Made by a program: the position numbers and the translations under genes. From a virus (lineage: Duplodnaviria > Caudoviricetes): a DNA stretch of 64,000 bases. The notes under the pieces are model-generated. The model made no database searches. It was not told the origin of the DNA and was given only the letters and a program-made list of their open reading frames with translations. Location: the IMG/VR virus record IMGVR_UViG_3300033120_000574, positions 75,129 through 139,128 of that record. The stretch is one strand, 5' to 3'. Below are positions 1 through 64,000 of the stretch, one piece after another; within the stretch, counting starts at the first letter, position 1; each line of letters opens with the position of its first letter.

Positions 1-1069
1 CGGTAGAGATTATTTCAGGACGTGGTGATCCAAACTTAAGTTCTCTTAGTTGCGCAGCCAAGTGGTCTACTTGGTCTTTAATGTTGTGGATACTCAAGTC
101 ATCTCTAGCACCTGGGTAGTCTTGACTAACCATGAGGGCGCTACCACGAACTTCGTTAGCCTGCCACAAGCGTTGCGCCATGTCTGGATGTCCAGGCGTA
201 GCTAGCAATGGATTAAGTACTGGGTCACTTGGATCTTTGTTTTGTGCAGCAAAGTAAACTAGTGGGTTTGTTACTTGAACAACTGCCCCAGCTGGATGGG
301 CATTTGTTAATGCTACAGAGAGAGTAAGTATGTCATTGACTTTATCATGTGTTGACACAGTTCGCGCTTCAGGAATACCACTCCCAAAGTCAAAAGAAAT
401 GTCAAATGGAACTGGAGGCAGTATACGACCATCAAGCACACGAAAGGAAGTTGTTCCGCTGGGAACATCAGATTCGACAATAGCAACAGGATTCACAAGC
501 AACAATCCAGGGTTTGCTCCAACATCAATCACGTTAGCGCCATCAGTTCGAAGTACGGCAACTGGAACACGCAAAGAGTTCGGATTACTGCTCTGCTCAA
601 AGCCAGTAGTGGATACAGGACGAACAATACGCCAATCAGACGCTACGCGAGTCGCTACGTTCTCCATGAACTCTGACCCGTTTGGAATAGGAGGAGAATT
701 AAATTCTGTAGGATCCCAAAAGTACCTAGCATCACAGTCACCAGTGACTGTTGCCAACTCAACTTCTACATAAAAGGTAGTGTTGAGCCCCTGTAAAGTC
801 GTAGACCTTGAGTCGTCAGGCGTATCTTCATTTGTGAATACCTGGCCTGCTCTGTTTATAGCCACGCCATTATACACAGTAATCTGGCCAGGAAATGTTC
901 CTTGGTCTTCTATTCTTACACGAAAGCCATCACTAATGCGTGCACGGTTATCTATCAGTTCTTTTTCAGAGATGAAGTTAACAGACTCTTGTGTGAAAAC
1001 GGATGTACCATGTACCAGGTCTGGAAGGTCTAAACGTTCACCTGTGTGTAGTTTTACGAACTTTGGCAT
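1..1069 (-). CDS. Baseplate/tail-fibre-associated virion protein, 5' part (runs off the window start)
   Basis: ATG at 1069, right after the stop of the 967-aa gene; reads MPKFVKLHTGERLDLPDL...; absent from the ORF track, presumably because no stop falls in the window. Confidence 0.7.
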   Translation of the reverse strand, partial: MPKFVKLHTGERLDLPDLVHGTSVFTQESVNFISEKELIDNRARISDGFRVRIEDQGTFPGQITVYNGVAINRAGQVFTNEDTPDDSRSTTLQGLNTTFYVEVELATVTGDCDARYFWDPTEFNSPPIPNGSEFMENVATRVASDWRIVRPVSTTGFEQSSNPNSLRVPVAVLRTDGANVIDVGANPGLLLVNPVAIVESDVPSGTTSFRVLDGRILPPVPFDISFDFGSGIPEARTVSTHDKVNDILTLSVALTNAHPAGAVVQVTNPLVYFAAQNKDPSDPVLNPLLATPGHPDMAQRLWQANEVRGSALMVSQDYPGARDDLSIHNIKDQVDHLAAQLRELKFGSPRPEIIST

Positions 1070-1070
1070 T

Positions 1071-3974
1071 TTACCTCTGTGTTATGAAAGAAACTTTTAC
1101 GCCTGCTGCTCTGATCAGATTAAGTACATAACGTAAGCGTTCCTCAAAAGAAACAGGAAGACGTACAGGAAACTCAAATCCAAACTGTTTAGGATAACCA
1201 GTATCACCCATCGGAGAAACATTGTCAATCTGTTGATGGTTATGGTTTACTAAAATACTACTAGGAACAGTCAGGGTGGCGCCTGTTTTATTAGTATAGC
1301 TTAAGTTCTCTTGTGGGCCAGGTGTGAATGTAACTGTGGTACCTTCTGCGTAATCCCAACAAAGTGCATGTGACAGCGTAAGTTCGTTTGTACCAACATT
1401 ATTGTTAGTCACAGTATGTACTTGCTCATACAGTGGACCTGCACCAGGTGAGATAGTAATAAAGTAGGGATAAACTGTTGGAAATTGTGCAGTACTTAAC
1501 AGGGATATAGTAGTTGTTCCAGCAAAATAAGAAGAACCTGTTATGTTTTTTACTGTCTGGGTCTTGCTTCCGAAATTAAAACAAGCGGTACCTTCTTCTT
1601 CAAAGTCTGTACCAGAGGTCAGTACCAGAGAGGAGTACACAGGTCTGCATATATCAGCAGACAGGTACTGTGATTGTTTTGGGTAGAATGCCTTCAGGTC
1701 TACACCTTCACTGATTCCTAGGTGATCATCAGTAAGCCCTGGACTAACGCGGATCACGTCTGCAAGCAGTCTAATTTGCTTTGCAGAGCCGTGGTTTTGC
1801 GTGAGAGGGGAACCAAGCAAAAGCCTGTTTGGACCCGTAGCAGTTCCAATAACTTCAACAACCTCGCGAGGTCCAATACCGCCTGCACCAGTTAGTACAA
1901 CACGATAAGATGACCCATTTGGGAAAGTGTGCAGCGGACCTACAGGTCCACTCAAGGACGATACTGGCAGTTCCATATCGCCAATGTTCACACCACTAGA
2001 CAGTAATGTCCTTGTTCTGTTTTTTAAAGCAATCTGCTGTGCAGCAACGGTCTCAACGTTTCCCGAATTCTCTCCGACACGCAATTGAAAAGGAAACGTT
2101 GTTGGGAAATAACTAGCATCTTCTACTTCCAATACATTACGACCTGCATAAGTATCTATTGCTATTTTTGTTGGACCCGCAGTGGGTGAAGTAGCGACGA
2201 CGTTACCCACTGTTTGGTTTAATGGTACGTTTTCAAAAAAATCCCAGCAGTAAGGACCAGGCCAGTTGTTGAAACCACTCCACATGTTTCCATCTAAATA
2301 TGTGGAGAAAAAGCTTACAGCGCTACCAGCCAATACAGTAATTTGTAGTGGGTTACCTAACTTCAATACAACGGATTCTTTTAGTTTACTGCCTTTAGGT
2401 ATGTAGAAAGACGTAGCCGGAACAACAAGTGCTGTTGAGGATGCCACCAAATATGTAGTATTTCCTAATGAAGAACCATTGTAGGTCACATCTACATCTC
2501 CAGTGGAAGGAAACAATGAGGTGTCATCCACTTCCAGCAGGGTTGAACCTGCCTCAGCATCAAGGTTGGTCCAAGTATGAGGAACTGTGTAGTTATACTG
2601 TGCAAAACCATTGAGTGTGATCATTCCAAGGTCAGAGAAAGTTGAAGTGTCTGTGATTTGAATTGATGTATCACCTACACCAGCAGTCACAGCCATAGTA
2701 CTCGCAGCGGCAAGATTTACATTAGGATCTCTTATATAACTAGCTGTTCTAAGGTCGTTAACGACTAGCTCTCTAGGAATGAGCACTTCGATGTGTCTTG
2801 GATCACTTTGAAATATGTCCCACCCTTGTGACTTAACTTGAACCTGAGCAACACACACCGTGTTAGTTGCCTTGAGTTGGGTAACTTTGTTTGGACTGAC
2901 GAATGACGTTAAATTAGGTGCTGGCTCCTTCAACAGGATAGTTCCGTTCTCTGGAATAACTCTGTTGTACTGGAAGGGAAACAAAATATCAAAATCATCG
3001 CCAACAACAGGAGCAGCGGGAAGAACATTAGAGAGATAAAAGGTATCTGCAGCTACAAAAGAAACAAACCCAAGCTTATCTTGTAATGCTGGTGTTGCTG
3101 TGCCACGAAAACGAAGAACGCAACCTGCAAAGTCTCCACCACCCAAAGCGGAAGTCAGCGGAGTGTAGGATACAACAGTTGTAGTGGTGCCTCCAGCTGC
3201 GGGAACCTCACTCAGTAATAGAACACTAAGTAACCCGCCCTTAGCCTCCAAAGACGCTACGTCACTAAGTGAGATCTCTACTGCGTTTTCTTGCGCAGTG
3301 TCAGCAACGTTCATTACGTTTGGAGTAGCCTGTGCCCCTGTAAGAGGATTTGCTGTTCCAAACTGTACAGTTACAGAGTGTCTGTTTAGTGCACTAGAGT
3401 ACACATCTACGTGTTCTTGTGGCGTACCTCTACCAATGCATACGGTGTGTTCAACTGTAGGAAATCCAGATGAATCGAAAACGCTGTATGTGCTATCCAT
3501 CGCAGCAACATCATTGATTATAGGTGTTTCCCACACTTTGTTCACTGCAGCATGTGGCATGGTGATTGGGGTAACTAGTGTTGCCTTACCTGTGTCTTTG
3601 TCTAGGAAAGAGTAGGAAACTACTTCAGACTGAGAGATGTATTGGTCTAAATGAAACGTTCCAACTTGTGGAAACCTTTCCGGTTCTAGTATGTATATCT
3701 CTGTGTCTCCTGGTGACGCATTTTGTGCCAAGGCGCTACACACCGTGACTCTAGGTCCAAGAAGAATGCTAAGTACTGCCTCAATTTTGTTTATGGTAAG
3801 CTTGTCCTGTATAGATAACGCACGTACGATCGCACGCCACACGTCATCAGAGAACCCATTCACGCTTCTTGGAAACCCAAGATTCGCAGTTACAACGTCC
3901 AGTCTGTCATCATCAGCAAAATCCAGACATAGCTGGTCTCTGACTTCTGCAATAGCGGATTTAATAGTCATCAA
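1071..3974 (-). CDS. Baseplate wedge/tail protein with beta-rich repeats
   Basis: Follows baseplate J; C-terminal 'LNLIRAAGVKV' resembles P2 gpI-like wedge proteins; repeated 'L.V.DT..FP..G' modules. Confidence 0.65.
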   Translation of the reverse strand: MMTIKSAIAEVRDQLCLDFADDDRLDVVTANLGFPRSVNGFSDDVWRAIVRALSIQDKLTINKIEAVLSILLGPRVTVCSALAQNASPGDTEIYILEPERFPQVGTFHLDQYISQSEVVSYSFLDKDTGKATLVTPITMPHAAVNKVWETPIINDVAAMDSTYSVFDSSGFPTVEHTVCIGRGTPQEHVDVYSSALNRHSVTVQFGTANPLTGAQATPNVMNVADTAQENAVEISLSDVASLEAKGGLLSVLLLSEVPAAGGTTTTVVSYTPLTSALGGGDFAGCVLRFRGTATPALQDKLGFVSFVAADTFYLSNVLPAAPVVGDDFDILFPFQYNRVIPENGTILLKEPAPNLTSFVSPNKVTQLKATNTVCVAQVQVKSQGWDIFQSDPRHIEVLIPRELVVNDLRTASYIRDPNVNLAAASTMAVTAGVGDTSIQITDTSTFSDLGMITLNGFAQYNYTVPHTWTNLDAEAGSTLLEVDDTSLFPSTGDVDVTYNGSSLGNTTYLVASSTALVVPATSFYIPKGSKLKESVVLKLGNPLQITVLAGSAVSFFSTYLDGNMWSGFNNWPGPYCWDFFENVPLNQTVGNVVATSPTAGPTKIAIDTYAGRNVLEVEDASYFPTTFPFQLRVGENSGNVETVAAQQIALKNRTRTLLSSGVNIGDMELPVSSLSGPVGPLHTFPNGSSYRVVLTGAGGIGPREVVEVIGTATGPNRLLLGSPLTQNHGSAKQIRLLADVIRVSPGLTDDHLGISEGVDLKAFYPKQSQYLSADICRPVYSSLVLTSGTDFEEEGTACFNFGSKTQTVKNITGSSYFAGTTTISLLSTAQFPTVYPYFITISPGAGPLYEQVHTVTNNNVGTNELTLSHALCWDYAEGTTVTFTPGPQENLSYTNKTGATLTVPSSILVNHNHQQIDNVSPMGDTGYPKQFGFEFPVRLPVSFEERLRYVLNLIRAAGVKVSFITQR

Positions 3975-5821
3975 AGCACCTGTACAAGAGAAGCACCGCT
4001 ACCATCAAAAGGTAGAGGCAATTCACTCTCTAAAACGGTTATATTTGCTGTTGGTGTAATTATTCGTATGTCTTCCAAACCTACGACGGAAAAAGCTACG
4101 TCTATTAACTTTGATCTAACAACGTCTCTACCTATACGAAGGGAAGAAATATATGACTCAATAGCACGCCTTACTTGAGGTGCAAGAAAGGACTCCGAGT
4201 AGCCTTCTGCTGCAGTTATTGAAGCAACGACAGTTACACGTTTTATCGTAGGTTCTTCTACAACTAAAAACGTACCAGCAGCTTTTACACCAGGATAACG
4301 AGTAGGATCCAGTGGATCACCTTCCATTACTTTTTGAACCTCGGCAATCAAGTTAGTGTAGTATATGTAGTGAGAGATTACCTTTGTTCCAGCTAAAAAC
4401 CCACCAACGTCTATCAACTGAAACTCACCAGTACCTCTATTTAGATTGTACTCAGTACGGCTCAACAGTCGCCATACACCGGAGGGTGGCTGTATCCAAA
4501 CACGTTCACTTCCACGGACCAATGGAAAGTTTGTGAACTGTAAACGACGTTGAGTAGCCTCTGTTGAACTAGACAAAACGTCCACAAAGTTTACGATAGT
4601 TGTAGCTAAATGTGGAAAAGCAAGAGGAGTTGTTGTAGTTGGATAGAATGTGTTAGCATCATATTGTAAAAGCTCTGGGTCAGTAGAGTCTTCAATGTAT
4701 AGCCATCCTGACTCTGGCCAGTCGTCAGAGTTAACAAGGGGAACACCAGAAGCTCCAGCCAGGATGTCAGACGCTATCGAGTCACTAGGGAGAATCTGTG
4801 TTCTTGCGGAGCTTCCAGTCCCATCATCAATGTAGAGAATAACTTCATCATTAGCAAAGTCTTCTACAATGTTTGACGAGATAACGCGAGTTTGAGATAC
4901 TGGATCTTCTACTCCAATGGCTTTTGACTTCAGCGCTAAAACAGTACCAAGTCCTAATGCGGCCAACTGTTGTAAAGCTCTTGTTCTAAGGTCTATGTCG
5001 GTCTCTGCATCCAATCCACCTTGTGCCTGTGTAATGTTTGATACTGCCCCACCAACAAAAGGAGGCGAACTAGCCCATTGGTTGATTCTACCAGTTCCTA
5101 TGTTTCCTGCCAAGCCGCTAGTAGTACATTTAACTATAACCTCATTGGATTCATAGTTACCTTGAAGAATTGTAGCTGGTTCAATCGTTGTGTAAATTCT
5201 AGCTGTTTCGTTAACTGTAGGTGGTGCTTGTACCTCGGTTCCTATTGGAAGAAATCTAGATGAAGAGGAAGGTGCAACTGGAGCAAAGAGAGAACCACCA
5301 GTTACAAAGGCAAGACGATCTCCAATAAACAAATCTGAAGTGGTAGCGGAGGAGATAGTCATGGTTCCAGTAGATGTGTCATTGTTAGTGACTTCAAGAT
5401 TTTGTTGACGTGCTGTGCCTTCTCCAACACGGACAGTGTATGGATACCCCGTTGTTGGAAATCTTGTAGTATCAAACCCGTTTACAAACAAACTACCAGC
5501 AGTTATATCAATTCCAAGTCTGGTTCGTATTAGGTTGTTGTCATAGAACTTAACCAAAGCTGTAGCAGGTTTAGCAGATCTACGTGTTATGCCAAAATCT
5601 GCTAACCTACGATCGAGGTCCTCGCCAGCAGCGGTCGTATAACTAAACAAGTCTAACAATTGAACCATTTGAAAGTACTGTTCATCGTCTTCCAATGCAG
5701 CAGCTTCAAGTATGGTTCGTATTACAGATCCTACGTTATAATCGGAGACTATGGTACGCGTTTGCATATATGCGACCATGTCTGTTAGAATCTGGTCAAA
5801 AGTTCTAGGTAGAAATGCCAT
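3971..5821 (-). CDS. Baseplate J-like wedge protein
   Basis: N-terminal 'SDYNVGSVIRTILEA', 'AAGEDLDRRLADFGITRRSA', 'GGLDAETDIDLRTR'. Confidence 0.9.
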   Translation of the reverse strand: MAFLPRTFDQILTDMVAYMQTRTIVSDYNVGSVIRTILEAAALEDDEQYFQMVQLLDLFSYTTAAGEDLDRRLADFGITRRSAKPATALVKFYDNNLIRTRLGIDITAGSLFVNGFDTTRFPTTGYPYTVRVGEGTARQQNLEVTNNDTSTGTMTISSATTSDLFIGDRLAFVTGGSLFAPVAPSSSSRFLPIGTEVQAPPTVNETARIYTTIEPATILQGNYESNEVIVKCTTSGLAGNIGTGRINQWASSPPFVGGAVSNITQAQGGLDAETDIDLRTRALQQLAALGLGTVLALKSKAIGVEDPVSQTRVISSNIVEDFANDEVILYIDDGTGSSARTQILPSDSIASDILAGASGVPLVNSDDWPESGWLYIEDSTDPELLQYDANTFYPTTTTPLAFPHLATTIVNFVDVLSSSTEATQRRLQFTNFPLVRGSERVWIQPPSGVWRLLSRTEYNLNRGTGEFQLIDVGGFLAGTKVISHYIYYTNLIAEVQKVMEGDPLDPTRYPGVKAAGTFLVVEEPTIKRVTVVASITAAEGYSESFLAPQVRRAIESYISSLRIGRDVVRSKLIDVAFSVVGLEDIRIITPTANITVLESELPLPFDGSGASLVQVL

Positions 5822-5822
5822 G

Positions 5823-7724
5823 TTAACGCCTTCTTAATGCAAAACTGGTAGATAAGGTATCATGAGATTCAGTCAATTGTACATTCGCACTTAAGGCGAG
5901 TATATCATTGTTAGTGGCAAGATCCAAGTTGGATACCCGTAGTACGCGAGTGTCTGAGAGCAACGTCCCCAAAGCGTTCAACCTAATCTGGTTAACACTC
6001 GCTTGTGTTAACTTTCTTCCAATAGGTATTTTCGTACCAAAGTATGTATGCGCAGGAAGCTCTCCTTGCTCTGTAGCAAACTTGATACGTACTGCTTGTT
6101 CTACATTTGGAACTCCAGCTATAGTAGACAAGTCGCCACGTTGATTTATTAGTACATCCGTTAGTTCTTGTGAACCAACGAACTGTGAACGCAAGCGCAA
6201 GTCTCTACCATATGGCAACTGCGTTAGACTAGACCCCTGCGCATTTGCCAAGTTTTCAGCATCAGGTGCATTCTGGGTGCTCACTAGAGAAGAAGACGAA
6301 GTGGTGGTCGGAAACAGTATAGCATCTCCAGGTCCCAAGGTGTCTGGTAGACCTTCATCGGATATATAAGGATATCGTAGTCTGTTTAAAGCAACTAAGA
6401 TACGCCATCTTGCTCTGTCGTTTAATACACGTGCGGCAATGTCTCTGATTCCTTCTCCAGGGGCAACTATAACAGAGCCTGTGCTAACTGGAGTTGGTTC
6501 CAATCCAATGAAAGAAGGACTAGACGTAGGAGACCTACGCGGACTTGTAATAGTTCCTGCAGCTTCATATGCAGTTGCCATACGATTCAAAGTAAAAGCA
6601 ACGTCAGAAACTGAGGAGCTACCAACTGCATCCTCTGACAGGACACGTGCACCAGTAACAAGGACTCTGTTTAGACTCCTAAACATGTCTATAAAGTCTA
6701 AATAGTCTTGATCTACTTGACGTAGACTAGACAACTCAGTTATCGCAGCTTCAACATTTGAAACCAGCGTTAAAGCTTTATCTCGAAGTCCTTTATGTAC
6801 GCCAAAAGCGGAAGTCTTAACAGCGTTAAGGCCGTTAATGACTGCTAATAGCGGGCTCAGTACAGTGTTACTGACGAATGTTGTGTATCCTTGAATGCTG
6901 TTTATTCTGTTTGAAATTGTCAAGAACATGTTCAACAGATTTTGACTGTATTCTTGTAAACGTGCTTGTAAACGCTGTCTATCCCTAGCGGCTGCTAGAG
7001 GATCTGGACCTGGTGTATAGCTAAAGTTGAAAACACCCAAGGTTTTAAGGCTAATGTTATATTCGTATGTTAGCGGACTAGCAGAGTTCTGGGACAGTCT
7101 AAAATCTTCAGGCTCAACAATCCAATAATCAGCGTCTTTTAGGTTACGCCACAGCAACAACACACGACTAGACAGCTCGTCAGAATGCTTGATATCAGAG
7201 TACTTCCTAAAAATGTTACGCAAAAAGATGATGTCATCATGTCCTGTGATCTCTCGTGGTGAAAGACGACGAACATCTGTAGTTAATCCGCTGCCCAAAA
7301 GAGTTTGTATCTGGTCATCGCTTATTCCAAGTAATGGAATCGTTCCACTTCGTACTTTGTTTGGACGGAATCCAGTCGTACCTGATATGCGAAGAGACTT
7401 TAGAATTGAACCATAAGATTCAACAAACTTACCTGCGTCTTGTGTACATATGATGCTTGTGGCAAACGGTTCATCAAACTCATGTACTTTGGGTGGTACA
7501 CGAAAGAAGTACTCTGCATTTTGTGTACGCTTTGCTGGGTCTAACCCTGGGGCTACTAAAGTCTCACTAGTAGCTGTATCAAACAAAACAAGAGAATAAA
7601 GTGTTTGTATGACCTCAGACAGCTGAGTAGCTTGAACGACTTGGGCACGTTGTTCATTTGAAAGAGTAGTTACAGTGTTACCAGATATACCAACACTTGT
7701 TTTTCCATTGTTTGCCATTGTCAT
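5823..7724 (-). CDS. Baseplate protein: tube-initiator-like N-terminus, LysM-like domain, gp25/GpW-like C-terminus
   Basis: 'ISGTTG'; 'VAPGEGIRDIAARVLNDRARWRILVALNRL' (LysM-like); 'GVPNVEQAVRIKFATEQGELPAHTYFG...LLSDTRV' (gp25-like). Confidence 0.7.
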   Translation of the reverse strand: MTMANNGKTSVGISGNTVTTLSNEQRAQVVQATQLSEVIQTLYSLVLFDTATSETLVAPGLDPAKRTQNAEYFFRVPPKVHEFDEPFATSIICTQDAGKFVESYGSILKSLRISGTTGFRPNKVRSGTIPLLGISDDQIQTLLGSGLTTDVRRLSPREITGHDDIIFLRNIFRKYSDIKHSDELSSRVLLLWRNLKDADYWIVEPEDFRLSQNSASPLTYEYNISLKTLGVFNFSYTPGPDPLAAARDRQRLQARLQEYSQNLLNMFLTISNRINSIQGYTTFVSNTVLSPLLAVINGLNAVKTSAFGVHKGLRDKALTLVSNVEAAITELSSLRQVDQDYLDFIDMFRSLNRVLVTGARVLSEDAVGSSSVSDVAFTLNRMATAYEAAGTITSPRRSPTSSPSFIGLEPTPVSTGSVIVAPGEGIRDIAARVLNDRARWRILVALNRLRYPYISDEGLPDTLGPGDAILFPTTTSSSSLVSTQNAPDAENLANAQGSSLTQLPYGRDLRLRSQFVGSQELTDVLINQRGDLSTIAGVPNVEQAVRIKFATEQGELPAHTYFGTKIPIGRKLTQASVNQIRLNALGTLLSDTRVLRVSNLDLATNNDILALSANVQLTESHDTLSTSFALRRR

Positions 7725-9211
7725 CCTGTAGTAGTGGTTGTAGAAATCGCAGCTGTAATAGAAGCGGCCAGAGCGGCAGCTGCGTTAGTCAGTGCTAATG
7801 CATATGCAGTCTCTACAGTGGCTGATGCCTGTGCTGCGGCCACTGACGCTGCGAATGTTGCTACTGCCTGTAGCAAAAATGTTCCGCCAACAACACCACC
7901 AAGAGATCCACTGCCTATGGTAACTCCTGCAGGTTGGATAGCGATTGAGCCAGGAGCACCAGATCCACCAGACGCCAGGGTGATGTTTGTTCCAGCAATT
8001 GCAGTTGTAGTGCTGTTAATGGAATATTGTGTACAAGTAATGTCGAGATTGTTAGCAACGGTGCAAGTAACACTGTCTGCGCTAGATACAGTGCAGCTGC
8101 CCGTCATATCCACACTTGTAGCTTGGGTAACCACCACTTCTAGGTCTGCTGACACTGTTGTTGAGCTGTTGCCTGTAATGGTCTCGGTCTTGTCACCATC
8201 TGTGGATAAATTTGTGTCACCAGTAACTTCAGTAGTTAAATCACCACCTACGTTAATTGTAGTATTTTCATCGGAGGATAGCAAGATACTTGATGCACTC
8301 TCTACGGTAAAGTTGTCTGGAACTTCAACCAAAAACCTATCCTTCTCAATTAACAGGTACGTGTTATCCTTCTGTGTTGCACGTTCTGGGTTGCTTGGAT
8401 TCGGTTGTGCCAAGTTTGGATCTCCCAGGTCCAGTACGCCAACGCCGTTTGCAGGTAAATTGAAATCAAGTTCAAAGGATTGAGAAGGTTTGATCCAAGC
8501 TTTGAAACTGCCACCAGTATCTGCGTTAACAGTTCTAGGAAAACGGCCATCTGTAGAGGTGACAGGGTCGCCAAAAGACATGGCAGCATTAGAAAGGTGT
8601 GTAGAGAGGTAAATAGTGCCTTCTTGGGTTATTGTGAACTCAGCCCCATTTATACGTTGAAAGTATCTGTTTTTTTGGTCCAAGTAACGTTGGCTGCCTC
8701 CGTTTGATGAAGGATTTCTATTTGCTGATGTAGCTGGGTCAAATCTGTTTCTAGGATGTGGCCACCAACGTAGTATGAATGGACTGTCTAAACTTCCACC
8801 TAGAAAGCCAACAATACACCAATCTCCATCCAAATCGAAGGGATTGATGTTATTCATATCCCCATTCCATGCTTGCCCTGTAACCAAAGTTGTACTTCCC
8901 CTGGGCAGCTGCTCACAATAGTTGTCAATTCCTACGTTAGCATTTGGTGTGATGATTACGTTTGCCAAAGGAAAGTTAGAAGAACGTCCATCTTCAACAA
9001 CCAGAACAGTGGCAGTATGCATGTATCCACGTCGATCCGCAGTTTGAATGGCAGTACGGTTCTCTTCCGCATCTGAATGGTTCACAGACAGCACTACACC
9101 CAAAACCAAACGGTCAAACGCAAGGCTAGCATTACGCTGCGCTGTCAACGCTTGTGCAACAGGTTCACCATACCCATTGATTATTCTTCGTTGTCCAACT
9201 ACTCCACTCAT
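7721..9211 (-). CDS. Baseplate central spike (gpV/gp5-like)
   Basis: OB-fold-like 'GDWCIVGFLGGSLDSPFIL' followed by Thr/Val-rich beta-helix repeats; gene position. Confidence 0.7.
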   Translation of the reverse strand: MSGVVGQRRIINGYGEPVAQALTAQRNASLAFDRLVLGVVLSVNHSDAEENRTAIQTADRRGYMHTATVLVVEDGRSSNFPLANVIITPNANVGIDNYCEQLPRGSTTLVTGQAWNGDMNNINPFDLDGDWCIVGFLGGSLDSPFILRWWPHPRNRFDPATSANRNPSSNGGSQRYLDQKNRYFQRINGAEFTITQEGTIYLSTHLSNAAMSFGDPVTSTDGRFPRTVNADTGGSFKAWIKPSQSFELDFNLPANGVGVLDLGDPNLAQPNPSNPERATQKDNTYLLIEKDRFLVEVPDNFTVESASSILLSSDENTTINVGGDLTTEVTGDTNLSTDGDKTETITGNSSTTVSADLEVVVTQATSVDMTGSCTVSSADSVTCTVANNLDITCTQYSINSTTTAIAGTNITLASGGSGAPGSIAIQPAGVTIGSGSLGGVVGGTFLLQAVATFAASVAAAQASATVETAYALALTNAAAALAASITAAISTTTTTG

Positions 9212-12200
9212 ATTCCATCTCTCCTCACTCTTGCAAGAGCGTCACTGTATGTTGAGTTGCTGGCTGGATTAGTTGAGAAGCCAGAGGAGCTGTTGTTAGC
9301 AGAGGTGATACCCAATGAACGTGCCTCTGCTTCTCTCAATTCTGCTGCAAAGTTAGGATCCGAAGTACCAGTAACAGCATCTATTAGAGTCTCATTGTAG
9401 TTATCTCTGCGTTCTCCAAAGTCAGTCTCATTGTAGGCTGCACTGACTCGTGCTTGTGCAGGAACTACTTGAGTTCCTTTACGAACAGTAAGAGCACGTC
9501 GAACTGCTACTGGATCTGGGCACATAAAGAACGCTCCGAGACGAGAGTTTACTCTTCTCTGTGTCTCTGTTGCACCAAGCCCTTCTAGAGCAGGGCACAC
9601 ATAGACTGGGTGTGGATTGGTTGGTTGACCACGGGTTACTTGTAGGTTAGTGGTCATGTGCTGGTCAACATTCCAAGTATGGGATACGCTTTCAACATAG
9701 AAAGACATGTTACGATCAGGAAGGTCCAACCTGTATCCTGCACGTATTTCTGGTGCACCACGCATCTCTATATTTCCTGACACGTACTCTATGTTGTGTT
9801 GATACCAATGGTCATGCAGGAGTGTCCAACGTGCTAGCTGCCTTCTTGTCATGGCAGTATCTACATGAGTATACATTTGTTGTGTACTTGTGGTTGTGTC
9901 TGTTGTTTCCCTAGTACCAGGCGTTGGTGGTGTCTCAGGTAAGTGTGCTTCTTCACCACCATCTGTTACTTCAACCTCGTCATCTGGAGATAGGAGACCT
10001 GCAGTACCAACAGGTAAAGTAACACCAAACAGCTCTCTAAACACTCTAACAGGATCCTGACTTACCGTTAAAGATTCATCTGGATTAGGAGGTCGTGTAG
10101 GAGAAAGTACGCTACTTACAGCGGGTGCACCAGCAGGTACAGCATCTCTGAATCTGTCAGGAGCCAATCTGTTTCTGTCTGACATGGAGGAATAGCTACG
10201 TCCGTTTCGTTCAATATTGAACTCAAAGTGAAGGTGTACTCCAAATCGAGATTCATCTACACGCGTCTCTGGACGATCCACAGGCTCTGCATCTGTGTTA
10301 CCTACATAACCGATAACATCTCCTGCGCGGACAGGCACTTCTGTATACCCACCACGGGCATTCAATCTTGTGGACTGGAAAGGTGCAAGATTGCTACTAG
10401 ATCTTGCACGTGTTACTGGTTGCACGTTTTCCGCAAAGCGATCTAGGTGTCCATAAAGTGTGTACATATTGTCTTGCGGATGGAATATGTAAACACAATT
10501 TCCATAGGCAGGGACTACGTTAGGGCTTCGTGGACGTTGTGGCAAAGCCATACACACGAGACCATCACGTACAGCGCGTACAGGTGTTCCACGAGGAGCA
10601 TGTATATCTACGCCGTTGTGGAACCTCCAGTATCTTGTTCCTGCTGCTGGTGTTATGTTGTTTGGGTTATTGTTTACTGGTCTTTCAAATCTGGTTTCTT
10701 TAGGACGATACCACCATTGGTTTTCAGGCGTAACGAATCCTTGAGATAAAACGCCATCTGCCTCTACCAAAGCAACAGGTAGCACGGTCACGCTGCTAGC
10801 AGGCGCGGGGGTAGTTGTCTCAGCCAAAGCTTGTTCTGGCTCGTTTACAGTGGTTACCCGATTTGCTAAATCCAAGCCACCACGTGCACAACGTGTATTC
10901 AAGGTACGTTTACGTAGCCCATGACGCACAATAGCAACAGGTGTAATAAGTGGACTCAAGTCTCGCATGTAGAATCTAGAAGCTTCACCACTCAGGGCAC
11001 TTTCAGACACCATCTCTATCAGATTAAAATGATCGGTGTCACTTCTGCTTAGACTTGTAGAAATTATCTCAGTGTTGTGTACTACGGCTACATCTAAATG
11101 TTTCTGTGCAGTTTCAGGGGAAGTTCCATTTGACCTAGCTTGTACCGAGATAGTTGGAATGGTTATTACATGACGACCTGGTTCGTTTGGACGATCGCTA
11201 AATATTGCACCGAATATAACAGTTCCCAAATTTCCAATGGCGTTACCTGTGAACGAAGTAGCCGAAGTGCTGCTTTGCACGACTGTGATTGGTACATTCT
11301 GTGCATCAATTCGGTCAATGGTAGAAAAAGGATACTCACGCATTATCAAAGCTGGTACGTGACAAATACCGTTCACTCCTACATCAGCTTCGTTTCCTCC
11401 AAGCTCATCCAACTCTCTGGAGAAATCGGTACCAACAGTCAATCCTCCATCGCGGCTCAAAGGACGCAAATCTAGGAACAACTCATTTACAATTTCATTT
11501 GAGACAGAGTTGATGAAGCTCCACACACTATCTTGTCTTTCCCAAATTGACAACTCGGCAAAGTAACCATCAATAGCATTTCGCTCTACGAATGTAGATA
11601 GATCAATTATGTCCAATAGCGTTGGAGGGGCACTAGACACGGTAGTGTTGAGTATTGAAAAAGCTTCACCACCGTTCAATGGCAGTCCGTTTCCTCCCGT
11701 GTCATTTGGACCACGTCCATCCAAAGCACGTTGAGCAGCCAAACTAAAACGCTGTCTGTCGTTACGACGAATGTCTCCAGCAAGTGGAGACTCAGGGTCA
11801 GTTCGTAACAGTTGATCCGTGCTTATAGTGTCATCAAACCCTGCTTGGGTTTTGATTTGATCCAAGAAAGCTTGGTAACCACCCAAATCCAGCACCTGCC
11901 TACGTATATCCTCAGACAACAACCCCAATGCAAACTCTGCCCGTTGTGCACGTATTTGATTTAGGTTTCTGGGAACAAAAGACGCAGGTAATATGAATTG
12001 TCCACCAAACCCCATTAGAAGCAAAATAACGTTTACCACCACGTCAGCAGGGGATCCATGAGCAAGCAATCCCCGTGTACGCAGTGCTGCACCTCCCATA
12101 TTAGTGGTTCCAATAAAATTTCCATCAAAGTCAGGTCTTGCTGCAACATGTGGATTGAAGTAAAGTTGTGTTCGTTCAAATGCTTTTTGGAAGTCAGAAC

Positions 12201-12558
12201 AAACAATTGTGTACAGTGTTGTTGGCTTTCCAGCAGCGTCCACTCTATCTATTTCTGTGATGTTATCTACAAATCCAAAGTGTACACGAGTCCATCCTTG
12301 TCCATCTCCTTTATCACAATAAGCAGCTATGTAGTCATTGGGAAATACATAGTTTAAGTAGTCACGGTCAGCTACCAAACTCATGCTTAAGTTTCCGACA
12401 GACTTTGTAGTCTTTGTAGTGTTTACTGTGACGAGTGCTTTAGATAGGTCAACAGTGTTATTGTGTTGGTGACTCTTAACCAGAATCTTCCAACGTGTTT
12501 TGTATCTACGAGCACCATCTGGACCTAGTGCTCTATCAAGTATTGTTATTGCACTCAT
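9208..12558 (-). CDS. Baseplate hub/tail lysin with an inserted M23 peptidase
   Basis: M23 motifs HNGVD, YGHL, HLHFE; hub C-terminus 'GAPEIRAG...FYVESVSHTW...TNLQVTRG'. Confidence 0.8.
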   Translation of the reverse strand: MSAITILDRALGPDGARRYKTRWKILVKSHQHNNTVDLSKALVTVNTTKTTKSVGNLSMSLVADRDYLNYVFPNDYIAAYCDKGDGQGWTRVHFGFVDNITEIDRVDAAGKPTTLYTIVCSDFQKAFERTQLYFNPHVAARPDFDGNFIGTTNMGGAALRTRGLLAHGSPADVVVNVILLLMGFGGQFILPASFVPRNLNQIRAQRAEFALGLLSEDIRRQVLDLGGYQAFLDQIKTQAGFDDTISTDQLLRTDPESPLAGDIRRNDRQRFSLAAQRALDGRGPNDTGGNGLPLNGGEAFSILNTTVSSAPPTLLDIIDLSTFVERNAIDGYFAELSIWERQDSVWSFINSVSNEIVNELFLDLRPLSRDGGLTVGTDFSRELDELGGNEADVGVNGICHVPALIMREYPFSTIDRIDAQNVPITVVQSSTSATSFTGNAIGNLGTVIFGAIFSDRPNEPGRHVITIPTISVQARSNGTSPETAQKHLDVAVVHNTEIISTSLSRSDTDHFNLIEMVSESALSGEASRFYMRDLSPLITPVAIVRHGLRKRTLNTRCARGGLDLANRVTTVNEPEQALAETTTPAPASSVTVLPVALVEADGVLSQGFVTPENQWWYRPKETRFERPVNNNPNNITPAAGTRYWRFHNGVDIHAPRGTPVRAVRDGLVCMALPQRPRSPNVVPAYGNCVYIFHPQDNMYTLYGHLDRFAENVQPVTRARSSSNLAPFQSTRLNARGGYTEVPVRAGDVIGYVGNTDAEPVDRPETRVDESRFGVHLHFEFNIERNGRSYSSMSDRNRLAPDRFRDAVPAGAPAVSSVLSPTRPPNPDESLTVSQDPVRVFRELFGVTLPVGTAGLLSPDDEVEVTDGGEEAHLPETPPTPGTRETTDTTTSTQQMYTHVDTAMTRRQLARWTLLHDHWYQHNIEYVSGNIEMRGAPEIRAGYRLDLPDRNMSFYVESVSHTWNVDQHMTTNLQVTRGQPTNPHPVYVCPALEGLGATETQRRVNSRLGAFFMCPDPVAVRRALTVRKGTQVVPAQARVSAAYNETDFGERRDNYNETLIDAVTGTSDPNFAAELREAEARSLGITSANNSSSGFSTNPASNSTYSDALARVRRDGI

Positions 12559-14678
12559 CGTTCACCTTGTCCGCCTGTGCTATCAAATACAGCACTGTAG
12601 GAAGGAGGAACCGTCAGTTGCACACTGGCTAGATACGCAAAAACTTCACGCATTTCTCGACCACGTTCCAAGCTAGGGCCAATATTAGGAGCATTACCAC
12701 CATGGTTTCGTTGTGCCGCACGGAAAGCTGCCTCTAACAGTTGTATTGCAGCATCTTCCGCACGTGTCTTAAATGCTTCATTAGCTTCAGTACGGTTGTA
12801 TTCAGTCATTCCACGTATAGCTGGATCGTTTCGGTCAATTCCTTGATCACGAATGAAGAGTGCTGCACTTCCTGCTTCCATTGTGTTCCTAATCTGAGAC
12901 TCATCCAAGTTTGCGTTAGGAACTAGCATCTCTGCATTATTTTTCATCATGTTGTTTATGATCTGATCTGAACCGCTTACTTTCTTTTTGTCACTGCTAG
13001 AGAAACCAAAGCCTTCAGCGATAACATCTAAATTCTTAGCAATTTCACCCATACCACGCAACAGGTCAGTCATTGCAAGAATGCCACCACTCACAGCTTG
13101 CATTATAGGACGTAATGCAGTAAGCGCATCAGCAGCAGCCTTGGTTGCGTTAACCATAGCTGTTTGGTTTTCCATTATAAACTCATGGAAAGAGTCATGA
13201 ACACTTTCCATAGAAGTGTGCAAACTTTCTCCTACATCCACTGAATCTGCTTGATACCTAGCCATTCTTCGTGTTTCTTCCAAAAGTGGATCATTATCAC
13301 CACTAAGTAATCTACGGATGTCTTTCAAGACATCCGTTTCTGACTCCGTCATACTCCTAATCATATTGGAGAGGTTCTCATCTGACTCTCCTGCGGCCAT
13401 AGCAGCTTGCACGGATTCAATCTGATCTAGGCTCAAAGATCCACCAAGAATCTGCTCAAGCGCTAAGTTAGCTTCTTCTCCAGGCCCGCCAAAGGAAGCG
13501 TTATTGTATTCTATCTGCCTCCTAACGAAATCTGCTTGACCTTTTCCATCGGAGCCTAACTGCACTGCCTTACGTGCTTGGTAGTAGCTTGCGCCATTTC
13601 CATAACCCATAGCTGCCATAGCACGTAACTGTCCTTCGTCACCACCACCAGGGTTCCTAAAACCCTGCTCAAGAGCAGACCCGACAGCAGCTCCACGTGC
13701 CCCTTGTAACCCAGCTTGTCCTGACCTGCCTAAAGTAGCAAGAAGCTGTGCATAAGGACCAGTAGTTACAGTACCACCTGCACGTGAAGCTCCTTGTTGG
13801 GTCATTGTCATTACACCTTCAAGAAACTCAGGCATACGCGACTTCTCAATTCCAGATACCATACCTGCGGCGATAGCCCTAGTAAGCTGCTTATACCCAG
13901 CTCCTCCTTCACTAAAGCCAGTTGTGCCTCCCTGTCTAATGGTTCCAAACATACCAGCTGTCTGGTTCATGTCAGTTCCCAATAGACGGGACACAGCCAT
14001 TGTGGACCCAGCACCATCTGCACTTCCCGTAGCACGTGCAGTAAGTGCAGTAGCGTTTATAGCCTCCTCTGGTGTGTATCCCAGCTTACGTGCAGGTATG
14101 TTTCGCAGCATCTTCATGCTGTCTGCAGTTGCTCCACCACCTGCATATCCACTGACATTCGCTAAGTTCTTTGCGTAGCCTTGATAAGAATCATACTGAG
14201 ATGTAATGGCCTGGAAAGGCATGGATACTAATGCTGCCAAAGCTGTAAGTGCAGCACCACCAACCATACCTGCTGCACTACCAAGCCCACCTCCACCGCC
14301 TCTAAACAGTTGTTTGCTTTCACGGCTACGTTTAAGTTCTTGCTCTTGCTTCTTCTTCTCCCTGTTTATATGGTCTTCGGCTTTTTTCTGTTCTCTAGCA
14401 ATCGTACGTGCTGCTTTGGCAGCTTCACGTTGTGCGACCGTTGGACGTGCTGCTGCCTTAGACAACTTGTCATAGAGTGCAATTTGCTCTTTGAGAGCTT
14501 TATTTTGCGCAATGGTCTCAGCAGATTGCTTCTTTTGTTGCTTAAGAAGGTTTGGGATGTTCTCCTTGTTCTTCTTACGGAACTTCTCAACAATAGAAGT
14601 AGACTTCTTTGTTTCTGCGTCAAGATTCTTTGAATCACCTTCAAAGGTTACTAATACTTTGTGATTTGTATCACTCAT
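12555..14678 (-). CDS. Tape measure protein
   Basis: Ala/Gly-rich helical 707 aa, between the chaperones and the hub. Confidence 0.75.
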   Translation of the reverse strand: MSDTNHKVLVTFEGDSKNLDAETKKSTSIVEKFRKKNKENIPNLLKQQKKQSAETIAQNKALKEQIALYDKLSKAAARPTVAQREAAKAARTIAREQKKAEDHINREKKKQEQELKRSRESKQLFRGGGGGLGSAAGMVGGAALTALAALVSMPFQAITSQYDSYQGYAKNLANVSGYAGGGATADSMKMLRNIPARKLGYTPEEAINATALTARATGSADGAGSTMAVSRLLGTDMNQTAGMFGTIRQGGTTGFSEGGAGYKQLTRAIAAGMVSGIEKSRMPEFLEGVMTMTQQGASRAGGTVTTGPYAQLLATLGRSGQAGLQGARGAAVGSALEQGFRNPGGGDEGQLRAMAAMGYGNGASYYQARKAVQLGSDGKGQADFVRRQIEYNNASFGGPGEEANLALEQILGGSLSLDQIESVQAAMAAGESDENLSNMIRSMTESETDVLKDIRRLLSGDNDPLLEETRRMARYQADSVDVGESLHTSMESVHDSFHEFIMENQTAMVNATKAAADALTALRPIMQAVSGGILAMTDLLRGMGEIAKNLDVIAEGFGFSSSDKKKVSGSDQIINNMMKNNAEMLVPNANLDESQIRNTMEAGSAALFIRDQGIDRNDPAIRGMTEYNRTEANEAFKTRAEDAAIQLLEAAFRAAQRNHGGNAPNIGPSLERGREMREVFAYLASVQLTVPPSYSAVFDSTGGQGER

Positions 14679-14684
14679 TGCGCC

Positions 14685-15260
14685 TCACTCATCTGGATCG
14701 AAGTCACCACCAAATGTAGGTTTACTGAACAAACTATCCAAAGGAGTTTGTCCTTTTACATGCAAACCACTTCGGTTTGCATCATTGGCTACACTTTCAA
14801 ACGTATCCTTTATAGATACAGCTGCATAAGGATCTCTAGATTTTGCAATTTCACGTATCTTAGAAATCTGCTGAAGAGATTCTTCGTTAAAGGACTCTAA
14901 CAAATCAGGAGTGATTCCGTCCGCAATTTGTTGTTCCCAACGGTCAACCATTTCATCGCCAGTATCCTTGAACTGGATCTCTCCATCTGCATTTCTGTGC
15001 GACTCTAGTGGAGTCTCTTCATACTTAGAAATGTAGAAGTCTAGTAGGTGTTCGTATACTGTACGTTCTTGAAACAGTTCATGGTTCGAGGGCAGCCCGT
15101 ACTTCTTTATCCACCACCGTGACAGAGCCTCTGTCAGAGTTGGCTTGCGGAACATTTTCTTCGCTGCTTCCTGCGCCAGTTCCGTTATTGGCTTTTCGCT
15201 CGCTCGCCCTTCGGAGAAACGAGTTCTCGAATTCGAGAACCTCCTGGAATACCTTTCCAA
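14685..15260 (-). CDS. Tail assembly chaperone, frameshift extension (GT-like)
   Basis: Overlaps the upstream chaperone by about 180 nt in the +1 frame; 'RWWIKKYGLP'. Confidence 0.65.
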   Translation of the reverse strand: MERYSRRFSNSRTRFSEGRASEKPITELAQEAAKKMFRKPTLTEALSRWWIKKYGLPSNHELFQERTVYEHLLDFYISKYEETPLESHRNADGEIQFKDTGDEMVDRWEQQIADGITPDLLESFNEESLQQISKIREIAKSRDPYAAVSIKDTFESVANDANRSGLHVKGQTPLDSLFSKPTFGGDFDPDE

Positions 15261-15561
15261 TAAGCTGTGGGTCAGAGATCTTATCCAAGTTCCACCAATC
15301 TGGGTGTTGCTTAACTGAGATCTCCAAGTGTGCGATCATGTTATTGAAGTCATCAGTCTGCTCGTCAACACCACGACCAGGATTCTCGGAATCGTAGTAC
15401 ATTCCGCCATTCAGTTGAGACTTGCGTACACCAAGTGCACCCATCTCACGAATACCTAGCTTCTTAACTGTAAAGGTCCCTTGATACCTTCTGTCTTCTA
15501 AATCAGACATGAAATCAATGGAAAATGTTTTTGTGAACGAATTCTTTGTGTCCAAACTCAT
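15079..15561 (-). CDS. Tail assembly chaperone (G-like)
   Basis: Between tube and tape measure; 'YQGTFTVKK...PDWW'; ATG at 15561 with upstream GAGG. Confidence 0.75.
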   Translation of the reverse strand: MSLDTKNSFTKTFSIDFMSDLEDRRYQGTFTVKKLGIREMGALGVRKSQLNGGMYYDSENPGRGVDEQTDDFNNMIAHLEISVKQHPDWWNLDKISDPQLIGKVFQEVLEFENSFLRRASERKANNGTGAGSSEENVPQANSDRGSVTVVDKEVRAALEP

Positions 15562-15611
15562 GTAACCTCTAACCAAGACTTACCATTAAGTAATCTTGTA
15601 GTCAAACAAAT

Positions 15612-15636
15612 AAAGCAGGCCGTCAAGCCTGCTTTA
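15612..15636 (-). terminator. Intrinsic terminator after the tail tube gene
   Basis: Hairpin AAAGCAGGC/GCCTGCTTT with flanking T-runs. Confidence 0.7.
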
Positions 15637-15666
15637 CTTAGATGTCAAGTATAAGCCAGGTTTAGC

Positions 15667-16089
15667 TTATAGCCCATTTTCACTTTCATCCAAAACTCGG
15701 ATAGCAACGAAGCTAACGGACTCTTGTACGATGCCTCTAGCAGTAACGTCCCAAGAGTGTCCAGAACACTTAACGCCTTGAAACAATGCGATAGTAGACC
15801 CTGTGACCTTGTCCTGAATGGAAGCATCCAAGTCACCGGATGTGAGAATATCTTCTTGTCGAGGAAGAATTCCAAGACGCTTCAAGCTATCACCAACAAC
15901 ACGGAAAACCTGTGCATTCAGACTAACTCGGTATGCAACGGGCACGAACTCACGAACCTCTAGCAAAGCTAGAACGTCCACAGGTTCATAGTCAATCATT
16001 TCTTCACCGGAGACTCCTCCAGCAAAAGCCACAGGAGCACTTCCAATTAAGAAAATAGCTCTTGCGCCAGAAAAGGTCTTTGATGCCAT
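15667..16089 (-). CDS. Tail tube protein
   Basis: 140 aa 'MASKTFSGARA...EFVPVAY', Twort/SPO1-like tube features, downstream of the sheath. Confidence 0.8.
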   Translation of the reverse strand: MASKTFSGARAIFLIGSAPVAFAGGVSGEEMIDYEPVDVLALLEVREFVPVAYRVSLNAQVFRVVGDSLKRLGILPRQEDILTSGDLDASIQDKVTGSTIALFQGVKCSGHSWDVTARGIVQESVSFVAIRVLDESENGL

Positions 16090-16148
16090 AGTAAATCTCC
16101 TTATGCACCTAGGTTAACTAAGTGCATCTTGATTATATCAGGTATTTC

Positions 16149-17414
16149 TCAAGTTGGTAGTGTGAACGCAGCTACTGCAGCTTGAGCAGCACGAATCAGT
16201 TCTGCTAGGATGCGATTGTCTCTCATCTGTCCGCCTGCAGTAGCAGTGTAGTTGCGGCTAGCATCTGCAGTATTTTCCGGCATTGTGATGGAAATTGATG
16301 CGCCATCTGCAATTGTGGTAAGGTTTCCAGCCACAGTAAGAGTGTTCTCAGTATTTGAGACAATCTTAGCTACCTGTGCGCCTGCAGTAAACTTCATGTT
16401 CTTGAATGCATCGATACGGAAAGAGCTACCCTTCGTATTCAAACGCACTGTTGTATTGTAGGAGCGACGTGTAACCAATGCAGCAGATGAAGCGCCCACA
16501 GTAACTCCAGAGAACAAAATCTGTTCAGGAGCCAAGGTTCCGCCAAGCTGTTGTACAATGCGAATCAAAACGTCAGTTGTGATGCGAGAGTCCGCGTATA
16601 GGGAGGTAGCAGCAGCGTCTCCACGCCCACGACCATTGCGCAACACGTTGATTGCACTGTTAGCCATGGTACCACGAATTGTGTAAGTATCACCAGCTGC
16701 AGATGCTACTGCAACACCTGCGGAGCCAATCACAGGGCCAGTAAAAGTAAGTATGTTTGCAGTGTTTGAAAGCACTACAGCAGTCTTACCTGCAAGTGCA
16801 GCAGTTACGTTACCTGTAAAAGTAACGGTGTTGCCGATCTGGGAGTTAGCAACAAATGCGCCAGTATCTGTAAGCGTGCTTGTTGTGCCAGAGACTACAG
16901 TCAAAGTAGCTACTGAGTTCAAGCTGTCCATCAAAACTTCAAGTACAGAGGCCACGTCTTGTGCCCTAACAAAGTTAGATGGCAAAGTAGCGATAGCGTC
17001 TGCCCCACCACGACCACCAGACAGGTTAGCAGTAGAAGCGACTGAGATACTTCCTGCACCAGAGCCAGTAGGCAACACAGCAAGTACTAGAGCTGAAGCA
17101 GCTGCACTGCCATTGATTGCTGCAGCGATCAATGTAGCTGTGTTGGAAGCACCAACCACAACACCACTGCTTACAGCTAGTGCTACTGTGATTGCATTAC
17201 CAACCACAGATACAGTTAGGCCGCTTGTGCCTGCAGGCACTGTGAAGGCAACTGAGATGTTATTTCCAGTAACTCCAGGTTCTTGCGCAATCAACTGCAC
17301 ACGAGATGTAGTAGATCCTACAATCAAAGAAGCAGTGGAATAGTTAACACCAGAGCGAAGAAGGTCTCTGATTCTCTTTAGGTAGATTACATTGTCAGTA
17401 GGAATTGCAGGCAT
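16149..17414 (-). CDS. Virion protein, Ala/Thr/Ser-rich beta domains (possible tail decoration)
   Basis: Between sheath and tube; shares 'SGTTST' modules with the sheath insertions; AAGGAG RBS. Confidence 0.5.
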   Translation of the reverse strand: MPAIPTDNVIYLKRIRDLLRSGVNYSTASLIVGSTTSRVQLIAQEPGVTGNNISVAFTVPAGTSGLTVSVVGNAITVALAVSSGVVVGASNTATLIAAAINGSAAASALVLAVLPTGSGAGSISVASTANLSGGRGGADAIATLPSNFVRAQDVASVLEVLMDSLNSVATLTVVSGTTSTLTDTGAFVANSQIGNTVTFTGNVTAALAGKTAVVLSNTANILTFTGPVIGSAGVAVASAAGDTYTIRGTMANSAINVLRNGRGRGDAAATSLYADSRITTDVLIRIVQQLGGTLAPEQILFSGVTVGASSAALVTRRSYNTTVRLNTKGSSFRIDAFKNMKFTAGAQVAKIVSNTENTLTVAGNLTTIADGASISITMPENTADASRNYTATAGGQMRDNRILAELIRAAQAAVAAFTLPT

Positions 17415-17432
17415 GATTACTCCTTAAGTAAA

Positions 17433-19775
17433 TTAGGCAGACTGTGTCGCTCTAGAAAGATAGATATCTGTTAGTTCAAAGTTGATTCCGGGCACTGGAC
17501 ATACGCCTACAGCTAGACGAACAATGTCGCCATCTGAGTACACACGCATGTTGTGATACGCCTTGACAAAAGCACCTGTTGCAGGGTCTGTAGAATCCAC
17601 AATGATGGAATCTGTTCTGTACGTTTCCAACAAGGAGGATGCAGTATCCTTGATGCTCGCCACAGTTGCTGGTGTTGCCTTACGTCCAGTAAATTTACGG
17701 TCAATTTCTGTACGAAGTCCATAAGCTACATGACGGACTACATCACGTACACTGCCTTCAGTGTAGGCAAGATTGTCATCGCGCACCCAAGTTGTGAGGT
17801 CACGTACCCAACGTGTTCCACGACCAGGAACAGTCTCTGCAAACAAGCAGCCTGCAGCGATCAAATCTCCAGAGTCGGTAACATCAGCTGGATCCCAAGA
17901 AGAGTCTTGAGCAATTGCACTTACACGAAGGTACTTATTAGTTAGGGGCTCTCCTACTTCAGCAACACCACAGCGCATACTTGCACCCATGACTGCAAAC
18001 TCACGAGGTCCCTTGAGTACCAAGTCTCCGGATGCGGAAACTACGGTTGGGCTTTGTGAAACAAGTTGAATATCAAAGTCATTCAAGCTGTTTGCAGCTG
18101 CAATGTAAGCAGCCTTGTTTCCACGGAACCCAAGCCATGCTCCACGCTCTAGACCAGCGCTGCCACGTGCAGCTATTACATGGTCCTTCAACTGTGCTGA
18201 CACAGCAGCCCAGGTAGCAGTTGATCCATTGCCTTCATTAACCAAGTCTTGGTCAATCAAAGGAACTACTTCGTCAACTACCTGTAGCAACATGCTATCA
18301 AATCCTGCTTGAAAAGCAGAGTTTGAGGTGGTTCCACGTTCACCACCGTATAGTTGAAAAGTGTATGGAAGGGCATCACCAGTTGTTGCGGGGTAGTCCA
18401 CTACGTTCGCGTCACTACCATCCAATACGTCTGTAGTTGCTCGTGTAGCAATCAAGTACTCGGATTCCAAGTTGATCCAACTTACAATCTCTTGCAAGTC
18501 CTGTCTAAACCCAGCGGTAGATACAGTACCAGTATAGCTACGTTGCAAATTAGTAGTTGTTCCGGTTCCAAAATCAAACTGACTTGCAAGTGTCGTATCA
18601 CTGTTAATGCGAGCAGGCACTGTTGCAACATAGTTTGGGTTAGTGTTGATCAATGCTGCCAACTGACGTAGTGTCATTGTTGACGTAATTGCAATGTTCA
18701 GGTCATCCCCAGTAACACCAGTGATTGTTGTTGCGAAAGCTGTAGCAACACCGGAAGTGCCAGTCATTGTGCCTGTAGCGTTGGTTACTGATCGCAGTTC
18801 TACAATGTCGCCAACAACAGGTACAGCACTGAGTGCTACTGAGAGCGTGACAGCATCAGTGGTATTAGAAGCTACTTTGCTAACTGCTTTCACATTTCCG
18901 GAAGAATCCTTCAGGATGAAAGTGTGGTTAACGTGAGCAGCTGCAATCAAGCTAGCCACAGTGACGTTAACAACAGTGGTAGTAGATCCGGAAACAACAA
19001 GAGAGTTGTCAGCTAGTGTACCACCACGGTACAACACATGTAAGTAGTTTCTAAGTTGTCCACCAAGGCTTGGAGACAATTGTGACACGCCTTCAAAGCT
19101 TGAGTACACTTGGTACGCTTCAGTAGTTGGATCGTAGTCCACAGAAGCGTCGATTCCTGCTGTGTGCAAACCATAGTCACGAGACTGTACAGTAAGCAAA
19201 GTGCTTCGGATCAACACAGGGTCAGCAGCTACTGGCGCTTGTGGAAGCGCAGCATGCAAAGTAATGGAAGAGGTTGTGTTAGCAACGATCCTACGAAGAA
19301 ATGTAGGAGTACCTGGAGCAGCCAAGATTTGAATCTGTACCCAACGACCAATCATTGCACCAGCAACTAGTGTTGCTGCAACGTTAACCACAGTAGAAGT
19401 TGATCCAACTAAAGCAGTAGTTGAAAACAGGTTTGTTGTAAGGCTAGGAAGCTGAACGCTGCTTCGTGTGCTGGAATTTGTCTTATAGACAGCAACTTGT
19501 GCTGCACCACCAGGAACAATGGGATCTCCTGACGACTGGAAAGCAAGCTTAATAGCATCTACAAGGGGGCCACTTTTGAACAAGTCAGTAGCACGACTTG
19601 GGTCACGAAGAAATACAAGCCCAGCAGATCCTGGTGCGCCACCATCTGCTTCTCCAACCAAGCCAAGAACACCACCAGCGGAAACACCAACCTGGTTGAG
19701 TGCATCTGCGTTGACACGGGTGATTCCACCTGGACGGAATCTGGTAACTCCATTGAAAGTAACTGATCTAGTCAT
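17433..19775 (-). CDS. Tail sheath protein
   Basis: 'RPGG...LGLVGEADGGAP', 'GEPLTNKYL', sheath-type C-terminal domain; two inserted 'GST.TVVNV' beta domains. Confidence 0.9.
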   Translation of the reverse strand: MTRSVTFNGVTRFRPGGITRVNADALNQVGVSAGGVLGLVGEADGGAPGSAGLVFLRDPSRATDLFKSGPLVDAIKLAFQSSGDPIVPGGAAQVAVYKTNSSTRSSVQLPSLTTNLFSTTALVGSTSTVVNVAATLVAGAMIGRWVQIQILAAPGTPTFLRRIVANTTSSITLHAALPQAPVAADPVLIRSTLLTVQSRDYGLHTAGIDASVDYDPTTEAYQVYSSFEGVSQLSPSLGGQLRNYLHVLYRGGTLADNSLVVSGSTTTVVNVTVASLIAAAHVNHTFILKDSSGNVKAVSKVASNTTDAVTLSVALSAVPVVGDIVELRSVTNATGTMTGTSGVATAFATTITGVTGDDLNIAITSTMTLRQLAALINTNPNYVATVPARINSDTTLASQFDFGTGTTTNLQRSYTGTVSTAGFRQDLQEIVSWINLESEYLIATRATTDVLDGSDANVVDYPATTGDALPYTFQLYGGERGTTSNSAFQAGFDSMLLQVVDEVVPLIDQDLVNEGNGSTATWAAVSAQLKDHVIAARGSAGLERGAWLGFRGNKAAYIAAANSLNDFDIQLVSQSPTVVSASGDLVLKGPREFAVMGASMRCGVAEVGEPLTNKYLRVSAIAQDSSWDPADVTDSGDLIAAGCLFAETVPGRGTRWVRDLTTWVRDDNLAYTEGSVRDVVRHVAYGLRTEIDRKFTGRKATPATVASIKDTASSLLETYRTDSIIVDSTDPATGAFVKAYHNMRVYSDGDIVRLAVGVCPVPGINFELTDIYLSRATQSA

Positions 19776-19788
19776 AGACTACTCCTGT

Positions 19789-20016
19789 TCAGTAATTCTG
19801 AATTTTGGAATCCCAGTTTTCCAAAGAAAACTTGCTTCCTGCCTCAGCACCCAAAAATGCACGAATGCCTTGTAGGTGCCGTTCTGGACGGTTTCTAATA
19901 CGTGCCCACTGTTCAAAACTGTAAACCTTTGATGTATTGATTGAAATCAACGTCTTAACTCGTGGAGCTATGACATCTGATTCAGATACTTCAAATTCTT
20001 CTGTTTTCTTTGCCAT
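19789..20016 (-). CDS. Small hypothetical protein
   Basis: 75 aa ORF tightly packed in the operon. Confidence 0.6.
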   Translation of the reverse strand: MAKKTEEFEVSESDVIAPRVKTLISINTSKVYSFEQWARIRNRPERHLQGIRAFLGAEAGSKFSLENWDSKIQNY

Positions 20017-20017
20017 G

Positions 20018-21064
20018 TTAAACTTCTAGGTCTGCTACGTCTATCCTAATTGGGTCAGTGGAGCAGCAACCACTTGTTAGTGTAATTTGAATTCTCTTTA
20101 TTGCTTCTTGTTCAAGAATGAAATCAAATGGGTAAGAGAATTGTAAGGTCATGGACCTAGTAAACACTTCATCTGGAAGTAGTTCACTTCGAGGAGCTAA
20201 GTCAGTTCCAGAGATGCGAAGAGCCATTACTCCTTGTGCTTCTAAGAAGTCACGTTGTGCAAACAATATAGCTTTTAGAATACAATACAGGTAAATAACT
20301 TCTTCTTGAGATCCTGCCAAAACTTCCAATTGGTATTGAACTTCATAGTTAGCACCAATACGTCTTTGTGTTTTGTTGTTAACATCGTACTGTCTTGTGG
20401 GCTGCCCATAAGCTAGTTCTTTGTCTTCCGCAAGACGAATGTCTATGATGGAAGTTTCATTACAGTTTACTTCAAATATACCCTCTATGTCAAGGCGATC
20501 AGAGCAAATCGAGTCTATTATTTTAACCTGTCCGGCTCCTGCACCAGACACAACGTGGATTGCTAGGGGAGGCCAAGAAGAATTCTCAGAGAAGAACGCT
20601 TCAAGGACCTCTTGGTCCTCCTCTGTAAAACGAACAACAGAGTATGGGCGCACACCAGTGTCAACCATATTAACTTGGGACAGTACATGAAGGTTACCTA
20701 AAACTAGCGCAGGCAATCCAGCTGTTGGACTTATAGTAGCCCCTCCGTTTCCACCCAAGGTGTCTATTGCCATGTCTTGATCTGGCATTCCATAATTAGG
20801 ATGCACACCCATTAAATCGCCAAGAAATTGATTCGACTCTGATTCGGTCTTCAACAGGAGAATAATTGCTGGAACTTTAACTTCAGTTTTAGGATAGTTG
20901 AGATTGAAATCTATGATCTTAGTCAACATGTACTGTTTGATCTGCTCTTGTTGCACTTCTGGCAGATTCTTGAACAGTAGGTTTATTATACGAGGATCCG
21001 AACGTATGCCTTGCATTCCGTTTATGATAGATCTTTGAAGTATGATTTCAGGTAAAACAGCCAT
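20018..21064 (-). CDS. Tail terminator/neck protein
   Basis: Upstream of the sheath; 'EVIYLYCILKAIL...ISGTDL...FTRSMTLQF'. Confidence 0.6.
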   Translation of the reverse strand: MAVLPEIILQRSIINGMQGIRSDPRIINLLFKNLPEVQQEQIKQYMLTKIIDFNLNYPKTEVKVPAIILLLKTESESNQFLGDLMGVHPNYGMPDQDMAIDTLGGNGGATISPTAGLPALVLGNLHVLSQVNMVDTGVRPYSVVRFTEEDQEVLEAFFSENSSWPPLAIHVVSGAGAGQVKIIDSICSDRLDIEGIFEVNCNETSIIDIRLAEDKELAYGQPTRQYDVNNKTQRRIGANYEVQYQLEVLAGSQEEVIYLYCILKAILFAQRDFLEAQGVMALRISGTDLAPRSELLPDEVFTRSMTLQFSYPFDFILEQEAIKRIQITLTSGCCSTDPIRIDVADLEV

Positions 21065-21637
21065 TTAAAATGTGTCTTTCAAAAACGCAGCAATCTCACG
21101 AGGAAAAATGTTGTTTGTTAACTCATTGACAACTTCTTGTGCCAGGTTCACACCTTTCCAACCTGGATGAATCCAAGAGCTAGCTGGTGATTTGTCTGTG
21201 ACCATTCTGAACACCTTCGGCTTGGTCAAGTTGATTACATGGCCAGGATTCAGTGGAACAATACGATACTTGGTTATTGCACTTTTAGGTGGGAGAGCAG
21301 CAGCCAAAGCTCTAGGAATCTTTCTTTTCTTTGGTGGCCAGGAAAGAGCGTTCTTTAACAGTCCAGGCTTCATATCAAAGCTTGGACCACCTGCTTCAAC
21401 AGCCACAGCCAAAGGGTCATCCAACACCAAGTAAAAAGAAGAAGCATCTACGATAGCCATATCAATGCCCTTTACATAGGCATTCCTAGAAGCTCGAAGC
21501 TTCTTTCCAGCTAAAGCCTTCCAAAATGACTTACCAGCCAAAGCAAGTTTACGAGTCAGCTTTGGAAGCTTGATATTAAATTGCTCATGAGCTTTAAGCA
21601 AAGCATCAGGTAATTGTACATCTATAGACACATTCAT
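21065..21637 (-). CDS. Neck/tail completion protein
   Basis: 'VEAGGPSFDMKPGLL', 'FRMVTDKSPASSWIHPG' as in SPO1-like neck genes. Confidence 0.65.
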   Translation of the reverse strand: MNVSIDVQLPDALLKAHEQFNIKLPKLTRKLALAGKSFWKALAGKKLRASRNAYVKGIDMAIVDASSFYLVLDDPLAVAVEAGGPSFDMKPGLLKNALSWPPKKRKIPRALAAALPPKSAITKYRIVPLNPGHVINLTKPKVFRMVTDKSPASSWIHPGWKGVNLAQEVVNELTNNIFPREIAAFLKDTF

Positions 21638-22419
21638 ATCTTCAACCTACCTGTCAAAGACAATTGCTCTGTTTGACGTTGTTGAGGGGTTGCTTTGTCT
21701 GTGGAGTTCAAGAAAGCCACATGCTTTTTACGTAAAACAACACGTTGTTTCAGGTCACGACCACGGTCAACACGCTGAAGTGGGGAAGCGTAAACTATCC
21801 ACTCAGGATAGTAATGATACTTAATTGTATAAAACACACCGTCTGCAGGCTTTCTGCCAAGCCAACGAACTACGTTATCGTCTACTACAAAGTCTACACC
21901 AACATCATAAACAACGTTGTTTTGGTCTTCACACCAAACAACACAGCCATCACCAGCATACCAAAGTCTGTCTTCTGCTGCAGTCAGTGTTCCTGGTTTG
22001 AATGCCGCATAGCTTAGCTTGGCAGCATTGCGTTGAATAACTTGCCCTTCATGGAGCACATCAGTAATGCACAAAGTAACTTTGTCCATGTCTTCTAAAT
22101 TTGGAGAATCTAGAGCAGGGCTGAACACGCAATCGCCAGGGAATACCAGACCACCATCAATGAGTTGTCTCTGGCCAGAATTAACCTGTGTCAGCAAGCC
22201 AACAACCTGTTGTGCATTGCGGTATAAGAAACCATCCCCATGACAACTAGAACAGTTGAAATCACGAATGTTGGTAACCTCTGTAGGATTTCGTTCATTG
22301 AAAGCAGACGTTGGATCTCCTTTGCGACATGAAGCACATGCAATCGCAGTTTCCCAGATGACAGTGTCACCTCGGTCATGTACGAACTCATTGAGTAAAT
22401 TGAAATCCCAGTCTATCAT
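21634..22419 (-). CDS. Head closure/stopper neck protein with Zn-binding cysteines
   Basis: 'VIWETAIACASC...CSSCHGDGFLY'; gene position. Confidence 0.65.
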   Translation of the reverse strand: MIDWDFNLLNEFVHDRGDTVIWETAIACASCRKGDPTSAFNERNPTEVTNIRDFNCSSCHGDGFLYRNAQQVVGLLTQVNSGQRQLIDGGLVFPGDCVFSPALDSPNLEDMDKVTLCITDVLHEGQVIQRNAAKLSYAAFKPGTLTAAEDRLWYAGDGCVVWCEDQNNVVYDVGVDFVVDDNVVRWLGRKPADGVFYTIKYHYYPEWIVYASPLQRVDRGRDLKQRVVLRKKHVAFLNSTDKATPQQRQTEQLSLTGRLKI

Positions 22420-22425
22420 AACACC

Positions 22426-24252
22426 TCACACCACCGTTAACGTAGCCCCTCTATAGCGGCCTTTGTATTGACGAAGATTGTCATCAATCCACTCTTTGAA
22501 AGCGGTTATGGTTCCTGTGTATGCTCCATACTTTTGCTGCGTTGTGTACGAAACACTTTGAGAAACACCATCACGTCCCATAGACACTGATCCTACTCCT
22601 GGGCGAATAGCGTTACCAAGCATGATCAAAGCATCCATTGCAGCTTTCTTAGCAATGAGTTCCTGCAAGTCACAAGGGCAGTCACGCAATCCAGCAATTA
22701 CGTTAAAGTGCCAAAAGTTAGGTATTGCTGATGCACCAGCCCCTGAGTTCATCCACATTAGTCCTAAATAGTCAAAAGCCACGGACTGGTTGAAAGGAAC
22801 CAGTTGTACAAGACCACCTTGTGTATAGTGTTGAATCCAATCTAGGTCGATATCAATAACGCGAGTGTTAGCAATAGCACCAAACAAGCTGTCCACTCTG
22901 ATTAGCTGCTGAAACGGCATCTGTACGCTTACCCAGTTTCCTGTAGCGTTGGAGACAAAGTAAGTCAGCGGACCGCTTATGAAATCATAGTCAGGATCTG
23001 TAAATATTGGGTTAGGAGAATTTATGCCGGAAGAAAATTGCAACGTTGTAGCGTCACGATCTGTGACTACATTAGTAGGCTCTAAGTAAATTCCTAAAGC
23101 AACATTCTCTAACCATGACTCAGCTTGGCATAGATATTCCGCTAGTGCTGAATCGCTAAGTTCAGAGTTTTGAACTAACAGCTCTTCTGTGACATTCGTT
23201 GTTGGCAACGCAGAGAGCGATGTAACACGCACAACAATGTAATCTTGCCCCAATGTGGAGGTAAGAAGCTTAGGAGCACATCCACCGCCAATACCTTGAG
23301 ACCCCTTACGTAGTATGAACGTACCTGGACGGTTAATAGTAACTAAAGGGCCACCACACCAGCTTAGCTGTCTAATTTCCACACCAGCTGGATTTGAAGC
23401 TGCATCCAGGTAAGTGTACGTAAGTGGACCAATACCTAAAGGATGGTTCCTTGATACCTCTACAACTAGTACTCCAGTTACCGTTGCTGGTTGATACTTT
23501 ACGAATCGAGTGTCACCAGCGTATCTGGGAATGCCAAACAAGAAGTCGTTCTTCAAACGCTGTACAGTGACTATACGTACAGCAACGTCTGCTGACGCCC
23601 CTACGACCTCATCTCGTCCACCAGAGAAGAACGTGACACCTTCTGCAGTGTTCAAGGATTGGTTTGCCAAACCAGTAAAGGAAGCAGCTAGGGTGTTTCC
23701 ATAGTTAGCTTGTATTTGTGCAACTATTGCTTCACGTGTGTTCAAAGAAGACACAGGAACACCAGCACTAACTGCAAGCGAGATAGTAACGTGTGTTCCT
23801 ACAATCACAACAGACAGTGGACTGGTTCCACTAGGTAGCAAGACTTCAAAAGACCACAAGTTCTCATCAGTACCAGTACCCAAAGTGAGCAAAGAGATAG
23901 GAGTAGAAGATGGAGTACCTACAATGCCAACAGCACCAGTGGCAAGGCTTCTAGCACGAACAAAGTACTTGCCATGTCTTACTAAGTTGATGTTGTCCTG
24001 ATCTACAATGTTTTCTAGTTGAAATTGAGCAGTCTGCGATAGAGGACTGGTGGTTCCTGTAAAGTACACAAAAGAGGACGCCACAACAGCGTCACGTGAC
24101 CTGCGTGCCTTAACGAGCTCCACAAGCACAGCTTCAGCTACATAGGGCTCCCCACCTGTAACTGAGATGGTAGCAGTTATGGTGTTGTTGAGCGATTCAT
24201 ACCTTGAGTATTCAGTGTTGTCCGTAAGAACGGATATCTGTGTTGGTTGCAT
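22426..24252 (-). CDS. Head-tail adaptor with N-terminal accessory domains
   Basis: C-terminal 'GVGSVSMGRDGVSQSVSYT...YGAY', typical of gp15-like adaptors. Confidence 0.65.
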   Translation of the reverse strand: MQPTQISVLTDNTEYSRYESLNNTITATISVTGGEPYVAEAVLVELVKARRSRDAVVASSFVYFTGTTSPLSQTAQFQLENIVDQDNINLVRHGKYFVRARSLATGAVGIVGTPSSTPISLLTLGTGTDENLWSFEVLLPSGTSPLSVVIVGTHVTISLAVSAGVPVSSLNTREAIVAQIQANYGNTLAASFTGLANQSLNTAEGVTFFSGGRDEVVGASADVAVRIVTVQRLKNDFLFGIPRYAGDTRFVKYQPATVTGVLVVEVSRNHPLGIGPLTYTYLDAASNPAGVEIRQLSWCGGPLVTINRPGTFILRKGSQGIGGGCAPKLLTSTLGQDYIVVRVTSLSALPTTNVTEELLVQNSELSDSALAEYLCQAESWLENVALGIYLEPTNVVTDRDATTLQFSSGINSPNPIFTDPDYDFISGPLTYFVSNATGNWVSVQMPFQQLIRVDSLFGAIANTRVIDIDLDWIQHYTQGGLVQLVPFNQSVAFDYLGLMWMNSGAGASAIPNFWHFNVIAGLRDCPCDLQELIAKKAAMDALIMLGNAIRPGVGSVSMGRDGVSQSVSYTTQQKYGAYTGTITAFKEWIDDNLRQYKGRYRGATLTVV

Positions 24253-24261
24253 CTAAACACC

Positions 24262-24870
24262 TCATGGAATGTCAAAAATGTTTGTAGCAGAGGCAGGGAC
24301 CACGAACACACGCTTGTAATCTGCGTCAGGTATAGACACTTCGTATTGCGCACCTGTAATCAAATCTACAGTGAACAGTCCTGCAGAGTCAGTTGTGGTT
24401 GGTACAAATGAAGAAGTCAGTAAATAGCCAGGTGACATGATTGCGGGTTTAGCTAGTAGATGGAAGCTTATGCTTACACCCGCCTTTGGCTCTCCTACAG
24501 GGTCCAAGATTGTACCGAATACGGAGCTGGTATCTGGAACCGCGCTAGGTGTTGGAGCAGTTGCCAGTGTGGTAGCTGTCACAACCTCAGCATTAGCTAG
24601 TCGAGACAGTATAGACGCACCACTGAAGAACATGTAGATGGAACCTAGTGTATTCACATCTCCTATAGCCAAGGTCACTTCATACAAACCTGCTCCTAAG
24701 TTGGTAAAATTCAGAGCAGTCAAGGTAAAGGGAATGAATACACCCGAAGTCTTTTTCAAAGAACAGGATATGTCAGAAAAAGTTAGAGTGCTAGCTGGCG
24801 TAGAGTCTGTATTCTCTAGGTAAACCACTAGTCTAGATGCGGTATTTTGTAGGAATAAGGGTGTTGCCAT
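24262..24870 (-). CDS. Virion protein with Ig/BppU-like domain
   Basis: Likely start MATPLF (24870, GAGG RBS); 'TTTDSAGLFTVDLITGAQY'. Confidence 0.55.
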   Translation of the reverse strand: MATPLFLQNTASRLVVYLENTDSTPASTLTFSDISCSLKKTSGVFIPFTLTALNFTNLGAGLYEVTLAIGDVNTLGSIYMFFSGASILSRLANAEVVTATTLATAPTPSAVPDTSSVFGTILDPVGEPKAGVSISFHLLAKPAIMSPGYLLTSSFVPTTTDSAGLFTVDLITGAQYEVSIPDADYKRVFVVPASATNIFDIP

Positions 24871-24952
24871 ATAGCCTCTTGAAAAAGTTAAAGCAGTATA
24901 GCATGCTGTTGTTAGCACCGCTATACTGCTTACTTTATGAATAAGTACTAGT

Positions 24953-25282
24953 TCAGTACTTGTCTGAGTCGACCATATCCACAAGCTTAATTACAGAGTT
25001 AGCCTTCTCGGAAGCACGCAATGGGATAGCAGGAGAACTCTTAACGCCAGTAACTCTGCGGTTGGTTCCAACGTGTGGAGCAGGAGTACCACTTCCATCT
25101 ACTCCGGTAGCAAGCATATTAGAAATAGCTTGAAATCCTTGAACTGGAGTAAGTGTTGTAGCCACAACTTCATCTGAGATGCCCTTGAGTGCAAGCAATA
25201 GGGAGTTGTAAGAACGCTTAAGTGCGTCAAATTCAGCACTTGCTTGGTCACCAATAACTACGGTCGCTTTAACTGTTGCCAT
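24953..25282 (-). CDS. Hypothetical (possible virion) protein
   Basis: 109 aa with GAGG RBS. Confidence 0.6.
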   Translation of the reverse strand: MATVKATVVIGDQASAEFDALKRSYNSLLLALKGISDEVVATTLTPVQGFQAISNMLATGVDGSGTPAPHVGTNRRVTGVKSSPAIPLRASEKANSVIKLVDMVDSDKY

Positions 25283-25288
25283 GTTTCC

Positions 25289-25861
25289 TCACTTCTTTTT
25301 CTTTGAACTCTTGGAGTTCTTTGGTTCTGGGATAGTGTACTCTTCATCGAGTACGACTACTTCTTCTGTTGATTCGGAAAGCACTTCCACTTCATCAATG
25401 TTGCCTACAAAATCCTCTTCAGTAACCAAAAATGGTGTAAGCTCTTCAGCTACAGTTTCAGGTACAAAAGCAGGAGCAGATTCATTTACAATGAAATATC
25501 TTCCTGGCTTATTATTCATCTCTTGTGTAAACACTTCAAGAAGGTTAGCAGGAATTCTGGCATGTCCACTTGTGTCAAACGTAACTGTTTGATTGTTTGA
25601 CAGCAAAATTGTTCTGTTTCGTGCGTAATTAGATTTAATCAGTATCTCAGCCATCGGACGTACCTTTACTCGTACTACTATTTTTTGTGCAATCTGGTTC
25701 AACCCAGTTCTAACTTCATCCATACGTTTTGTAGTTAGAACTTTTCCTTTTCGATTCTTCAACTCTTTTGACTCAGTCAAAGAGCAGGAGCTACACACAA
25801 TATCGTAGGATTTGTATGTTGCATTGTAAAGGTCTTTATTGCAAATTGTGCACTTTGTCAT
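25289..25861 (-). CDS. Hypothetical protein with N-terminal Zn ribbon
   Basis: CxxC...CxxC; acidic/basic tail; immediately downstream of the MCP. Confidence 0.55.
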   Translation of the reverse strand: MTKCTICNKDLYNATYKSYDIVCSSCSLTESKELKNRKGKVLTTKRMDEVRTGLNQIAQKIVVRVKVRPMAEILIKSNYARNRTILLSNNQTVTFDTSGHARIPANLLEVFTQEMNNKPGRYFIVNESAPAFVPETVAEELTPFLVTEEDFVGNIDEVEVLSESTEEVVVLDEEYTIPEPKNSKSSKKKK

Positions 25862-25872
25862 AGTTGTAAGCC

Positions 25873-25920
25873 AAAAAGGGTGTACGTATCTTCTAGAGTG
25901 GAAGACTCGTACACCCTTCT
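25873..25920 (-). terminator. Terminator/attenuator after the major capsid gene
   Basis: AAGGGTGTACG...CGTACACCCTT stem followed by a T-run on the minus strand. Confidence 0.65.
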
Positions 25921-25935
25921 CAGTTAGAAACTAAC

Positions 25936-27387
25936 TCAGCGTAGGTTGAGTTGTCCAATGTTGATAAAGCGCATCCACTTCTTTGGAGCAAAGAGGACTG
26001 GCGTACCGTACAACATGATCATCCAACGGTATGCTGGAGAGAGAACCGCAAGGTCCATCTTCATCAAAGGCATCAACTGACGGAAGGTCAACACGTTTGG
26101 TGTCATCTCTCCAAGGTATGCGCTTGAGGTGAAAGGAAGTTGCAAATTCACATCGTTAAACACTGTTACGCCAGCTGCGTTTTGCGCTGCTGCAGGAACC
26201 TGTGCGATGAGAGCGTAAGATGCCAAGCTGGTTGGAACCACAGCAGAGGAGCTTGCCACTGAGCGGTAGATACGGAAGAATTCTGGAGGGAATGCGCCGA
26301 TTACAGCTGGGTTGGTGATGGTGAGTGGAAGGTAAGTTCCAGCATCCTTGTTAGCTTGTGAAAGAGCAGTTACAGCGCCAGCGAATGCTACAGGAGCAGA
26401 TTCACCAAAGCGGTTACATGCGGTTACCAAGTAAGCAAAGTTGCTTGTCCCTGCAGGAGCGCCCTTGTTGTGGTCTCCTGTGGTTCCGGTTGCAGCACCA
26501 GCTGCGATGGATGCAGGAGTTACTGGTGCAGATGCTGAGGTTGCAGCTGCAGGAGGAGTTGGGGTCTTCTGAATGAAGACATCTGGATTGAACTCAATCA
26601 CACCAGCTTGTGTTGCCATGGTCTGAAGAGTATTTCCAATCTGTCCATTCATTGGAGCAGGCATTTGAATGCGCTCACGTGGATAGAAAGTCTTAACAAG
26701 GTCACTCATTGTACGGGTACCAAGGAACATATCCGTTGGGAATCCGTAGTTTTCGATGATCATGTTTGCTGCTTCTTCGATATCAGCCTCTTGAAGTGTC
26801 TGTCCCTCAAGGTCGATAACGTTTGAAGAGTCAATCAAAGCATCAAGGCCATCCCATTGCTCAGATTCACCGTCGAACGCAAGAGAGCTATCTCCAACGA
26901 ACATGTGACGTTCAACCTGTTGCAAGAGCCACATGATACCCGCTTGGTTTTCCAAAGCGATCAAGTCACCGTGCGCAGGATGCGTAAGGGTAGCCTGATG
27001 TGTGATCTCACGTGTAGTACCAAGGAACTTGATAAGTTGCATTCTACGAACGTAGCTTGAATCTGTTGCCTGTGGTAGCTCACCTTCCTGCACGAACGGA
27101 GACGCTTGTCCACCGTAGTCAGTAAGTTGGTTGTACTCTTCAACAGTGCTGTACGCTGGGCTCTTTGGCATCTTCTTCCAAAGCTTCACGTGACTGGAAC
27201 TGTATGTTAGTACCTTCAAGCTAGCGTCAAGAGATTCAACACGAAGAGCAGAGCCTCCGGTCTTTCCAGCGCCAACTTGATAACCAGCTTCAAGAGCCTT
27301 GTTAAGTTCAGCTACGCTAGCTGAGCTTTCTACACCAAAGCCGGAACCGATGTTACCGTCTTGGAAACTTTTTAGTCCTACTGTCAT
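25936..27387 (-). CDS. Major capsid protein (SPO1/Twort-like HK97 fold)
   Basis: 'LNKALEAGY...GGSALRVESLD', 'STVEEY', 'QLMPLMKMDLA...LYGTPVLFAPKK'; AAGGAG RBS. Confidence 0.95.
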   Translation of the reverse strand: MTVGLKSFQDGNIGSGFGVESSASVAELNKALEAGYQVGAGKTGGSALRVESLDASLKVLTYSSSHVKLWKKMPKSPAYSTVEEYNQLTDYGGQASPFVQEGELPQATDSSYVRRMQLIKFLGTTREITHQATLTHPAHGDLIALENQAGIMWLLQQVERHMFVGDSSLAFDGESEQWDGLDALIDSSNVIDLEGQTLQEADIEEAANMIIENYGFPTDMFLGTRTMSDLVKTFYPRERIQMPAPMNGQIGNTLQTMATQAGVIEFNPDVFIQKTPTPPAAATSASAPVTPASIAAGAATGTTGDHNKGAPAGTSNFAYLVTACNRFGESAPVAFAGAVTALSQANKDAGTYLPLTITNPAVIGAFPPEFFRIYRSVASSSAVVPTSLASYALIAQVPAAAQNAAGVTVFNDVNLQLPFTSSAYLGEMTPNVLTFRQLMPLMKMDLAVLSPAYRWMIMLYGTPVLFAPKKWMRFINIGQLNLR

Positions 27388-27414
27388 CTGTAACTCCTTC
27401 TTTACTTCATTTGA

Positions 27415-28374
27415 TCAGCGAAAATTAGAAATGCGAGCTTTTAGTTCATCACTAAGTTCGCCGGTTGCGTCAAACTTCAAAACTTCATTGACATTCATCT
27501 GTCCCTTTTGGACCATGTTTGTCATGATGTTTGTTACCATTGACTTGCTCATAGGAGTCCCCTCTGCTTGTGGAGCAGCGCCAGACTTCACAATGGACTT
27601 AGCACCACGAGCGGGTGTTGCTTCAACTTGGTCAATGCGCTGGCTGTGAACAGCAAGCACTCCACCCAAAGAAGACAATGCCTCTGCTAGTGCCTTCTGT
27701 ACGTCATTCTGTTCTACAGAAGACTTGGAAATAGCAGTGATTACACGGTCAGTGATACGAGCTTCCATAGAAGTCAAAGACTTGTGCATCACAGATGCGA
27801 AACCAGCCAAGAACTCAGAGACCTCGAAGCCACCCTTAACTGCAGTATTCTCTGCAGCGTGGTCAGCGAAAGACTTGTTAACATCCTTACCCTTAAATGC
27901 TTCTGGCTTAATCTCATCCTTCAGCATCTTCTTGTCTTCAGCAGCATCTGGATGTGCCTTATCGATGTCCTTATCCTTGTCCTTCTCGAATGGAAGAGCC
28001 TTCTCAGTCTCTTCAGCGTCCTTAAACTTATCTAGACCACCCTTAGCAACGAAGTTCTTTTCGCCACCAGTGAGTGGAAGACCCTTTGAGATCTTAGACA
28101 TTACGGACTTACGCATCTTTGCGCCTGCGGACTTGTAGTCAGTTCCGTCAGGACCAATAGAGTCGCTCCAATCTTCACCTTCCCAGCTTGATCCAGCCCA
28201 GGTTCCTGGGGATGAATTGCTTGGTGTGTGGAACACTTGTGGGCTTCCGGACTCTCCTACCATAGAAACAACTTCAGTTGTTGCTGTGCCACGAGAATTG
28301 TGTCCTTTAGCAAGGTCTTGAAGAGCGCTAAGCGCCTTCTTCAGGTCTGCAGATTCAATCTTAGATTCACTCAT
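27415..28374 (-). CDS. Scaffolding protein
   Basis: Between protease and MCP; about 14 hydrophobic-x-K-[SAG] sites. Confidence 0.75.
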   Translation of the reverse strand: MSESKIESADLKKALSALQDLAKGHNSRGTATTEVVSMVGESGSPQVFHTPSNSSPGTWAGSSWEGEDWSDSIGPDGTDYKSAGAKMRKSVMSKISKGLPLTGGEKNFVAKGGLDKFKDAEETEKALPFEKDKDKDIDKAHPDAAEDKKMLKDEIKPEAFKGKDVNKSFADHAAENTAVKGGFEVSEFLAGFASVMHKSLTSMEARITDRVITAISKSSVEQNDVQKALAEALSSLGGVLAVHSQRIDQVEATPARGAKSIVKSGAAPQAEGTPMSKSMVTNIMTNMVQKGQMNVNEVLKFDATGELSDELKARISNFR

Positions 28375-28377
28375 TGT

Positions 28378-29124
28378 TTACTCCTGTGCAAATAAGCCAA
28401 AGGCTACATTGACAATGGCTTGTACGGTGTCTGTGTCACTTAGTCCGAGTTCACTCTTTACTAAATCAATTGCTTCTTGTCTAGTAAGAAGTTGACTTTT
28501 TTCAACAGTCTTCTTTTCCTCTTCGTCCAAGGACTCAACCTTTGCAACAGAAGAGACGCTATCCATAGCCTTAGATGTGTCTTCTACATTTCCCCACGCA
28601 GCAGAGAGTGATTTTGCAATCTCTGCCCAAGAAGCTGTGTTAACTGGTTGTGTTGTAATCGCTATATCTTGAATCCAACACTTTTCGATCTTATTACCAG
28701 CACGCCGAATGACTTTACCTTGAATCGAGAAACCAACCTTCCGGTCAGATCCAGATTCTCTAAGTTCATTCATCAAGTTCCAATAGTAATCAGCTCTGGT
28801 TTCTTTGGTTGAATCAGGGTTCTTGAACAAGAAACCTTTTACAAACAAACCGTTCTTTGTAAGTTCTGCATGTGTTGGCTGACCAACCTTGTACTCAGGA
28901 CCAGCCTTGTGGTCATCATTGAAATAACCATGCTTCAAGAAGTAATCGAAGTCGATTCCCTTCTGTTCAATAATCTCGCCTTGCAAGTCTCTACCATCGG
29001 TAGATGCAATACCTTGAATCCAGCGTTTGCCAGATTTATCAGCACCTTTATCACCACTCTTAACAATCATTTGTTTGATTGGTACGAAGCAGGAGAAAGT
29101 GTCTTGTGAGGTCCAACCGTTCAT
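28378..29124 (-). CDS. Prohead protease
   Basis: 'IQGIASTDGRDLQGE', 'GYFNDDH', 'GFSIQG', 'IAITTQPVN'. Confidence 0.9.
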   Translation of the reverse strand: MNGWTSQDTFSCFVPIKQMIVKSGDKGADKSGKRWIQGIASTDGRDLQGEIIEQKGIDFDYFLKHGYFNDDHKAGPEYKVGQPTHAELTKNGLFVKGFLFKNPDSTKETRADYYWNLMNELRESGSDRKVGFSIQGKVIRRAGNKIEKCWIQDIAITTQPVNTASWAEIAKSLSAAWGNVEDTSKAMDSVSSVAKVESLDEEEKKTVEKSQLLTRQEAIDLVKSELGLSDTDTVQAIVNVAFGLFAQE

Positions 29125-29199
29125 TTAAACCTTAAAATGCAAAAGGGGAGTAGACAACTCAATGTCTTACTCCCTTTATGGAGAACTTTGTAATGTTAT

Positions 29200-29229
29200 T
29201 ATCTTACATGATGCAATTCTACATGTCAA
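29200..29229 (-). promoter_or_regulatory. Sigma70-like promoter for the head operon
   Basis: TTGACA-17nt-TAAGAT, followed by a strong leader hairpin at 29142-29178. Confidence 0.55.
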
Positions 29230-29450
29230 GAAAATTTACGAACATATAGTGGAACATGTTTTGATTCTGTAGAAAGAGACTTTAACATACTGCTATCTAC
29301 TTGCAAGGGCACTTTTACTTCTTGATCACAAGATTTACACACAGCGTATGCAGCGTTGCCTTTAAATACAATAATCTTTGAACGAACCTTCATGTTGTCT
29401 TCGTTTATTGCCTTCACGATTAGCTCTCCACACTTGCAGTTTATTTGCAT
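29226..29450 (-). CDS. Small Zn-ribbon protein
   Basis: CKC...CKSC, 74 aa. Confidence 0.6.
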   Translation of the reverse strand: MQINCKCGELIVKAINEDNMKVRSKIIVFKGNAAYAVCKSCDQEVKVPLQVDSSMLKSLSTESKHVPLYVRKFS

Positions 29451-30391
29451 TACATGGACTCCATCGTGGACTTAACTAAGTCCAAACATAGGTTTACGTG
29501 CTTATCAAGCAAAGATATAAGCACAGCAGGTGATACATTGCCATCCAACGTTAAATCAAAGTGATCGTAAGACCTGTCGAATGCTTTTATAAGAGCAGGA
29601 TCTCCTGAGCGTGAAAAGAAGCTCAAAGAGCTTTGTGAAACTAAACCATACAGTGTCTCACCAGTATCAGTATCTAACTCCAGTATTTGTCCTGGCTTCA
29701 TACGAGACTTAACTAGAGGCCACACGTCTTCCTCAAAATCACATTGCTTTAGCTTTGTTCGAAGCTCACGAAGGTTCTCGGGGATACTCTGTCTAAACGT
29801 GAGTTTGTTTAGACTCTTAACAACTCCAACAGCATTCATTGCTTGTGCAGCTTCTACGTTCTGCGCAGAGAAGAAAGAATCCTTAAGCAAATCCCAAGAG
29901 TATGTATGGTTGTTCTGTGTCTGCACAACTAACTGCTCACTAGGATAACAAGTGTACGTAGCAGTTGCCTGCTTAACCTTGATAGCTTCCTCTGTCCTTG
30001 AAGCTTCCTTTTGCTTCAGTTGAGATTGTTTAGCATGTACTGCACAAGGCTTTCCTTCTACAAGGTCGCCTTCATCCCCAACTGGCTCCAAATTCCAGAA
30101 CGCTGGATTGGTTGGATTCTTACGTTCTACATTCTCTGTTGCGTTGGGGTCAATGACTTGCCAATGGTAGTCAGCTACGTGAAAGCCAGGATTAGCGTAA
30201 CCTAACAAGAAATGTAAATTACCGTCAGACGACCCAAGTGTGTGACGAGTTAGTGTAGTATGGGATGGATGGCAACAGGTAAATGTAATGTCTTTAGCTG
30301 TCTTACCTTGTAGGCGCTCACTAAGGGGTTGCAGTTTATCCCACTTAGCCAGTCCTTTTGCTTTACGGGCTTTAGATAAAGTTTCAGGCAT
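29450..30391 (-). CDS. Putative internal head protein
   Basis: Multiple LxKS/KA sites; translationally coupled to its neighbours. Confidence 0.55.
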   Translation of the reverse strand: MPETLSKARKAKGLAKWDKLQPLSERLQGKTAKDITFTCCHPSHTTLTRHTLGSSDGNLHFLLGYANPGFHVADYHWQVIDPNATENVERKNPTNPAFWNLEPVGDEGDLVEGKPCAVHAKQSQLKQKEASRTEEAIKVKQATATYTCYPSEQLVVQTQNNHTYSWDLLKDSFFSAQNVEAAQAMNAVGVVKSLNKLTFRQSIPENLRELRTKLKQCDFEEDVWPLVKSRMKPGQILELDTDTGETLYGLVSQSSLSFFSRSGDPALIKAFDRSYDHFDLTLDGNVSPAVLISLLDKHVNLCLDLVKSTMESM

Positions 30392-31679
30392 TTGAAGGCT
30401 CCTCTTTCTTCTCTGTTGGTTCCTTCTCTGTTGGTTCCTTCTTTGGTGTGCCCTCTTCCTCGTCTATCTCTTCTGGAGGTGGCTCTATGATCTCAGTCTC
30501 TGGAAGAACACTCTCTATAGCAGCCTCTGTTTCAGGAGTAGAATCATGCATCGGTTCGTTGTGTAACCAATTAGAAAACTCCTGTTCATCTTCTCTGAAC
30601 GATGTGAGGTCTGACCTGACGACAGCAATGCCGAAGTCATCCACAACCAAACGAGACAAAGACTTAGCTACAGCAGCGTCTGGAACGTCACCAGTGGCTT
30701 GGTAATTGCGAGCTAAGGTGGTACGCAGTTTATAGTCAACAAGGTACTGTACATCATCATGAGATGACAATACACGAGCCAATTCCTCAAAGGCTAAGGT
30801 CTCAACGTCCTCTGCAGGCACCTTTTGGAAAGACATTCTATTGACTATGCGACTGTATAGATGTGAAGCATTCCAGTACAACAAAAACTTTGGACTAACC
30901 CTTGCAGTGAAGAACACGGAGTTTATGTAATTAACACCAACACGCGAAGAACCGTGTTTAGTGTCATACATGAACAATGGATCTGTAGGGCTTCTGCCTG
31001 CAGTTATGCTGGTTAAGAAATCCAAAAAGGGCAGGTCGCAAACAAAGCGCCTACCCAACAAAAGTACAGACTGGTCTATGAACTCTACGTCACCCACCAA
31101 TGCGTTTGAAAGCTCTTCTACTTCGTAGAAGGCTTGGTCACATAGCATTATTATGCATCCAGTAATCTTGTCTTTGGTGTGTGGCGCAGCAAAGGACTCA
31201 GTAGCAAACTGTCTTAGTTTTCCTAAATTGGAGTCTACCGTACGCAAAAAGGATTGTACGTATAAGTCAGCGTTCTCTTTAACGTCAGAATCCAGATACA
31301 CATACTTTGGTCCTTCTAAGTCAAAAACTTCAAACCAAATGTTTACTGCACTGTTCTTATCATAAGATGGATTCTGTAATGGCTCTATTCCTTCAGGAAC
31401 TGCCATGTTGCGTTTGTATCCATCCTTGGTGAAGAACTTAGTATGTTTCTCTGGTACAGGCTGCTCTGGATCCATCATGGGTTCTCCATAGAATGGATCG
31501 TAATCAGGAGACTCTGGTGGGGCGTTTGAATAGCGATAGTAGTTACCCGCTTGGTCCATCCACCAATATTGATACAAACTTCCGTACTCTCCTGATTTAA
31601 AAACATAAGTATGCGTGCCATCTGTTGCAGGCATACCAAACGCTTTACTTATGTTTTGGATCAAGGCAGTAGTCATCAT
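30384..31679 (-). CDS. Putative internal head protein with a degenerate topoisomerase IB-like catalytic domain
   Basis: 'AGRSPTDPLF...INSVF...SPKFLLYWNAS...LARVLSSH...Y' parallels TopIB 'LF..VN.YL..TAKDFRTW.AT..VA..LGNT..Y'. Confidence 0.5.
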   Translation of the reverse strand: MMTTALIQNISKAFGMPATDGTHTYVFKSGEYGSLYQYWWMDQAGNYYRYSNAPPESPDYDPFYGEPMMDPEQPVPEKHTKFFTKDGYKRNMAVPEGIEPLQNPSYDKNSAVNIWFEVFDLEGPKYVYLDSDVKENADLYVQSFLRTVDSNLGKLRQFATESFAAPHTKDKITGCIIMLCDQAFYEVEELSNALVGDVEFIDQSVLLLGRRFVCDLPFLDFLTSITAGRSPTDPLFMYDTKHGSSRVGVNYINSVFFTARVSPKFLLYWNASHLYSRIVNRMSFQKVPAEDVETLAFEELARVLSSHDDVQYLVDYKLRTTLARNYQATGDVPDAAVAKSLSRLVVDDFGIAVVRSDLTSFREDEQEFSNWLHNEPMHDSTPETEAAIESVLPETEIIEPPPEEIDEEEGTPKKEPTEKEPTEKKEEPSNA

Positions 31680-31866
31680 TTACCGTAAAAACCTCGATGT
31701 TGTTAGCATCTTTGTCACTGTGTAACACACCAAGTTTGTGCAGTCTAGTTATTATCTCTGTTGGAAACAACTGCAACAACTGTAGTTTGGTCTGTGGTCC
31801 TTTACTGCGAAGGTGCAGCAACGTCATCTTGTCGTACACTGTCAGTTGGTTCGGCTGTAGCTTCAT
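31645..31866 (-). CDS. Small wHTH-like hypothetical protein (uncertain)
   Basis: 73 aa filling the gap; overlaps both neighbours. Confidence 0.4.
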   Translation of the reverse strand: MKLQPNQLTVYDKMTLLHLRSKGPQTKLQLLQLFPTEIITRLHKLGVLHSDKDANNIEVFTVNDDYCLDPKHK

Positions 31867-32173
31867 TTAAAGCCTCCAAGTAGTCTTTGAGGTAGCCTTT
31901 TATATCCATTCTATGACGCCTTGGATCATCTTCTACTTCATAACCAGGCCAAATGGTCTTAACTAAGTCAGTTATTATATTTGGATCCATTATAGGAAGC
32001 AAGGAAAGCAGCTTACTTATTCCTTCAGGAGTATCAAGATCGAAATCATAGATAGACTTACGTATGTAGTCTGATGTGTGGATAAGGTCAGACACGCTAC
32101 AAGACAACAGCCTAGTTGCTTCATTGTTGTCAAAAGACTTTTCTATACCTTCAATCTTGAACGAGTTTTCCAT
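31802..32173 (-). CDS. Hypothetical protein
   Basis: 123 aa; IEKS and IRKS sites. Confidence 0.6.
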   Translation of the reverse strand: MENSFKIEGIEKSFDNNEATRLLSCSVSDLIHTSDYIRKSIYDFDLDTPEGISKLLSLLPIMDPNIITDLVKTIWPGYEVEDDPRRHRMDIKGYLKDYLEALNEATAEPTDSVRQDDVAAPSQ

Positions 32174-32402
32174 TTGAATCTACCTTTGCCTTACGTGTGT
32201 ACATGTAACCCGATCTGTATATGCTTGGAATTTTGTCGAAAAATTCTTTACCTGCGCCGTAAGAAAGGCCAGCCACACAATGATCCTTCAAGCCTTCCAA
32301 AAAGGCTGGGTCATCCGATTCCATCTTTGTACCAGTCCACCAAACAGTGGCAATGACGTTTTCCTCGTCGTCCATAACTTTAAAAGCGTTGTACACACTC
32401 AT
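32151..32402 (-). CDS. Small hypothetical protein immediately downstream of the MuF-kinase
   Basis: 83 aa; position compatible with an immunity/partner gene. Confidence 0.55.
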   Translation of the reverse strand: MSVYNAFKVMDDEENVIATVWWTGTKMESDDPAFLEGLKDHCVAGLSYGAGKEFFDKIPSIYRSGYMYTRKAKVDSNGKLVQD

Positions 32403-32408
32403 ATAGTA

Positions 32409-35078
32409 TTACTCTTTCTTGTAAATGTCAACAGGGAAAGCACTGGAAATGTCAGAGAGGAACAGGCTCTTGTCCAACTTTCTATTTGGTTTTACTGTGT
32501 CAAGTTCTCTTGTTGGTTTTACTGTGTCAAGTTCTCTTGTTGGTTTTACTGTGTCAAGTTCTCTTGTTGGTTTTACTGTGTCAAGTTCTCTTGTTGGTTT
32601 TACTGTGTCAAATTCTCCTATAGCAGACAGAATTGTTGGAGCACGCGCTTCTGTATGAGAAACTCCATCTTTACCCCAAGAGTTTAGTGGAGAGTAAGAA
32701 GGAATGCTATCCCAATGTATGGTGCGGTCTGCAGAGGAACCGCCTTCGAAATGGGCAGTGCCTGTAGGAAACAGCTTAATAGATCCTTGTAGTTGTGCTT
32801 GTTCTTGTGTGGATGCATCTCCAATTTTACCAGTAGAATAGTCTTTTGCGAACCTAGCAAATAACTGGTCTGGCATTTCCCAAGAATCATTTGCTTTCTT
32901 AATTTGTGCAGTTCTCTTGTCAGCGTCTCGTTCCCATCCAGGGAATGCAGGTGCTCTATGTGTAGGAAGTACTCCTTTGGTTCTAGCGGCCATCACAGGG
33001 TCTGGAGACACAGCAACAGTTACTGCGTACCTTGTGGATTCTACTGGAATAGACCCGTGTGTTTCTTGTAAATGTGCAAGGTATTTCATACGGACATGTG
33101 TCTGTGCAACTTGCCAATCAGTGAGTCCACTGCTTTCTAATTGTCGTTTGGTCTGATCAAAACTTTGAGTTTTGAAACGAGTAATCATATGATCTGGAAC
33201 AGTTAGGTCTTTTCCAGATTTGACAAAAAGCTGGTGAATTATGTTTTTATGTCCTTCCATGCCAGAGCCAAACGACAGGCCATGATCAATTGCTTTAACA
33301 TCAGATTGATCTGGGGAAAACACAAGGTTACCCATATGTCTATCGTTATTATTCATCACAATATCAAGACAGGCTATCTCTGCAAGTTTGGTCTGCACAC
33401 GCTCTTTGTGTTCGTCTGGTACAGACGACAGTACCTCGTTTAGAGAATTTGCTGGTTTCTTGCGAGACTCTAAAGTATTCCAACCTTCTTGCCAGGATTG
33501 TACGGACATGGGGCCAACATGATGGACATCGGAAAGTCCATCATGTTCACGTGACACTGTAACAGGCACATGGTCTAACCCTAAACTAGAAGATAGTTGG
33601 TGTGCGGCTACTTCACTTATGTGGCCCTTGTCTGGAGGCAGTGAAGACAGCCCATCCGCAAAAAGCCAGCCGGCATAACCCTCTTCTGGAAAGGTTGGAG
33701 GAGGTTTCATACATCCTGAGCCATTGCCCGCAATAGTTACTTTGTAGGAAACGTGTGCTCCAGATTGTGGATCGTCTCCATCCTCCATTTCTTTACCTAG
33801 TTTCTTAGCGGAAGAGATAGTGCCTTCACTGAGATGCTCAGCAAGAACTTGCGTAGTTTGTGACTTATCAGCAAAGAATGTCTTAGCTCTAACTTGTTCC
33901 TGCTTCTTTTGTTGCTCTTTAGCTTCTTCTGTCTGTGGAATAGCACCAGCTGCCATAGCCTCTTGGTGCTTCTTCATAATAGACCCGTTTGACTTGTGTT
34001 GAGTAGCTCCGTTTCCACCATGCTTCTCACACTCCGAACCACCACCAAATGGACACGCAGCCATGTCATTGCCACCAGTGCCACCAGTGCTGCTAACACC
34101 ACCTTTTGGAGCAGCTGTTCCCAAAGCAGGAGGACGACCTGGTCCGGCTGTGTTGCCAGGAGCAGCTACACCTGCCACCGAGGGCATTCCAGGTGGCTTT
34201 TGTTGGCTAGGAGCACCCTTTGGCTTTACCGTAGATGCAATGCCACCAGCAACACCAGCTGTAGCTTTGTTGAGTGTTGAATCGAACAAAGACTTATTTA
34301 CCAGACTGAGTTTCCCAGCCTCCCAAGCATAGCCAGGAGGAACGTAGCGCACCATACATCCACAGTTTGGATGTACAGGAGGAAGGGTAGCAATCCAGTG
34401 AGTATGTATTCCTGACTTTTTTTCATGTTCTTCTGACTGTCTAGCATTGATTAGATCTGCCAGCACGAAAAGCTTAGGCGAACCATCAGGGTTCAAATAC
34501 AAACGCTTGCAATCTAAACAGCAATTGGCACCAGGAACTACAATAACATTGGAGTTCAATCCATTGCTAGTACTAAACACACCTTGTTTAGACACAATGG
34601 CATTTACACTACCAGCCACTTTGGCTCTGTGTAATTCTGTCTTAACAACTAGAGCAAATTTTACCTTAAGTCTATCAAACACTTTAGGATCAAGCGGTTT
34701 GCTTTCCAATAGAAGCTTGGAAAACACACCAGCAACCATCTGTGTAAGTTCCGCACTGAACTGCGCGATGCTCAAAATGCTCTTTAACGACAGTTTGTCA
34801 AAGGCAGTGACATCTTCTGTAGTGAACAAGTCTTCTGTGTCACTTAATGTTGCGTTTGCATACTCAGTTTTCTTGGTGGAAGCCTTGAGTTTGCCAAGAA
34901 TGAACGAAGTCTTAGCTAAGTCCAAACTAGAATCCAGGGGCAGCTTCTTGTAAGTCTTCAATGCTGCAAAGGAACTGTGGCTTATTGCAGTTGGACCAAA
35001 GACGAAGTATAGCAACCAATTGGTATGGAGCTGTAGAAGCCTATTAAGCTTTGCAATCTTTGATACAAACGTGTTCAT
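32409..35078 (-). CDS. MuF-like head morphogenesis protein fused to a HipA/PI3-4K-like kinase domain
   Basis: MuF 'CCLDCKRLY...PPVHPNCGC'; kinase 'MKP', 'EVAAHQL', 'DIVMNNNDRHMGN', 'AIDHGLSF'. Confidence 0.8.
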   Translation of the reverse strand: MNTFVSKIAKLNRLLQLHTNWLLYFVFGPTAISHSSFAALKTYKKLPLDSSLDLAKTSFILGKLKASTKKTEYANATLSDTEDLFTTEDVTAFDKLSLKSILSIAQFSAELTQMVAGVFSKLLLESKPLDPKVFDRLKVKFALVVKTELHRAKVAGSVNAIVSKQGVFSTSNGLNSNVIVVPGANCCLDCKRLYLNPDGSPKLFVLADLINARQSEEHEKKSGIHTHWIATLPPVHPNCGCMVRYVPPGYAWEAGKLSLVNKSLFDSTLNKATAGVAGGIASTVKPKGAPSQQKPPGMPSVAGVAAPGNTAGPGRPPALGTAAPKGGVSSTGGTGGNDMAACPFGGGSECEKHGGNGATQHKSNGSIMKKHQEAMAAGAIPQTEEAKEQQKKQEQVRAKTFFADKSQTTQVLAEHLSEGTISSAKKLGKEMEDGDDPQSGAHVSYKVTIAGNGSGCMKPPPTFPEEGYAGWLFADGLSSLPPDKGHISEVAAHQLSSSLGLDHVPVTVSREHDGLSDVHHVGPMSVQSWQEGWNTLESRKKPANSLNEVLSSVPDEHKERVQTKLAEIACLDIVMNNNDRHMGNLVFSPDQSDVKAIDHGLSFGSGMEGHKNIIHQLFVKSGKDLTVPDHMITRFKTQSFDQTKRQLESSGLTDWQVAQTHVRMKYLAHLQETHGSIPVESTRYAVTVAVSPDPVMAARTKGVLPTHRAPAFPGWERDADKRTAQIKKANDSWEMPDQLFARFAKDYSTGKIGDASTQEQAQLQGSIKLFPTGTAHFEGGSSADRTIHWDSIPSYSPLNSWGKDGVSHTEARAPTILSAIGEFDTVKPTRELDTVKPTRELDTVKPTRELDTVKPTRELDTVKPNRKLDKSLFLSDISSAFPVDIYKKE
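32486..32616. repeat. 27-bp perfect tandem repeat (about 4.8 copies) encoding TVKPTRELD
   Basis: TTGGTTTTACTGTGTCAAGTTCTCTTG x4 plus a partial copy, in frame. Confidence 0.95.
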
Positions 35079-35452
35079 TAGTCATTGTCTTTAGCATAAC
35101 CACACAATGCTGCAAAAGATTCTAGGCTCTTCAACATACCAGGGACTTTGGATTCTTCTTTTGTAGGTTCACATGCTTTTTCAAGCTCACCATTCACAAA
35201 AGCCTTAATCACATTAAGCGGATTCTCTTCTTCGCTTTTCTTTGGTTTGATCTCAGCAGCTAAAGAACTCTTGATCAATGCAGGGTTCAAAGTCAGTTCA
35301 ATGTCTGGAGGAGATAGTCTGTAACGACCACCACCAGTAATGGGAGTACCATCCGCATCACGTTGGCGTTCTATTCCTGACTTACTCTTTGAGAAGATCT
35401 CAGGTTCATACATCACAAAAAGTGGATTTTCTGATTTTGGGCGAGGAAGCAT
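35078..35452 (-). CDS. Putative internal head protein
   Basis: Five K-S/A sites in 124 aa. Confidence 0.6.
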   Translation of the reverse strand: MLPRPKSENPLFVMYEPEIFSKSKSGIERQRDADGTPITGGGRYRLSPPDIELTLNPALIKSSLAAEIKPKKSEEENPLNVIKAFVNGELEKACEPTKEESKVPGMLKSLESFAALCGYAKDND

Positions 35453-35459
35453 GTGACTC

Positions 35460-35654
35460 CTAATGTAAAAGGATAGATATCTCAGTGCAAAGGTTCTTCA
35501 TCATTGTAGAGAAAGCGGTCTCAGCCTTCTCAAGTAATCCAACTTCAACTTCATTCTCTAGAACAATCTCATCATGCGTGGGTGCTGCTAGCTTAATGAG
35601 TGACTCACCCATTGCAGCCATTTCACTGTTTGATAAGTTAGTTGAAATCTTCAT
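35460..35654 (-). CDS. Small hypothetical protein
   Basis: 64 aa, translationally coupled. Confidence 0.55.
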   Translation of the reverse strand: MKISTNLSNSEMAAMGESLIKLAAPTHDEIVLENEVEVGLLEKAETAFSTMMKNLCTEISILLH

Positions 35655-36163
35655 TAGGAACGTGTTTGCTCTCTGCCTGGTACAGAGGAACCGCCGAGGC
35701 CCGCGTTGTAGTTCAATTCAGCTGCAAGATGAGCAGCAACCATAAAGGTAAGCTGCATGCATTCCATGTCCGAGATTCTAAAGTTGACATTGCGAATGGT
35801 GTTAACGAACGAAGAGTCAACGTATGTAAATAAAGTAGGAAACACACAACCAATTGCTAGTTGTTCTTGAGGAGTTAAGTACGCCTTGTCCTTCTCTTTG
35901 TGTAGAATTTCTATGATTATGTGCTTTGCCGCCTCATAGTCAAGTTCACCACTTGGAAGTCTACGAAACAATACATTTCCGTTTACACGATCTGTGGGCG
36001 CGTTGAAAGAAGAGACTACCTTAGCTTCAAGTTGTCCAGACAGCACTTCTGGTTTGTAGTCTGTGCCAGTTCCAGCAGAGCCACCTGACAGTACTTCTTG
36101 GCTCTTTAACAGGTCAGAATTGTGTGCAAGCCAGTTAACTGGCGTCTTTGGTAGGTTATTCAT
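35654..36163 (-). CDS. Hypothetical protein
   Basis: 169 aa; LLKS near the N-terminus. Confidence 0.6.
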   Translation of the reverse strand: MNNLPKTPVNWLAHNSDLLKSQEVLSGGSAGTGTDYKPEVLSGQLEAKVVSSFNAPTDRVNGNVLFRRLPSGELDYEAAKHIIIEILHKEKDKAYLTPQEQLAIGCVFPTLFTYVDSSFVNTIRNVNFRISDMECMQLTFMVAAHLAAELNYNAGLGGSSVPGREQTRS

Positions 36164-36164
36164 G

Positions 36165-36547
36165 TTAAATCCTAATGTAGAGTAAACTCTTCTTCACGGA
36201 TAGAAGAGAGGAATCCTTAGACGCAGGCTTATGTACAACACGTCCAGTATGTTTGTCCGTGCTTTCTGCATGCTCTGCTTTGACCTTATGTTCAAGTTGC
36301 TTTGCAGCTTTAGAACGTCCTTGTCCTGCTAAATACTTTTCGTAAGCTTCTTCAGTTTCAAAGTATCTGTACTTTGGAGAGCCATCGTGATCGTAGCCAT
36401 CCTGAATGCGTGCAGCATACTTGCCACCCTTTGCTTCACCGCGACCACCTGAAGCAGATACAGCAGCACCAGAGCCTTCTTTGGTTTTTGGCTTTTTAGC
36501 ATCTGACTTGGCAAAACCAAGTAAGTCTGATCGTAAATAACAAGTCA
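36165..36547 (-). CDS. Basic putative internal head protein
   Basis: Likely start MTCYL (36547); 'GGKY.AR...G.PKYRY'; ends KKSLLYIRI. Confidence 0.55.
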
Positions 36548-37378
36548 TTAGCGTCTCCAAATAGGTAGCGCAGGAGCACTCTGTTTTTCCAACAGAGAAC
36601 AGTGTGAACATGAGTTGTCCAAACTCTTATTCATATGTCCGCAAGCATTGCAGGACTTGTAGATCTGCACATTAACTTGTTCTGGTGCAGCTGAAACGTT
36701 CACAACTGGACGACCGTTTCTAAATGCTTCGTACAAATGTGGTTCTTTTGCAGCTGCAATAGGTTCAACAGTAATTTGTTCCTCTCCAGAGGAGACTGTA
36801 TCAGTTGCCACACTTATGGCTTTTCCAGACTTTGTGGACATCAAACGTGATGTCAGTGCTTTCAGGATTTCTTTTGGTGTGGACATATTTACTCCAGTGC
36901 GCGAACTAGGTCCTTGAATACTAGCAGATCGCTCATTTAAAAACAAGTGTTTGATTAGTTTACCATTACTTGCTTGCAGCTTAGCTTTAAATGCAAGCAT
37001 AGTATACTGTTTGATACTTCCTAAAAACTTCGGATTGTTATAGTGCTTTAGGTAAGCAGCCTTGGCTTCTTGCTCAGAGTCGAAGCCAAGCATTACCTTC
37101 TGTTCATCTATTTCTACAAATTCAGGAGCTTTTAGCTGTGTGACTACAAAGACGTTCTCAGCATGCGGGCTTGGTCCCACATAAACATCTACTTCTTCTC
37201 CATCCGTTCCAAGGGTACCACATATGAATCCGTAGGGATTCTGCATGTAAGTAGTACCCTTAGTGTCTGAAAATGGGTCGTACCAGTGTCGTTCTGTTCC
37301 TTGGTCAGTTTCGACACAAATACACAAGTCTTGATATGTAATATGTTTCACTACACACCTCTGTAGAAATCCAACCAA
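36548..37378 (-). CDS. Inorganic pyrophosphatase-like (InPase) domain protein
   Basis: 'YGFICGTLGTDGEEVDVYVGP...VFVVTQ...DEQKVMLGF...AKAAY' is the polyvalent-protein InPase signature. Confidence 0.8.
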   Translation of the reverse strand: MVGFLQRCVVKHITYQDLCICVETDQGTERHWYDPFSDTKGTTYMQNPYGFICGTLGTDGEEVDVYVGPSPHAENVFVVTQLKAPEFVEIDEQKVMLGFDSEQEAKAAYLKHYNNPKFLGSIKQYTMLAFKAKLQASNGKLIKHLFLNERSASIQGPSSRTGVNMSTPKEILKALTSRLMSTKSGKAISVATDTVSSGEEQITVEPIAAAKEPHLYEAFRNGRPVVNVSAAPEQVNVQIYKSCNACGHMNKSLDNSCSHCSLLEKQSAPALPIWRR

Positions 37379-40300
37379 GACTCGTCTTGGTCAAATGAGA
37401 CTTCAAACGTTTTAGTGTCAATGGACTTGGTGAAACCATCTGAATAAGAGGGTTTTGAATTATCTTCAGCTACTTGTGCTTCCGGTTTGTCTTTTCCTGG
37501 TTGTGCACTTGGTGGAGCTGTGCCACCACCAGCAGCTCCAGCAGCTCCGGCAGCAGCCTGCTGTTGCTCTAGTTGCCTACGTTGTTGTTGTGCTGTGGTG
37601 TATGTTGGGTTCAAGATCAAATCTCCATCAGCAACGTCAGGAAGGTCTTCTTGTCTACGAATCTCATTCAGGGTCATGTATGTTGATACTTGTTCCTTAC
37701 GTAGTTCATGCTTTTCTTGCTCTGTGAGTTCATCAAGACCAACAAAATCAAACGTGAAATTGTCGTCCAACTTATTAACCACGTTGTCATTTATCAGCTT
37801 AGCAAGGAAGCGAAGCATTGGCTTAAGCCCACGATCACGAGATGCCTTTAGCTTCCATTCTTGGCTTGATTCGAATAGAGGTGTCTGCTGAACACCGCCA
37901 TGCATGTCAAAGTTCAACTCTGCTGGATCGATCAAAAACACAGCACAGTTGTGTACAGCAAATCTGTGTGCTTGATATGTGTGTTCTCCGTCTACCTCTA
38001 TGTTGTAAACCTTTCCTTCAAAATGGTTTGTGTGAGAAGAAGAGACGGGAACGTAATAATACGTAGCACTTTCATAAATGGTAGAACGCAGTGCAGTCAA
38101 ACTACTCACTCTGTCACGTAACTTGTTACCCTTTGGCCCTCTCAACCAAGTAGCTAGTCTAGCGGAGTAGACACCATTAATATCTAAGCGGTGCAAGTCA
38201 TTAACAGAATTGAAACCAGTGTTTGTTACAGTGTAACGATGGGAATACACATTTTGACGAAACAACAGGTGGCGAATCTGTTCTAGTGCTGTTTTTGACA
38301 CAAGAGACAAAGTACTTACTGCAGCACCAGTGACGAAAGCAGGGACGGACCCGTCTCCTGCGAACACGCCGCTTATGAATGCACGTTGAACTTCTGTAGG
38401 AGCATCAAATAGCATCTTAGGAATCTTTTTCAATACAGCTTTTGAACCAAACAAATTTCCAAGAACATCAGCAACAAGAGAACTGTGCAAACAAATGTTA
38501 GCAGTGCTTTCTTTTGCTGCATAGGTACGAGAGTGTACTCCAATTCTAGTAGCTATGCGTTCAACAGCAGCTACGTACTCTTCTTCATGTTTTGCAAAAG
38601 TAAAGTATGCTGCTGACTCGGTTGTATTTCCTTCAGCTAAATACAACCCAAGAACGTAAGCTAGCTCTTCATCCAAAGCCCAATAACGTTGAATAAATTT
38701 TCCAGCATTTCCTTTAGGTGCAATATGCAAAGCATCAGGTGACACTCTGCAATTAGCGGCTCCCAATACGGCCAAACAATCGATTGTTTGGTCTTTTCCA
38801 ACAAATTCATACGTCTTCTTTGGTATGGTTAAGTAGTCAACGCCTTCAACGATTTCTCCTGCGTTTTTCCACGCAGGCTCACCAAATAGGCGAGAGCCGT
38901 TGTGCAAGGATGAGGAAACAACCCACATAGGATGTTCTGGAGTTACTTCGATGGTTTCTCCTGCTGTAAGGGTAACCAAAGGTCCACAGTATTCTGTGAT
39001 CTGTAAGTTACTCACATTGCGTGGTTGACCTGTGTGAGAAAATACCACATCTCCAGGCACTACAGATTCTATAGCTGTAGTCGACCCGTCTGCCATCGTG
39101 ATTGGTGTATTACCAGTGAAGCAGGTAATCTTGATCAGGTATTCCATCCACATGGAGTACTCCATCTCTTGATTACTTTGATGCAAAGGAACCCAGTCAA
39201 TACCCTGCTCTGATTGCATGATGGGAGTACGCCAAGCGTTGGTGACGCCCTCTACATTGTTCTTCCACTCACGTTTGAACACTTCTAACTGATCTCCAGT
39301 TAGATTGTCTCCCTTTATGTTCAAAATACCTTTCGGGGCTGAATTGGACGTTATACAGCCACCAGCGCTCCACCTATGTCCCTCATGTGTTTGTCTGACA
39401 TCAAACATAGGAACATGTACACCAATCACGTTAATGGATTTAATCTGAATCCATCGATAGTTTAGTGCCTCTTCTTGAGCAGAGGAGCGCAATGCTTTCA
39501 ACTGTGACTTACTTCGTGTGCCACCAGGTACATACCCTATTAACCGTTGTAGTATTCCTTCTTGTGCAAAGCGAGGAATCTTACCACCAGAATCCTTTCG
39601 ATTAGGAGAAACTGTTTTATATGTTTGTAGAAACCCAATCAGAGAAGCAAATTTGTTGTTTTCACAAACACGCAAATAGTGACAAGGTCTACCACTAGCA
39701 TTCATCAAAGAATGAGACAAGCTACTAGATATACCAAGAGACCACAGCAACTGTTGTACGCCAGCAATAAGGTTAGTACTAGAGCTACACACATATGCGT
39801 GAATGCCATTCTTAACGAACCCATCAGCACTGAAGTATCCGCGTAGAAAAGCAGCTCTGTTTTCTACAGTTTCTGCAAATAAACGAGAAGGAACAACTTT
39901 CTCATGTGATGCGGAAGAAGACATCCCAACAACGTTTGTCAAGAAATCAAACAAGCCTTTGTTTCGTATAACCAACGTATCAAGTTTAGTTCCTCCCCAA
40001 TCACCACCACTTTTACGCATATGATGTGATATTCCACGAGAACCAAGCATAGTTCGAAACTTTTCTTGTACCTCTGTGTCTTTGGGAGAGAACACGCAGG
40101 ATGTCGTGTAGTTTCTCTTATTTCCAGCATTTATCGAGCTACGTGTATCAGTTACGTACCCATCACCTACCAAAAATCCAATAAATTCGTAAAAAGGGGC
40201 ATCTAACAACCCTGCGTTTACTGTAGGTTGTTTTGGTTTTTTACCTACCTGAACATAAACAGGGTCTAGTTCATTGAATTCTAACAAGGCTTCACTTTGA

Positions 40301-41487
40301 GCTACAAAATCACCAACACGCAACTCTTGTAATTCCTTCATAACTGCTTGTCCATCACAAGACAAAGACAAGAACTTGTGATTTGGAGAGGTAATTAGAC
40401 TGTAATTGTTAGCCAACCCTACGCTAACAGCCTCTTTGTGGCCAGATGACACTACGTCAGAGGTAACCCACTCAGTTCCATTCCAGCAATCAAATACCTT
40501 TCCAACCAGGGAAGAGATAGGAACCAGCCCATCACGGGTATGAACAGTAGTATCTCCTGCTACACAACCTTGCATGAAAAAGCGTCTGTTGTACTCTTCA
40601 GCGTACAAATGTGCAGTGATTACAGTGATTAGTTGTTCTAGCTCTCCATAACCATAACCTTGCACATAGATGTCAGACCTGGGGTTACGTACACCAAATA
40701 CAAGTTCTTTGTTAGTGTATACGTTACGTTGCTGTCCATTGATTAACTGTACATATGCAGGGACATCATGAAGCTCTGGATTTTGAACCTTCATGGTCTT
40801 ATAGGGCTGGGTCAAGGTCTCAGCATGTCCACGCATCAAAGCATTGGCAGTATGCGTGGCGTGTGCCAGGTCCATATCCATGTGGTTGGATGCAATACGG
40901 ATTGTAGATGCATCTACAGCAAGAAATTCGTATGGCATTCCTTTACGGTCTGGAACCACTTCGAAAGTGGCTTGATCGTACATTAAGCTGTCACGAACAA
41001 GCTTCTTTAGGAAAGTTTCAAAGTCATCACGCACATATGGACTGTGTGGATTTGGGTCTTCAGCACCACAAGCATAGATGAACTTCTCTACAGACTGTAT
41101 GAATTCACGTTCACCTTTAGTCGTTAGTCGTGCGGGGTTCTTGTGTTTAACAGCAAAGCCGAGAGATTTGTTCAAACGAAACGGTGTAGCAAACTGGGCT
41201 ACTTGATTACATCTGGTTTGTAAAATAGCAGAGATGAGTGCTAGCTGCTGGGGAATGCGTTTAAGCGTTTCGTAAGACAACGAATAACGTCTGTCTTTGT
41301 AACCCATTGCAAACTGAATAGACAACGGGTCAAACACCAAAGACTTTGGACCTTTTGCAGCCAACTCTGGATCTAGCTTAGATTTCCTGATTTCTTCGGA
41401 AACCATGGAAGGAATCATGTTTGTAGCATCTCTCCACTTGGAGACGTGCTCAACCCACTTGTCTTGGTCTTTGAATCTGTCACTCAT
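37351..41487 (-). CDS. Portal protein with two inteins (about 578 aa after splicing)
   Basis: 'ILQTRCNQV', 'FLKKLVRDSL', 'RNPRSD..GYGYGELE', 'SRDRGLKPML'. Confidence 0.9.
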   Translation of the reverse strand: MSDRFKDQDKWVEHVSKWRDATNMIPSMVSEEIRKSKLDPELAAKGPKSLVFDPLSIQFAMGYKDRRYSLSYETLKRIPQQLALISAILQTRCNQVAQFATPFRLNKSLGFAVKHKNPARLTTKGEREFIQSVEKFIYACGAEDPNPHSPYVRDDFETFLKKLVRDSLMYDQATFEVVPDRKGMPYEFLAVDASTIRIASNHMDMDLAHATHTANALMRGHAETLTQPYKTMKVQNPELHDVPAYVQLINGQQRNVYTNKELVFGVRNPRSDIYVQGYGYGELEQLITVITAHLYAEEYNRRFFMQGCVAGDTTVHTRDGLVPISSLVGKVFDCWNGTEWVTSDVVSSGHKEAVSVGLANNYSLITSPNHKFLSLSCDGQAVMKELQELRVGDFVAQSEALLEFNELDPVYVQVGKKPKQPTVNAGLLDAPFYEFIGFLVGDGYVTDTRSSINAGNKRNYTTSCVFSPKDTEVQEKFRTMLGSRGISHHMRKSGGDWGGTKLDTLVIRNKGLFDFLTNVVGMSSSASHEKVVPSRLFAETVENRAAFLRGYFSADGFVKNGIHAYVCSSSTNLIAGVQQLLWSLGISSSLSHSLMNASGRPCHYLRVCENNKFASLIGFLQTYKTVSPNRKDSGGKIPRFAQEGILQRLIGYVPGGTRSKSQLKALRSSAQEEALNYRWIQIKSINVIGVHVPMFDVRQTHEGHRWSAGGCITSNSAPKGILNIKGDNLTGDQLEVFKREWKNNVEGVTNAWRTPIMQSEQGIDWVPLHQSNQEMEYSMWMEYLIKITCFTGNTPITMADGSTTAIESVVPGDVVFSHTGQPRNVSNLQITEYCGPLVTLTAGETIEVTPEHPMWVVSSSLHNGSRLFGEPAWKNAGEIVEGVDYLTIPKKTYEFVGKDQTIDCLAVLGAANCRVSPDALHIAPKGNAGKFIQRYWALDEELAYVLGLYLAEGNTTESAAYFTFAKHEEEYVAAVERIATRIGVHSRTYAAKESTANICLHSSLVADVLGNLFGSKAVLKKIPKMLFDAPTEVQRAFISGVFAGDGSVPAFVTGAAVSTLSLVSKTALEQIRHLLFRQNVYSHRYTVTNTGFNSVNDLHRLDINGVYSARLATWLRGPKGNKLRDRVSSLTALRSTIYESATYYYVPVSSSHTNHFEGKVYNIEVDGEHTYQAHRFAVHNCAVFLIDPAELNFDMHGGVQQTPLFESSQEWKLKASRDRGLKPMLRFLAKLINDNVVNKLDDNFTFDFVGLDELTEQEKHELRKEQVSTYMTLNEIRRQEDLPDVADGDLILNPTYTTAQQQRRQLEQQQAAAGAAGAAGGGTAPPSAQPGKDKPEAQVAEDNSKPSYSDGFTKSIDTKTFEVSFDQDESWLDFYRGV
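37948..39123 (-). mobile_element. Intein 2 in the portal (392 aa, LAGLIDADG)
   Basis: CFTGNT...TPEHP...LGLYLAEG...ISGVFAGDG...VHN/C. Confidence 0.9.
39343..40566 (-). mobile_element. Intein 1 in the portal (408 aa, LAGLIDADG)
   Basis: CVAGDT...SPNHKF...IGFLVGDG...LRGYFSADG...TSN/S. Confidence 0.9.
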
Positions 41488-41957
41488 TTCAACCTACTTA
41501 TAGACTTACGCATACGTCCAACTAGCCAGGAATTGAACATAGCACGTTCTCTTCCTGAGATCGAAACCAAACCCTTGCTTACGTCTTGTGGGCTGTATTC
41601 TCTTTCCACTGTAAGAAATTCATACTCAAGAGCTGAGGGGGTCAAGTCTTCCACTATTTGATTAAAAGACTTGGTTAGGTCTTGTAGTTGGCAAATAGCT
41701 TTATTGGTTGGCTTACCTACAACTCCACGCTCTTGTGCAATCTGAGAGTCTGATTTCCTGTCAGACTCTAAGTCTTCATCGGCATCAGCTGAGTTGTTGG
41801 CATCTATGGCATGATCATCAGGTTCACCACCAGTAACACCACTATGGTCCCTAGAGAATGACTCTTTGTATGACCTAGAACTTTGTCTGTCATCTGCGGG
41901 TCCAGTTGCAGTATTCGGAATTCCTACTGCTTTAAAAAGGTCTAGATAAAGGTTCAT
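41484..41957 (-). CDS. Putative internal head protein
   Basis: MNLYLDLFKA N-terminus; coupled to the portal gene. Confidence 0.6.
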   Translation of the reverse strand: MNLYLDLFKAVGIPNTATGPADDRQSSRSYKESFSRDHSGVTGGEPDDHAIDANNSADADEDLESDRKSDSQIAQERGVVGKPTNKAICQLQDLTKSFNQIVEDLTPSALEYEFLTVEREYSPQDVSKGLVSISGRERAMFNSWLVGRMRKSISRLK

Positions 41958-43441
41958 TTACCCTCTTTCACTTCTGCTGCATCTGTATCGTCTTCAGCTT
42001 CTTCTGCTTTTTTCTTCTCTGCTCTAGAAGTCAACAAGCCATGTCCCAAACTCACTGCACCAGATCCACCATAGTTAATTACTTGACTTCCAGCACTTCC
42101 AGCACCGCGTGGAGACACTGCAGCGTCTGCAAGTCTGGTTCCTGCATTTACACCAGTTTGTATACGCTGCTTAGCACTTATTCCATTACTTCCACCACGC
42201 TTTGTCTCTGGTGTGGGTTCTTTCTCAGTCTTTTGTGGTTTTGGTTCTTTCTCGGGCTTGTCTGGCTTAGCAATATCTTTTGAACTTGCTTTCAAGGTCT
42301 TTAGGTCTGCTTGATGATTCTGACTTGGAACTGTTTCCAGTTGATCGTGTACATCCAAAGCAGACAGTACGTGTTGTGCTCGCTGCTCGTCATCAGGATG
42401 CATTGTTCCTGCGTCGATCTTTGCCTGAATTTGTTCTCTAAGCTGTCGAGCTTCAGCTTTATGTGCAAGTACCTTAGCGTGGTCACTGTCTGTGGCAGGA
42501 GCAGGACTATGAGCCTTTACTTTAGCTTCATTCTCTTCTTTAAGCTTCTTTGCATCCACAGCAGTCTGCTTGTTTGTGGTCTTTGCTGTTGATTTTTTAT
42601 CCGATGAGGATGCAGCTTTTTTAGGTTCTTCCTTTTTTTCTGGCTCTTTAAGTTTTGGTCCATCAGGAGTTCTAGGATCCATAGCCTCTGCATTAGCAGC
42701 AGTGGTCTTTTCATGAATCTTGGAATGAAAGTCGGAATGGTCCTGCAACCCTTCTGCTTTGAGCTGTTCACTTATTTCTTTGTGTTGAGCAGAACTGAAT
42801 CCATTTGAGCGTTCTCTTGCCAGTTTCTCATGCTTCTTGGCATTTTCATCATCGCCAGTCTCTTTTGCAACCTTAGACAAACGATAGTGATCTATTGCTT
42901 TGGAGTCTGCTGGTGCATTTGAGGCATCTAGCGGATTTGGAAAGTCTTGTCTCTTGTGGCGATCTAAGTTGATTTCTGAGTCGATCAACGTCTTCTTTTG
43001 TGAACCAGGATTCTCTTTTCCAGAATCAACGGACGCAACAGCAGGGAACTCTCTAAGCGTTCTGCTGCTGTTCTCTTCTTCGTCCTTGAAGCCACTGTTA
43101 GGAATCTCGCCAGGCTTGATCCTGCGAGTTCTCTTGTTATCCATGTTCACAGTCTTTTGTTGGTCTGCACCAACACTACCCATGTTTTGGGATGCAGGAG
43201 TTACACCAGGCTTCTCAGGGTCGTTACCCTTAGACTCATCACCAGGAGGAGCACCTGCCTGAGAAGACTTTGCAGCCTGTGCAGTATGGTCAGTAAGCGT
43301 TTGGCTACCTAGGATATGCTTCCCACCATCTGGGCACGTACCTCCCAAAGGGCAATCAACCACCTCTGGAGAGGTGGATACCGTTTGTTTAGGTATTGAT
43401 TGTCCTTTGTTTACGAGTTCAGCAGCCAAGTATAGGTACAT
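41954..43441 (-). CDS. Highly charged, low-complexity putative internal head protein
   Basis: MYLYLAAELVNKG N-terminus; K/E/A/H-rich. Confidence 0.6.
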   Translation of the reverse strand: MYLYLAAELVNKGQSIPKQTVSTSPEVVDCPLGGTCPDGGKHILGSQTLTDHTAQAAKSSQAGAPPGDESKGNDPEKPGVTPASQNMGSVGADQQKTVNMDNKRTRRIKPGEIPNSGFKDEEENSSRTLREFPAVASVDSGKENPGSQKKTLIDSEINLDRHKRQDFPNPLDASNAPADSKAIDHYRLSKVAKETGDDENAKKHEKLARERSNGFSSAQHKEISEQLKAEGLQDHSDFHSKIHEKTTAANAEAMDPRTPDGPKLKEPEKKEEPKKAASSSDKKSTAKTTNKQTAVDAKKLKEENEAKVKAHSPAPATDSDHAKVLAHKAEARQLREQIQAKIDAGTMHPDDEQRAQHVLSALDVHDQLETVPSQNHQADLKTLKASSKDIAKPDKPEKEPKPQKTEKEPTPETKRGGSNGISAKQRIQTGVNAGTRLADAAVSPRGAGSAGSQVINYGGSGAVSLGHGLLTSRAEKKKAEEAEDDTDAAEVKEGK

Positions 43442-43444
43442 TTA

Positions 43445-44089
43445 TCACCCTGCAGAGTCTTCGTTGAATGTTAGTGGACGAGCATTAACTCCCTGCACAG
43501 CTGTAGCTCTAAACGCATCTTCGGTAGAGACAACACGCTCAACAGGCTTTTGACCTCTGCGTTCGCGCATATTATCTATCGTCTTTGTGTTTGAAGTTCT
43601 ACGTGGTACAGCCACTTGATTTGTGTCCTTGAGAGACACTAAGTCACGCAAATCAACATCTACAAGTTGATCCACTGCGACTTCAGTTAAGTTTACTTCA
43701 TATTTATCTTCTTGAGTACAAAGAAGAACAAGTTTATCACGACTCTTCAATCTGTGTGCTTGTTTTGGAGAAGCAATTACAGTGTCACCATTAGCAATGT
43801 GCTTGAACTCTTCCTCACCATCTGCGTTTGTGGTGACAAAATAACCACTTCCAGTAGCCACAGTGTAAGTGCGTGTCTTCTTTGCATGCTCCCAAATAGG
43901 AGTGGATGCTCCATCTACAAAGGACATGTAAAGCACAGTAAATGGCTTACAAGAAGCTTTTACGACATGAAATCCGTATACAGTTTGTACACGGTCTCCA
44001 GTGACACCAGCGATCTCACGAGTTGCTACAGCAACAATGTCTGAGTGTTTACGGAACTTCTTCGGATCCAGGTTCAGGTTTTGACGCAT
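43445..44089 (-). CDS. Cupin-domain protein
   Basis: 'H..KTRTYTVATGSG...GDTV.....AHRL'. Confidence 0.6.
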   Translation of the reverse strand: MRQNLNLDPKKFRKHSDIVAVATREIAGVTGDRVQTVYGFHVVKASCKPFTVLYMSFVDGASTPIWEHAKKTRTYTVATGSGYFVTTNADGEEEFKHIANGDTVIASPKQAHRLKSRDKLVLLCTQEDKYEVNLTEVAVDQLVDVDLRDLVSLKDTNQVAVPRRTSNTKTIDNMRERRGQKPVERVVSTEDAFRATAVQGVNARPLTFNEDSAG

Positions 44090-44396
44090 TTTCTTCTTTC
44101 CTCTTATTGAACGCTTTTCTATGATGAGATACCCATGCTTGGTAACGTTTAGCTACACAAGCACATATTACTGAATTCTCAGTAGCTTTGTTAATACCTA
44201 CGATACCACGAGAATAACACTTTGTGCAACCCTTTAAAGCCCAGTAACCAGGACTTTCACTTGGTGTTTTGCTCTTCAAATACGCAATAAACTCTTCTCT
44301 GTCATCTGCGTACTTAGCAGCTACACGTTCTGCTACTTCAGGTGGAAGTTTACTAAGTAGTTTAGAAAAGGCATCATCAGATGTAACAGTTCTCAT
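44049..44396 (-). CDS. Hypothetical Zn-binding protein
   Basis: CTKCYSRG...CAC. Confidence 0.55.
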   Translation of the reverse strand: MRTVTSDDAFSKLLSKLPPEVAERVAAKYADDREEFIAYLKSKTPSESPGYWALKGCTKCYSRGIVGINKATENSVICACVAKRYQAWVSHHRKAFNKRKEENASKPEPGSEEVP

Positions 44397-44596
44397 TTGC
44401 TTCTTACTCTTTTCTTTATGGAGTCTCGTGAACTTAAGGAACGATTATGCATCCTCCTGGCCTCAACCTGTGCTCTGTGTTCTTTAAGAAACGATTCCTG
44501 TGCTTGTTTACAGTTACATGCAACCAACGTTGCAGAGTCAGCTGCTGGAAGCAAAGTCAGTGCTTCTCCACAGAATTTACACTTGTAAGAAATCAT
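44393..44596 (-). CDS. Small Zn-ribbon protein
   Basis: CKFCG...CNC. Confidence 0.55.
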   Translation of the reverse strand: MISYKCKFCGEALTLLPAADSATLVACNCKQAQESFLKEHRAQVEARRMHNRSLSSRDSIKKRVRSK

Positions 44597-44892
44597 GCTT
44601 TCCTGTGAATGGTCAGTGGTCCAACGTTCCTAGGCTTTCCAAAGGTAGCTTTGGTTAGAAATATCAAGTTATTTATTGGTGCATGTTTCGGCAGCTTCAA
44701 ACTCAAATGAAAGATTTTACCTATCTCTACAGTGTCCTTGAGTGATAGAACGACTTCGTTGTTTAAAAACACCAAACCAGCTTGTAAGTATCTCTTACTT
44801 TCACGAATACTAGTACACATACCAGACAGGTCTAGTACTCTGTAAATTTCTGCATGAGTTGCAGTTCTGCTAGGCCAAGCCACGTATAGCAT
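44593..44892 (-). CDS. Stand-alone S4-like RNA-binding domain (TyrRS C-terminal type)
   Basis: 'LDLSGMCTSIRESKRYLQAGLVFLNNEVV'; likely start MLYVAW. Confidence 0.65.
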   Translation of the reverse strand: MLYVAWPSRTATHAEIYRVLDLSGMCTSIRESKRYLQAGLVFLNNEVVLSLKDTVEIGKIFHLSLKLPKHAPINNLIFLTKATFGKPRNVGPLTIHRKA

Positions 44893-44912
44893 AGTGTGAG
44901 TATAGCACAAAC

Positions 44913-44945
44913 AGAAATACCCACGAATGTTATTCGTGGGTTACT
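44913..44945 (-). terminator. Terminator of the tRNA operon
   Basis: CCCACGAAT/ATTCGTGGG hairpin followed by TATTTCTGTTT. Confidence 0.7.
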
Positions 44946-44960
44946 TTTGTGAGTTAGTAG

Positions 44961-45032
44961 TTTCCAGTGAAGGACTCGAACCTTCACAGACTTCTTCAGA
45001 GGAAGTTGACCTGCCAATTAGTCGAACCGGAA
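44961..45032 (-). tRNA. tRNA-Gln(CUG)
   Basis: Cloverleaf; loop CT-CTG-AA. Confidence 0.85.
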
Positions 45033-45047
45033 ATATAATAATCTCGA

Positions 45048-45118
45048 AGCCCCGGACGAGAATCGAACTCATGTCTCTCGCTTACAAGACGAGGGTACTG
45101 CCATTGTACTAACAGGGC
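45048..45118 (-). tRNA. tRNA-Thr(UGU)
   Basis: Loop CT-TGT-AA. Confidence 0.85.
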
Positions 45119-45122
45119 AAAG

Positions 45123-45190
45123 AGGGTCTAGTGAGAATCGAACTCACCAACAATGTTTTGCAGACATCGGTCAAACCATTTGTTAGACCC
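45123..45190 (-). tRNA. tRNA-Cys(GCA), short D arm
   Basis: Loop CT-GCA-AA. Confidence 0.75.
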
Positions 45191-45196
45191 AAAAAT

Positions 45197-45270
45197 TGGA
45201 GCGTCTTGCGGGGATCAAACCCGCGCCGAGAGTTTGGAAAACTCCTATGCTATCGCTACACCAAAGACGC
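45197..45270 (-). tRNA. tRNA-Gly(UCC)
   Basis: Loop TT-TCC-AA; encoded CCA. Confidence 0.85.
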
Positions 45271-45274
45271 AAAG

Positions 45275-45346
45275 TACCTTGTAGGAGAGTTGAACTCCTC
45301 TTACCCGATTGAAAGTCGAGAGTCCTTTCCGATAGACGAACAAGGC
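45275..45346 (-). tRNA. tRNA-Glu(UUC)
   Basis: Loop CT-TTC-AA. Confidence 0.85.
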
Positions 45347-45349
45347 ATA

Positions 45350-45421
45350 TGACCCTATTGGGAATCTAACCCAACTTACCTAGTTGAGAACCAGGCTTCT
45401 TGAACACTAGAAGATAGGGCC
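45350..45421 (-). tRNA. tRNA-Glu(CUC)
   Basis: Loop TT-CTC-AA; atypical T-loop TTAGATT. Confidence 0.75.
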
Positions 45422-45864
45422 GTGGCACGTGTACGAGATGCTTTCAAAGGGCACCCACATTATGTACACATTTTTAAGAACCATGTAGCGATTGTAGTAA
45501 GTTTGGAGTCTGCTACATCTGTTGCTTTAACCCACAACAGGGATAGTAACATTCCTTATACACAACTGTGTCCTCACGACAACCTTTTAAAAACTACGTA
45601 GCAGACCCATGCGAAGCAGGGATTTACACCCTTGCAGCGTCACCGCGAACTTCTACACATACCTTAAGTTATATGTGCTGCGTCTTTTCAAAAACTACTT
45701 GGCGATATACTAACTGCTTTGTGTAGTTTTACCTACGCCATCTGCCTCGCACGACACCGCGAGTGTTCCTGTATATCTTTAAAGAACCAATTTTGAGCAC
45801 ACAAGCAGTCAAATATATCGAGGTCTCACGCCCAACTTTGACAACCGCAAGGTTTTTAAGAACT
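45422..45864 (-). ncRNA. Unclassified structured RNA region with periodic boxA-like motifs
   Basis: No ORF in the track; multiple helices; RGTTYTTDAAA motif every 76-114 nt. Confidence 0.55.
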
Positions 45865-45866
45865 CA

Positions 45867-45952
45867 CGAAGAGCTGAATACTCGAAATCCACACCCTTTT
45901 GAGGTGCCATCTGTTTAGCAAACAGTGCTAGTTCCTAACTAGTTAACTCTTC
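45867..45952 (-). tRNA. tRNA-Ser(GCU)
   Basis: Loop TT-GCT-AA; long variable arm. Confidence 0.8.
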
Positions 45953-45980
45953 ATTTTAAGAACCACCAACAACGTTGGTA

Positions 45981-46067
45981 TGGAGAACAGACGAATCGAA
46001 CGCCACACCCTTTTGAGGTGCCCACTCACTTCCAATGAGGTCCAGTCCCAGACATGGTTTACTCTCC
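45981..46067 (-). tRNA. tRNA-Ser(GGA)
   Basis: Loop TT-GGA-AG; long variable arm. Confidence 0.8.
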
Positions 46068-46070
46068 AAA

Positions 46071-46156
46071 CGGTAGATAGAGGTATCGCGCCCCACACCC
46101 GAAAGGGTGCACACTGGTTTCAAAGCAGGTTCGGAGGCTTCTCCGATTTATCTACC
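46071..46156 (-). tRNA. tRNA-Ser(UGA)
   Basis: Loop TT-TGA-AA; long variable arm; atypical T-loop. Confidence 0.7.
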
Positions 46157-46158
46157 AA

Positions 46159-46701
46159 TCAACTTTCATCTACCGCAAGATTCCAGTACAAGTAATCTTT
46201 CCACTCTTTTGGAGAGTTTGATAGACTTACCATGACTTTCTTCTTAGGAGACCAATCCGGTTTCGTAGGAACACTGTGCAGGCGCATCTTAGCCTCTGCA
46301 GGAGTCCTATCCGCCTTCTTACTGTTGCAAGTCAAGCAAGACGTTGTGATGTTGTCCCACACTGTCTTACCACCCTTAGAGCGGGGCAAAACGTGGTCAT
46401 ACGTCAACTTGCTCATAGTGAATGGCTTGTTGCAGTACTGACAAGTGTAGTTGTCTCTTGCGAAGACATTCATCCTAGAGAACTTGATTTTCTCTTTCTT
46501 AGGCTTTACATAGGTTGTCAACCTAAGTACAGCAGGACAACACATAGTGTGATTTGCACTCTTTAGTTCAAAATCAGGGTATTCCTCTATTATGTCAACT
46601 TTCTTCTCAAACCAAAGAACTATGGCTCTTTGCCAAGTAAGAATCTTCATTGGCTCGTACGTAGCGTTCAGTAACAAGACTTTATGTTCTTCAGCTAGCA
46701 T
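46159..46701 (-). CDS. HNH endonuclease (McrA/HNH_5 family)
   Basis: 'LLLNATYEP', 'RDNYTCQYC...TYDHVLPRSKGG...CLTCNSKK'. Confidence 0.9.
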   Translation of the reverse strand: MLAEEHKVLLLNATYEPMKILTWQRAIVLWFEKKVDIIEEYPDFELKSANHTMCCPAVLRLTTYVKPKKEKIKFSRMNVFARDNYTCQYCNKPFTMSKLTYDHVLPRSKGGKTVWDNITTSCLTCNSKKADRTPAEAKMRLHSVPTKPDWSPKKKVMVSLSNSPKEWKDYLYWNLAVDES

Positions 46702-46704
46702 AAA

Positions 46705-46777
46705 TCCACCTGGAGGGAGTTGAACCCACTCATGTCCGCTTATAAGACGGATGCCTAAACCGTTTGGCTTCAGGTGG
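46705..46777 (-). tRNA. tRNA-Ile(UAU)
   Basis: Stem TCCGT/GCGGA; loop CT-TAT-AA. Confidence 0.8.
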
Positions 46778-46779
46778 GT

Positions 46780-46852
46780 ATATCAGCATCGAGAATCGAA
46801 CTCGAACGTTGAAGCGTATGAAACCTAACGACTAGCCACAGTATGCTGATAT
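46780..46852 (-). tRNA. Atypical tRNA(CAU)-like element
   Basis: 9-bp terminal stem, canonical T arm, loop TT-CAT-AC, reduced D arm. Confidence 0.5.
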
Positions 46853-46875
46853 GCAGAGAACCTGCAAGGGAAAAT

Positions 46876-46949
46876 TGGGAGCGATCGCCGGAGTTGAACA
46901 CGGTCCTGAAGCTTATGAGACTTCGGTGCAGCCCTTACACCACCACGCC
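46876..46949 (-). tRNA. tRNA-Met/Ile2(CAU), imperfect acceptor stem
   Basis: Loop CT-CAT-AA; encoded CCA. Confidence 0.6.
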
Positions 46950-46950
46950 A

Positions 46951-46995
46951 TGTCCTAGGAGGGATTCGAACCCTCATGCTTTCGCTACACCAAGT
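46951..46995 (-). pseudogene. 3' half of a type II (Leu-like) tRNA
   Basis: Variable arm, GAGGG-TTCGAAT-CCCTC and acceptor strand; no D arm. Confidence 0.6.
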
Positions 46996-47021
46996 AAAGG
47001 ACAACCAAAACAAGTATGCTA

Positions 47022-47106
47022 TAGAAACGAAGAGATTTGAACTCTTATGCACCTCACAGTGCGTTTGCGTTTGAAGCAAATGTGTAAACCATTCCACCAC
47101 GTTTCC
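47022..47106 (-). tRNA. tRNA-Leu(CAA)
   Basis: Loop TT-CAA-AC; long variable arm. Confidence 0.85.
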
Positions 47107-47116
47107 AAATAAATTT

Positions 47117-47545
47117 ATGCGAAAAAAGTATTCAAGGTACACTAAAGAGCAACTAGAACCTCTTGTTAAAGAGAGCAAATCCTATGCGGAAGTTATAAAG
47201 AAACTAGGTCTTAGGATTTGTGGAGGTAACTACGTGCTCCTACAAAGAAATATAGACAAGTTTCAAATCAGCTGTGAACATATGCTATTCCAAGCAGCGA
47301 ACCAAGGAAGAGAATTTGTAAAATATGAAGAAATTTCGACGCACGCAGCTATAAAGAAACGTATTCTACGAGAACGAGGACTTGTCTGTGAGGGGTGTAA
47401 TTTAGACACCTGGTTAGGTAAGCCTATTACCTTAGAGATGGATCATATAGATGGGGACAACAGGAACAACACAAAAACAAACATAAGAATTTTGTGTCCA
47501 AATTGTCACAGTCAAACTCCAACTTGGAAGAACAACAAGAAGTAA
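47117..47545 (+). CDS. HNH homing endonuclease, antisense to the tRNA operon
   Basis: 'CEGC...LEMDHIDGDNRNN...LCPNCHSQT'. Confidence 0.9.
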   Translation: MRKKYSRYTKEQLEPLVKESKSYAEVIKKLGLRICGGNYVLLQRNIDKFQISCEHMLFQAANQGREFVKYEEISTHAAIKKRILRERGLVCEGCNLDTWLGKPITLEMDHIDGDNRNNTKTNIRILCPNCHSQTPTWKNNKK

Positions 47546-47567
47546 GTACCAGTTCCACCACACGGAC
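47546..47567 (-). pseudogene. 5' fragment of a Leu-like tRNA
   Basis: GTCCGTG-TG-GTGGAACTGGTAC, ending at the HNH stop codon. Confidence 0.6.
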
Positions 47568-47655
47568 ATTCAAAATTGGTTGCCAGTTTAACTGTTACGT
47601 AAAGCACTTCTAGCAAGAAGCTTAGATTTATATTGTCACCCTAATCCAAGGGTGT

Positions 47656-47735
47656 TGCAGTTGGAGAGATTCGAACTCTCATACCGAAGCGGGAAATCTT
47701 AAAGATCCTGTGTATGCCAATTCCACCACAACTGC
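47656..47735 (-). tRNA. tRNA-Leu(UAA)
   Basis: Leu-type D loop; loop TT-TAA-GA; weak anticodon stem. Confidence 0.7.
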
Positions 47736-47749
47736 ATTTAGTTTATCAA

Positions 47750-47833
47750 TGACACAGGTGAGAGTCGAACTCACAAGAGGAATTACCCACAACAGTTTCT
47801 AAGACTGCCCGCTCGCCGTTGGCGTACTGTGCC
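47750..47833 (-). tRNA. tRNA-Leu(UAG)
   Basis: Loop CT-TAG-AA. Confidence 0.8.
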
Positions 47834-47838
47834 GTAAA

Positions 47839-47910
47839 TACCAGATTAGGGAATCGAACCCAACTATATCACTGTGTAAAAGTGGTGCCTACCCAGTCAG
47901 CTTATCTGGC
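47839..47910 (-). tRNA. tRNA-Val(UAC)
   Basis: Loop TT-TAC-AC. Confidence 0.85.
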
Positions 47911-47915
47911 ATACT

Positions 47916-47987
47916 CGTTGTTGAAGAGAATCGAACTCTTATTTAAACTTTAGGAAAGTCTTGCTCTATCCGTTGAACTACAACAAC
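47916..47987 (-). tRNA. tRNA-Arg(CCU)
   Basis: Loop TT-CCT-AA. Confidence 0.85.
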
Positions 47988-47990
47988 AGA

Positions 47991-48034
47991 CGCTTTTGTT
48001 TGGACTTGAACCTACCACTTGACGCCAAATCAAA
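47991..48034 (-). pseudogene. 3' portion of a degenerate tRNA
   Basis: Hairpin, GG-TTCAAGT-CC and CAAAAGC-G. Confidence 0.55.
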
Positions 48035-48046
48035 ATTGAATTATAC

Positions 48047-48121
48047 CGTCCTTGGTAGGAATCGAACCTACAAAATTGCTTGTTTAGAAGACAAGTGTTC
48101 TATCCGTTGAACTACAAGGAC
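48047..48121 (-). tRNA. tRNA-Arg(UCU)
   Basis: Loop CT-TCT-AA. Confidence 0.85.
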
Positions 48122-48125
48122 AAAA

Positions 48126-48665
48126 ATGATATCAGTAACATGTGAAAACTGTAGCAAAGAATTCTTCAAGAATAAGTCTGAAGCTGCTCGGAGCCCTAGA
48201 CACTTTTGTAGCAGGTCTTGTGCAAATAGCAAGCACAACACCGAGAAAGCAAAACGAAGTAAGAAGCAAAGAACATGTACTCTATGTACAAAGAGTTACA
48301 TACAAACAAAAGCGAGACGCAAGATATGTGAAGTTTGTTTTGTTCCACCACTCTGTAAAGATAACATGACACTCAGTCAGTGTAAGGACAAATTAAGTGT
48401 TCAAGGCAAGCACCCATCATGGTACACTGTGCACGTAAGAGGACATAATAGAACGAAGAATAAAAAGCTAGCTACTAGCTGCCAGAAATGTGGGTACAGT
48501 AAACATGTAGAGTGTTGTCATATCAAACCAGTCGCAAGTTTTGAAGGCAATGCAACGTTGGCTGAAATTAATCATGTGGACAATATTGTTGTTTTATGTA
48601 GAAATTGTCACTGGGAGTTTGACCACAATCAACTAAGCATAGTAGATATTCCAAAGCGTAAGTAA
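48126..48665 (+). CDS. HNH endonuclease with Zn fingers, antisense to the tRNA operon
   Basis: 'CENC..FCSRSC', 'CQKCG..CHIKP..N..VLCRNCHWEFD'. Confidence 0.85.
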   Translation: MISVTCENCSKEFFKNKSEAARSPRHFCSRSCANSKHNTEKAKRSKKQRTCTLCTKSYIQTKARRKICEVCFVPPLCKDNMTLSQCKDKLSVQGKHPSWYTVHVRGHNRTKNKKLATSCQKCGYSKHVECCHIKPVASFEGNATLAEINHVDNIVVLCRNCHWEFDHNQLSIVDIPKRK

Positions 48666-48692
48666 TTACGCTATCCTTTGTGCTACAAAAGC
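48666..48692 (-). pseudogene. 5' fragment of an Arg-like tRNA
   Basis: GCTTTTG-TA-GCAC-AAAGGATA-GCGT, ending at the HNH stop codon. Confidence 0.6.
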
Positions 48693-48694
48693 AA

Positions 48695-48769
48695 GCCTAG
48701 GTAGAGGGATTTGAACCCCTCATTTCACGGTTCGTAGCCGCGCGTGGTATCCGTTACACTATACCTAGA
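48695..48769 (-). tRNA. tRNA-Arg(ACG)
   Basis: Loop CT-ACG-AA. Confidence 0.85.
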
Positions 48770-48771
48770 TA

Positions 48772-48843
48772 AGCCGCCACAGGTACTTGAAACCTGTTTT
48801 CCTCCATACCAAGGAGGTACATCACCATATATGTTTTAGCGGC
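48772..48843 (-). tRNA. tRNA-Thr(GGU)
   Basis: Loop TT-GGT-AT. Confidence 0.85.
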
Positions 48844-48846
48844 ACA

Positions 48847-48919
48847 TGGACAAGACTGGACTCGAACCAGCGGTCTTCTGAGTGCAAGTCAGAGGTTTTC
48901 CCAACTAAACTACTCGCCC
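48847..48919 (-). tRNA. tRNA-Ala(UGC)
   Basis: Loop CT-TGC-AC. Confidence 0.85.
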
Positions 48920-48930
48920 AATTAAAACTG

Positions 48931-49040
48931 ACGAAATTGTTACCATTACAACACATTGCCACTGCAGTGAATTCAAGACTAATCAAGCAAAATTACGCCC
49001 ATAGTCTTAACAATGCTGGGAATCGAACCCAGGTCTTCGT
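48931..49040 (-). ncRNA. Circularly permuted tRNA-mimic (YrlA-type Y RNA-like)
   Basis: Order 5'->3': terminal stem, T arm, closed acceptor-like stem, D arm, terminal stem. Confidence 0.65.
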
Positions 49041-49045
49041 ACTTC

Positions 49046-49113
49046 CACGTTATATAGGAATCGAACCTATGATGAAAAGTTTTGGAGGCTTCTCTGTGCC
49101 CAGCACCTAACGT
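49046..49113 (-). tRNA. tRNA-Trp(CCA), short D arm
   Basis: Loop CT-CCA-AA. Confidence 0.7.
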
Positions 49114-49131
49114 ATACAAGCTAAGATAAGA

Positions 49132-49203
49132 AGTGACTGACGGGAATTGAACCCGCTAATACCTGATTCACAATCAAGCGCTTGGCCATTTAGCTTCAGC
49201 CAC
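49132..49203 (-). tRNA. tRNA-His(GUG)
   Basis: Loop TT-GTG-AA. Confidence 0.85.
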
Positions 49204-49204
49204 A

Positions 49205-49275
49205 CGCTCCATAGGGGAATCGAACCCCTCTCAACTTGGAGACAACAAGTCCGCAACCCAGTTGCGCAATGGAGC
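49205..49275 (-). tRNA. tRNA-Asp(GUC)
   Basis: Loop TT-GTC-TC (U37). Confidence 0.75.
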
Positions 49276-49330
49276 AGGCACGGCATCTTACTTTTTTGGG
49301 GTGCGTCAGCTAGCCGTAATCGACCCACAG

Positions 49331-49403
49331 TGCCATCGACTGGACTCGAACCAGCATTTATGTCCGGTTAAAAGCCGGGTACCAACCTTTAGGTGACGAT
49401 GGC
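49331..49403 (-). tRNA. tRNA-Lys(UUU)
   Basis: Loop CT-TTT-AA. Confidence 0.85.
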
Positions 49404-49406
49404 AAA

Positions 49407-49481
49407 TCCAAGCAGAAGGAATCGAACCTGTCAATCTCTCGCTTATCAGGCAAGCGTATATAACCACTATACTATGCTTGG
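49407..49481 (-). tRNA. tRNA-Ile(GAU)
   Basis: Loop CT-GAT-AA. Confidence 0.85.
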
Positions 49482-49486
49482 GTTAG

Positions 49487-49558
49487 TCCAGCTAAGAAGA
49501 TTCGAACTTCTATTGTCCTGTACCCAAAACAGGTGGGTTACCGTTACCCTATAGCTAG
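49487..49558 (-). tRNA. tRNA-Pro(UGG)
   Basis: Loop TT-TGG-GT. Confidence 0.85.
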
Positions 49559-49564
49559 ATGAAA

Positions 49565-49649
49565 TGCCCCATGGAAGGAATCGAACCTCACAGCCTAACG
49601 GCACGTGGTTTACAGCCACGGGGATGTTCCAACATCCGGATCACAGGAC
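49565..49649 (-). tRNA. tRNA-Tyr(GUA)
   Basis: Loop CT-GTA-AA; long variable arm. Confidence 0.8.
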
Positions 49650-49653
49650 AAAG

Positions 49654-49726
49654 TGCAACCTACTGGAATCGAACCAATTTGTCTTGTTCTTCAGACAAGC
49701 GCATTAACCATAATTGCTTAGGTTGC
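49654..49726 (-). tRNA. tRNA-Phe(GAA)
   Basis: Loop CT-GAA-GA. Confidence 0.85.
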
Positions 49727-49731
49727 ATTGA

Positions 49732-49806
49732 CTGGGACGGCAGGAGTCGAACCTGCAATCACTATATTAACAGTATAGCCGTCGCGCCGATATGACGAAC
49801 ATCCCA
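49732..49806 (-). tRNA. tRNA-Asn(GUU)
   Basis: Loop CT-GTT-AA. Confidence 0.85.
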
Positions 49807-49821
49807 ATAATCTAACTCTTA

Positions 49822-49838
49822 TTCAGTTTTCAAAAAGT
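49822..49838 (-). promoter_or_regulatory. rrn-type boxA-like antitermination site
   Basis: ACTTTTTGAAAACTGAA, resembling rrn leader boxA (GTTCTTTGAAAACT); near the 5' end of the RNA operon. Confidence 0.55.
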
Positions 49839-49913
49839 TTCCAGGGTAGGATTCGAACCTACGACCATCAGTTTCAAAGACTGAGTACACGTGCCAGCAG
49901 CGTAGACCTGGAA
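49838..49913 (-). tRNA. tRNA-Gln(UUG)
   Basis: Loop CT-TTG-AA. Confidence 0.85.
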
Positions 49914-49914
49914 G

Positions 49915-49987
49915 TGGTAACGAAGGGAATCGAACCCTCTATGGCTTGCTTAAGAGGCAAGTGCTTATCCAGTTTAGCTTCGTTACC
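49915..49987 (-). tRNA. tRNA-Lys(CUU)
   Basis: Loop CT-CTT-AA. Confidence 0.9.
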
Positions 49988-50016
49988 AAGAAGTAAGAGA
50001 ACATCTTACTTCGGAT

Positions 50017-50045
50017 ATGCTATCACTTATCTTTTTCGTTGTCAA
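50017..50045 (-). promoter_or_regulatory. Promoter of the tRNA operon
   Basis: TTGACA-17nt-TAGCAT with extended TG; leader hairpin at 49990-50012. Confidence 0.65.
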
Positions 50046-50424
50046 GAGAAATCGTAGCTAGGCGCTTTCTAGTATTCTCTATTCGCTTTGCTAGCCTGGA
50101 GTAGCCTAGTATGACTACTTTTGGCAGACCTGAGTCTTTTGTCAAGGCCAATTTGTCGGAGACAACACGAAGCATGTCAGGTACACGTGTAAACGAAGGC
50201 TCAGCTAAGAAGATGCAGGCTGCTGCCAACTCACCACTCAAAGCATCCACCAAGTTCTCCAGTTCGTCAAGGTCAGGATTCTCTTTTGTTGTCATCCCGG
50301 TATCTGCAAACATCTGGTGTAATGCTTGTGCAAACGCAACTGCGTCAGCTGCATACTCCAAAGCTTCCTTACTTGGAGAAGATGACTCTAGAGACTCTAT
50401 GATCTTGGAATAATTATCACTCAT
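50023..50424 (-). CDS. Hypothetical protein
   Basis: 133 aa, helical; promoter TTGCCA-17-TAAGGT upstream. Confidence 0.6.
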   Translation of the reverse strand: MSDNYSKIIESLESSSPSKEALEYAADAVAFAQALHQMFADTGMTTKENPDLDELENLVDALSGELAAACIFLAEPSFTRVPDMLRVVSDKLALTKDSGLPKVVILGYSRLAKRIENTRKRLATISLDNEKDK

Positions 50425-50611
50425 GATGCTTCTGGTGTTACCTTAGCTGGAAAACAGTCAGCTGGCAAGGAGCTAGCTACAACTCCCTCAATATATGCTG
50501 ATACGCTAACACTCTGCTTCTCACAGTGAGTGCGTACTGCAGTGAGCACGTCAGGGTCAACAGTGATGGATGTACGAACTTTGGTTTCTTTCTTACTCAT
50601 TTATACCTCTA

Positions 50612-51025
50612 CTATAGTTGCTTCAGCCAATACAAAGCTTCTTCTCCACCCCAACGCCACTGTGGGATGTACAATAGAAAGCCGCATTTTATCAAATTGT
50701 TGCTTGAATGAGGATTTGCCAACACTGTGTATGTGACAGCTTGTTGCATTCCTTGTTTCTTAGCCCAACGCAGTCTTGCATTTATTAGTTTGCCTTGCAA
50801 ACCTTTTCCACGCCAAGCAGGTAAAACTCCTGCTCTGCAAAGAAACGCCAAATTACCGTCAAGCAACTTTACGCCAGCATAAGCAACTGGCTTATCATCT
50901 TCGTATGCAATCCACCAATGAACATCATTTGTTACAACAGGCTGATCCTGTGCATAGTCAAATACAGTCGCATCAAGTATCACTACTTGATTTATGTTGT
51001 TGACCTTGCGAATAGAGATGGCCAC
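50612..51025 (-). CDS. GNAT acetyltransferase
   Basis: 'AGVLPAWRGKGLQGKL...N..S..NLIKCGF'. Confidence 0.85.
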   Translation of the reverse strand: MAISIRKVNNINQVVILDATVFDYAQDQPVVTNDVHWWIAYEDDKPVAYAGVKLLDGNLAFLCRAGVLPAWRGKGLQGKLINARLRWAKKQGMQQAVTYTVLANPHSSNNLIKCGFLLYIPQWRWGGEEALYWLKQL

Positions 51026-51034
51026 AGGGTAACC

Positions 51035-51823
51035 TCAAATGTTCCCGTCATACACTTTGCCGTTGTAAGCAAAATGTCCATCATTCATGATTACAAGATA
51101 TGGACTAGCAAAACACTTGTCTGGTCCATAGAGTTCAAGAATTGTGAAACCTCTCTGCCAATCAGGGTCGTTGTTATACTCGTGGTCTCCTGTCATGCAA
51201 GGATTTGCCACAGCAATCGCAGTCTTTCCTAGCGCAGTCTGGCAGTGAATCTGTGCCTTGTGGTGATGTCCAAACACTTCGGAGGTGCCCATGGTCTTTG
51301 TAAGTCTGCTGGCTGCCAGGTGCTTTCCTGCACCAAAGCGAGCAGCTTGGTTGTGCCCGTGTCGGAGAACGAATGGACCACAACGAACACCCTTATTGAC
51401 AGTATCTTCACGAACCCATTTGATACCATCAGCCATTCCTTGGCTTTCACACTGTTCTCGGAGGGTTAGACCAATAGCACCCTTCAAGGCAACCGGAACT
51501 GCTCCAAGCACAGCTTTGGACCAACGTTCGTCATGGTTTCCTTCTACAACCACAATTTCACCAGCTTCTTTAGAAAGTGCATTCACTTCCTTTACGAAAG
51601 TCTTGATTTGTGGAATTGCGTTTATTGGAGCATGTTGATCTTGAACGTAACGACTAAGCATGCCCAAGTCTACAAAGTCACCGAGAATCACAGTCTTCGC
51701 TGGGCGTGTAACTGCATGCCACTTTCGGAAAGCGCGCCATGTAGGTTCATGATGTAAGTCAAAGTGAATGTCACTAACAATGGCAATCACGTTTGAATTT
51801 TTGGAAACAGCACTTTTACCCAT
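51035..51823 (-). CDS. Calcineurin-like metallophosphoesterase
   Basis: SDIH, GDFVD, GNHD, HGH, GHHH motifs. Confidence 0.9.
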   Translation of the reverse strand: MGKSAVSKNSNVIAIVSDIHFDLHHEPTWRAFRKWHAVTRPAKTVILGDFVDLGMLSRYVQDQHAPINAIPQIKTFVKEVNALSKEAGEIVVVEGNHDERWSKAVLGAVPVALKGAIGLTLREQCESQGMADGIKWVREDTVNKGVRCGPFVLRHGHNQAARFGAGKHLAASRLTKTMGTSEVFGHHHKAQIHCQTALGKTAIAVANPCMTGDHEYNNDPDWQRGFTILELYGPDKCFASPYLVIMNDGHFAYNGKVYDGNI

Positions 51824-52065
51824 TAAGCAATCCTTTTCTGTGAACTACTATCCGTAGTTAGGCGTTCCCACAAATCATGAACGGTTTTGACATAAGCAGC
51901 TGGCAATGTCTCAGGGTCAGGAAGTTCTAAAGCCATCTTTGGCTTTGCTTTCCAGCAATCCTTTGGATCTTGCTTAAGTGCTTTGGCACAAGTCCAACCA
52001 CAGCTTTTCTGTCTGCTGTCTTTTGTAGAATACTGTTTACCGCATTGAATACAATGTTTTAGCAT
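51823..52065 (-). CDS. Small Zn-finger protein
   Basis: MLKHCIQCGK...CGWTC; TTGACA-17-CATACT promoter upstream. Confidence 0.6.
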   Translation of the reverse strand: MLKHCIQCGKQYSTKDSRQKSCGWTCAKALKQDPKDCWKAKPKMALELPDPETLPAAYVKTVHDLWERLTTDSSSQKRIA

Positions 52066-52121
52066 TGTGTCACATCCTAGTAATAACAGTATGCAGCATA
52101 CTACTGGGGTGTCAAGCACTC

Positions 52122-52409
52122 TTACTTCTTAACTACACGTAAGTTGCTGTATGAATCTTTAACACCACGTCGCATCGCACGAAGGGTTATAGCAATGCCC
52201 TCTATTTCCTGCGCAGCTTTCTCAGTCTTAGCTGTTTCAGTTATACCTACTGCAAGTTCAGCATCGCCTATACGTCTAGACAACCTGCCAACTTCTTCGT
52301 TAAGTTTGGTTAAACTAGCCAACAGTTTATTGCTCTGTTCCTGCACCATGTGCAGGCGGTTGTAATAAACTCTGATTTCCTCAGTAAGTCTGTGAATTTC
52401 ATCAGTCAC
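52122..52409 (-). CDS. Coiled-coil hypothetical protein
   Basis: 95 aa with heptad pattern. Confidence 0.6.
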   Translation of the reverse strand: MTDEIHRLTEEIRVYYNRLHMVQEQSNKLLASLTKLNEEVGRLSRRIGDAELAVGITETAKTEKAAQEIEGIAITLRAMRRGVKDSYSNLRVVKK

Positions 52410-52779
52410 GGGAATCCTTGCTTGTGTAATTTGCCAAACGCTTATCTAGCTTCTCAAGAAGAGTCATTACATTCTCAATTTGAGTAGATAGTCGCATAAC
52501 AGCTTCTTTGCTCGCTAAGGAATCCAGACGTTCTTCAAGTCGTGCCAAACCTTCTTTAGTTGCATACTCACGACGTACTGAGTCTTCCGTGTCTTTTACA
52601 GCTTCCTGAATGGCTTTACGTACTGCCTCTGTGTCAGGACGATTTCTAATGGCATGGTCTAATGCCTTCTCTAGCGCAGGCTCCATATCTTGGTGAATCT
52701 TACGAGTAAGAACCCAAGGTAGAAACACGGCACAGATAATTGATATGAACGGAGCTACGTTTGACCATTCTATTACCAT
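52402..52779 (-). CDS. Membrane-anchored coiled-coil protein (possible holin-like)
   Basis: N-terminal TM helix plus coiled coil. Confidence 0.5.
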   Translation of the reverse strand: MVIEWSNVAPFISIICAVFLPWVLTRKIHQDMEPALEKALDHAIRNRPDTEAVRKAIQEAVKDTEDSVRREYATKEGLARLEERLDSLASKEAVMRLSTQIENVMTLLEKLDKRLANYTSKDSRD

Positions 52780-52782
52780 AAA

Positions 52783-53133
52783 TCATCCTTGTAGGCTTAC
52801 AACAAAGCATTCATATGCGGCTGCACCATCTGCAGCTTCGGCATACACGTATACACTGTTTGCATCAGGCACAAACGGAATGGCAGACCAAGGACCATAC
52901 ACAATATCACGCGTAGGGTCTACGGAAGCAGCTACAGCTTTTGCACTAGAAAAACGTACGCGTACACCAGCAGCACCAACGTAGAGAATGTACATGTGAC
53001 CTAAACGCAATTTAACTGCAGTAGAACTTTCAGTTGTACCAGTTCCGGCCAAACGTTGAGGCGTGCGATGACCAGGAGTACCTGCATCAGCCAAAGGTGC
53101 GACGGGTATTAGATTTTTGAATAGTCCGAACAT
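52783..53133 (-). CDS. Small beta-rich hypothetical protein
   Basis: 116 aa with AAGGA RBS. Confidence 0.55.
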   Translation of the reverse strand: MFGLFKNLIPVAPLADAGTPGHRTPQRLAGTGTTESSTAVKLRLGHMYILYVGAAGVRVRFSSAKAVAASVDPTRDIVYGPWSAIPFVPDANSVYVYAEAADGAAAYECFVVSLQG

Positions 53134-53218
53134 TTGATTCCTTTGGGTATGAGAAAGCCCAGCACACTTATTCTAGCGTACTGGGCAGTCAAGTCAATCT
53201 AAGTATGGTTTATACTTA

Positions 53219-56200
53219 TTATAAAGACGATGCAGTCAAGTCTACAACCTCACAAAAACCACCTGAACAAGCCAACGTCTGTGTACCAGACGTTGAATCT
53301 TCTAGTTCGAATTCTTTAAGTTTACTCCAATCAAAAGAAGTAGGCATCTTTGCCAACAAAACATCATATTGTTCCTTTGTAATAGCTTCATATGGTGCTT
53401 GGGCGTAAGTGTGGTCATTGCTAGGCAAAAAAGACACACCAGAGCAGGTATCGAAGTTGTTCCAAATCCAGTTACCTACTTCCAAAAATTCAGAGTCGGT
53501 ATAATACACAGTAATGGATGGTTTGTGTTCACACCAGTGCTCTTGATACATTGACCACAAGCGCAACTGATGCATCGCACCTACATCTGCGACGACCGTT
53601 GCTGTATCTGGACTTTTCATTGGAAATGAAAACACAAATACATCTTCAGGTTTCATGCTATCTGGTTCACAAGGAAACAATCCAGAGTCTCGCATCATAG
53701 TAGCCAGTGGATCTCTTTGATCCGCACGGACACGACGAATGTAATACTTGCTGAATCGAGGATGGATTCCACTAGAAGAATCCACCAGCTGGGACACGGT
53801 ATTGTGGCTCTTTACAGCGCCAGCATAGTACCAGTGTGTGTTTTCTACTTCAACGTCATAAGTAGGAACAACTCGGGACACTTTAGAGGACACAACTTTT
53901 CCAAGGATAGAGGACTTTGTAGAAGTCTCATGATGCCACGCAGAAACATTACTAGCCTTGATGCTGTGCTTCTTAAGCATTTGAATAGAAGTGGGGTCTT
54001 GGATAGCAGTTCCAGACAACAACCACATGTGCTTACTCTCCTGAAAGTTCTTGCCTTTCGAATTTAGAGAACGGCCAATGCCAAGTCCCACTGACCAAGC
54101 AACATCCTGTAGTTGCTTAGCAAAACCATCATACGCAGTGGTGAACATAAACCTAGACACGTTATTAGTAGTTGAGATGCATCCGTCACTGTCTAGAAGA
54201 CCTGCGAAAAAGGCAACAACAGACTCTCTAGACGACTCTCGTATCTTACGAGGTATTGACATAGTTGACTTATCAAATCCATTAGAAATAAACCAGTCAT
54301 AAAGAAATACACTACCCTTTTCTAAAACAAAAGCATTTCTTCCTTCTGAAGCGGGAAGGATGTTACTGTCTACATCGAACAGCTCCTTAAGAACATTTTG
54401 TGCTTTTTCCAAATGTGTAATGTTCTGATCTATGAATCTGATTCTAGACTTGTTAGGAGACAAGCAGCCATCCCCGTATAGGTAACCAATAAGCCACGCC
54501 AGGTTTGGCGTCATGTGAGAAGGTTGTTTTCCTTCAGACTTAACTTGAGCATGATTTTGGTCGATTGGTACTGCCGTGTGTATTAATTCTGCTTCACTTT
54601 CTTTGGAGTAAGAGGTGAGACACACATCTAAGATATCGCCCGGTTGGATGTTTGCAGCAGACACCCAATCGTTAACATCTGTATACTTATGAAGTTTGGA
54701 TCTGTCGTAACGTTGTTTTACAAACCATTTATGGTTTGTAGTTGACTCAACAGTCATACCATAAGACAAAGTCAACTCAATAACAGGCTGTTCTCCGTTA
54801 GCATACGTCTTTGAGATTTTGCTATTGGAGGTTCCTTGAAGAGCCTGCACGTTGCCTTGTACATCACACCAAACACCACTTCCATGTGCCTCCATCAACT
54901 CTTCCAAAGTTAACAGTCCCTTTGATGTAGACGTAAGAGCGTCCCCTGGTCTACAACCACTAGGCTTGCAACAAGTAATACTTGTGCTTTGGTTTATTCC
55001 AAGTTTTTCACTCCAGACTTTATTTGTGGAAATTGCTACTTCACGCAAGGTATTAAGCCATTCAGGCAGTTCAGCAGCTTCTGGATTGCCCATAATAGGG
55101 TGGTCCATAATACCAGTAAGAGAAACACCAAGAAGAGCCTCCTCTACTGTGTTGCGTTCCCAAACCTTTCTTAAATAGCGAAATGAAGTAAGTGTAGCTT
55201 GCAGAGTTCCAAGAATAGTTGCTTTAACGACTTTGTCTTTTAGCGTGTCTAAAGTATCTGTAGACCGGATCACCACCTCTGACAAGTTACAAAATTGATT
55301 GGGTCTAAGAATTATTTCACTACAGGGATTAGTTCCAAACGAATGGTTTGCGTCACGTCTACCTGTCTTTGCTGCTTGCTTTTGTGAAGCAACCCTACTG
55401 AAGATTCCACGTTCTCCAGACTTAGATTCATACAAAGACTGCCATTCTTTTAGAAATATCTCAAACTCTGGTTTCTCTGTATAACATGCTGAGTTGTTGG
55501 CAAGCTGGCGCTGTTTGTTGTTCTCCCACCATTGTCCAGATTTAGCAAGACGCATACGGTCATCGCTCAAGTTTGATAGACTTATGAGAGCAGATCTACG
55601 TACACCACCTACCACAACGATATCAGCAATCATGCATACCAAGTCATGGCACTCTAAAGAAGAAAGTTTTCTACCAGCTGCTTTCTTGAACATTGTTACA
55701 CAAAACTTAAACAACTTCACAAGAGGCTCTGGACCACTTGCACGTCCGCCAAACGTCTTTAGACGTGCTCCCGCCAAGCGAAGATTCGAAACATCCCATT
55801 TGGGTACGGTACCGTTATACAAAAGAGTAAGTAATTGCCGTAGCGAAGTAGCCCAACCAATCTTGGAATCAGCCACTACAATGGTAGTATCCGAGTCATG
55901 AAAGGTCTCAGCAATATCTGGAAGCTGACTGACGTATTGTCGTTCTACGCTAAAGCCTACTCCAGTACCACACATAAGGATGTACATGATCTCATCAAAC
56001 ACTTTGGGGTTGTCAATGACCGCATAGCTGCAGTTATACCCGGAAACTTGGTCGCGCTCTAGAGCAGGACCAGCGGTCATCAAGCAACGCATAGAAGGCA
56101 TAACTTCAAGGTCGTGAATAGGCGTAAACAGGGCTTCAATCTCTTTGGCAAATGTTGGATGTTTCTTTGCAAAGAATGAAACGTAACGACCAACTGTTTC

Positions 56201-56368
56201 CTTCCACGTCTCGCGGCGTCCCTCATCTTCAAGCCAACGGCTATAGCGTGACAAGTGAATAAATTCAGAATACAAAGGTGTTGCAGTTGAGTCGAACGCT
56301 GTATCCTTCTCTTGTTCTACAATGCTGATAAAGTTCTTATTTGAACGAATTGTGGGAAGCTCTGTCAT
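53219..56368 (-). CDS. nrdJ: Class II (B12-dependent) ribonucleotide reductase with intein
   Basis: 'PSMR', 'YNCS', 'GTGVGFS', 'VGGVRRSA', 'TNPCSE', 'KPSG/T', 'WCEHKPS', C-terminal C...C. Confidence 0.92.
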   Translation of the reverse strand: MTELPTIRSNKNFISIVEQEKDTAFDSTATPLYSEFIHLSRYSRWLEDEGRRETWKETVGRYVSFFAKKHPTFAKEIEALFTPIHDLEVMPSMRCLMTAGPALERDQVSGYNCSYAVIDNPKVFDEIMYILMCGTGVGFSVERQYVSQLPDIAETFHDSDTTIVVADSKIGWATSLRQLLTLLYNGTVPKWDVSNLRLAGARLKTFGGRASGPEPLVKLFKFCVTMFKKAAGRKLSSLECHDLVCMIADIVVVGGVRRSALISLSNLSDDRMRLAKSGQWWENNKQRQLANNSACYTEKPEFEIFLKEWQSLYESKSGERGIFSRVASQKQAAKTGRRDANHSFGTNPCSEIILRPNQFCNLSEVVIRSTDTLDTLKDKVVKATILGTLQATLTSFRYLRKVWERNTVEEALLGVSLTGIMDHPIMGNPEAAELPEWLNTLREVAISTNKVWSEKLGINQSTSITCCKPSGCRPGDALTSTSKGLLTLEELMEAHGSGVWCDVQGNVQALQGTSNSKISKTYANGEQPVIELTLSYGMTVESTTNHKWFVKQRYDRSKLHKYTDVNDWVSAANIQPGDILDVCLTSYSKESEAELIHTAVPIDQNHAQVKSEGKQPSHMTPNLAWLIGYLYGDGCLSPNKSRIRFIDQNITHLEKAQNVLKELFDVDSNILPASEGRNAFVLEKGSVFLYDWFISNGFDKSTMSIPRKIRESSRESVVAFFAGLLDSDGCISTTNNVSRFMFTTAYDGFAKQLQDVAWSVGLGIGRSLNSKGKNFQESKHMWLLSGTAIQDPTSIQMLKKHSIKASNVSAWHHETSTKSSILGKVVSSKVSRVVPTYDVEVENTHWYYAGAVKSHNTVSQLVDSSSGIHPRFSKYYIRRVRADQRDPLATMMRDSGLFPCEPDSMKPEDVFVFSFPMKSPDTATVVADVGAMHQLRLWSMYQEHWCEHKPSITVYYTDSEFLEVGNWIWNNFDTCSGVSFLPSNDHTYAQAPYEAITKEQYDVLLAKMPTSFDWSKLKEFELEDSTSGTQTLACSGGFCEVVDLTASSL
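53801..54955 (-). mobile_element. Intein in NrdJ (385 aa, LAGLIDADG)
   Basis: KPSG/CRPGD...IGYLYGDG...FAGLLDSDG...KSHN/TVSQL. Confidence 0.92.
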
Positions 56369-56388
56369 GTACTAAATCTCCTAAGGAA

Positions 56389-56715
56389 CTATGTTTTATC
56401 AGGATATGTGGCAGTTAAGTGAGCTATCAGCTTTGAAAGCTGTACGCTATCAATCTGCAACAAGGGTTGTTCGATTGCATGTTTGAGGATCTTACACTGT
56501 GTCTTTGTTTTGTGCACGCAAATATCATTCCAAAAATAGTCATTCTCGTTTAGCTTATTGCCTTTGAGAGCAGCTATTAATTCAGGCAGTATATCTTCAA
56601 ACAATGTAAGACCAATAAACCCTTCCTGTTTGAAAACAAAGAAGGGTCTGGTAGTTTCTGTGTCTGGGTGGAAGTCAATGCTGACTGCTGTCATTGCTTC
56701 CAGTCCTCTACACAT
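56389..56715 (-). CDS. Hypothetical protein
   Basis: Coupled ORF; probable start MTAVS. Confidence 0.55.
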   Translation of the reverse strand: MCRGLEAMTAVSIDFHPDTETTRPFFVFKQEGFIGLTLFEDILPELIAALKGNKLNENDYFWNDICVHKTKTQCKILKHAIEQPLLQIDSVQLSKLIAHLTATYPDKT

Positions 56716-57005
56716 TTATCTATACGTTCAATCCATCTCTTCATGTTCAGCATTGTAGAATGCCCTATGTTCAAGAAGTCACCGGAAGGTGTTACTTGTT
56801 GTCCGCCTTTGCTTTCAGCATTAGCCACAGCACGTTCAAACTGGTGTTTGATTTGTCCAAGCATGTCTATGGGTCCAAGGTCTCTACCGCTATATACAAA
56901 CTCACAATTTCCACAGTGCCAGCCTTCAGCTGTCAAGTGACAACCAAAAGCGTTTAAAGTACCTATGGTTATATCATCATTACAGGTAACACATTGGTAT
57001 GTCAT
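56691..57005 (-). CDS. Hypothetical Zn-ribbon protein
   Basis: CVTC...CGNC. Confidence 0.55.
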   Translation of the reverse strand: MTYQCVTCNDDITIGTLNAFGCHLTAEGWHCGNCEFVYSGRDLGPIDMLGQIKHQFERAVANAESKGGQQVTPSGDFLNIGHSTMLNMKRWIERIDKCVEDWKQ

Positions 57006-57259
57006 TCGGTTACTCGGTAATAGGTTATTCCATCATTGCATAGGTAGCCTGTGCGTGCGTCAGGTCTATACCCACGTTCCTCGTAGGAGACAACACGACA
57101 GTCACGTGCACGTGAGAAACGCTCCCATAGCACACTGTTAATATGGCTTTCTCTACTTGCTTCAGCCATTAAGCATCCACCAAAAGCTACACCAACAAAC
57201 ATAACTAAAATTCCACCCCATAACACAATGTGGTCTACTGTACTCATTCTTCTCTCCAA
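57002..57259 (-). CDS. Single-TM membrane protein (paralog 1)
   Basis: TM helix plus 'W..F....C...YLCNDGITYYR'. Confidence 0.65.
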   Translation of the reverse strand: MERRMSTVDHIVLWGGILVMFVGVAFGGCLMAEASRESHINSVLWERFSRARDCRVVSYEERGYRPDARTGYLCNDGITYYRVTE

Positions 57260-57570
57260 TAAGTTACGCCGTCATCGCATAGATAGGCAGTTTGTTCTGG
57301 AATAGTAACACTTACAGTTCCTCCACCTGGGCGTGTACTGAAGGTGTAACCGTGGCCGTGTTGACTATCTCTGTGTTCAATTACATGACAGTTGTGTTGA
57401 TTTGAGAAAACTTGCCATGCAGCGTCTTCTTCCTCAGCTTCCTTCTCAATTTCAATTACAGAGAACACAACCAAGCCGCTAATTAAGAGAACTCCAATAG
57501 CCCCAAAGAATACAACAAGCATATCGTCCTTATCCATATCAACGTCTCCAAGAAGCTTCAGGCTCATCAA
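57244..57570 (-). CDS. Single-TM membrane protein (paralog 2)
   Basis: TM helix plus 'W..F....C...YLCDDGVTYWR'. Confidence 0.65.
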   Translation of the reverse strand: MMSLKLLGDVDMDKDDMLVVFFGAIGVLLISGLVVFSVIEIEKEAEEEDAAWQVFSNQHNCHVIEHRDSQHGHGYTFSTRPGGGTVSVTIPEQTAYLCDDGVTYWREE

Positions 57571-58069
57571 CCAATACAGGATTCATGTGTTCCCAAACTT
57601 CAGGACACTTGAGTACTAGTCCGTATGACTTCCAAACAGGAAGTACGTAAGGGTCATCTTCAAAGAAGACGAAAGAAGTGTTAAATGAGAAGGTAGGTTG
57701 AATCTTCTCTACAAAGCACTTCTTTTTGAAGACAGAAGCGGGTTGGCCAGCATCTGCAGCAGTACGCATATACAAAGCTTCATAGTGAGGCTTCCAACCC
57801 ATATGTGTCTTCAACCACTCTTCAGTAACATCTTTATGTGTTTCATTTCTGCCAGTTAAGAACACTATAGTGTAACCGTGGTTGCGCATATAGTTCAAAA
57901 CATCTAGGGCATGCTGTTGTGGAGAATCCAACAACATCAAAGTCTTGTCTAGAAACTTATCCCAGCATTCCTTTGGAATCTTGCCATTTTCATCTTTAAC
58001 TAGATGAAATGCACGATGGTCGTTGTTCGCAATGGTAGTGTCAATGTCAATGATACAAACGGTTGTCAT
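57539..58069 (-). CDS. HAD phosphatase (polynucleotide kinase 3'-phosphatase-like)
   Basis: DIDTT, LTGR, K, FEDD motifs. Confidence 0.85.
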   Translation of the reverse strand: MTTVCIIDIDTTIANNDHRAFHLVKDENGKIPKECWDKFLDKTLMLLDSPQQHALDVLNYMRNHGYTIVFLTGRNETHKDVTEEWLKTHMGWKPHYEALYMRTAADAGQPASVFKKKCFVEKIQPTFSFNTSFVFFEDDPYVLPVWKSYGLVLKCPEVWEHMNPVLVDEPEASWRR

Positions 58070-58115
58070 GAGTGTTACCTTAGCTGAGAACGACCATCGT
58101 GCAATCGGTTTAGTG

Positions 58116-58556
58116 TTACTTCTTCAGTTCCGCAAGCTGTGCTTCCAAAGCCTTGATTTTATCTGCCTTCTGTGAGGAAGAGATAGCTTGAATCTCCATT
58201 TCCCACTTTTTCAAGTCTGCTTGGTATTGCACTAAGCAAAGAGCTTTCGCAGCATCCAGTTCTTCAGCAGTCAGTTTCTTAGTGACATCAACTTGCATAC
58301 GAACGTAACAATCTTCAGATTGCAAGAACTTGACATTGATGTTGTCACTTGTCTTCTTCTCATCCATGAAAGCCACAACTTGCTTCAGTTCATCACGACT
58401 TAAGTCAGTAGCAATCTCATCATTCTCATGGTCATAAACTACTACGTCTTTTTCTAGCTTAAAAACAAGTCCACCATATTGTCTAACCAAAACATACTGA
58501 GTTACTTCATAACTAGCTACTTTGGCACATTCAGGCTTTTTAGGTAATCTAGGCAT
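58116..58556 (-). CDS. Hypothetical protein
   Basis: 146 aa ORF. Confidence 0.6.
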   Translation of the reverse strand: MPRLPKKPECAKVASYEVTQYVLVRQYGGLVFKLEKDVVVYDHENDEIATDLSRDELKQVVAFMDEKKTSDNINVKFLQSEDCYVRMQVDVTKKLTAEELDAAKALCLVQYQADLKKWEMEIQAISSSQKADKIKALEAQLAELKK

Positions 58557-58559
58557 TTC

Positions 58560-59405
58560 TCAACCCTTGTCTGAGTACGTGATGTCGGTAGAAACCAACA
58601 CAACAGTCTTTGTAGGTGCGGCCTTGTAAATCTTACCATTACCCAAGTTAACAGTAAGAATCAAAGAATCGGTCTCATAGGAAGTGTACACTTCACCAGG
58701 AACAATGTGATTAGTAATCACCATGTAGATGTTCTTCTCAGAAGCCTGTTGTGCTGACCTGAAGGTGGAGCCAGCTGGAAGCTTACCGATCTGGTGTACC
58801 TGCGCTTCCTTTGTCTTCTTCTTGATAGAGACAAGTGTATTACCTTCAATCGGAACGAACTTATTGAGTTTTTCAGCCTTCTTCTCAGGCAAAGGCTCCA
58901 ACACAGCTACCTTCCAGTTCTTGGACTCCAATGGAGACATGGCAACGTCATACCCACGTCCATGAACACGAGCAACCAAATAACCCGTGCTCTTACTAAC
59001 TCTGACAATGCGAGCAGTGCGTCCATCAGTCTTGTGTGAGATCGAGTCTCCAACGTTTAGATCTGTGACTGCAAGTTCAATTTGCTTTGGCTTGTTACGA
59101 AGAGTGTTGATCATTTTCTTAACTTCATTAGGTGATACTGAATTATGCATTTGTTCTTGGTCTTTCTTGTTAATAGGGTTGTTTGGGCTGCAATTATAAT
59201 GATAGGTATTTTTCGTCAAAGTATTCCAGACTATGCGAGTGTTTAGACCAAAGTCCTCGTTACACTTGTCACAGACTCCAGGTAACCTTGCGTTAAGTAT
59301 TCTATCGTGCTCAGGTAAAGGAATAAGCTTTCTACGTTCACTTCGTAGCTGAGAATCATAGTTAGCTCTCCTCAAGGCAGTTAGGACTCTAGATTCTAAA
59401 CTCAT
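58560..59405 (-). CDS. Hypothetical protein with Zn-binding motif
   Basis: CDKC...HYNC; 281 aa. Confidence 0.6.
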   Translation of the reverse strand: MSLESRVLTALRRANYDSQLRSERRKLIPLPEHDRILNARLPGVCDKCNEDFGLNTRIVWNTLTKNTYHYNCSPNNPINKKDQEQMHNSVSPNEVKKMINTLRNKPKQIELAVTDLNVGDSISHKTDGRTARIVRVSKSTGYLVARVHGRGYDVAMSPLESKNWKVAVLEPLPEKKAEKLNKFVPIEGNTLVSIKKKTKEAQVHQIGKLPAGSTFRSAQQASEKNIYMVITNHIVPGEVYTSYETDSLILTVNLGNGKIYKAAPTKTVVLVSTDITYSDKG

Positions 59406-59842
59406 CTGTCAACCTTTGGTTACACCACTACCTGTAGTGTATGTCTTTCACTAGTCTCTTTCCTAGATAGATCTGTATCTAGATTAATAAGAGATCTTCT
59501 CTTTGAGATCCAAGCTCTCTTGGTTTCACTCACTCACTCACTACTTAAATCCCATCATTTCACCGTCAGTAGAGATCTAGCGTAATACTCTTAGCTTGTC
59601 AAGTAACAATCGTATTTCGTATATTATAAAGTTGTAGTTAAAATGAGATAAGTACCTGTATTTATTGGGTTTTCTCATTTCAAGTATTACCCTTGACCTG
59701 CTTCCCAAAGTCCCATGTCAAACTACTTCTTTGGTATCGTGATCACATTACGTATAACCATTTGGAAAATTTAAGACAAAAATACTCAAACTTACGCTAT
59801 GTGCAAATAACATGGGAGGGATCCCCCGCCGCTTTTTTGATA

Positions 59843-60211
59843 TTATTCACCTTGGGTGGAAGCGTTTGCTAGAAGGCGCTCAGAGAGCTTCCTAGACCCT
59901 GCTTGAAGCACGTCACCCACAACTAGCAGAGCAGCAGCTGGAAGCAGTCCTAGAGCCCCTGGAGCGCCCGCAATCACTAGTACTGACTGACACAGACCAG
60001 CACCGAAGATGTAAGCACCCAGCAGACGCACGTACGACAGCGCTTGTAGGCGAGAAACAACACAAGCACTAGCTGCGCATAGTGCTACAAGTGCAAGCCC
60101 GCCAAACGCCGCCAGGATGCCACCACCCTCATGTACTGAGAGTGAGGTGATGCCAGCACCTGCGAAGGTTAGCTTATTGGTGACCATAGTTGTTAACGAG
60201 TGCTTTGCCAT
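59843..60211 (-). CDS. Multi-TM membrane protein
   Basis: Probable start MAKHSL; 3-4 hydrophobic helices. Confidence 0.55.
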   Translation of the reverse strand: MAKHSLTTMVTNKLTFAGAGITSLSVHEGGGILAAFGGLALVALCAASACVVSRLQALSYVRLLGAYIFGAGLCQSVLVIAGAPGALGLLPAAALLVVGDVLQAGSRKLSERLLANASTQGE

Positions 60212-60412
60212 TTGGTAGTCTCTTTCTAGGAAGGAGTAATACCGTACACTGGCATGGTGGTTAACCCCAGTCAAACACAAAAAGCTTTTATTAAATCAAA
60301 CAGTATTACCTTTATTTCGTTGGCACGGTTCTTGTTAAAACTATAACAACTCTCTAAGCATACAATCCTAGCAAAACTAGCTTATAGAACTGTTATAGAA
60401 ATCTATAAACGC

Positions 60413-60440
60413 AAAAAGGTACTACCGAAGTAGTACCTTT
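60413..60440. terminator. Intrinsic terminator after the WDL gene array
   Basis: AAAGGTACTAC-CGAA-GTAGTACCTTT; T-run on the minus strand. Confidence 0.8.
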
Positions 60441-60478
60441 ATACAAATTAATTTATTTAATTCTAGCTAACCCCTGAA

Positions 60479-60978
60479 TTACAAATCCCACACCGACTTA
60501 AAGGCTTCCATCTCAATTGGAGGAAGCCTTATCAAAGTACGCAGCAGTTGTATTATCTTCACTGTGAACCACTGGTCTACTAGAAAACTAACAGTGCCTG
60601 TGTCCATATTGATGACGTGCTGCAACTCTACATGTGTACTTGTATCCTGAACGCTTTGTTTGAGTGAAAAGCTAGTGTTTGTAAAGGCTTCCTCTGGTAC
60701 GTAGAAGTCTCCAGCAAACTTTACATTTATTCCTCTAACGCGTCCGTAAATTTCAAACAAATGCTTGTGTCTAGGCATTTGCTTTTTGTTACGCCTATGA
60801 CAGCCTTGTATACATACAAGTGTTCTTCTTGTGTAGATGTTGCCACTTCAGGGTGAAGCAGTTTAATAGGAACTAAAGCATGTGGAGAATACTCACCTTC
60901 TTCAAGGTCTCCTACTTTATGAACTACACGCAAGATAGCTTGGTATGGATGTTCCGGTTTGCTTGATAGTATTGCCAT
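60479..60978 (-). pseudogene. WDL-family member split by a 1-nt frameshift (83 aa + 99 aa ORFs)
   Basis: Combined span 500 nt (about 166 aa, the family size); ends SVWDL. Confidence 0.5.
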
Positions 60979-61049
60979 GATGCACCTTAAGCATGATTAA
61001 CTTTCTAGGGTTTAATTACCTCCAACTAGATTAAAGGTAATACGTTGTT

Positions 61050-61559
61050 TTATAAGTCCCATGGAAATATAGTTTTGTCGGAAAAGTTTTCATCAGGAAC
61101 TTTCTGCAAAGTTCCAACAGGCATTTCAATGACACTTTCTTCGAAAGCATTAAGCAGCAGATCTACTACGTCACAAGTTGCTAGCATGCGGTCTTGAACC
61201 TCAAAGAATTCAGCTTTTGGATCAAGCTGTGTGCCTCTACCAATGTTTGTAACCGTGTGTAACTGAAGTCCAAGAAACGTTAACTGCAAACCAGAGATGC
61301 CTCTCCTACCATCACTCTCAGGGCAAAGCATAATGTTTAAGTACCTTTCCCCCACAAACCACGTTTCCCAAAGCGTAACTTTCTCGAATACAACCACTTT
61401 GTTTGTTTGTACGAAAGGTGTTACCGACCCTGTGATGTAGGTTCTAAGTGTATTGTGAGAAAACAAGCTAACAACTACGTTTGGATCTATAGACCTCCTA
61501 TTGGATTCATAGAATTCCCAAAACTTGTAAATGTCATTTTCAGTAAATTGAAAGCTCAT
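61050..61559 (-). CDS. WDL-family protein
   Basis: MSFQF...IFPWDL*. Confidence 0.7.
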   Translation of the reverse strand: MSFQFTENDIYKFWEFYESNRRSIDPNVVVSLFSHNTLRTYITGSVTPFVQTNKVVVFEKVTLWETWFVGERYLNIMLCPESDGRRGISGLQLTFLGLQLHTVTNIGRGTQLDPKAEFFEVQDRMLATCDVVDLLLNAFEESVIEMPVGTLQKVPDENFSDKTIFPWDL

Positions 61560-62155
61560 AGATCCCAATCAAATGTAGGAGGTTGTGGTTTTGGCAAAGC
61601 CTTTGCTGGTTGCTTCTTAACAAAAGCATCTAGTGGGTCATATACAAAGTCAGAAGACATCTGGACGTCTCCAGCGGCATAAACAGCTACTACGTCATCT
61701 ATGGCCTTCATGATTCCAGACTTCTCAACATAGAAGTTATCCAAGTTAATGTACACAACACTAAGTAAGTCTTCTACTCTATAGCAATAACTACCAACCT
61801 TGAATGCTTCTACATCTGGTCGGAAGGTGTTAACCGTTCCAGACATTGAGAGAGTTTCTAAGCTGCAGAAGTTGGTACCAAACTTAAGTCTTATTACACC
61901 CGTGCCGTCACCTACCGGAAGTAGAAGACTGTACACGCCTGCTTCCTTCATCAAAAGCAACTCAGTAAGCCTAGAATCTCTGTCAGCAGAGGGTGCCCCT
62001 ACACGGTCGTTGTTGCCCACCTGAAGCCTGCTGTATGGCACCATACTGCCAGGACAAGGAATCACAGCACGGTCGTAAGTCGCAGGCTTAAGCGCCCACA
62101 AAACGTCGATTAGAGTGAAGAACGAGTCTGCAGTGTTTTGTAAATTAGTTTTCAT
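61556..62155 (-). CDS. WDL-family protein
   Basis: MKTNL...TFDWDL*. Confidence 0.7.
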   Translation of the reverse strand: MKTNLQNTADSFFTLIDVLWALKPATYDRAVIPCPGSMVPYSRLQVGNNDRVGAPSADRDSRLTELLLMKEAGVYSLLLPVGDGTGVIRLKFGTNFCSLETLSMSGTVNTFRPDVEAFKVGSYCYRVEDLLSVVYINLDNFYVEKSGIMKAIDDVVAVYAAGDVQMSSDFVYDPLDAFVKKQPAKALPKPQPPTFDWDL

Positions 62156-62685
62156 AAATCCCAATCAAACGTAATATTGTTTTCGACTTCTAAAGCTTTA
62201 ACAACTGGGCTAGCAGGGTTAGCTACAACAGAATACCCACTCACAGTCACTTCTTTCACAACAGAGAACAAGATTCGAATCAAGTCCGAAACGCATACGA
62301 ACATTGAAGATCCAGGATAAAGCCTAAACATATGGTCATCTGGAAGTATGCAGACATCAGCAGCTGTAACTGGTTCCCAACCAACACTAGGTTCCCAACG
62401 AATAGTTGTGTAAGTTGTATTTCTCAATGCATCTTGAATTACAAACTCATAGTACCGCCAATGCTTGTTGTTGTATCCATCGACAGTCGTAACCAACGAA
62501 GTGTTTACCAACTGAATAATAATAGGTATGCGGTTACGTGTTACTGAGTCATTCGCATATGAGCTTACATCACACCCATGGTTTTTCCTTTGCTCACCAA
62601 ATGCTTGGTCAAGTGCATAGTTCTCGTAAGAACTCAGCATAGCTAACTTATCGGCGACAAATGGTAAATCAAGTACGCTAATCAT
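62152..62685 (-). CDS. WDL-family protein
   Basis: MISVL...TFDWDL*. Confidence 0.7.
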   Translation of the reverse strand: MISVLDLPFVADKLAMLSSYENYALDQAFGEQRKNHGCDVSSYANDSVTRNRIPIIIQLVNTSLVTTVDGYNNKHWRYYEFVIQDALRNTTYTTIRWEPSVGWEPVTAADVCILPDDHMFRLYPGSSMFVCVSDLIRILFSVVKEVTVSGYSVVANPASPVVKALEVENNITFDWDL

Positions 62686-63203
62686 AGATCCCACACAGAT
62701 TCAATGTTTACTAACTCTTCTACAACCTTAAACGCTTCACGCTTGTATCCGCGAAAGAGAATACGAATGAAGTCGTTAACATCAAACAACAAGCTAGAGC
62801 CTTCATAGATTGGAATCAGCGCATGATGAACGTCCGTATTAACGTTCGACAAGTGTTTGCAAACTTGCCAACCAAGAACACCAAACTGGCCTTCACCATA
62901 AGAATACCCAACACGAGTTACGTTATATCCGGCAGGGTCAGATATCTCAAAGTGATACTCATTCCTATAATACTGATCACCACTGTGATCATACAATACC
63001 TGAGACTCGAACCTAGCTAACCTAATCTTGTGCGTTGTAAATATCTTTCCATCTCCAGAAGTTGCAGTGATTCTAAACCAGCTTAAATCAAACCTATTTT
63101 GTTTCTCTAACCATTCATTCTCTTCTCTTACCAAAGCACTGAAAGAAGCAGCTGGATGATACGGCAAATCCTTTGCAGATAATACTACATCCTTGATACT
63201 CAT
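62682..63203 (-). CDS. WDL-family protein
   Basis: MSIKD...ESVWDL*. Confidence 0.7.
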   Translation of the reverse strand: MSIKDVVLSAKDLPYHPAASFSALVREENEWLEKQNRFDLSWFRITATSGDGKIFTTHKIRLARFESQVLYDHSGDQYYRNEYHFEISDPAGYNVTRVGYSYGEGQFGVLGWQVCKHLSNVNTDVHHALIPIYEGSSLLFDVNDFIRILFRGYKREAFKVVEELVNIESVWDL

Positions 63204-63709
63204 AGATCCCACTCCAAGTTAGATGAAACAACCAAGCTAGGCAGAAAGCTATCAAATAGGATTTTGATCAAGTCAAGAACACAAATACAATGAGCTTCAC
63301 CGCAAGATACCTTAGCCACTATATCCGTGGGCGATAATATAAACCCACCTAATCCAACTCTCTCCGCTGCATACCAACCCACATTACCCTGATAACGATG
63401 CTTAAGCTGAAGAGAGTAGCTACCTAACAAATCCGAGAACAAGTCAAATCTTACCGTCAGTACTTTACCCAACATGTATGTGTCTTCTACACTAAGAGTA
63501 TGCACTTGAACACAAAACTGCTTATACACGTCCTCGTACAGTCCTTCAATTACATAGGTATTCCTCTCACATAGCTTTGCTTTATAGAGCGCGTCCATGC
63601 TAGCAATGTCTAAGTCTTTGAAACACATAAAGGGTGTATAGGGCAAGCTCCACACGTCAATAGCTTTGAATGACATCGTTGGGTAGTTGACCAGCTTCTC
63701 AGTAGACAT
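63200..63709 (-). CDS. WDL-family protein
   Basis: MSTEK...NLEWDL*. Confidence 0.7.
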   Translation of the reverse strand: MSTEKLVNYPTMSFKAIDVWSLPYTPFMCFKDLDIASMDALYKAKLCERNTYVIEGLYEDVYKQFCVQVHTLSVEDTYMLGKVLTVRFDLFSDLLGSYSLQLKHRYQGNVGWYAAERVGLGGFILSPTDIVAKVSCGEAHCICVLDLIKILFDSFLPSLVVSSNLEWDL

Positions 63710-64000
63710 CTAACCGTTATAGCACGCAGTAATACTGCTTCAAGCACTATCGAACGACACTAGCCAACTAGTGATCCCCGCTAGTTTGCGCATATGTGTG
63801 TCCAATCACGTGTAGGTAGGTATCAACTATGCGTATGTACCTATACCTAGAAAATTTTGTAATATATTTTCCAAGGACTAGGTATCAATGTCGAACTGCT
63901 GTATGCACCGTATCAAGTACGCCACCTTTCTAACTTGATACGAGTATCACATCGTAATACTTTCATGTCTAAAAAATTATTAAACAATCAAAAATAAGGA

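Follow-up and report, generated by a model that had tools for sequence, protein, structure and literature searches.

Five structured RNA modules with a shared leader motif in the tRNA array of an uncultured phage

What occupies the 445 nt that separate tRNA-Ser(GCU) from tRNA-Glu(CUC) in the tRNA array of this phage? The original prediction, made from the sequence alone, placed in this slot an undescribed set of five unrelated structured RNA units, each preceded by a boxA-like 12-mer and inside the tRNA operon, and left open whether they would be separate cassettes processed like tRNAs or parts of one large switchable noncoding RNA. We examined the slot in the window (the 64 kb that end the 139,128-bp virus record; G+C content, 44%) and in related phages.

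The slot in its operon and in a relative

The tRNA array runs along the minus strand at 44960-49987 and comprises 25 genes by default ARAGORN, or about 30 with relaxed settings. A sigma-70-like promoter candidate (TTGACA-17-TAGCAT with TG, at 50045-50017) and a terminator candidate (a strong hairpin followed by a U run, at 44941-44919) frame the array, and a scan of the slot itself (45422-45866) found no promoter or terminator. The array thus has the appearance of a single ~5-kb operon, and from these signals we infer that the cassettes in the slot are co-transcribed with the tRNAs. On the 3' side, the slot ends at tRNA-Glu(CUC) (45350-45421, minus strand). On the 5' side, it begins after a non-canonical tRNA-Ser(GCU) with a long D stem and a long variable arm (45867-45952, minus strand), which is undetected by default ARAGORN and by the Rfam tRNA model and is found by relaxed ARAGORN; its orthologue in a more distant relative (L003) scores 46.8 bits on the tRNA-Sec model, almost at threshold. 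Within 45422-45866, Rfam at E ≤ 10 called no tRNA, and neither did ARAGORN when run with a threshold of 80%, with introns allowed or in mitochondrial mode. An HNH endonuclease gene lies inside the array (46159-46701), and a gene for an S4-domain-like protein of 99 residues (44593-44892, minus strand) directly follows the last tRNA; the latter is also found in all syntenic relatives, at 45-71% identity.

Public phage records yielded nothing when searched with the stretch or with a neighboring protein, and a 495-amino-acid neighbor protein used as an anchor among viral contigs recovered no relatives. An exact tRNA-Ser variable-arm pattern gave zero matches, a tRNA-Ser(GCU) anticodon-arm pattern matched unrelated arrays only, the HNH protein matched 80 loci in viral contigs at ≤49% identity, none of them informative, and a two-part pattern from the core of one module (U4, below) had no match in viral and genome contigs. 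Anchoring on neighboring proteins did recover a family of uncultured phages in which the tRNA array is syntenic and the genes around it are in the same order. Across the retrieved loci, nhmmer searches with each module and a U4 covariance model matched a single one, L196, a 6.5-kb metagenome contig that is the only close relative found. Its S4-like and HNH proteins are 71% and 82% identical to those of the window, and it has the same layout, with 436 nt between tRNA-Ser(GCU) and tRNA-Glu(CUC). These two tRNAs are 98% and 100% identical between the phages; the tRNAs as a whole are 90-100% identical, except for the last, tRNA-Gln(CUG), at 67%.

The tRNA-Ser(GCU) is one of a trio of non-canonical tRNA-Ser genes on the minus strand, with a UGA-like gene at 46070-46155 and a GGA gene at 45981-46067; all three are overlooked by default ARAGORN and by the Rfam tRNA model and are 91-100% identical in L196, and the acceptor stem of the UGA-like gene carries a compensatory change relative to L196. 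A class II-sized tRNA with the anticodon UUA, which would read the UAA stop codon, lies at 47654-47736 (minus strand) and again in L196 (2940-3021), and L003 has a tRNA-Leu(UAA) near the corresponding position. A tRNA-Cys(GCA) at 45122-45191 (minus strand) is missed by default ARAGORN, found in mitochondrial mode, and scores 28 bits with Rfam, where the threshold is 29. Between the second and third tRNAs of the operon, a spacer element, (U)GAAAACUGAAUA(G/A) (49808-49836, minus strand), recurs in the tRNA arrays of otherwise different phages (L003:12422 and 18622; L203:2505; L101:2063) and could be a boxA-type or processing signal. Outside the array, the portal protein gene (37351-41487, minus strand) has 1378 codons, about twice its homologue in the genome of L003, and the matches of its extra middle part to PHROGs for endonucleases and helicases suggest that the gene contains at least one intein or has taken up a mobile element.

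A repeated leader motif

All six predicted 12-mers were located on the minus strand, between 45471 and 45964, with the consensus R-GTT-Y-TT-W-AAA-R. Copy 1 (GGTTCTTAAAAT, 45953-45964) is the 5' leader of tRNA-Ser(GCU) and, as had been claimed, directly adjoins the 5' end of that gene. Copy 2 (AGTTCTTAAAAA, 45853-45864) stands after this tRNA, where it is kept in L196 and, in degenerate form, in L003, and copies 3 (GGTTCTTTAAAG, 45777-45788), 4 (AGTTTTTGAAAA, 45685-45696), 5 (AGTTTTTAAAAG, 45584-45595) and 6 (GGTTCTTAAAAA, 45471-45482) follow, also on the minus strand. The strict pattern RGTTYTTRAAAR has 4 matches against 0.30 expected, a number reached in 0 of 100 shuffles. Allowing one mismatch, GTTYTTAAAA has six same-strand copies within less than 500 nt (45472-45963), and its exact form occurs four times in the entire 139,128-bp genome, each time within this stretch.

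L196 carries five copies at equivalent places (GTTATTAAAA, CTTTTTAAAA, GTTATTGAAA, GTTTTTTAAA and GTTCTTAAAA). The consensus kept across both phages is R-G-U-U-N-U-U-N-A-A-A, and its R-G-U-U start is present in six of six window copies and four of five in L196. In both phages, modules 2-5 and tRNA-Ser(GCU) have stems whose first base lies where the motif ends or beside it. A test of contiguous closing stems beside the motif against shuffles gave only a modest result (p of 0.018 in the window and 0.001 in L196).

What might such a motif do? One reading is that the copies are working boxA elements, which would recruit NusB/NusE(S10) and the Nus complex to the elongating polymerase, keep Rho from terminating transcription where the untranslated operon is least structured, and tether the 5' strand of each closing stem close to the RNA exit channel; in a variant of this reading, they would act as a sponge for host Nus factors. 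The motif resembles the boxA of rRNA operons and lambda nut in being a linear, U-then-A-rich 11-mer that immediately precedes the 5' strand of a long-range stem, as every copy does, within an untranslated and highly structured operon. The published gamma-proteobacterial boxA consensus is GYTCTTTAANA (PMC5725501). Against this consensus, from which that of the host may differ, copy 3 is the best match, at 10 of 11 positions, and copies 1, 2 and 6 also agree at 10 of 11, deviating at position 7 only. Lambda nut boxA itself deviates from the consensus at position 7. The layout also parallels that of the rRNA operon, in which boxA and the 16S processing stem are so arranged that the 5' strand stays tethered until its 3' partner is made, with S4 discussed as an annealing factor (PMC8632103); here, the gene for the S4-domain protein comes immediately after the array. 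Against boxA, C at consensus position 4 is not conserved, being present in just 5 of the 11 copies across the window phage and L196, and a boxA mutant that lost SuhB association, C4T/T6C, had C4 changed, together with T6 (PMC5725501). BoxA normally occurs as one copy per leader or spacer near the 5' end of an operon, whereas here six copies fall within 500 nt near the 3' end, and neither boxB nor boxC is evident. We consider a boxA function unlikely.

RNase E prefers to cleave single-stranded RN|WUU. The R-G-U-U followed by U or A in the motif fits this preference, and its A run meets the 5' strand of a stem just as a tRNA leader meets the acceptor stem; the motif may serve as an RNase E-type cut site or an RNase P leader as well as, or better than, as boxA. 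Our preferred reading, on sequence grounds, is that it is processing punctuation. A further candidate, in which the copies pair with one another as RNase III stems, was rejected; only short A-U pairings are possible among them.

Five modules and their homologues

Copies 2-6 are followed by five non-tRNA modules of 49-102 nt on the minus strand, which we call U1 to U5, and the L196 slot holds recognizable homologues of four of them. The exception is U1 (45789-45852; 64 nt), the least conserved, which shares only its ends with the first L196 module, V1; it has no convincing terminal stem, and its interior is not conserved. U2 (45697-45777; homologue V3, nhmmer E = 0.03) has a 7-bp, acceptor-like stem (45777-45771 with 45710-45704) followed by G-CCA (45703-45700), with hairpin A at 45763-45746 and a variable-arm-like hairpin B at 45736-45723. 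U3 (45596-45685; homologue V2, by alignment) pairs its ends (45683-45676 with 45603-45596) and contains a T-arm-like hairpin, GGG-UGUAAAU-CCC, at 45635-45616. U4 (45483-45584; homologue V4, nhmmer E = 3e-18) forms a three-way junction, with a closing stem of 45583-45573 and 45501-45491 and a conserved tail, CAATCGCTACA, at 45494-45484. U5 (45422-45470; homologue V5, by alignment) consists of a 7-bp closing stem (45470-45464 with 45434-45428) around a hairpin (45456-45435) whose loop contains CCUUUG, and its tail, (U)GCCAC, leads straight into tRNA-Glu(CUC). G-CC follows the stem in U2, V3, U5 and V5, while the ordinary tRNA genes of this phage encode no CCA; L196 has U in place of the A of the U2 CCA. 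The end pairings originally proposed are all present, with one mismatch each in U3 and U4, except that GTCAAA/TTTGAC of U1 proved to be internal rather than terminal.

Folding energies are unremarkable: the modules do not fold better than shuffled controls (z is -1.2 over the full 445 nt and ranges from +0.2 to -1.9 in the single units; V5 of L196 reaches -2.9 in minimum free energy), and had this been the only criterion, the finding would not have stood. Stronger support than any shuffle test comes from the comparison with L196, in which the closing stems of U2, U4 and U5 covary, in line with the covariation check proposed at the outset. The U4/V4 closing stem has three double compensatory changes (by RNAalifold) and that of U5/V5 has two. 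In U2/V3, the stem reads GAUAUAC/GUAUAUC in the window and AUCACUA/CAGUGAC in L196, so that none of the five central pairs is lost and four are preserved by double changes, in a hand-made, ungapped alignment anchored on the motif and the following GCC. Hairpin B of U2 adds one compensatory change, G-C to A-U, under an invariant GUAAAA loop, and hairpin A and the U5 hairpin keep their positions with different stem sequences. As only two lineages carry the modules, the covariation rests on a single pairwise comparison, and the evidence base is thin.

The modules are not equally constrained. The core of U4 (45570-45501), with its loops and unpaired stretches, is identical to L196 at 68 of 70 positions. 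At third codon positions, the flanking HNH and S4-like genes reach just 55% and 45% identity; U4 is thus under purifying selection. The core of U2 is also conserved, and together with the conserved loops and single strands of U4 this implies a sequence-specific partner. A simple search for targets in trans of the conserved loops gave nothing informative. U1 and much of U3, at 60-62% identity, are almost neutral.

Could U4 be conserved because it encodes a protein? The slot had been described as free of open reading frames, and a 30-codon frame does begin at 45552; such a frame would encode a peptide of 26-30 residues, MLLSLLWVKA-T/A-DVADSK..., is ATG initiated, and is open in both phages, and of the two substitutions in the core one is synonymous and the other changes T to A. 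The sequence AAGGA, however, sits right against the ATG, leaving no usable Shine-Dalgarno spacing, and invariance is just as strict over the preceding 18 nt. The conserved tail CAATCGCTACA falls in different frames in the window phage and L196, and the window frame continues through the next motif into U5. A micro-ORF is therefore a most improbable source of the constraint, and we rejected it.

The order of the modules separates the two forms of the original prediction. In L196, U2 and U3 are reversed, with the U3 homologue second (V2) and the U2 homologue third (V3). The motif, the module architectures and the covarying stems are kept through this swap, which indicates that the modules are real and probably excised like tRNAs, and the prediction of separate structured cassettes in one tRNA operon holds up well. 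The single switchable RNA fares poorly. A 13-bp helix between U3 and U4, proposed as its switch, does exist, but 16 of 60 shuffles contain helices of at least 13 bp, and its 5' partner is absent in L196. With this helix at chance level and unconserved, and with module order variable, separate cassettes are favored over one large RNA, and we rejected the helix as a switch.

Descent, kinship and possible function

Are the modules truly new RNAs? No credible Rfam hit at E ≤ 10 was found in the window stretch or in its L196 homologue, only noise with E above 2, in agreement with the view that the RNAs are undescribed; the families covered included GOLLD, ROOL, tmRNA, Y RNA, 6S, SRP, RNase P, ribozymes and riboswitches. 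To call the units unrelated, as was done at first, is nonetheless too strong, because they retain similarity to the neighboring tRNA-Ser genes. Part of U1 (45833-45813) is similar (z = 4.8) to the T arm and the 3' end of the acceptor in the tRNA-Ser(UGA)-like gene upstream. V4 aligns with the 3' strand of the D arm, the anticodon arm and the start of the variable arm of tRNA-Ser(GCU) (z = 3.5). U2 retains CAGAUGGC, followed by the variable-arm-like hairpin, the 7-bp acceptor-like stem and a discriminator G (p of about 0.03). With these traces, the modules look like diverged duplicates of units made of a leader and a class II tRNA.

Such descent raises the possibility that they are nothing more than decaying pseudo-tRNAs, left over from tandem duplication of a leader with its tRNA-Ser, in which stems and leader persist only because clean cutting of the operon transcript still depends on them. 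Beyond the residual similarity itself, this reading could draw on the conserved HNH gene ~200 nt upstream of copy 1, for which there is a precedent in phage T6, where SegB, a homing endonuclease, drives segmental amplification of the tRNA region (PMC13096335). The slot is, moreover, empty in some relatives, and U1 and much of U3 are near neutral. Pseudogenes would not, however, be expected to show the tRNA-like conservation of the U4 core or the conserved core and hairpin B loop of U2, and they would lose the stems that compensatory changes have kept here; the modules also move as units. We regard decay as an unlikely account of the set.

The slot is empty in L001/L189, L184, L202/L203 and L205, and protein genes occupy it elsewhere: those for a zinc-ribbon protein and a metalloprotease in L191, and for peptide deformylase in L003 and the L198 group, the latter also with an M10 peptidase. 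The modules are thus dispensable for the array. In L003/L008 and L198-L201, some 280 nt after tRNA-Ser(GCU) are noncoding, and here, in the homologous slot, lies an RNA of ~230 nt that resembles RNase P RNA (L003:17673-17905 and L198:6467-6700; also in L008, L199-L201 and the start of L208). In local comparison with Escherichia coli M1 RNA, the three best matches of this RNA are in colinear order and correspond to CR-I, J5/15-P15 and CR-IV/V. The L003/L198 RNA can be drawn with P1-P5, the bulged U of P4 and a specificity domain that is greatly reduced; between the two phages, several helices show covariation. A crude chaining test gave a weak z of 1.9, and the RNase P model RF00010 did not detect the L003 RNA. 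On these features, it is probably a miniature RNase P RNA.

This neighbor bears on the modules because U3 (45663-45631) resembles its P3/CR-I part in L003 at 25 of 33 nt (E = 0.002; z = 4.9), and U4 contains AGGAATGT, which it shares with the CR-IV-like stretch of the same RNA. Taken with the 13-bp U3-U4 helix, these matches could mean that the slot encodes one larger RNA, related to the miniature RNase P-like RNA but highly derived or fragmented, whose pieces pair across the motif copies. Compared with RNase P RNA, though, the window RNAs are divided into modules and have no CR-IV or CR-V, and a search of the window stretch for the 3' strand of P4 in a CR-V context found none. The CR-I-like string of U3 is lost in V2, and every Rfam model, RF00010 included, is silent. 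RF00010 also had no match over the whole genome of the window phage or over 49 of the viral records recovered with the HNH protein, and a search for the CR-I-like pattern gave 64 matches, all of them chance occurrences in coding sequence except those in the L003/L008 contigs. With the helix unconserved and the module order different, L196 largely refutes a single large RNA already, and we give this reading very little credence; a split or permuted RNase P RNA in the window was rejected on the missing P4 partner and the string lost in L196. A fragment of the RNase P-like RNA may still be present in the modules, beside their tRNA-Ser ancestry.

Two known groups of RNAs invite comparison. Y RNAs and YrlA, the partners of Ro60/Rsr, are likewise modular, with a closing stem and tRNA-like parts, and occur in phage tRNA regions. 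Genes for Ro60 (TROVE plus vWA_Ro60) occur in the tRNA arrays of several relatives (L198:7516-8555+, L205:6478-8052, L206, L207 and probably L003:18621-20317), and these arrays also carry genes for PTH2-like proteins, M10 peptidase and peptide deformylase. The window genome, in contrast, has no TROVE/Ro60 gene in its record, which is 82% complete, and no Rfam Y RNA match, and a Ro60/Y RNA system was set aside on this ground. The closer parallel is with rnaC and rnaD of phage T4, non-tRNA RNAs of ~120-140 nt that are encoded at the 3' end of the tRNA cluster, on the same strand as the tRNAs and beside a homing endonuclease gene, and are partly tRNA-like (rnaC with a T arm, rnaD with a CCA end), with no function annotated. 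T4 has two such RNAs and no repeated leader motif, whereas here there are five shorter modules, separated by the 11-12-mer and open to reordering, and there is no sequence similarity between the two sets. Judged from the sequence, U1 to U5 are non-tRNA structured RNA genes on the tRNA strand of what looks like one transcription unit, and as such the set appears to belong to a long-known and unexplained class, the small stable RNAs of phage tRNA clusters.

We propose the following model. Five independently folding RNAs of 49-102 nt, derived from duplicated tRNA-Ser-type genes and possibly from an RNase P-like piece, would be transcribed within the ~5-kb tRNA operon. A conserved, single-stranded, A/U-rich 11-12-mer would precede each of them and end directly at, or about one base at most from, the start of the terminal stem that closes the module. 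The polycistronic transcript would be cut at this 11-12-mer, with R-G-U-U acting as an RNase E-type RN|WUU site, and the A run of the motif would remain as a 5' leader for RNase P, which would act at the stem. The closing stems, with the G-CC tails in U2 and U5, would make the modules tRNA-like substrates with protected ends, so that stable tRNA-like RNAs are released. Such processing fits their anatomy, with a leader beside the closing stem and G-CC tails in two modules, and the tails would favor RNase P recognition of substrates that have no T-arm elbow. The cleavage sites and the function are proposed from the anatomy and the comparison, and we give about even odds to the model as a whole, in which five tRNA-derived RNAs are cut from the operon at a shared leader and serve as tRNA mimics.

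What the released RNAs do is a guess. The tRNA-like design and the company kept in the slot and its surroundings in relatives (Ro60, peptidyl-tRNA hydrolase, deformylase and the RNase P-like RNA) point to tRNA or translation biology, and our best guess, held with low confidence, is tRNA mimicry or decoy action, in which the modules would compete for host factors that bind or cleave tRNAs. A more specific version, which we put forward only as a speculation and think improbable as it stands, is that they are exchangeable decoys, released at the shared leader by host tRNA-processing enzymes. Each would mimic a different part of a class II tRNA (the variable arm, an extended anticodon arm, or the acceptor with G-CC), would soak up defense factors that cleave or bind tRNAs, and could be swapped at the 11-12-mer.

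Large phages carry long tRNA arrays, and T4 rnaC and rnaD have sat in one for decades without an assigned function. In relatives, the probable miniature RNase P RNA in the slot and the genes for Ro60, peptidyl-tRNA hydrolase and peptide deformylase in the array make the locus look like a hot spot for cargo related to tRNA and translation. Host defenses that cleave tRNAs are known, as are phage tRNAs that counter them (PMC13096335), which makes a decoy role for the modules directly testable. The shared leader, the stem-closed modules, their apparent descent from tRNA-Ser, the selection on U4 and the reshuffling of modules between phages together point to a system that would make and exchange tRNA-like small RNAs.

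Follow-up and report, generated by a model that had tools for sequence, protein, structure and literature searches.

Homing endonuclease genes are thought to persist in essential genes by means of self-splicing introns or inteins, or else to reside between genes. In the tRNA gene cluster of phage T4, the free-standing GIY-YIG homing endonuclease SegB cuts within the tRNA genes of SegB-less relatives and is passed on along with the tRNA genes next to it, the empty sites being those of T2L, RB1 and RB3 (PMC2330249). Intron-less homing by free-standing endonucleases is also known for T4 SegF and MobE, and among the "fractured genes" the Aeh1 nrdA/mobE case is a gene split by endonuclease insertion (PMC2677866). 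The hegA gene of T5/BF23 is annotated in its database entry as the H-N-H endonuclease F-TflIV (AJ604530; Akulenko et al. 2004, in PMC2330249). F-TflIV has been described as a site-specific nicking enzyme. To our knowledge, no homing by this enzyme has been demonstrated. A 2014 review, which placed all phage introns then known in protein-coding genes, has among its references the group I introns that interrupt the anticodon loop of tRNA-Leu(UAA) in cyanobacteria and plastids as well as the endonuclease of the Synechocystis tRNA-fMet intron (PMC3984707). A full-text literature search yielded no description of a nuclease-plus-tRNA cassette nested in a broken tRNA gene.

We have analysed an arrangement of this kind in a 64-kb stretch of viral DNA (the window), which forms the final part of a 139-kb virus record. 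The minus strand of the window carries the genes for the major head protein, sheath, portal and ribonucleotide reductase as well as 25 tRNA genes, all of which were located by ARAGORN in an array at 44960-49987. The only two ORFs longer than 140 aa that lie within the array and oppose its direction are both HNH endonuclease genes. We propose, with a probability of about 0.75, that one of them forms together with a tRNA-Leu(CAA) gene a free-standing, intron-less homing-type element which lies inside the phage's earlier tRNA-Leu(CAA) gene. The two genes of the element are divergently oriented, and the resident gene apparently survives as dead stubs corresponding to its first ~21 nt and its last ~35-45 nt. 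Read along the minus strand, the cassette and the spacer preceding it consist of the following parts:

47568..47653, minus strand: spacer of 86 nt with two short hairpins, between the UUA-anticodon tRNA and the 5' stub
47546..47567, minus strand: 5' remnant of the resident tRNA-Leu, 22 nt, with acceptor GTCCGTG and the D stem/loop (about positions 1-21)
47117..47545, plus strand: HNH ORF encoding 142 aa, running against the tRNA array (phrog_10822, 1e-39)
47021..47107, minus strand: intact type II tRNA-Leu(CAA) with A73 (ARAGORN; Rfam tRNA 56.2 bits)
46996..47020, minus strand: spacer of 25 nt
46951..46995, minus strand: 3' remnant of the resident tRNA-Leu, with a partial variable arm, the T arm, acceptor CTAGGAC and A73

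A preliminary description of this DNA had named the two fragments, the antisense HNH gene and the intact tRNA in the same minus-strand order, and each was recovered where it had been placed. The 5' fragment (47567-47546) does end at the HNH stop, as had been noticed there, base 47546 adjoining the stop codon of the ORF. The tRNA-Leu(CAA) regarded as intact forms a full cloverleaf in the ARAGORN prediction, in agreement with its Rfam score, and its 5' end and the start codon of the HNH gene are 9 nt apart.

The 13-nt D-arm motif of the 5' stub has two occurrences in the 64 kb, in the stub itself and in one genuine tRNA, where chance would give 0.17. For the 3' stub, a Leu-tRNA HMM was built from 92 phage Leu tRNAs. 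In the nhmmer search, 46983-46951 matched HMM positions 52-84 with an E value of 0.0012, and this match outscored every other T arm in the window. The 3' half delimited in the preliminary description (46995-46951) is therefore real as a piece of tRNA-Leu, while its start was set slightly generously because the robustly homologous part (about 46984-46950) begins only at 46984. HMM positions 22-51 are missing from the two stubs. About 25-30 nt of the resident tRNA have been lost, comprising the 3' strand of the D stem, all of the anticodon arm and a portion of the variable arm.

Other origins of the 3' stub were considered and discarded. Its stretch GCGAAAGC was compared with the last hairpin of an intron, the same words being found at the intron ends of L019 and L041, two related loci treated below; the reading as an intron remnant was rejected because the homologous stubs of the relatives L112 and L110 show a tRNA variable arm. 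A self-contained mini-tRNA can be drawn from 47001-46951 by means of a local GTCCT, which at 47001 pairs as well as the acceptor of the 5' stub does; it was taken as a chance fold since the relatives are without such a strand. The 3' stub was also tried as an orthologue of the Leu(AAG) gene of the related phage G001, which has the same 1-nt spacer before a CAU tRNA-like gene, and the acceptors fitted Leu(CAA) better.

Besides the phrog_10822 profile, annotated as "HNH endonuclease", the ORF matched Pfam HNH (PF01844) with 17.6 bits, which is under the cut-off of 21.4. The DH...N...H motif and two Cys pairs are intact and conserved in the alignment with the L112 paralogue; profile and motif place the protein in the HNH (His-Me finger) class. 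In a test for a GIY-YIG domain, only HNH-type families were matched, which sets the element apart from the SegB-like class. The closest homologues, found in a large protein collection, are 63-65% identical over the full length. More than 585 homologues were retrieved from IMG/VR with a best identity of 56%, and nothing above 56% identity was obtained in a metagenome search with the same protein. Megablast and blastn searches of a curated phage collection with 46600-48000 gave single-tRNA matches only and no relative; an exact search of IMG/VR for the 3' stub had no match, and an IMG/VR search with the flanking gene 43445-44089 revealed no relatives.

The HNH family is associated with tRNA-Leu genes. 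Of the 80 IMG/VR loci kept, about 45 have a tRNA-Leu no more than 200 nt from the HNH gene. In an independent set of 80 metagenome loci, a tRNA-Leu was found within 120 nt in 37 and a split Leu gene in 6 more. The window protein falls into a clade of nine with 99% SH-aLRT support, in which each of the nine genes runs antisense to its tRNA and seven belong to the cassette type. Three further branches include cassette forms next to intron-borne and free-standing ones, in what is a quick tree with poorly supported deep branches.

The same order of parts (5' Leu stub, antisense HNH gene, complete Leu tRNA, spacer and 3' Leu stub) is present in the contigs of the closest HNH homologues, L110/L111, L112/L113 and L114-116, and the window-type layout is also seen in L002 and L044. 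The loci L001, L051 and L120 have a partial layout, with the 5' stub, the antisense HNH gene and a complete Leu tRNA and no cognate 3' stub. The 5' stub of the window occupies a position equivalent to that of the 5' stubs in L110, L114, L001, L051, L002 and L044. In L110 and L112, a tRNA-Leu(CAA) is found at the same place as the spare tRNA of the window, and the spacer between it and the 3' stub measures 200-265 nt and includes a small ORF (25 nt in the window). The 3' stubs of the window and L112 are 86% identical over 35 nt. In the cultured Rhodococcus phage Francesca (L118, 93459-94040), which could serve as a laboratory model, a tRNA-Leu(UAA) is followed by a sense HNH gene whose product is 44% identical and then by a 5' Leu stub that comes directly after the HNH stop codon.

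The acceptor strands of the two window stubs, GTCCGTG and CTAGGAC, pair at five of seven positions, as had been counted correctly in the preliminary description. This pairing alone is not significant, since 28% of non-cognate Leu halves from 14 loci reach at least five pairs (mean 3.7 of 7; at least six in 6%), and it is therefore the comparative data that carry the case. That the fragments might derive from different genes had been raised in the preliminary description as the finding that would speak against its reading, and the relatives gave the opposite result. The stub acceptors pair at all seven positions in L110 (GCCCAAG/CTTGGGC), L114 (GCGGGTA/TACCCGC), L002 and L044 and at six of seven in L112 (GCCCAAG/CTAGGGC). 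Altogether, with the register of two pairings corrected by hand, the pairing is 7/7 in 10 of the 14 split loci, 6/7 in two and 5/7 in two. On these comparative data, the two stubs are of common origin. The 3' acceptor of the window differs from that of L112 solely at position 71 (A for G), and the T2-A71 pair of the window, as against C2-G71 in L110, L112 and G001, is possibly a compensatory change.

Phages with major head proteins 84-88% identical to that of the window were located and their tRNA arrays were compared. The complete 169-kb genome G001 and G003, whose array is the same, have an intact tRNA-Leu(CAA) between a tRNA(CAU) gene and a PTH2-like ORF, at the site that is split in L112; the uninterrupted tRNA which the preliminary description had suggested looking for in related phages thus exists. 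L112 is colinear with G001, with 74-84% DNA identity on both sides of the site. In place of the 83-nt Leu(CAA) gene of G001, L112 has the first 28 nt of a G001-type Leu(CAA) (89% identical), an insert of 838 nt consisting of an antisense HNH gene, a foreign tRNA-Leu(CAA) and a small ORF, and the last ~40 nt of Leu(CAA) (80% identical), followed by the orthologous PTH2-like ORF (76% amino acid identity to that of G001; 65% for L110). As judged by eye, the foreign tRNA-Leu(CAA) differs from the resident one at many positions. A conserved site with colinear flanks is therefore polymorphic in the relatives, being intact in G001 and G003 and filled in L112. A second cassette of L112, which encodes a paralogous HNH protein 58% identical to that of the window and carries a tRNA-Leu(UAA), lies in a Leu(UAA) gene that is intact in G001; a single array has here two paralogous HNH + tRNA cassettes, in Leu(CAA) and in Leu(UAA) (L112, 709-1432).

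Another cassette of the same design is located in the window itself, at 47991..48692, 600 nt from the Leu cassette:

48692-48669, minus strand: 5' Arg stub, abutting the stop codon of the HNH_2 ORF
48126-48665, plus strand: HNH_2-family ORF, antisense to the tRNAs (Pfam HNH_2, 3.4e-9)
48122-48046, minus strand: intact tRNA-Arg(UCU), 3 nt from the start codon of the HNH_2 ORF
about 48016-47991, minus strand: decayed T arm and acceptor (3' Arg stub)

The acceptors of the Arg stubs (GCTTTTG/CAAAAGC) form seven of seven pairs. The 5' Arg stub is ~83% identical to the resident Arg(UCU) gene of G001, where Arg(ACG), Arg(UCU) and Arg(CCU) are adjacent with no ORF between them. Spare tRNA and broken gene agree in their anticodon in the CAA cassette, in the second cassette of L112 (UAA) and in the Arg cassette of the window (UCU).

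The suggestion of the preliminary description that a homing-type cassette had broken a resident tRNA and supplied its replacement is supported by the layout in the relatives and by the comparison of G001 with L112, while the activity of the nuclease and its target are deduced from the family context. During a mixed infection, the HNH enzyme would cut or nick the intact tRNA-Leu gene of a cassette-free relative. The break would be repaired from the cassette-bearing genome, with the conserved D-arm and T-arm/acceptor ends and the DNA beyond them providing homology, and the HNH gene would be copied in together with the linked tRNA. The resident tRNA would be destroyed by this event, and the imported tRNA with the same anticodon, its gene presumably resistant to cutting, would spare the phage any harm from the insertion, a task that would fall to a self-splicing group I intron in related elements. 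The stubs would be relics, perhaps also homology arms, and would decay afterwards, which would explain the lost anticodon arm and the two acceptor mismatches in the window. The element may still be mobile at present.

It is unlikely that the HNH protein lacks a homing function, or has lost it, and acts instead as a fixed, domesticated nuclease in recombination or amplification of the array, similarly to T4/T6 SegB, or is encoded by a decaying passenger gene. Amplification of tRNA anti-defence loci by SegB is reported in a 2026 paper (PMC13096335), the stubs of the window are old and decayed, and a promoter scan of the plus strand detected no promoter-like site for the HNH gene. However, the full-length ORF has an intact catalytic motif, a patchy distribution is seen among close relatives, and paralogous cassettes occupy two Leu genes in the array of L112, all of which argues for a homing enzyme.

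The gene order of the array bears on a further alternative. G001 is without the cassette of the window; because the tRNA genes of its array follow another order, the two sites do not correspond exactly, and no exact empty site for the window's own array position was found in the relatives compared. The cassette with its stubs precedes the conserved CAU tRNA-like gene in the window, whereas the corresponding place is after this gene in G001, L110 and L112, and in G001 Leu(AAG) abuts the CAU tRNA-like gene with nothing between. Because of this difference in order, either the cassette or its neighbours must have moved, and rearrangement of the array has occurred as well. The 86-nt spacer at 47568-47653 has no counterpart in G001. 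The 5' acceptor strand resembles that of Leu(CAA) of G001 and the 3' strand that of the L112 stub, and the window stubs could consequently be chimeric. Together with the modest acceptor pairing and other T-arm relics elsewhere in the array, these features would fit stubs left over from two distinct tRNA-Leu genes or alleles and joined by array rearrangement, no gene having been split. We consider this origin quite improbable in view of the stub-HNH-tRNA-stub order with 6-7/7 pairing in the nearest HNH relatives, of the single interrupted gene seen when G001 and L112 are compared, and of the 5' stub that abuts the HNH stop codon just as in six other loci.

Several other features of the window were recorded. 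The long-arm tRNA at 47654-47736 (minus strand) was assigned the anticodon UUA by ARAGORN and would be an ochre suppressor; its anticodon stem is weak, with 4 bp including two G-U pairs, and relatives have Leu(AAG) or Leu(GAG) in its place. Since TAA ends 14 of 40 long ORFs, the genome is not recoded, and this tRNA could be a shifted or decaying Leu(UAA). The tRNA-like gene at 46876-46949 (minus strand), which has CAU in its anticodon loop, an unusual T arm and a 3' end reading ...CTCCCA, was called by neither ARAGORN nor Rfam; it is kept in the window phage, G001 and L110, and in L107 it lies at about 6850-6930. The array gaps 48921-49131 and 45422-46158 (minus strand) contain more T-arm-like relics and repeated tRNA-like words, which are probably decayed tRNA genes. 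The portal (1378 aa; 37351-41487, minus strand) and ribonucleotide reductase (1049 aa; 53219-56368, minus strand) far exceed the lengths of their profiles, and their inner stretches match endonuclease or unrelated families, which suggests that both genes hold inteins or other insertions.

The HNH family is linked not only to tRNA-Leu genes but also to introns at U34/A35. Leu(UAA) is split exactly between these bases in eight IMG/VR loci (L008, L019, L035, L041, L043, L049, L053 and L079), with a 5' exon ending in ...CTT, a 3' exon starting with AAAA and an insert ending in G. The HNH ORF lies within the insert in L008, L019, L041, L043, L049, L053 and L079, in sense orientation in five of them and antisense in two, and alongside it in L035. 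The 194-nt insert of L035 contains no ORF and matches Rfam Intron_gpI over the whole model with 54.7 bits (E 2e-13; gathering score 50), which identifies a group I intron in the tRNA gene of this relative. A search of L035 alone detected this intron, whereas a Rfam search at the gathering threshold over 15 loci missed the introns. A weak Intron_gpI match (30 bits) was found in L008. In L046, the HNH gene lies beside a 190-nt insert in Leu(UAA) as in L035; since the 5' exon is followed by an A in this locus, the position of the junction is ambiguous by one base. The split Leu(UAA) genes are located at 4426-4704 in L035 and 3644-3916 in L046, and in seven of the nine interrupted Leu(UAA) loci the insert encloses the HNH ORF in one or the other orientation. 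The two tRNA halves of L002 and L044 are complete, with the break at U34/A35, and the antisense HNH gene and a whole tRNA(UAA) between them leave no room for a ribozyme.

In the window, no Intron_gpI match was found by Rfam in 44500-50500 at E values up to 10, and the non-coding spacers of the cassette measure only 9 and 25 nt, which leaves it outside the group I introns; with positions 22-51 missing and acceptors pairing at 5/7, the stubs are also unlike an archaeal-type split tRNA. That the outer halves still give a working tRNA, by intron splicing or archaeal-type joining, is hardly conceivable despite the complete halves of the distant relatives L002 and L044 and the true group I introns at U34/A35 of related loci, given the ~25-30 nt missing from the window gene, the lack of a ribozyme and the two broken acceptor pairs.

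More generally, phage tRNA arrays may host recurrent intron-less homing elements that bring a spare tRNA copy with the same anticodon. Such elements could have arisen repeatedly, from HNH genes carried by the group I introns of tRNA-Leu(UAA) and, on a separate occasion, within at least one further HNH family, as represented by the Arg cassette, with the stubs acting as portable homology arms for the invasion of diverged tRNA genes. We put this forward tentatively, at somewhat less than even odds; if true, spare-tRNA elements would drive the turnover and the isoacceptor make-up of phage tRNA sets. Next to introns or inteins and to insertion between genes, the element of the window would represent a third solution, in which the element brings the replacement for the gene that it breaks and needs no self-splicing intron to reside in an RNA gene. 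This would be a simple account of the tRNA stubs and HNH genes that litter phage tRNA arrays and of the fast changes in their tRNA content. Phage tRNA genes with group I introns, a situation recorded as unknown in the 2014 review, are now documented as well. With an enzyme of 142 aa, a target of 85 nt and alleles that occur naturally in both the empty and the filled state, the system is testable.

Each of the described systems shares some features with the element of the window. Distant members of its HNH family occupy in phages the same U34/A35 site as the Leu(UAA) introns of cyanobacteria and plastids, whereas the window has a spare tRNA instead of a ribozyme. Among characterised proteins, the product of BF23/T5 hegA is the closest homologue (35% identity over residues 10-136, E 9e-14), and hegA also belongs to a phage tRNA cluster, where it immediately follows tRNA genes; however, it encodes 227 aa in the tRNA-sense orientation without flanking Leu stubs, in contrast to the antisense gene for 142 aa in the window. 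As in the case of SegF, MobE and the Aeh1 genes, an endonuclease gene would spread with flanking DNA and without an intron or intein, the target being sometimes physically split. The targets in those systems stay functional, either intact or as two working pieces, whereas the target in the window is dead and a complete substitute has been brought in. The best functional analogue appears to be T4 SegB, likewise a nuclease gene among phage tRNA genes, although SegB is of the GIY-YIG and not of the HNH type. SegB, which recognises a T-arm motif found in many tRNAs, is intergenic and does not leave a resident tRNA in two pieces, whereas the element of the window carries a spare tRNA with the same anticodon and is nested in the very gene that it replaces.

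Follow-up and report, generated by a model that had tools for sequence, protein, structure and literature searches.

An HNH_2 endonuclease gene and an intact tRNA-Arg(UCU) nested in the remains of a probable tRNA-Arg gene of a viral tRNA array

The tRNA array of a virus known from metagenomic sequence carries what is probably a free-standing HNH_2 homing-endonuclease gene, coupled to tRNA-Arg(UCU) and nested in a former tRNA-Arg gene. The sequence analysed (the window) is a stretch of 64,000 nt, part of a 139-kb IMG/VR virus record. ARAGORN finds 25 tRNA genes between nt 44960 and 49987, all on the minus strand, and these make up the tRNA array of the window. Three HNH-type ORFs break up the array, at 46159–46701 (−), 47117–47545 (+) and 48126–48665 (+); the third is the subject of this report.

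Organisation of the Broken tRNA Gene

In the direction of the array (minus strand), the features around the third ORF are as follows.

48696..48768, minus strand: tRNA-Arg(ACG), neighbour upstream of the broken gene (ARAGORN; Rfam tRNA, 51 bits)
48671..48692, minus strand: 5′ fragment, 22 nt, of the broken gene, probably a tRNA-Arg (sequence landmarks)
48126..48665, plus strand: HNH endonuclease gene, 179 aa, antisense to the array (ORF; Pfam PF13391)
48047..48121, minus strand: intact canonical tRNA-Arg(UCU) (Rfam tRNA, 65 bits; ARAGORN)
48016..48046, minus strand: 31 nt spacer from the intact tRNA to the 3′ remnant (sequence, alignment)
47991..48015, minus strand: 3′ remnant of the broken tRNA (sequence; weak nhmmer match to a tRNA 3′-half profile)
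47916..47987, minus strand: tRNA-Arg(CCU), neighbour downstream of the broken gene (Rfam tRNA, 60 bits)

The slot of the broken gene is fixed by the position of tRNA-Arg(ACG), from which the 5′ fragment is separated by 3 nt. The same distance lies between the 3′ remnant and tRNA-Arg(CCU), and 3 nt is the usual inter-tRNA distance in this array. The 5′ fragment consists of a 7 nt acceptor strand, T8 and A9, a 4 nt strand of the D stem, and a D loop ending in GGATAG. The 3′ remnant retains a degraded T stem (3/5 pairs), a T loop, a 7 nt acceptor strand and the discriminator G, and apparently holds about 15 additional bases. Between them, the ATG of the HNH gene lies 4 nt from the 5′ end of tRNA-Arg(UCU) (48121–48047), which has a 7 nt variable loop, is the sole UCU tRNA of the array and has the top Rfam tRNA score of the region. 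The spacer contains a TATAAT box and an 8 nt match to the variable loop of the intact tRNA. The fragment, HNH gene, intact tRNA, remnant and 4 nt gap at the ATG had all been noted in a preliminary description of this locus, and each was recovered at the same position. That description also had the 5′ fragment ending at the HNH stop codon; the fragment does end close by, but it stops 5 nt short of the complement of that codon (48665–48663).

The acceptor strands of the 5′ fragment and the 3′ remnant form 7/7 Watson–Crick pairs, as had been reported. Constrained to the slot, this pairing alone arose in 712 of 200,000 shuffles of both flanks, while the pairing together with T8/R9 and a T-loop motif in register arose in none of 200,000. 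Two pieces bearing tRNA landmarks, with complementary acceptor strands and normal spacing to their neighbours, are what a tRNA pseudogene split by an insertion should show. When the halves were joined in silico, none of 143 joins was called as a tRNA by ARAGORN, as expected with the anticodon arm gone. Given a T stem with 3/5 pairs and no surviving anticodon arm, the split gene is dead.

Further tRNA relics are present in the array at 49046–49113, 49008–49032, 46880–46948 and 45123–45147. They comprise orphan T arms and weak tRNA matches (21 and 17 bits), including one whose anticodon loop is CAU-like, and suggest that genes of this array often decay. ARAGORN also reports a long-arm tRNA with the anticodon UUA, which would be an ochre suppressor, at 47654–47736 (−). 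It is about 80% identical to annotated tRNA-Leu genes of Aeromonas phages, and its anticodon stem pairs poorly in either register, so that a suppressor and a tRNA-Leu(UAA) are both candidates.

Identity of the Broken Gene

From its D region and its position, the broken gene is probably a former tRNA-Arg. Among 304 distinct tRNAs of the comparison loci, GGATAG in the D region belongs to tRNA-Arg in nine cases out of nine, and of 79 viral tRNAs whose D arm follows the related pattern seen in the Arg genes of the window, 78 are also Arg. Compared with 336 tRNAs, the 5′ fragment is most similar to Arg(UCU) and Arg(CCU) of the window itself, whose scores are about four standard deviations over the mean, and the gene is flanked by Arg(ACG) and Arg(CCU). 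The 3′ remnant has a 7 nt variable loop and some of the T arm in common with the intact Arg(UCU), a similarity that ranks 7th of 336; it is not uniquely Arg-like, and its likeness to tRNA-Arg(UCU) is only suggestive. We infer that the gene was specifically a UCU tRNA, its anticodon having been lost. A scan with the D-arm pattern matched 88 stretches; among the 80 of these analysed as loci, the closest tRNA is 73% identical and none of the loci carries a homologue of the HNH gene.

The HNH_2 Nuclease

The 179 aa product of the HNH gene (48126–48665) matches Pfam HNH_2 (PF13391) with an E value of 3.4e-9 and 36.9 bits against a cutoff of 21, and has two N-terminal Cys-rich, zinc-finger-like modules preceding the HNH_2 domain. 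All 32 of the invariant columns in a 10-sequence family alignment are kept, including the Cys pairs and the motif His and Asn, and from this conservation the nuclease looks intact. The gene is a stand-alone ORF outside any intron, and it lies within a phage tRNA cluster, a setting it shares with SegB-like nucleases. A GIY-YIG domain is absent, as the Pfam matches of the window's HNH ORFs are to HNH families only. Comparison with solved structures gave nothing informative (a marginal match to TagI, E 0.19), and a promoter scan detected no plus-strand promoter for the gene, with counts not above those of shuffles.

About 90 homologues were found, nearly all metagenomic and with up to 50% identity. 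In a maximum-likelihood tree, the window protein forms a clade with those of loci L002 and L003 (support 95/86), and in both of these a UCU tRNA adjoins the start codon. The sample taken for comparison comprised 45 IMG/VR loci with homologues of the window HNH gene. Most of the 45 lie within tRNA arrays, with the HNH gene mostly antisense to the tRNAs. The HNH start is immediately adjoined by a UCU anticodon stem-loop in 12 distinct loci as well as in the window, and Arg(UCU) accounts for 17 of the 356 tRNAs in the homologue loci. By gene order, the HNH_2 family is linked to tRNA-Arg(UCU) across unrelated viral contigs.

Recurrence of the Nested Layout

The nested order of a 5′ tRNA piece, an antisense HNH gene, a UCU tRNA and a complementary 3′ piece recurs in L002, L007 and L026. 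L002 carries the closest full-length HNH homologue. There, tRNA-Val is followed after 5 nt by a 20 nt tRNA 5′ piece, within which the HNH stop codon lies. Next come the antisense HNH gene, a UCU tRNA-like gene abutting the HNH start, a spacer, and finally a T arm with an acceptor strand complementary to the 5′ piece. The split of the host tRNA in L007 falls within the anticodon loop and costs no bases; the 5′ pieces of the window, L002 and L026 end inside or just past the D arm. The preliminary description had anticipated that HNH genes flanked by complementary tRNA halves would be present in other genomes; a uniform scan found them in 5 of 38 dereplicated loci, L002 included, against a mean of 0.5 (at most 3) in mismatched-flank controls. 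GGATAG is present in four of the five 5′ pieces at nested loci. The junctions at these loci cluster at tRNA positions 20–35, suggesting that the HNH_2 enzyme cuts within this region.

Group I introns were found at three of the comparison loci. The intron mode of ARAGORN mostly merged adjacent tRNAs and was used only as a pointer, to L007, L027, L031 and L032.

L032:5859–6535: group I intron with antisense HNH gene, in tRNA-Arg(UCU), above the Rfam threshold
L002:5174–5414: ORF-less group I intron in tRNA-Lys(UUU), above the Rfam threshold
L128:1230–1420: ORF-less group I intron in tRNA-Arg(UCU), above the Rfam threshold

In L032, a tRNA-Arg(UCU) is interrupted in its anticodon loop by an intron (Rfam 54.1 bits against a threshold of 50) with the HNH gene antisense inside it, the configuration of a group I intron-encoded endonuclease in a tRNA gene; the window has neither the ribozyme nor the anticodon arm. 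L027 has the same exon structure as L032, with only a weak ribozyme signal. L128, among the closest homologues, has an intron-bearing copy of tRNA-Arg(UCU) beside the HNH gene, which from its gene order is the layout of collaborative homing as described in PMC3984707. That review, of 2014, found the phage group I introns then known to be all in protein-coding genes. Three arrangements of the HNH_2 family are seen: the gene lies in a self-splicing intron, next to a copy of the target that an intron protects, or in a cassette with a spare tRNA.

Variant tRNA(UCU) Genes beside the HNH

At many of the homologue loci, the UCU tRNA linked to the HNH gene is non-canonical.

L002:5915–5992: non-canonical UCU tRNA-like gene
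L006:5836–5910: non-canonical UCU tRNA-like gene
L007:1533–1609: non-canonical UCU tRNA-like gene
L008:3773–3848: non-canonical UCU tRNA-like gene
L009:5854–5937: non-canonical UCU tRNA-like gene
L011:5879–5955: non-canonical UCU tRNA-like gene
L017:5894–5977: non-canonical UCU tRNA-like gene
L024:5871–5946: non-canonical UCU tRNA-like gene
L026:5879–5955: non-canonical UCU tRNA-like gene
L127, just past the HNH stop: non-canonical UCU tRNA-like gene
L222 (Ep030), about 1068–1146: non-canonical UCU tRNA-like gene

These variants conserve the UCU anticodon loop and have only about 6 nt between the acceptor stem and the anticodon stem. A helix of 3–6 bp joins this short segment to bases 3′ of the anticodon arm, and is followed, before the T arm, by a GG-containing stretch resembling a D loop. 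They are missed by ARAGORN and score about 29–32 bits with Rfam. Compensatory changes are seen in all of their helices, the new one included, which indicates that the linked variant tRNAs are under selection.

Filled and Empty Sites in Related Viruses

Presence/absence polymorphism at a single locus was seen for homologues of the window nuclease in two sets of relatives. An antisense HNH gene and a variant tRNA(UCU) lie between two protein genes in L006/L218. Between the counterparts of these genes in L219, which are 98% and 94% identical to those of L006/L218, there is a canonical tRNA-Arg(UCU) alone, and the sequences are identical up to the junctions. L220 (77% identical) has the same empty-site arrangement as L219. 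In the second set, Erwinia phage Ep030 carries a variant tRNA(UCU) and an HNH gene between tRNA-Gln and tRNA-Leu, where the Kolesnikvirus phiEa21-4, phiEa104 and about 100 related phages have an ordinary tRNA-Arg(UCU); among the relatives listed, the flanks are 96–99% identical up to the junctions. In both comparisons, as in the window, the unit has the HNH stop codon directly at one of its edges. In both alignments, the place of a canonical tRNA-Arg(UCU) has been taken by a single unit made up of the nuclease and a variant tRNA(UCU).

The HNH gene of Ep030 (L222, OQ603357.1), which starts near nt 1160, is interrupted at codon 17 by an in-frame TAG in place of the Ser of its relatives. The record carries an UNVERIFIED flag, and the TAG could reflect either a decaying nuclease gene or a sequencing error.

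For the window phage, megablast and blastn searches against cultured phages found no close relative, nor did a search with a flanking 495 aa protein, and exact 22–24-mers of both halves and of tRNA-Arg(ACG) had no match in IMG/VR or the JGI metagenomes. With no close relative found in these searches, there is no empty site or intact ancestral gene with which to compare the window copy.

A Second Cassette and Other Homing Elements in the Window

A second cassette lies nearby in the array.

46951..47567: sister cassette, Leu-type, with an unrelated HNH gene

It consists of a Leu-type 5′ fragment, an antisense HNH gene (47117–47545), an intact tRNA-Leu(CAA) (47106–47022) and an orphan 3′ half; the acceptor strands pair at 5/7 positions. 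The HNH gene (+) encodes 142 aa with a weak HNH match. It shares the HNH motif alone with the 179 aa protein, and the two match different Pfam families, in agreement with the preliminary description, which had assigned them to separate families. Its own family has more than 585 matches in IMG/VR. Among 80 loci with homologues of the 142 aa protein (L047–L126), 73 have tRNAs within 1.5 kb, and the adjoining tRNA is mostly tRNA-Leu, on either strand. The further claim that the strategy recurs with an unrelated nuclease also holds for this family, and a single array appears to contain two unrelated nucleases, each tied to one isotype and arranged in the same layout.

The third HNH gene (46159–46701, −) belongs to HNH_5 (E 1.8e-17) and begins 4 nt past the 3′ end of tRNA-Ile(UAU), in the orientation of the tRNAs. 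A sub-clade of the HNH_2 family likewise adjoins tRNA-Ile(UAU) in other contigs.

The portal protein (1378 aa, 37351–41487) and the ribonucleotide reductase (1049 aa, 53219–56368), both encoded on the minus strand, are oversized and have internal matches to an endonuclease PHROG, which suggests that they contain inteins. The window phage appears to be rich in homing elements.

Interpretation and Alternatives

The layout set out in the preliminary description is confirmed, and its reading as a tRNA-targeting, tRNA-replacing cassette is supported by comparative evidence, namely the nested layout of L002, L007 and L026 and the two filled/empty pairs. Under this reading, the nuclease would cut tRNA-Arg(UCU)-type genes that lack the HNH, between the D arm and the anticodon loop, and repair from a nuclease-carrying genome would copy in the HNH gene together with its linked tRNA, presumed to be cut-resistant. 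Where flanking homology is long, the old tRNA gene would be cleanly replaced. Where it is not, as in the window, the unit would land within the target, whose anticodon arm would be lost and whose outer 5′ and 3′ pieces would remain as relics or short homology arms. The spare tRNA would maintain AGA decoding, the role played by the self-splicing intron for the intron-borne relatives. From the sequence comparisons we infer that tRNA-Arg genes are cut and the linked one is not, and that nuclease and tRNA reached the window together. The window phage has no recognisable close relative, which is consistent with a distant donor.

A bolder reading is possible rather than probable. The HNH_2 family may have evolved a second answer to target damage, in the form of a cleavage-resistant spare tRNA-Arg(UCU). 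In many lineages this tRNA would have been refolded, with the anticodon arm preceding both the D-loop sequence and the partner of the D stem, and would still be competent in translation. The broken halves would then act as short homology arms, allowing the unit to home into the tRNA-Arg genes of unrelated phages and to turn over their arrays.

It is unlikely, though the most serious of the alternatives, that the HNH gene alone was inserted beside a long-resident tRNA-Arg(UCU), the broken gene being an older duplicate disrupted by the same or another rearrangement, and the intact tRNA never mobile and with no replacement role. The D arm of the intact tRNA is nearly identical to that of Arg(CCU), suggesting local ancestry, and segmental duplication within tRNA clusters is a known effect of SegB-type nucleases (PMC13096335). 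The linked tRNA of the window is canonical, and may be an old resident or local allele and not an import. However, it lies between the halves and hence entered with or after the insertion, HNH and tRNA(UCU) were gained together in both filled/empty pairs, and their adjacency is kept across very different contigs.

An origin from a decayed group I intron is improbable. The halves would then be the former exons of tRNA-Arg(UCU), the ribozyme would have eroded, and the tRNA copy would have been captured later. Members of the family do occur in or beside group I introns of tRNA-Arg(UCU) (L032, L128 and, weakly, L027), but models of group I and other introns gave no match in 45300–49200 at E values up to 10, the 5′ piece ends in the D loop (around position 22) and not in the anticodon loop, and the entire anticodon arm is gone.

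The several other relics in the array make it conceivable that the two pieces are unrelated debris of different decayed tRNA genes, complementary by coincidence; this is very improbable given the absence of the full pattern from the shuffles and the paired flanking halves, different in sequence, at four other loci. Retention of the halves for a function, such as an acceptor/T-arm minihelix formed across 650 nt to guide RNase P, or a split tRNA, would account for the perfect acceptor pairing despite T-stem decay and for the 3′-piece T stems of L007, L011 and L026, which vary in sequence and remain paired, but it is scarcely credible with the anticodon arm absent and the window T stem broken, no 5′ partner in L011, and no halves at all after clean replacements.

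Relation to Known Systems

A cassette in which a free-standing HNH_2 gene and a linked tRNA-Arg(UCU) displace the target tRNA gene resembles several known systems in part. SegB of T4 is a GIY-YIG homing endonuclease, encoded in a tRNA gene cluster, that cuts tRNA genes at the T-loop motif and drives tRNA gene inheritance and amplification (PMC2330249, PMC13096335). It too is specified by a free-standing gene within a phage tRNA cluster, cuts tRNA genes of SegB-less relatives, drives turnover of neighbouring tRNA genes and is statistically associated with tRNAs across phages. SegB recognises the T-loop motif of many tRNAs with no isotype preference, whereas the window family is of the HNH type, is tied to tRNA-Arg(UCU), sits inside its broken target gene and carries a spare copy.

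In collaborative and intronless homing, a free-standing nuclease gene lies beside a resistant allele or an intron-split target (PMC3984707; MobE, PMC2790892), and nuclease and resistant allele are co-converted into sensitive genomes. The window nuclease gene likewise adjoins a presumed-resistant version of its target. The targets of those systems are protein-coding (psbA, DNA polymerase, nrd). In the present family it would be a tRNA gene that is attacked; a complete spare tRNA can act as the presumed resistant allele, and two flanking pieces of the former target may survive.

HNH nucleases are encoded in the tRNA region of T5, and HNH genes flank bacterial tRNA arrays (PMC8421152). Known HNH-type site-specific nucleases among phage tRNA genes are of the same type and in the same setting as the window HNH; in their published descriptions, on which the comparison was based, no mention was found of coupling to one isotype, nesting in a broken tRNA or a replacement tRNA. 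I-Ssp6803I, as cited in PMC3984707, is a group I intron endonuclease aimed at the anticodon region of cyanobacterial tRNA-fMet. L032 and L027 (the latter with a weak intron score) are similar in having an HNH gene in an intervening sequence of the tRNA-Arg(UCU) anticodon loop; the window differs in that there is no ribozyme, and harm to the host would be offset by a spare gene and not by splicing.

Integrative elements that target tRNA genes carry an attachment site that restores the 3′ end of the tRNA, and endonuclease ORFs of fungal mitochondria bring a replacement gene segment. In these cases, as in the window, the invader carries a copy of what it disrupts and a displaced remnant is left. 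The integrative elements use integrases, however, the fungal ORFs hit protein-coding genes, and the replacement is partial in both, whereas here a nuclease-driven element would provide a tRNA gene in full. Open-access texts yielded no description of an HNH family that is isotype-specific, carries a spare tRNA and is nested in its broken target.

Significance

The comparison set also gives indications of phage tRNA genes interrupted by group I introns, and of a D arm displaced in variants of tRNA-Arg(UCU). Since both Ep030 and phiEa21-4 have been cultured, the replacement is accessible at the bench. Homing nucleases were thought to spare their hosts by means of self-splicing introns or inteins, or a resistant neighbouring allele. 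If the present reading is true, a whole spare copy of the target tRNA would be a third route by which harm to the host is avoided, and it would provide a concrete mechanism for the fast gain, loss and decay of tRNA genes in phage arrays.

Follow-up and report, generated by a model that had tools for sequence, protein, structure and literature searches.

The C-terminal tip of SSB, D-D-D-I-P-F, and the HbYX tails of the proteasome are acidic or hydrophobic peptides on disordered linkers, and both are read by a pocket. Proteins of phages T4 and RB69 possess clamp-binding C-terminal tails, and the tail of T7 gp2.5 docks on the polymerase gp5. The T7 helicase gp4 likewise docks with a negatively charged C-terminal tail on basic patches of gp5, a family-A polymerase (PMC8472574). 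The bacterial beta-clamp motif, QL(S/D)LF, sits at C-termini (review PMC9690074), and MuC of phage Mu is a phage example that exploits the clamp-binding motif (PMC12867686). Phage SPO1 possesses a host-takeover module, gp37-gp60 (NC_011421), in its terminal redundancy. It consists of small, mostly unknown early genes with promoter-like sites. Poxvirus ankyrin/PRANC proteins combine variable recognition bodies with a constant C-terminal handle and are encoded in arrays at the genome end that turn over fast.

The locus described here belongs to an uncultured phage from wastewater, a distant relative of Bacillus phage SPO1, and lies on a 139-kb contig. The window, the whole stretch of 64,000 nucleotides that was analysed, contains six tandem genes whose products end in Trp-Asp-Leu (WDL). 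Like clamp-binding motifs, which serve DNA-metabolism proteins sharing one hub, WDL is hydrophobic and short, follows a flexible linker on unrelated proteins and in many cases forms their very C-terminus. Its sequence does not fit the beta-clamp consensus. The WDL tails do not have the consensus Gln (Gln is at -8 in 2 of 17), W-D-L replaces Leu-Phe and an acidic residue is in the core. This phage resembles T7 in having a family-A polymerase replisome without a clamp, and in T7 the partners also share a C-terminal tail. The polymerase (PF00476, DNA_pol_A, E 8e-75) is part of a 1502-aa intein-bearing ORF, and there were no clamp Pfam hits. However, T7 tails are long acidic runs that end in an aromatic residue, whereas the WDL tails have a defined core and end in Leu or in Leu plus Ser, Thr or Leu. 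Unlike those of T7, the WDL bearers are neither helicase nor SSB and include an expanded accessory set. The SSB topology is the inverse, as the tail belongs to one hub and is read by many partners, whereas WDL has many bearers. HbYX needs a penultimate Tyr, and the WDL tails show neither the HbYX nor the SSB-tip pattern. The WDL array shares the variable bodies, constant handle, terminal location and fast turnover of the poxvirus arrays. The PRANC handle is a folded module of at least 30 residues, whereas the WDL handle is a linear motif of 3-6 residues that is also found on replication/repair proteins. The known docking consensuses that were checked did not match the motif, and a literature search found no description of a phage motif that ends proteins in WDL. 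With a probability of roughly 0.6, we consider WDL to be a peptide near the C-terminus that docks on one common partner and on which an accessory set has been hung.

The array and its control sites

Six tandem genes, each ending in WDL and a stop, had been noted at 60479-63709. Their coordinates and endings were confirmed, and they are co-oriented ORFs on the minus strand. Gene 1 (63200-63709) encodes p1, with 169 aa and the ending ...NLEWDL. It is followed by gene 2 (62682-63203; p2, 173 aa, ...ESVWDL) and gene 3 (62152-62685; p3, 177 aa, ...NITFDWDL), and p1, p2 and p3 form one family. Gene 4 (61556-62155) encodes p4, a protein of 199 aa with a Pro/Lys-rich linker and the ending ...PQPPTFDWDL. 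Gene 5 (61050-61559; p5, 169 aa, ...KTIFPWDL) has no coupled successor and ends in TGG GAC TTA TAA. The last gene, gene 6 (60479-60978; p6, ...AFKSVWDL), ends in TGG GAT TTG TAA and is broken. In this genome, a 13-nt deletion after 60796 has split gene 6 into frames of 83 aa (60978-60727) and 99 aa (60778-60479). In relatives, gene 6 is intact and encodes 170 aa.

The region upstream of gene 1 (63710-63990, minus strand) contains three direct TTGATAC boxes and one inverted box. It is about 90% identical to that of the relative L007, though the protein of the gene that follows, gene 1, shares only 37% identity. The region matched no Rfam family, and RNA folding showed nothing unusual. The best match to a sigma-70-like promoter, TTGATA-16-TATATT (63861-63888, minus strand), agrees with the consensus at 10 of 12 positions and lies about 150 nt upstream of gene 1. 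Its hexamers are kept in L004 and L007. From this consensus match, the array proteins may be expressed early. A hairpin resembling an intrinsic terminator (60415-60440, minus strand), with an 11-bp stem and a T-rich run, closes the array. As judged from these putative control sites, the array is one unit from promoter-like site to terminator. Like the SPO1 module, the array is near the genome end of an SPO1-like myovirus and varies in content among relatives. There is no sequence similarity between the array and gp37-gp60, and no terminal repeat was found between the two contig ends.

A small membrane protein of 122 aa from ATG (59843-60211, minus strand) is encoded next to the array. A related protein (36% identity) is encoded after the array of L011, a distant relative, and another in G001, a complete relative of 169 kb, where it adjoins the only WDL accessory gene. 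This recurrence in three diverged lineages would fit a tail that directs proteins to a structure, either to the small membrane protein or, in an encapsulin-like manner, into the capsid. Shells with the HK97 fold are known to load cargo through C-terminal peptides that follow flexible linkers. Such targeting is nevertheless improbable. The membrane protein is linked to the array by position only, the gene order differs in G001, and the terminator lies between the array and the membrane gene. The WDL bearers outside the array, a WGR-domain protein and a primase-adjacent protein, would also be unexpected as cargo.

Conservation of the WDL peptide

WDL is the C-terminus of 8 of the 1014 ORFs of at least 50 aa in the whole contig, and the runner-up tripeptide occurs five times. 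The window contains six matches to the pattern TGGGAYYTRTRA, whereas shuffled sequence would give 0.11. A WDL-stop is absent from four cultured Herelleviridae genomes, including SPO1 (567 kb in all), and we know of no shared C-terminal tag described for SPO1 genes. W-D-L was invariant in the 17 tails that were compared; F was present at -5 in nine of them and E or D at -4 in eleven. Of the last six residues of a tail, one or two are acidic, and the linkers are Pro/Lys-rich or neutral.

Four junctions of the array read TGGGATYTATGA with an ATGA overlap, just as the original prediction had placed this sequence over the next ATG. An identical 12-mer overlaps the next ATG at 6 of the 8 WDL tails of this genome, GGGA lies just ahead of the next start codon, and deletion variants always retain tail and junction. 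These observations could be explained if the ending were a by-product of a junction signal at the nucleotide level (for coupling, ribosome binding or recombination) and the peptide had no function. This is very unlikely, given the behaviour of the peptide elsewhere. There are 28 ATGA overlaps in the genome, and the 12-mer is present at the WDL genes only; the 22 other overlaps lack it. The 29 tails from the window and its relatives use four Leu codons (CTA, TTA, TTG and CTG), two Asp codons (GAT and GAC), all three stops (TGA, TAA and TAG) and four junction types, which can be overlapping, abutting or spaced. WDL is retained without a following gene or with another junction in genes 5 and 6, in L010 and in three genes of L011, and these cases use other codons and all three stops. 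The motif persists in G001 with an added codon, and F at -5 and E or D at -4 are enriched as well. A junction signal as the sole cause is largely refuted by the diversity of codons and junctions.

Selection on WDL acts at the level of the protein, since codons, stops and junction types differ while the peptide stays. This had been proposed from genes 5 and 6, and it is strengthened by orthologues in which synonymous sites are saturated. WDL is retained in orthologues down to 28-45% identity. Orthologues of p1 are 92% (L004) and 37% (L007; ...GMEWDL, pS 0.66) identical in amino acids. The p2 orthologue of L007 (74%) ends in ...ESEWDL, and that of L008 (86%) has the tail of gene 3. An orthologue of p3 in L007 (31%) ends in ...NSVWDL. 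Gene 4 is retained in L004 and L009. L011 carries an array of its own, the second one found, and [F/Y]EWDL ends five of its six genes.

Bodies of the array proteins and cassette turnover

The array genes had been described as six paralogs. Genes 1-3 are indeed homologous, and genes 4, 5 and 6 match neither these nor each other. In all-against-all hhalign comparisons, from which the last 8 residues were trimmed, p2 matched p3 at 90.5%, p1 matched p3 at 79.6% and p1 matched m1 at 96.6%. The range within p1-p3 was 80-91% and rose to 95-97% with two distant metagenomic homologues included. In contrast, p4, p5 and p6 gave at most 1.4% against p1-p3 and against each other (trimmed), and no homology was detectable. 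The helix V.DL[IL]..[LV][FY] does occur ahead of the linker as earlier described, and genes 4-6 have a similar strand-helix element there. They could be very diverged paralogues of genes 1-3. This would mean fewer independent acquisitions of the tail, with the WGR and primase-adjacent cases still independent.

The kinship of genes 1-3 and the strand-helix element of genes 4-6 could also be taken to mean that a single ancestral gene gave rise to all bearers and that the tail is a slowly decaying relic without a shared partner. We regard this as highly improbable. The tail alone is invariant, whereas synonymous sites are saturated and similarity between the bodies is no longer detectable. Such invariance across 17 diverged tails is not expected of a relic, and Pfam places the WGR protein in a family of its own.

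An AlphaFold2 model of p2 (pLDDT 83, pTM 0.78) contains a folded domain at residues ~5-150 and a floppy, low-confidence tail, in which the last ~23 residues drop to pLDDT 60/51/42. This model and the unrelated bodies, one of them a WGR domain, fit the proposed arrangement of a variable body with a constant C-terminal peptide on a flexible linker. The p2 model had no clear match by Foldseek in the PDB and BFVD (best E 0.035-0.057). A comparison with 48,161 chains by VIA-align likewise gave no clear match (best Z 4.6). These results are not proof of a new fold. For p5, AlphaFold2 with a mixed alignment of 21 sequences gave a pLDDT of 48; the order of helix, beta-meander and helix resembles p2 and was possibly imposed by the alignment. 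ESM Atlas gave low-confidence models only, and no usable lead, for p4 and the primase-adjacent protein. No Pfam, PHROGs or NCBIfam family matched the six array proteins, the primase-adjacent protein or the neighbours, and at the DNA level the array had no megablast match in the phage collection. A profile search of 1.8 billion representatives found just two further homologues, which end in ...SWDL or ...EWDL. Searches of IMG/VR for related loci with p2, the p1-p3 alignment and the L011 membrane protein found nothing.

The cassettes of the array turn over. Natural variants without gene 3, genes 2 and 3 or gene 1 were found in several metagenomes, and the tail and junction were kept every time. 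Gene 1 has a nearly whole, in-frame deletion in run X2, the body of gene 3 is deleted in runs X3 and X4, and genes 2 and 3 are deleted together in L004 and L009. The comparison of the window with L007 shows a mosaic whose blocks meet at the junctions between genes. The junction 12-mer had been suggested as a possible shuffling site. The deletion ends that were mapped are 7-30 nt upstream of the 12-mer and share 0-3 nt of sequence. The dN/dS of the array is 0.23-0.57 versus 0.02-0.15 in neighbouring genes. The array is a lineage-specific expansion of fast-evolving, individually dispensable acidic accessory proteins. It is also a natural example of exchange at the level of cassettes, with borders at a conserved coding junction.

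Tail bearers outside the array and a probable common partner

A scan of the genome and relatives for WDL ends had been suggested. Such ends were found, and they are not confined to the array. Two more bearers are encoded outside the window, at 39966-40424 and 62336-62773 of the contig: a WGR-domain protein and a protein directly after the primase. The first is a 152-aa protein with WGR domain PF05406 at residues 66-118 (33.7 bits; cut-off 22), and it is translationally coupled to a PD-(D/E)XK nuclease. The second is a small protein encoded between a DnaG-like primase and a CobS-like AAA+ ATPase. Orthologues of the WGR protein end in ...SFAWDL, ...EFEWDL and ...TEWDLT, and those of the primase-adjacent protein in ...TDWDL, ...TDWDLS and ...TEWDIL. 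In G001 the array is absent, and one WDL accessory gene is found at the syntenic spot. The WGR, primase-adjacent and accessory proteins of G001 all end in ...E/D-W-D-L plus one residue. Endings with one residue after W-D-[L/I] (...WDLT, ...WDLS, ...WDLL and ...WDIL) occur in G001, G002 and L169. The motif is thus not always terminal, as a PDZ-type pocket would require. The extra residue in G001 makes any pocket that reads a free carboxylate unlikely, or at least not universal.

The tail presumably binds something. [S/T]-F-[E/D]-W-D-L would be a short linear motif for docking that either forms the C-terminus or is followed by one more residue, mostly behind a flexible and often Pro-rich linker. 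Through it, various proteins of the phage would be tethered to the same binding site. The conserved bearers, the WGR and primase-adjacent proteins, belong to replication/repair modules, and the turnover-prone accessory proteins of the array would use the same handle. Since two conserved bearers sit in such modules, the partner is most likely associated with the replisome or DNA, and it is probably linked to replication or repair. Candidates would be two proteins of the phage, its family-A polymerase and its DnaB-like helicase, or a factor of the host, for example its sliding clamp. The phage encodes PolA, DnaB-like and DnaG-like genes, and one tail bearer is directly behind the primase. No SSB or beta-clamp gene was recognisable by Pfam, and no OB-fold SSB was found, in the contig or the complete relative; a clamp-type hub encoded by the phage is thus unsupported.

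A possible anti-host system had been proposed. The presence of the tail on the two conserved proteins of replication/repair modules argues against a purely anti-host reading. The array proteins themselves may have an anti-host role. Tentatively, W-D-L could be a portable handle for a single replication/repair hub of host or phage that is used twice, by the phage's own WGR-nuclease and primase-associated factors and by rapidly exchanged early effectors. If true, this would be an undescribed modular system of effectors on one hub, with cassettes swapped between phages at tail-coding junctions.

Instead of a docking site, the tail could be a tag read by a protease or modifying enzyme of host or phage, such as a C-terminal degron for the scheduled clearance of early proteins or a signal for processing or modification. 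Tags of the ssrA type are read by proteases, and a short, flexible, hydrophobic/acidic peptide near the terminus of many unrelated proteins would suit this function. The array proteins also resemble transient early accessory proteins. We consider a tag unlikely. Scheduled destruction is less obvious for the two conserved bearers, to our knowledge WDL resembles no known degron, and the genes are not accompanied by a protease or modifying enzyme dedicated to them.

For the docking peptide, finding the partner would in one step give a cellular address for at least eight unknown proteins. The early and accessory genes of phages are mostly unreadable from sequence, and a shared handle of 3-6 residues offers a direct experimental route to them. 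The handle would also show how new accessory genes are recruited, as a protein would join the hub once the tail is added. Should the partner prove to be a protein of the host's replisome or quality control, the peptide would mark a new interaction site that is exploited by phages.

Single WDL-ended ORFs also occur elsewhere. A scan of IMG/VR with the pattern TTTGANTGGGATYTATGA gave five single hits and no array; one is a lipoprotein-like small ORF of an unrelated phage that ends in NFEWDL. A word-indexed homologue search with the WGR protein found itself only. The same pattern matched at least 120 metagenome loci. Among the matches listed, which include JetA-, UDG- and ParA-family proteins, all were single and consistent with chance except L082. 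This locus encodes a true orthologue of the WGR protein (37.3 bits).

The array and its C-terminal tail

Six consecutive open reading frames ending in Trp-Asp-Leu-stop (WDL) lie on the minus strand of the window between 63709 and 60479, exactly as the original prediction described. Four of their junctions do read TGGGATYTATGA, a 12-mer in which the stop is overlapped by the next ATG, and the last two genes end in TGG GAC TTA TAA and TGG GAT TTG TAA. The degenerate junction pattern occurs six times in the window versus 0.11 expected from shuffles. Across the whole contig, 8 of 1014 open reading frames (≥50 aa) have WDL ends, compared with fewer than 0.1 expected by a rough, composition-based estimate. 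The proteins of the array carry net charges of -2 to -9 and are acidic.

The array starts behind a promoter-like site on the minus strand (63888-63861, TTGATA-16-TATATT), and a strong terminator-like hairpin (60440-60415) closes the unit. Over the 290 nt ahead of the array (63710-63990), identity to L007, a more distant relative, is about 90%, yet the gene 1 protein is only 37% identical. TTGATAC is found there in three direct copies and one inverted copy, and this region is probably an operator/promoter cluster. Rfam gave no match to it and RNA folding showed nothing unusual. At the contig end (63946-63990), at least four independent assemblies (the window record, contigs L004-L006 and L009, and sequencing run X1) break off at one point, give or take a few bases, and a further run, X2, has repeat-like contigs of 46-55 nt at the same point. 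Such a common stop would point to a repeat or a physical end of the genome directly upstream of the array.

The claim that selection acts on the tail as protein is borne out by 29 tails from the window and its relatives. Leucine is encoded by CTA, TTA, TTG, or CTG, aspartate by GAT or GAC, and the stop is TGA, TAA, or TAG. The junctions are ATGA overlaps, one-base overlaps, or 3-nt gaps, or there is no gene after the tail. Of 28 ATGA overlaps in the genome, TGGGATYTATGA is present only at the six behind WDL genes. Thus, the 12-mer follows from WDL plus an overlapping start and is not a general coupling signal. A signal acting at the nucleotide level of the junction, which the recurring 12-mer might indicate, is largely excluded.

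Gene 6 is split in the window into frames of 83 aa (60727-60978) and 99 aa (60479-60778), both on the minus strand; in relatives the gene is intact and encodes 170 aa. In contigs from two other runs, 60796 is followed by 13 additional bases, which makes the frameshifting deletion in the window genome a real one. It was found in that genome only, where it splits or inactivates gene 6, and the sole run that matches this state is probably the window's own source. The 99-aa C-terminal frame has its own ATG and retains the WDL tail. A truncated gene 6 product is conceivable from this reading frame.

Protein bodies and evolution of the array

The six genes were originally proposed to be divergent paralogs. 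This held for the first three proteins (p1, p2, and p3). When the last eight residues were trimmed before comparison by hhalign, p1-p3 and two distant homologues formed one family (80-97%) with an invariant V-x-D-L-I-x-I-L-F helix. No similarity to this family, or to each other, was detected for p4, p5, p6, the other proteins of a second array (L011), the accessory protein of the complete relative G001, or the WGR-domain and primase-adjacent proteins described below. Genes 4-6 encode a comparable strand-plus-amphipathic-helix element ahead of the linker, so very remote paralogy is possible for them. An AlphaFold2 model of p5 was of low confidence (pLDDT 48); its order of helix, beta-meander, and helix resembles that of p2 but may stem from the mixed alignment used. 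That the tail is a relic of common descent, as the p1-p3 family might imply, is unlikely for the bearers as a whole.

An AlphaFold2 model of p2, built with eight sequences only, was confident (pLDDT 83, pTM 0.78). In it, helices flank an antiparallel sheet across residues ~5-150, and no clear match was found among solved or predicted viral structures. Confidence falls to 60, 51, and 42 in the last 23 residues, as would be expected for a flexible tail.

The dN/dS values of the array genes are 0.23-0.57 versus 0.02-0.15 for neighboring genes. They are thus genuine coding genes subject to purifying selection, with non-synonymous sites evolving several-fold faster than in their neighbors. Natural variants have lost cassettes, and the tail and junction were retained every time. 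The gene 3 body is lost in two runs, with one variant having p2 fused in frame to the p3 tail. Loss of genes 2 and 3 left an out-of-frame stub, and loss of gene 1 is in frame (456 nt). The deletions end 7-30 nt upstream of the 12-mer and have 0-3 nt in common at their ends, so they do not support the suggestion that the 12-mer itself might be a shuffling site. Nucleotide identity between the window and L007 is ~90% upstream of gene 1, falls to ~50% within that gene, rises to 80-85% in gene 2, and drops again to 40-50% in gene 3. This mosaic is sharp, with identity switching at gene borders, and fits cassette exchange between phages.

Relatives and bearers outside the array

As predicted, WDL is conserved in orthologues. 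It is retained in the close Logan contigs L004, L005, L006, L008, and L009 and in L007, where p3 has 31% identity and synonymous sites are near saturation. The preceding residues vary among relatives (NLEWDL to GMEWDL, ESVWDL to ESEWDL, TFDWDL to NSVWDL). Searching 1.84 billion representative proteins with a p1-p3 profile found only two further homologues, both WDL-ended. One of these opens the second array, on the 3.8-kb metagenome contig L011, in which five of six genes end in [F/Y]-E-W-D-L and one in ...TDFEI. The latter (813-1025, ...TETDFEI) has the same aromatic-acidic-aliphatic pattern as WDL and might be a variant form that is tolerated.

Two bearers are found beyond the window on the contig to which it belongs. 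The WGR-domain protein (contig 39966-40424; 152 aa; PF05406, 33.7 bits, cut-off 22) has a Pro/Lys-rich linker and ends in ...SQSFAWDL. Its gene has an HNH endonuclease gene as its 5' neighbor and is coupled at its 3' end via TGGGATYTATGA to a PD-(D/E)XK nuclease gene. The primase-adjacent protein (contig 62336-62773; 145 aa) ends in ...KTDWDL, and its gene is flanked by those for a primase and a CobS-like AAA+ ATPase, which has a CobT/vWA partner. The WGR orthologue on contig L082 (28% identity) ends in ...STEFEWDL and also has an HNH neighbor.

IMG/VR relatives with head proteins 84-88% identical include G001, which is complete (169,063 bp) with direct terminal repeats. It has no WDL-stop endings. 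The motif plus one residue is present on three of its proteins: the WGR orthologue (...ETEWDLT), the primase-adjacent orthologue (...ETDWDLS), and a 157-aa protein (...EYEWDLL) that occupies the array's position beside the PNK-phosphatase and 281-aa genes. An orthologue on contig L169 ends in ...STEWDIL. W, D, and L never vary across 17 diverged tails, and these have Phe at -5 in 9/17 and Glu/Asp at -4 in 11/17. No WDL-stop was found in four cultured Herelleviridae genomes. A small open reading frame (~57 aa) ending in ...GD[K/S]VSFDWDL is shared by cellular metagenome contigs of very large size, 0.28-1.2 Mb (L084 2179-2352; L085 7758-7979; L095; L102). It has no Pfam match; chance in the pattern search may account for it, or it may represent an unrelated family of small proteins.

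The phage and the possible role of the tail

The window covers 64 kb at the right-hand end of a linear IMG/VR viral contig of 139,128 bp (estimated to be 82% complete). The phage is a myovirus, with genes for a tail sheath, a major head protein (PHROG 752), and an intein-bearing portal and ribonucleotide reductase. Its relation to SPO1-like Bacillus phages (Herelleviridae) is distant because the head proteins are only 42-47% identical. Related or near-identical DNA is present in wastewater and freshwater metagenomes, and the lineage is seldom seen in public data. Genes on contig 1-21343 are on the plus strand and those on 23361-139128 nearly all on the minus strand, so that left-end genes are transcribed rightward and the WDL array leftward. 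If the two ends of the contig are joined or near each other, transcription of the WDL array and of the small-gene arrays at the left end would diverge from one control region, which would match the terminal redundancy of SPO1.

Replication genes beyond the window encode a family-A DNA polymerase (two inteins), DnaB-like and UvsW-like helicases, a DnaG-like primase, and an SbcCD-like pair. No SSB or sliding-clamp family was recognizable by Pfam in the contig or the complete relative. Inteins or homing-endonuclease inserts were observed in core genes (L003 793-5301; window 53219-56368 and 37351-41487; L002 11907-13739), their hosts being the polymerase (two), the reductase, the portal protein, and a 610-aa open reading frame beside a nucleotide-kinase gene. 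The reductase of L004 (664 aa) is without an insert.

The simplest reading of the WDL tail is a docking motif, in which a short linear motif near the C-terminus would bring different proteins to one binding site. Established examples of such docking are the clamp-binding motifs (PMC9690074) and, in the T7 replisome, charged tails at protein C-termini (PMC8472574), although the WDL sequence is off the consensus of both. A pocket requiring the free leucine carboxylate is disfavored because the G001 motif carries one extra residue. The WGR and primase-adjacent bearers are conserved across the wider clade, and the array is a lineage-specific expansion. Since both clade-wide bearers belong to replication/repair modules, we infer a replisome- or DNA-associated protein as the first-ranked docking partner. 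On the phage side, PolA or the helicase would be candidates; on the host side, a factor such as the clamp. Two rivals to docking are a degron or processing signal and a signal targeting the proteins to the capsid or to the small membrane protein next to the array. The L011 array is likewise followed by a homologue of this membrane protein.

A second conserved tail of the replication module, different from WDL, was observed on DnaB-like helicases of three relatives (L003 11827-13215, contig 63827-65215; L170 23-1078; L169 12-971). This acidic C-terminal tail, which ends in G-[D/A]-[L/V]-I-L-D, is reminiscent of the tail of T7 gp4.
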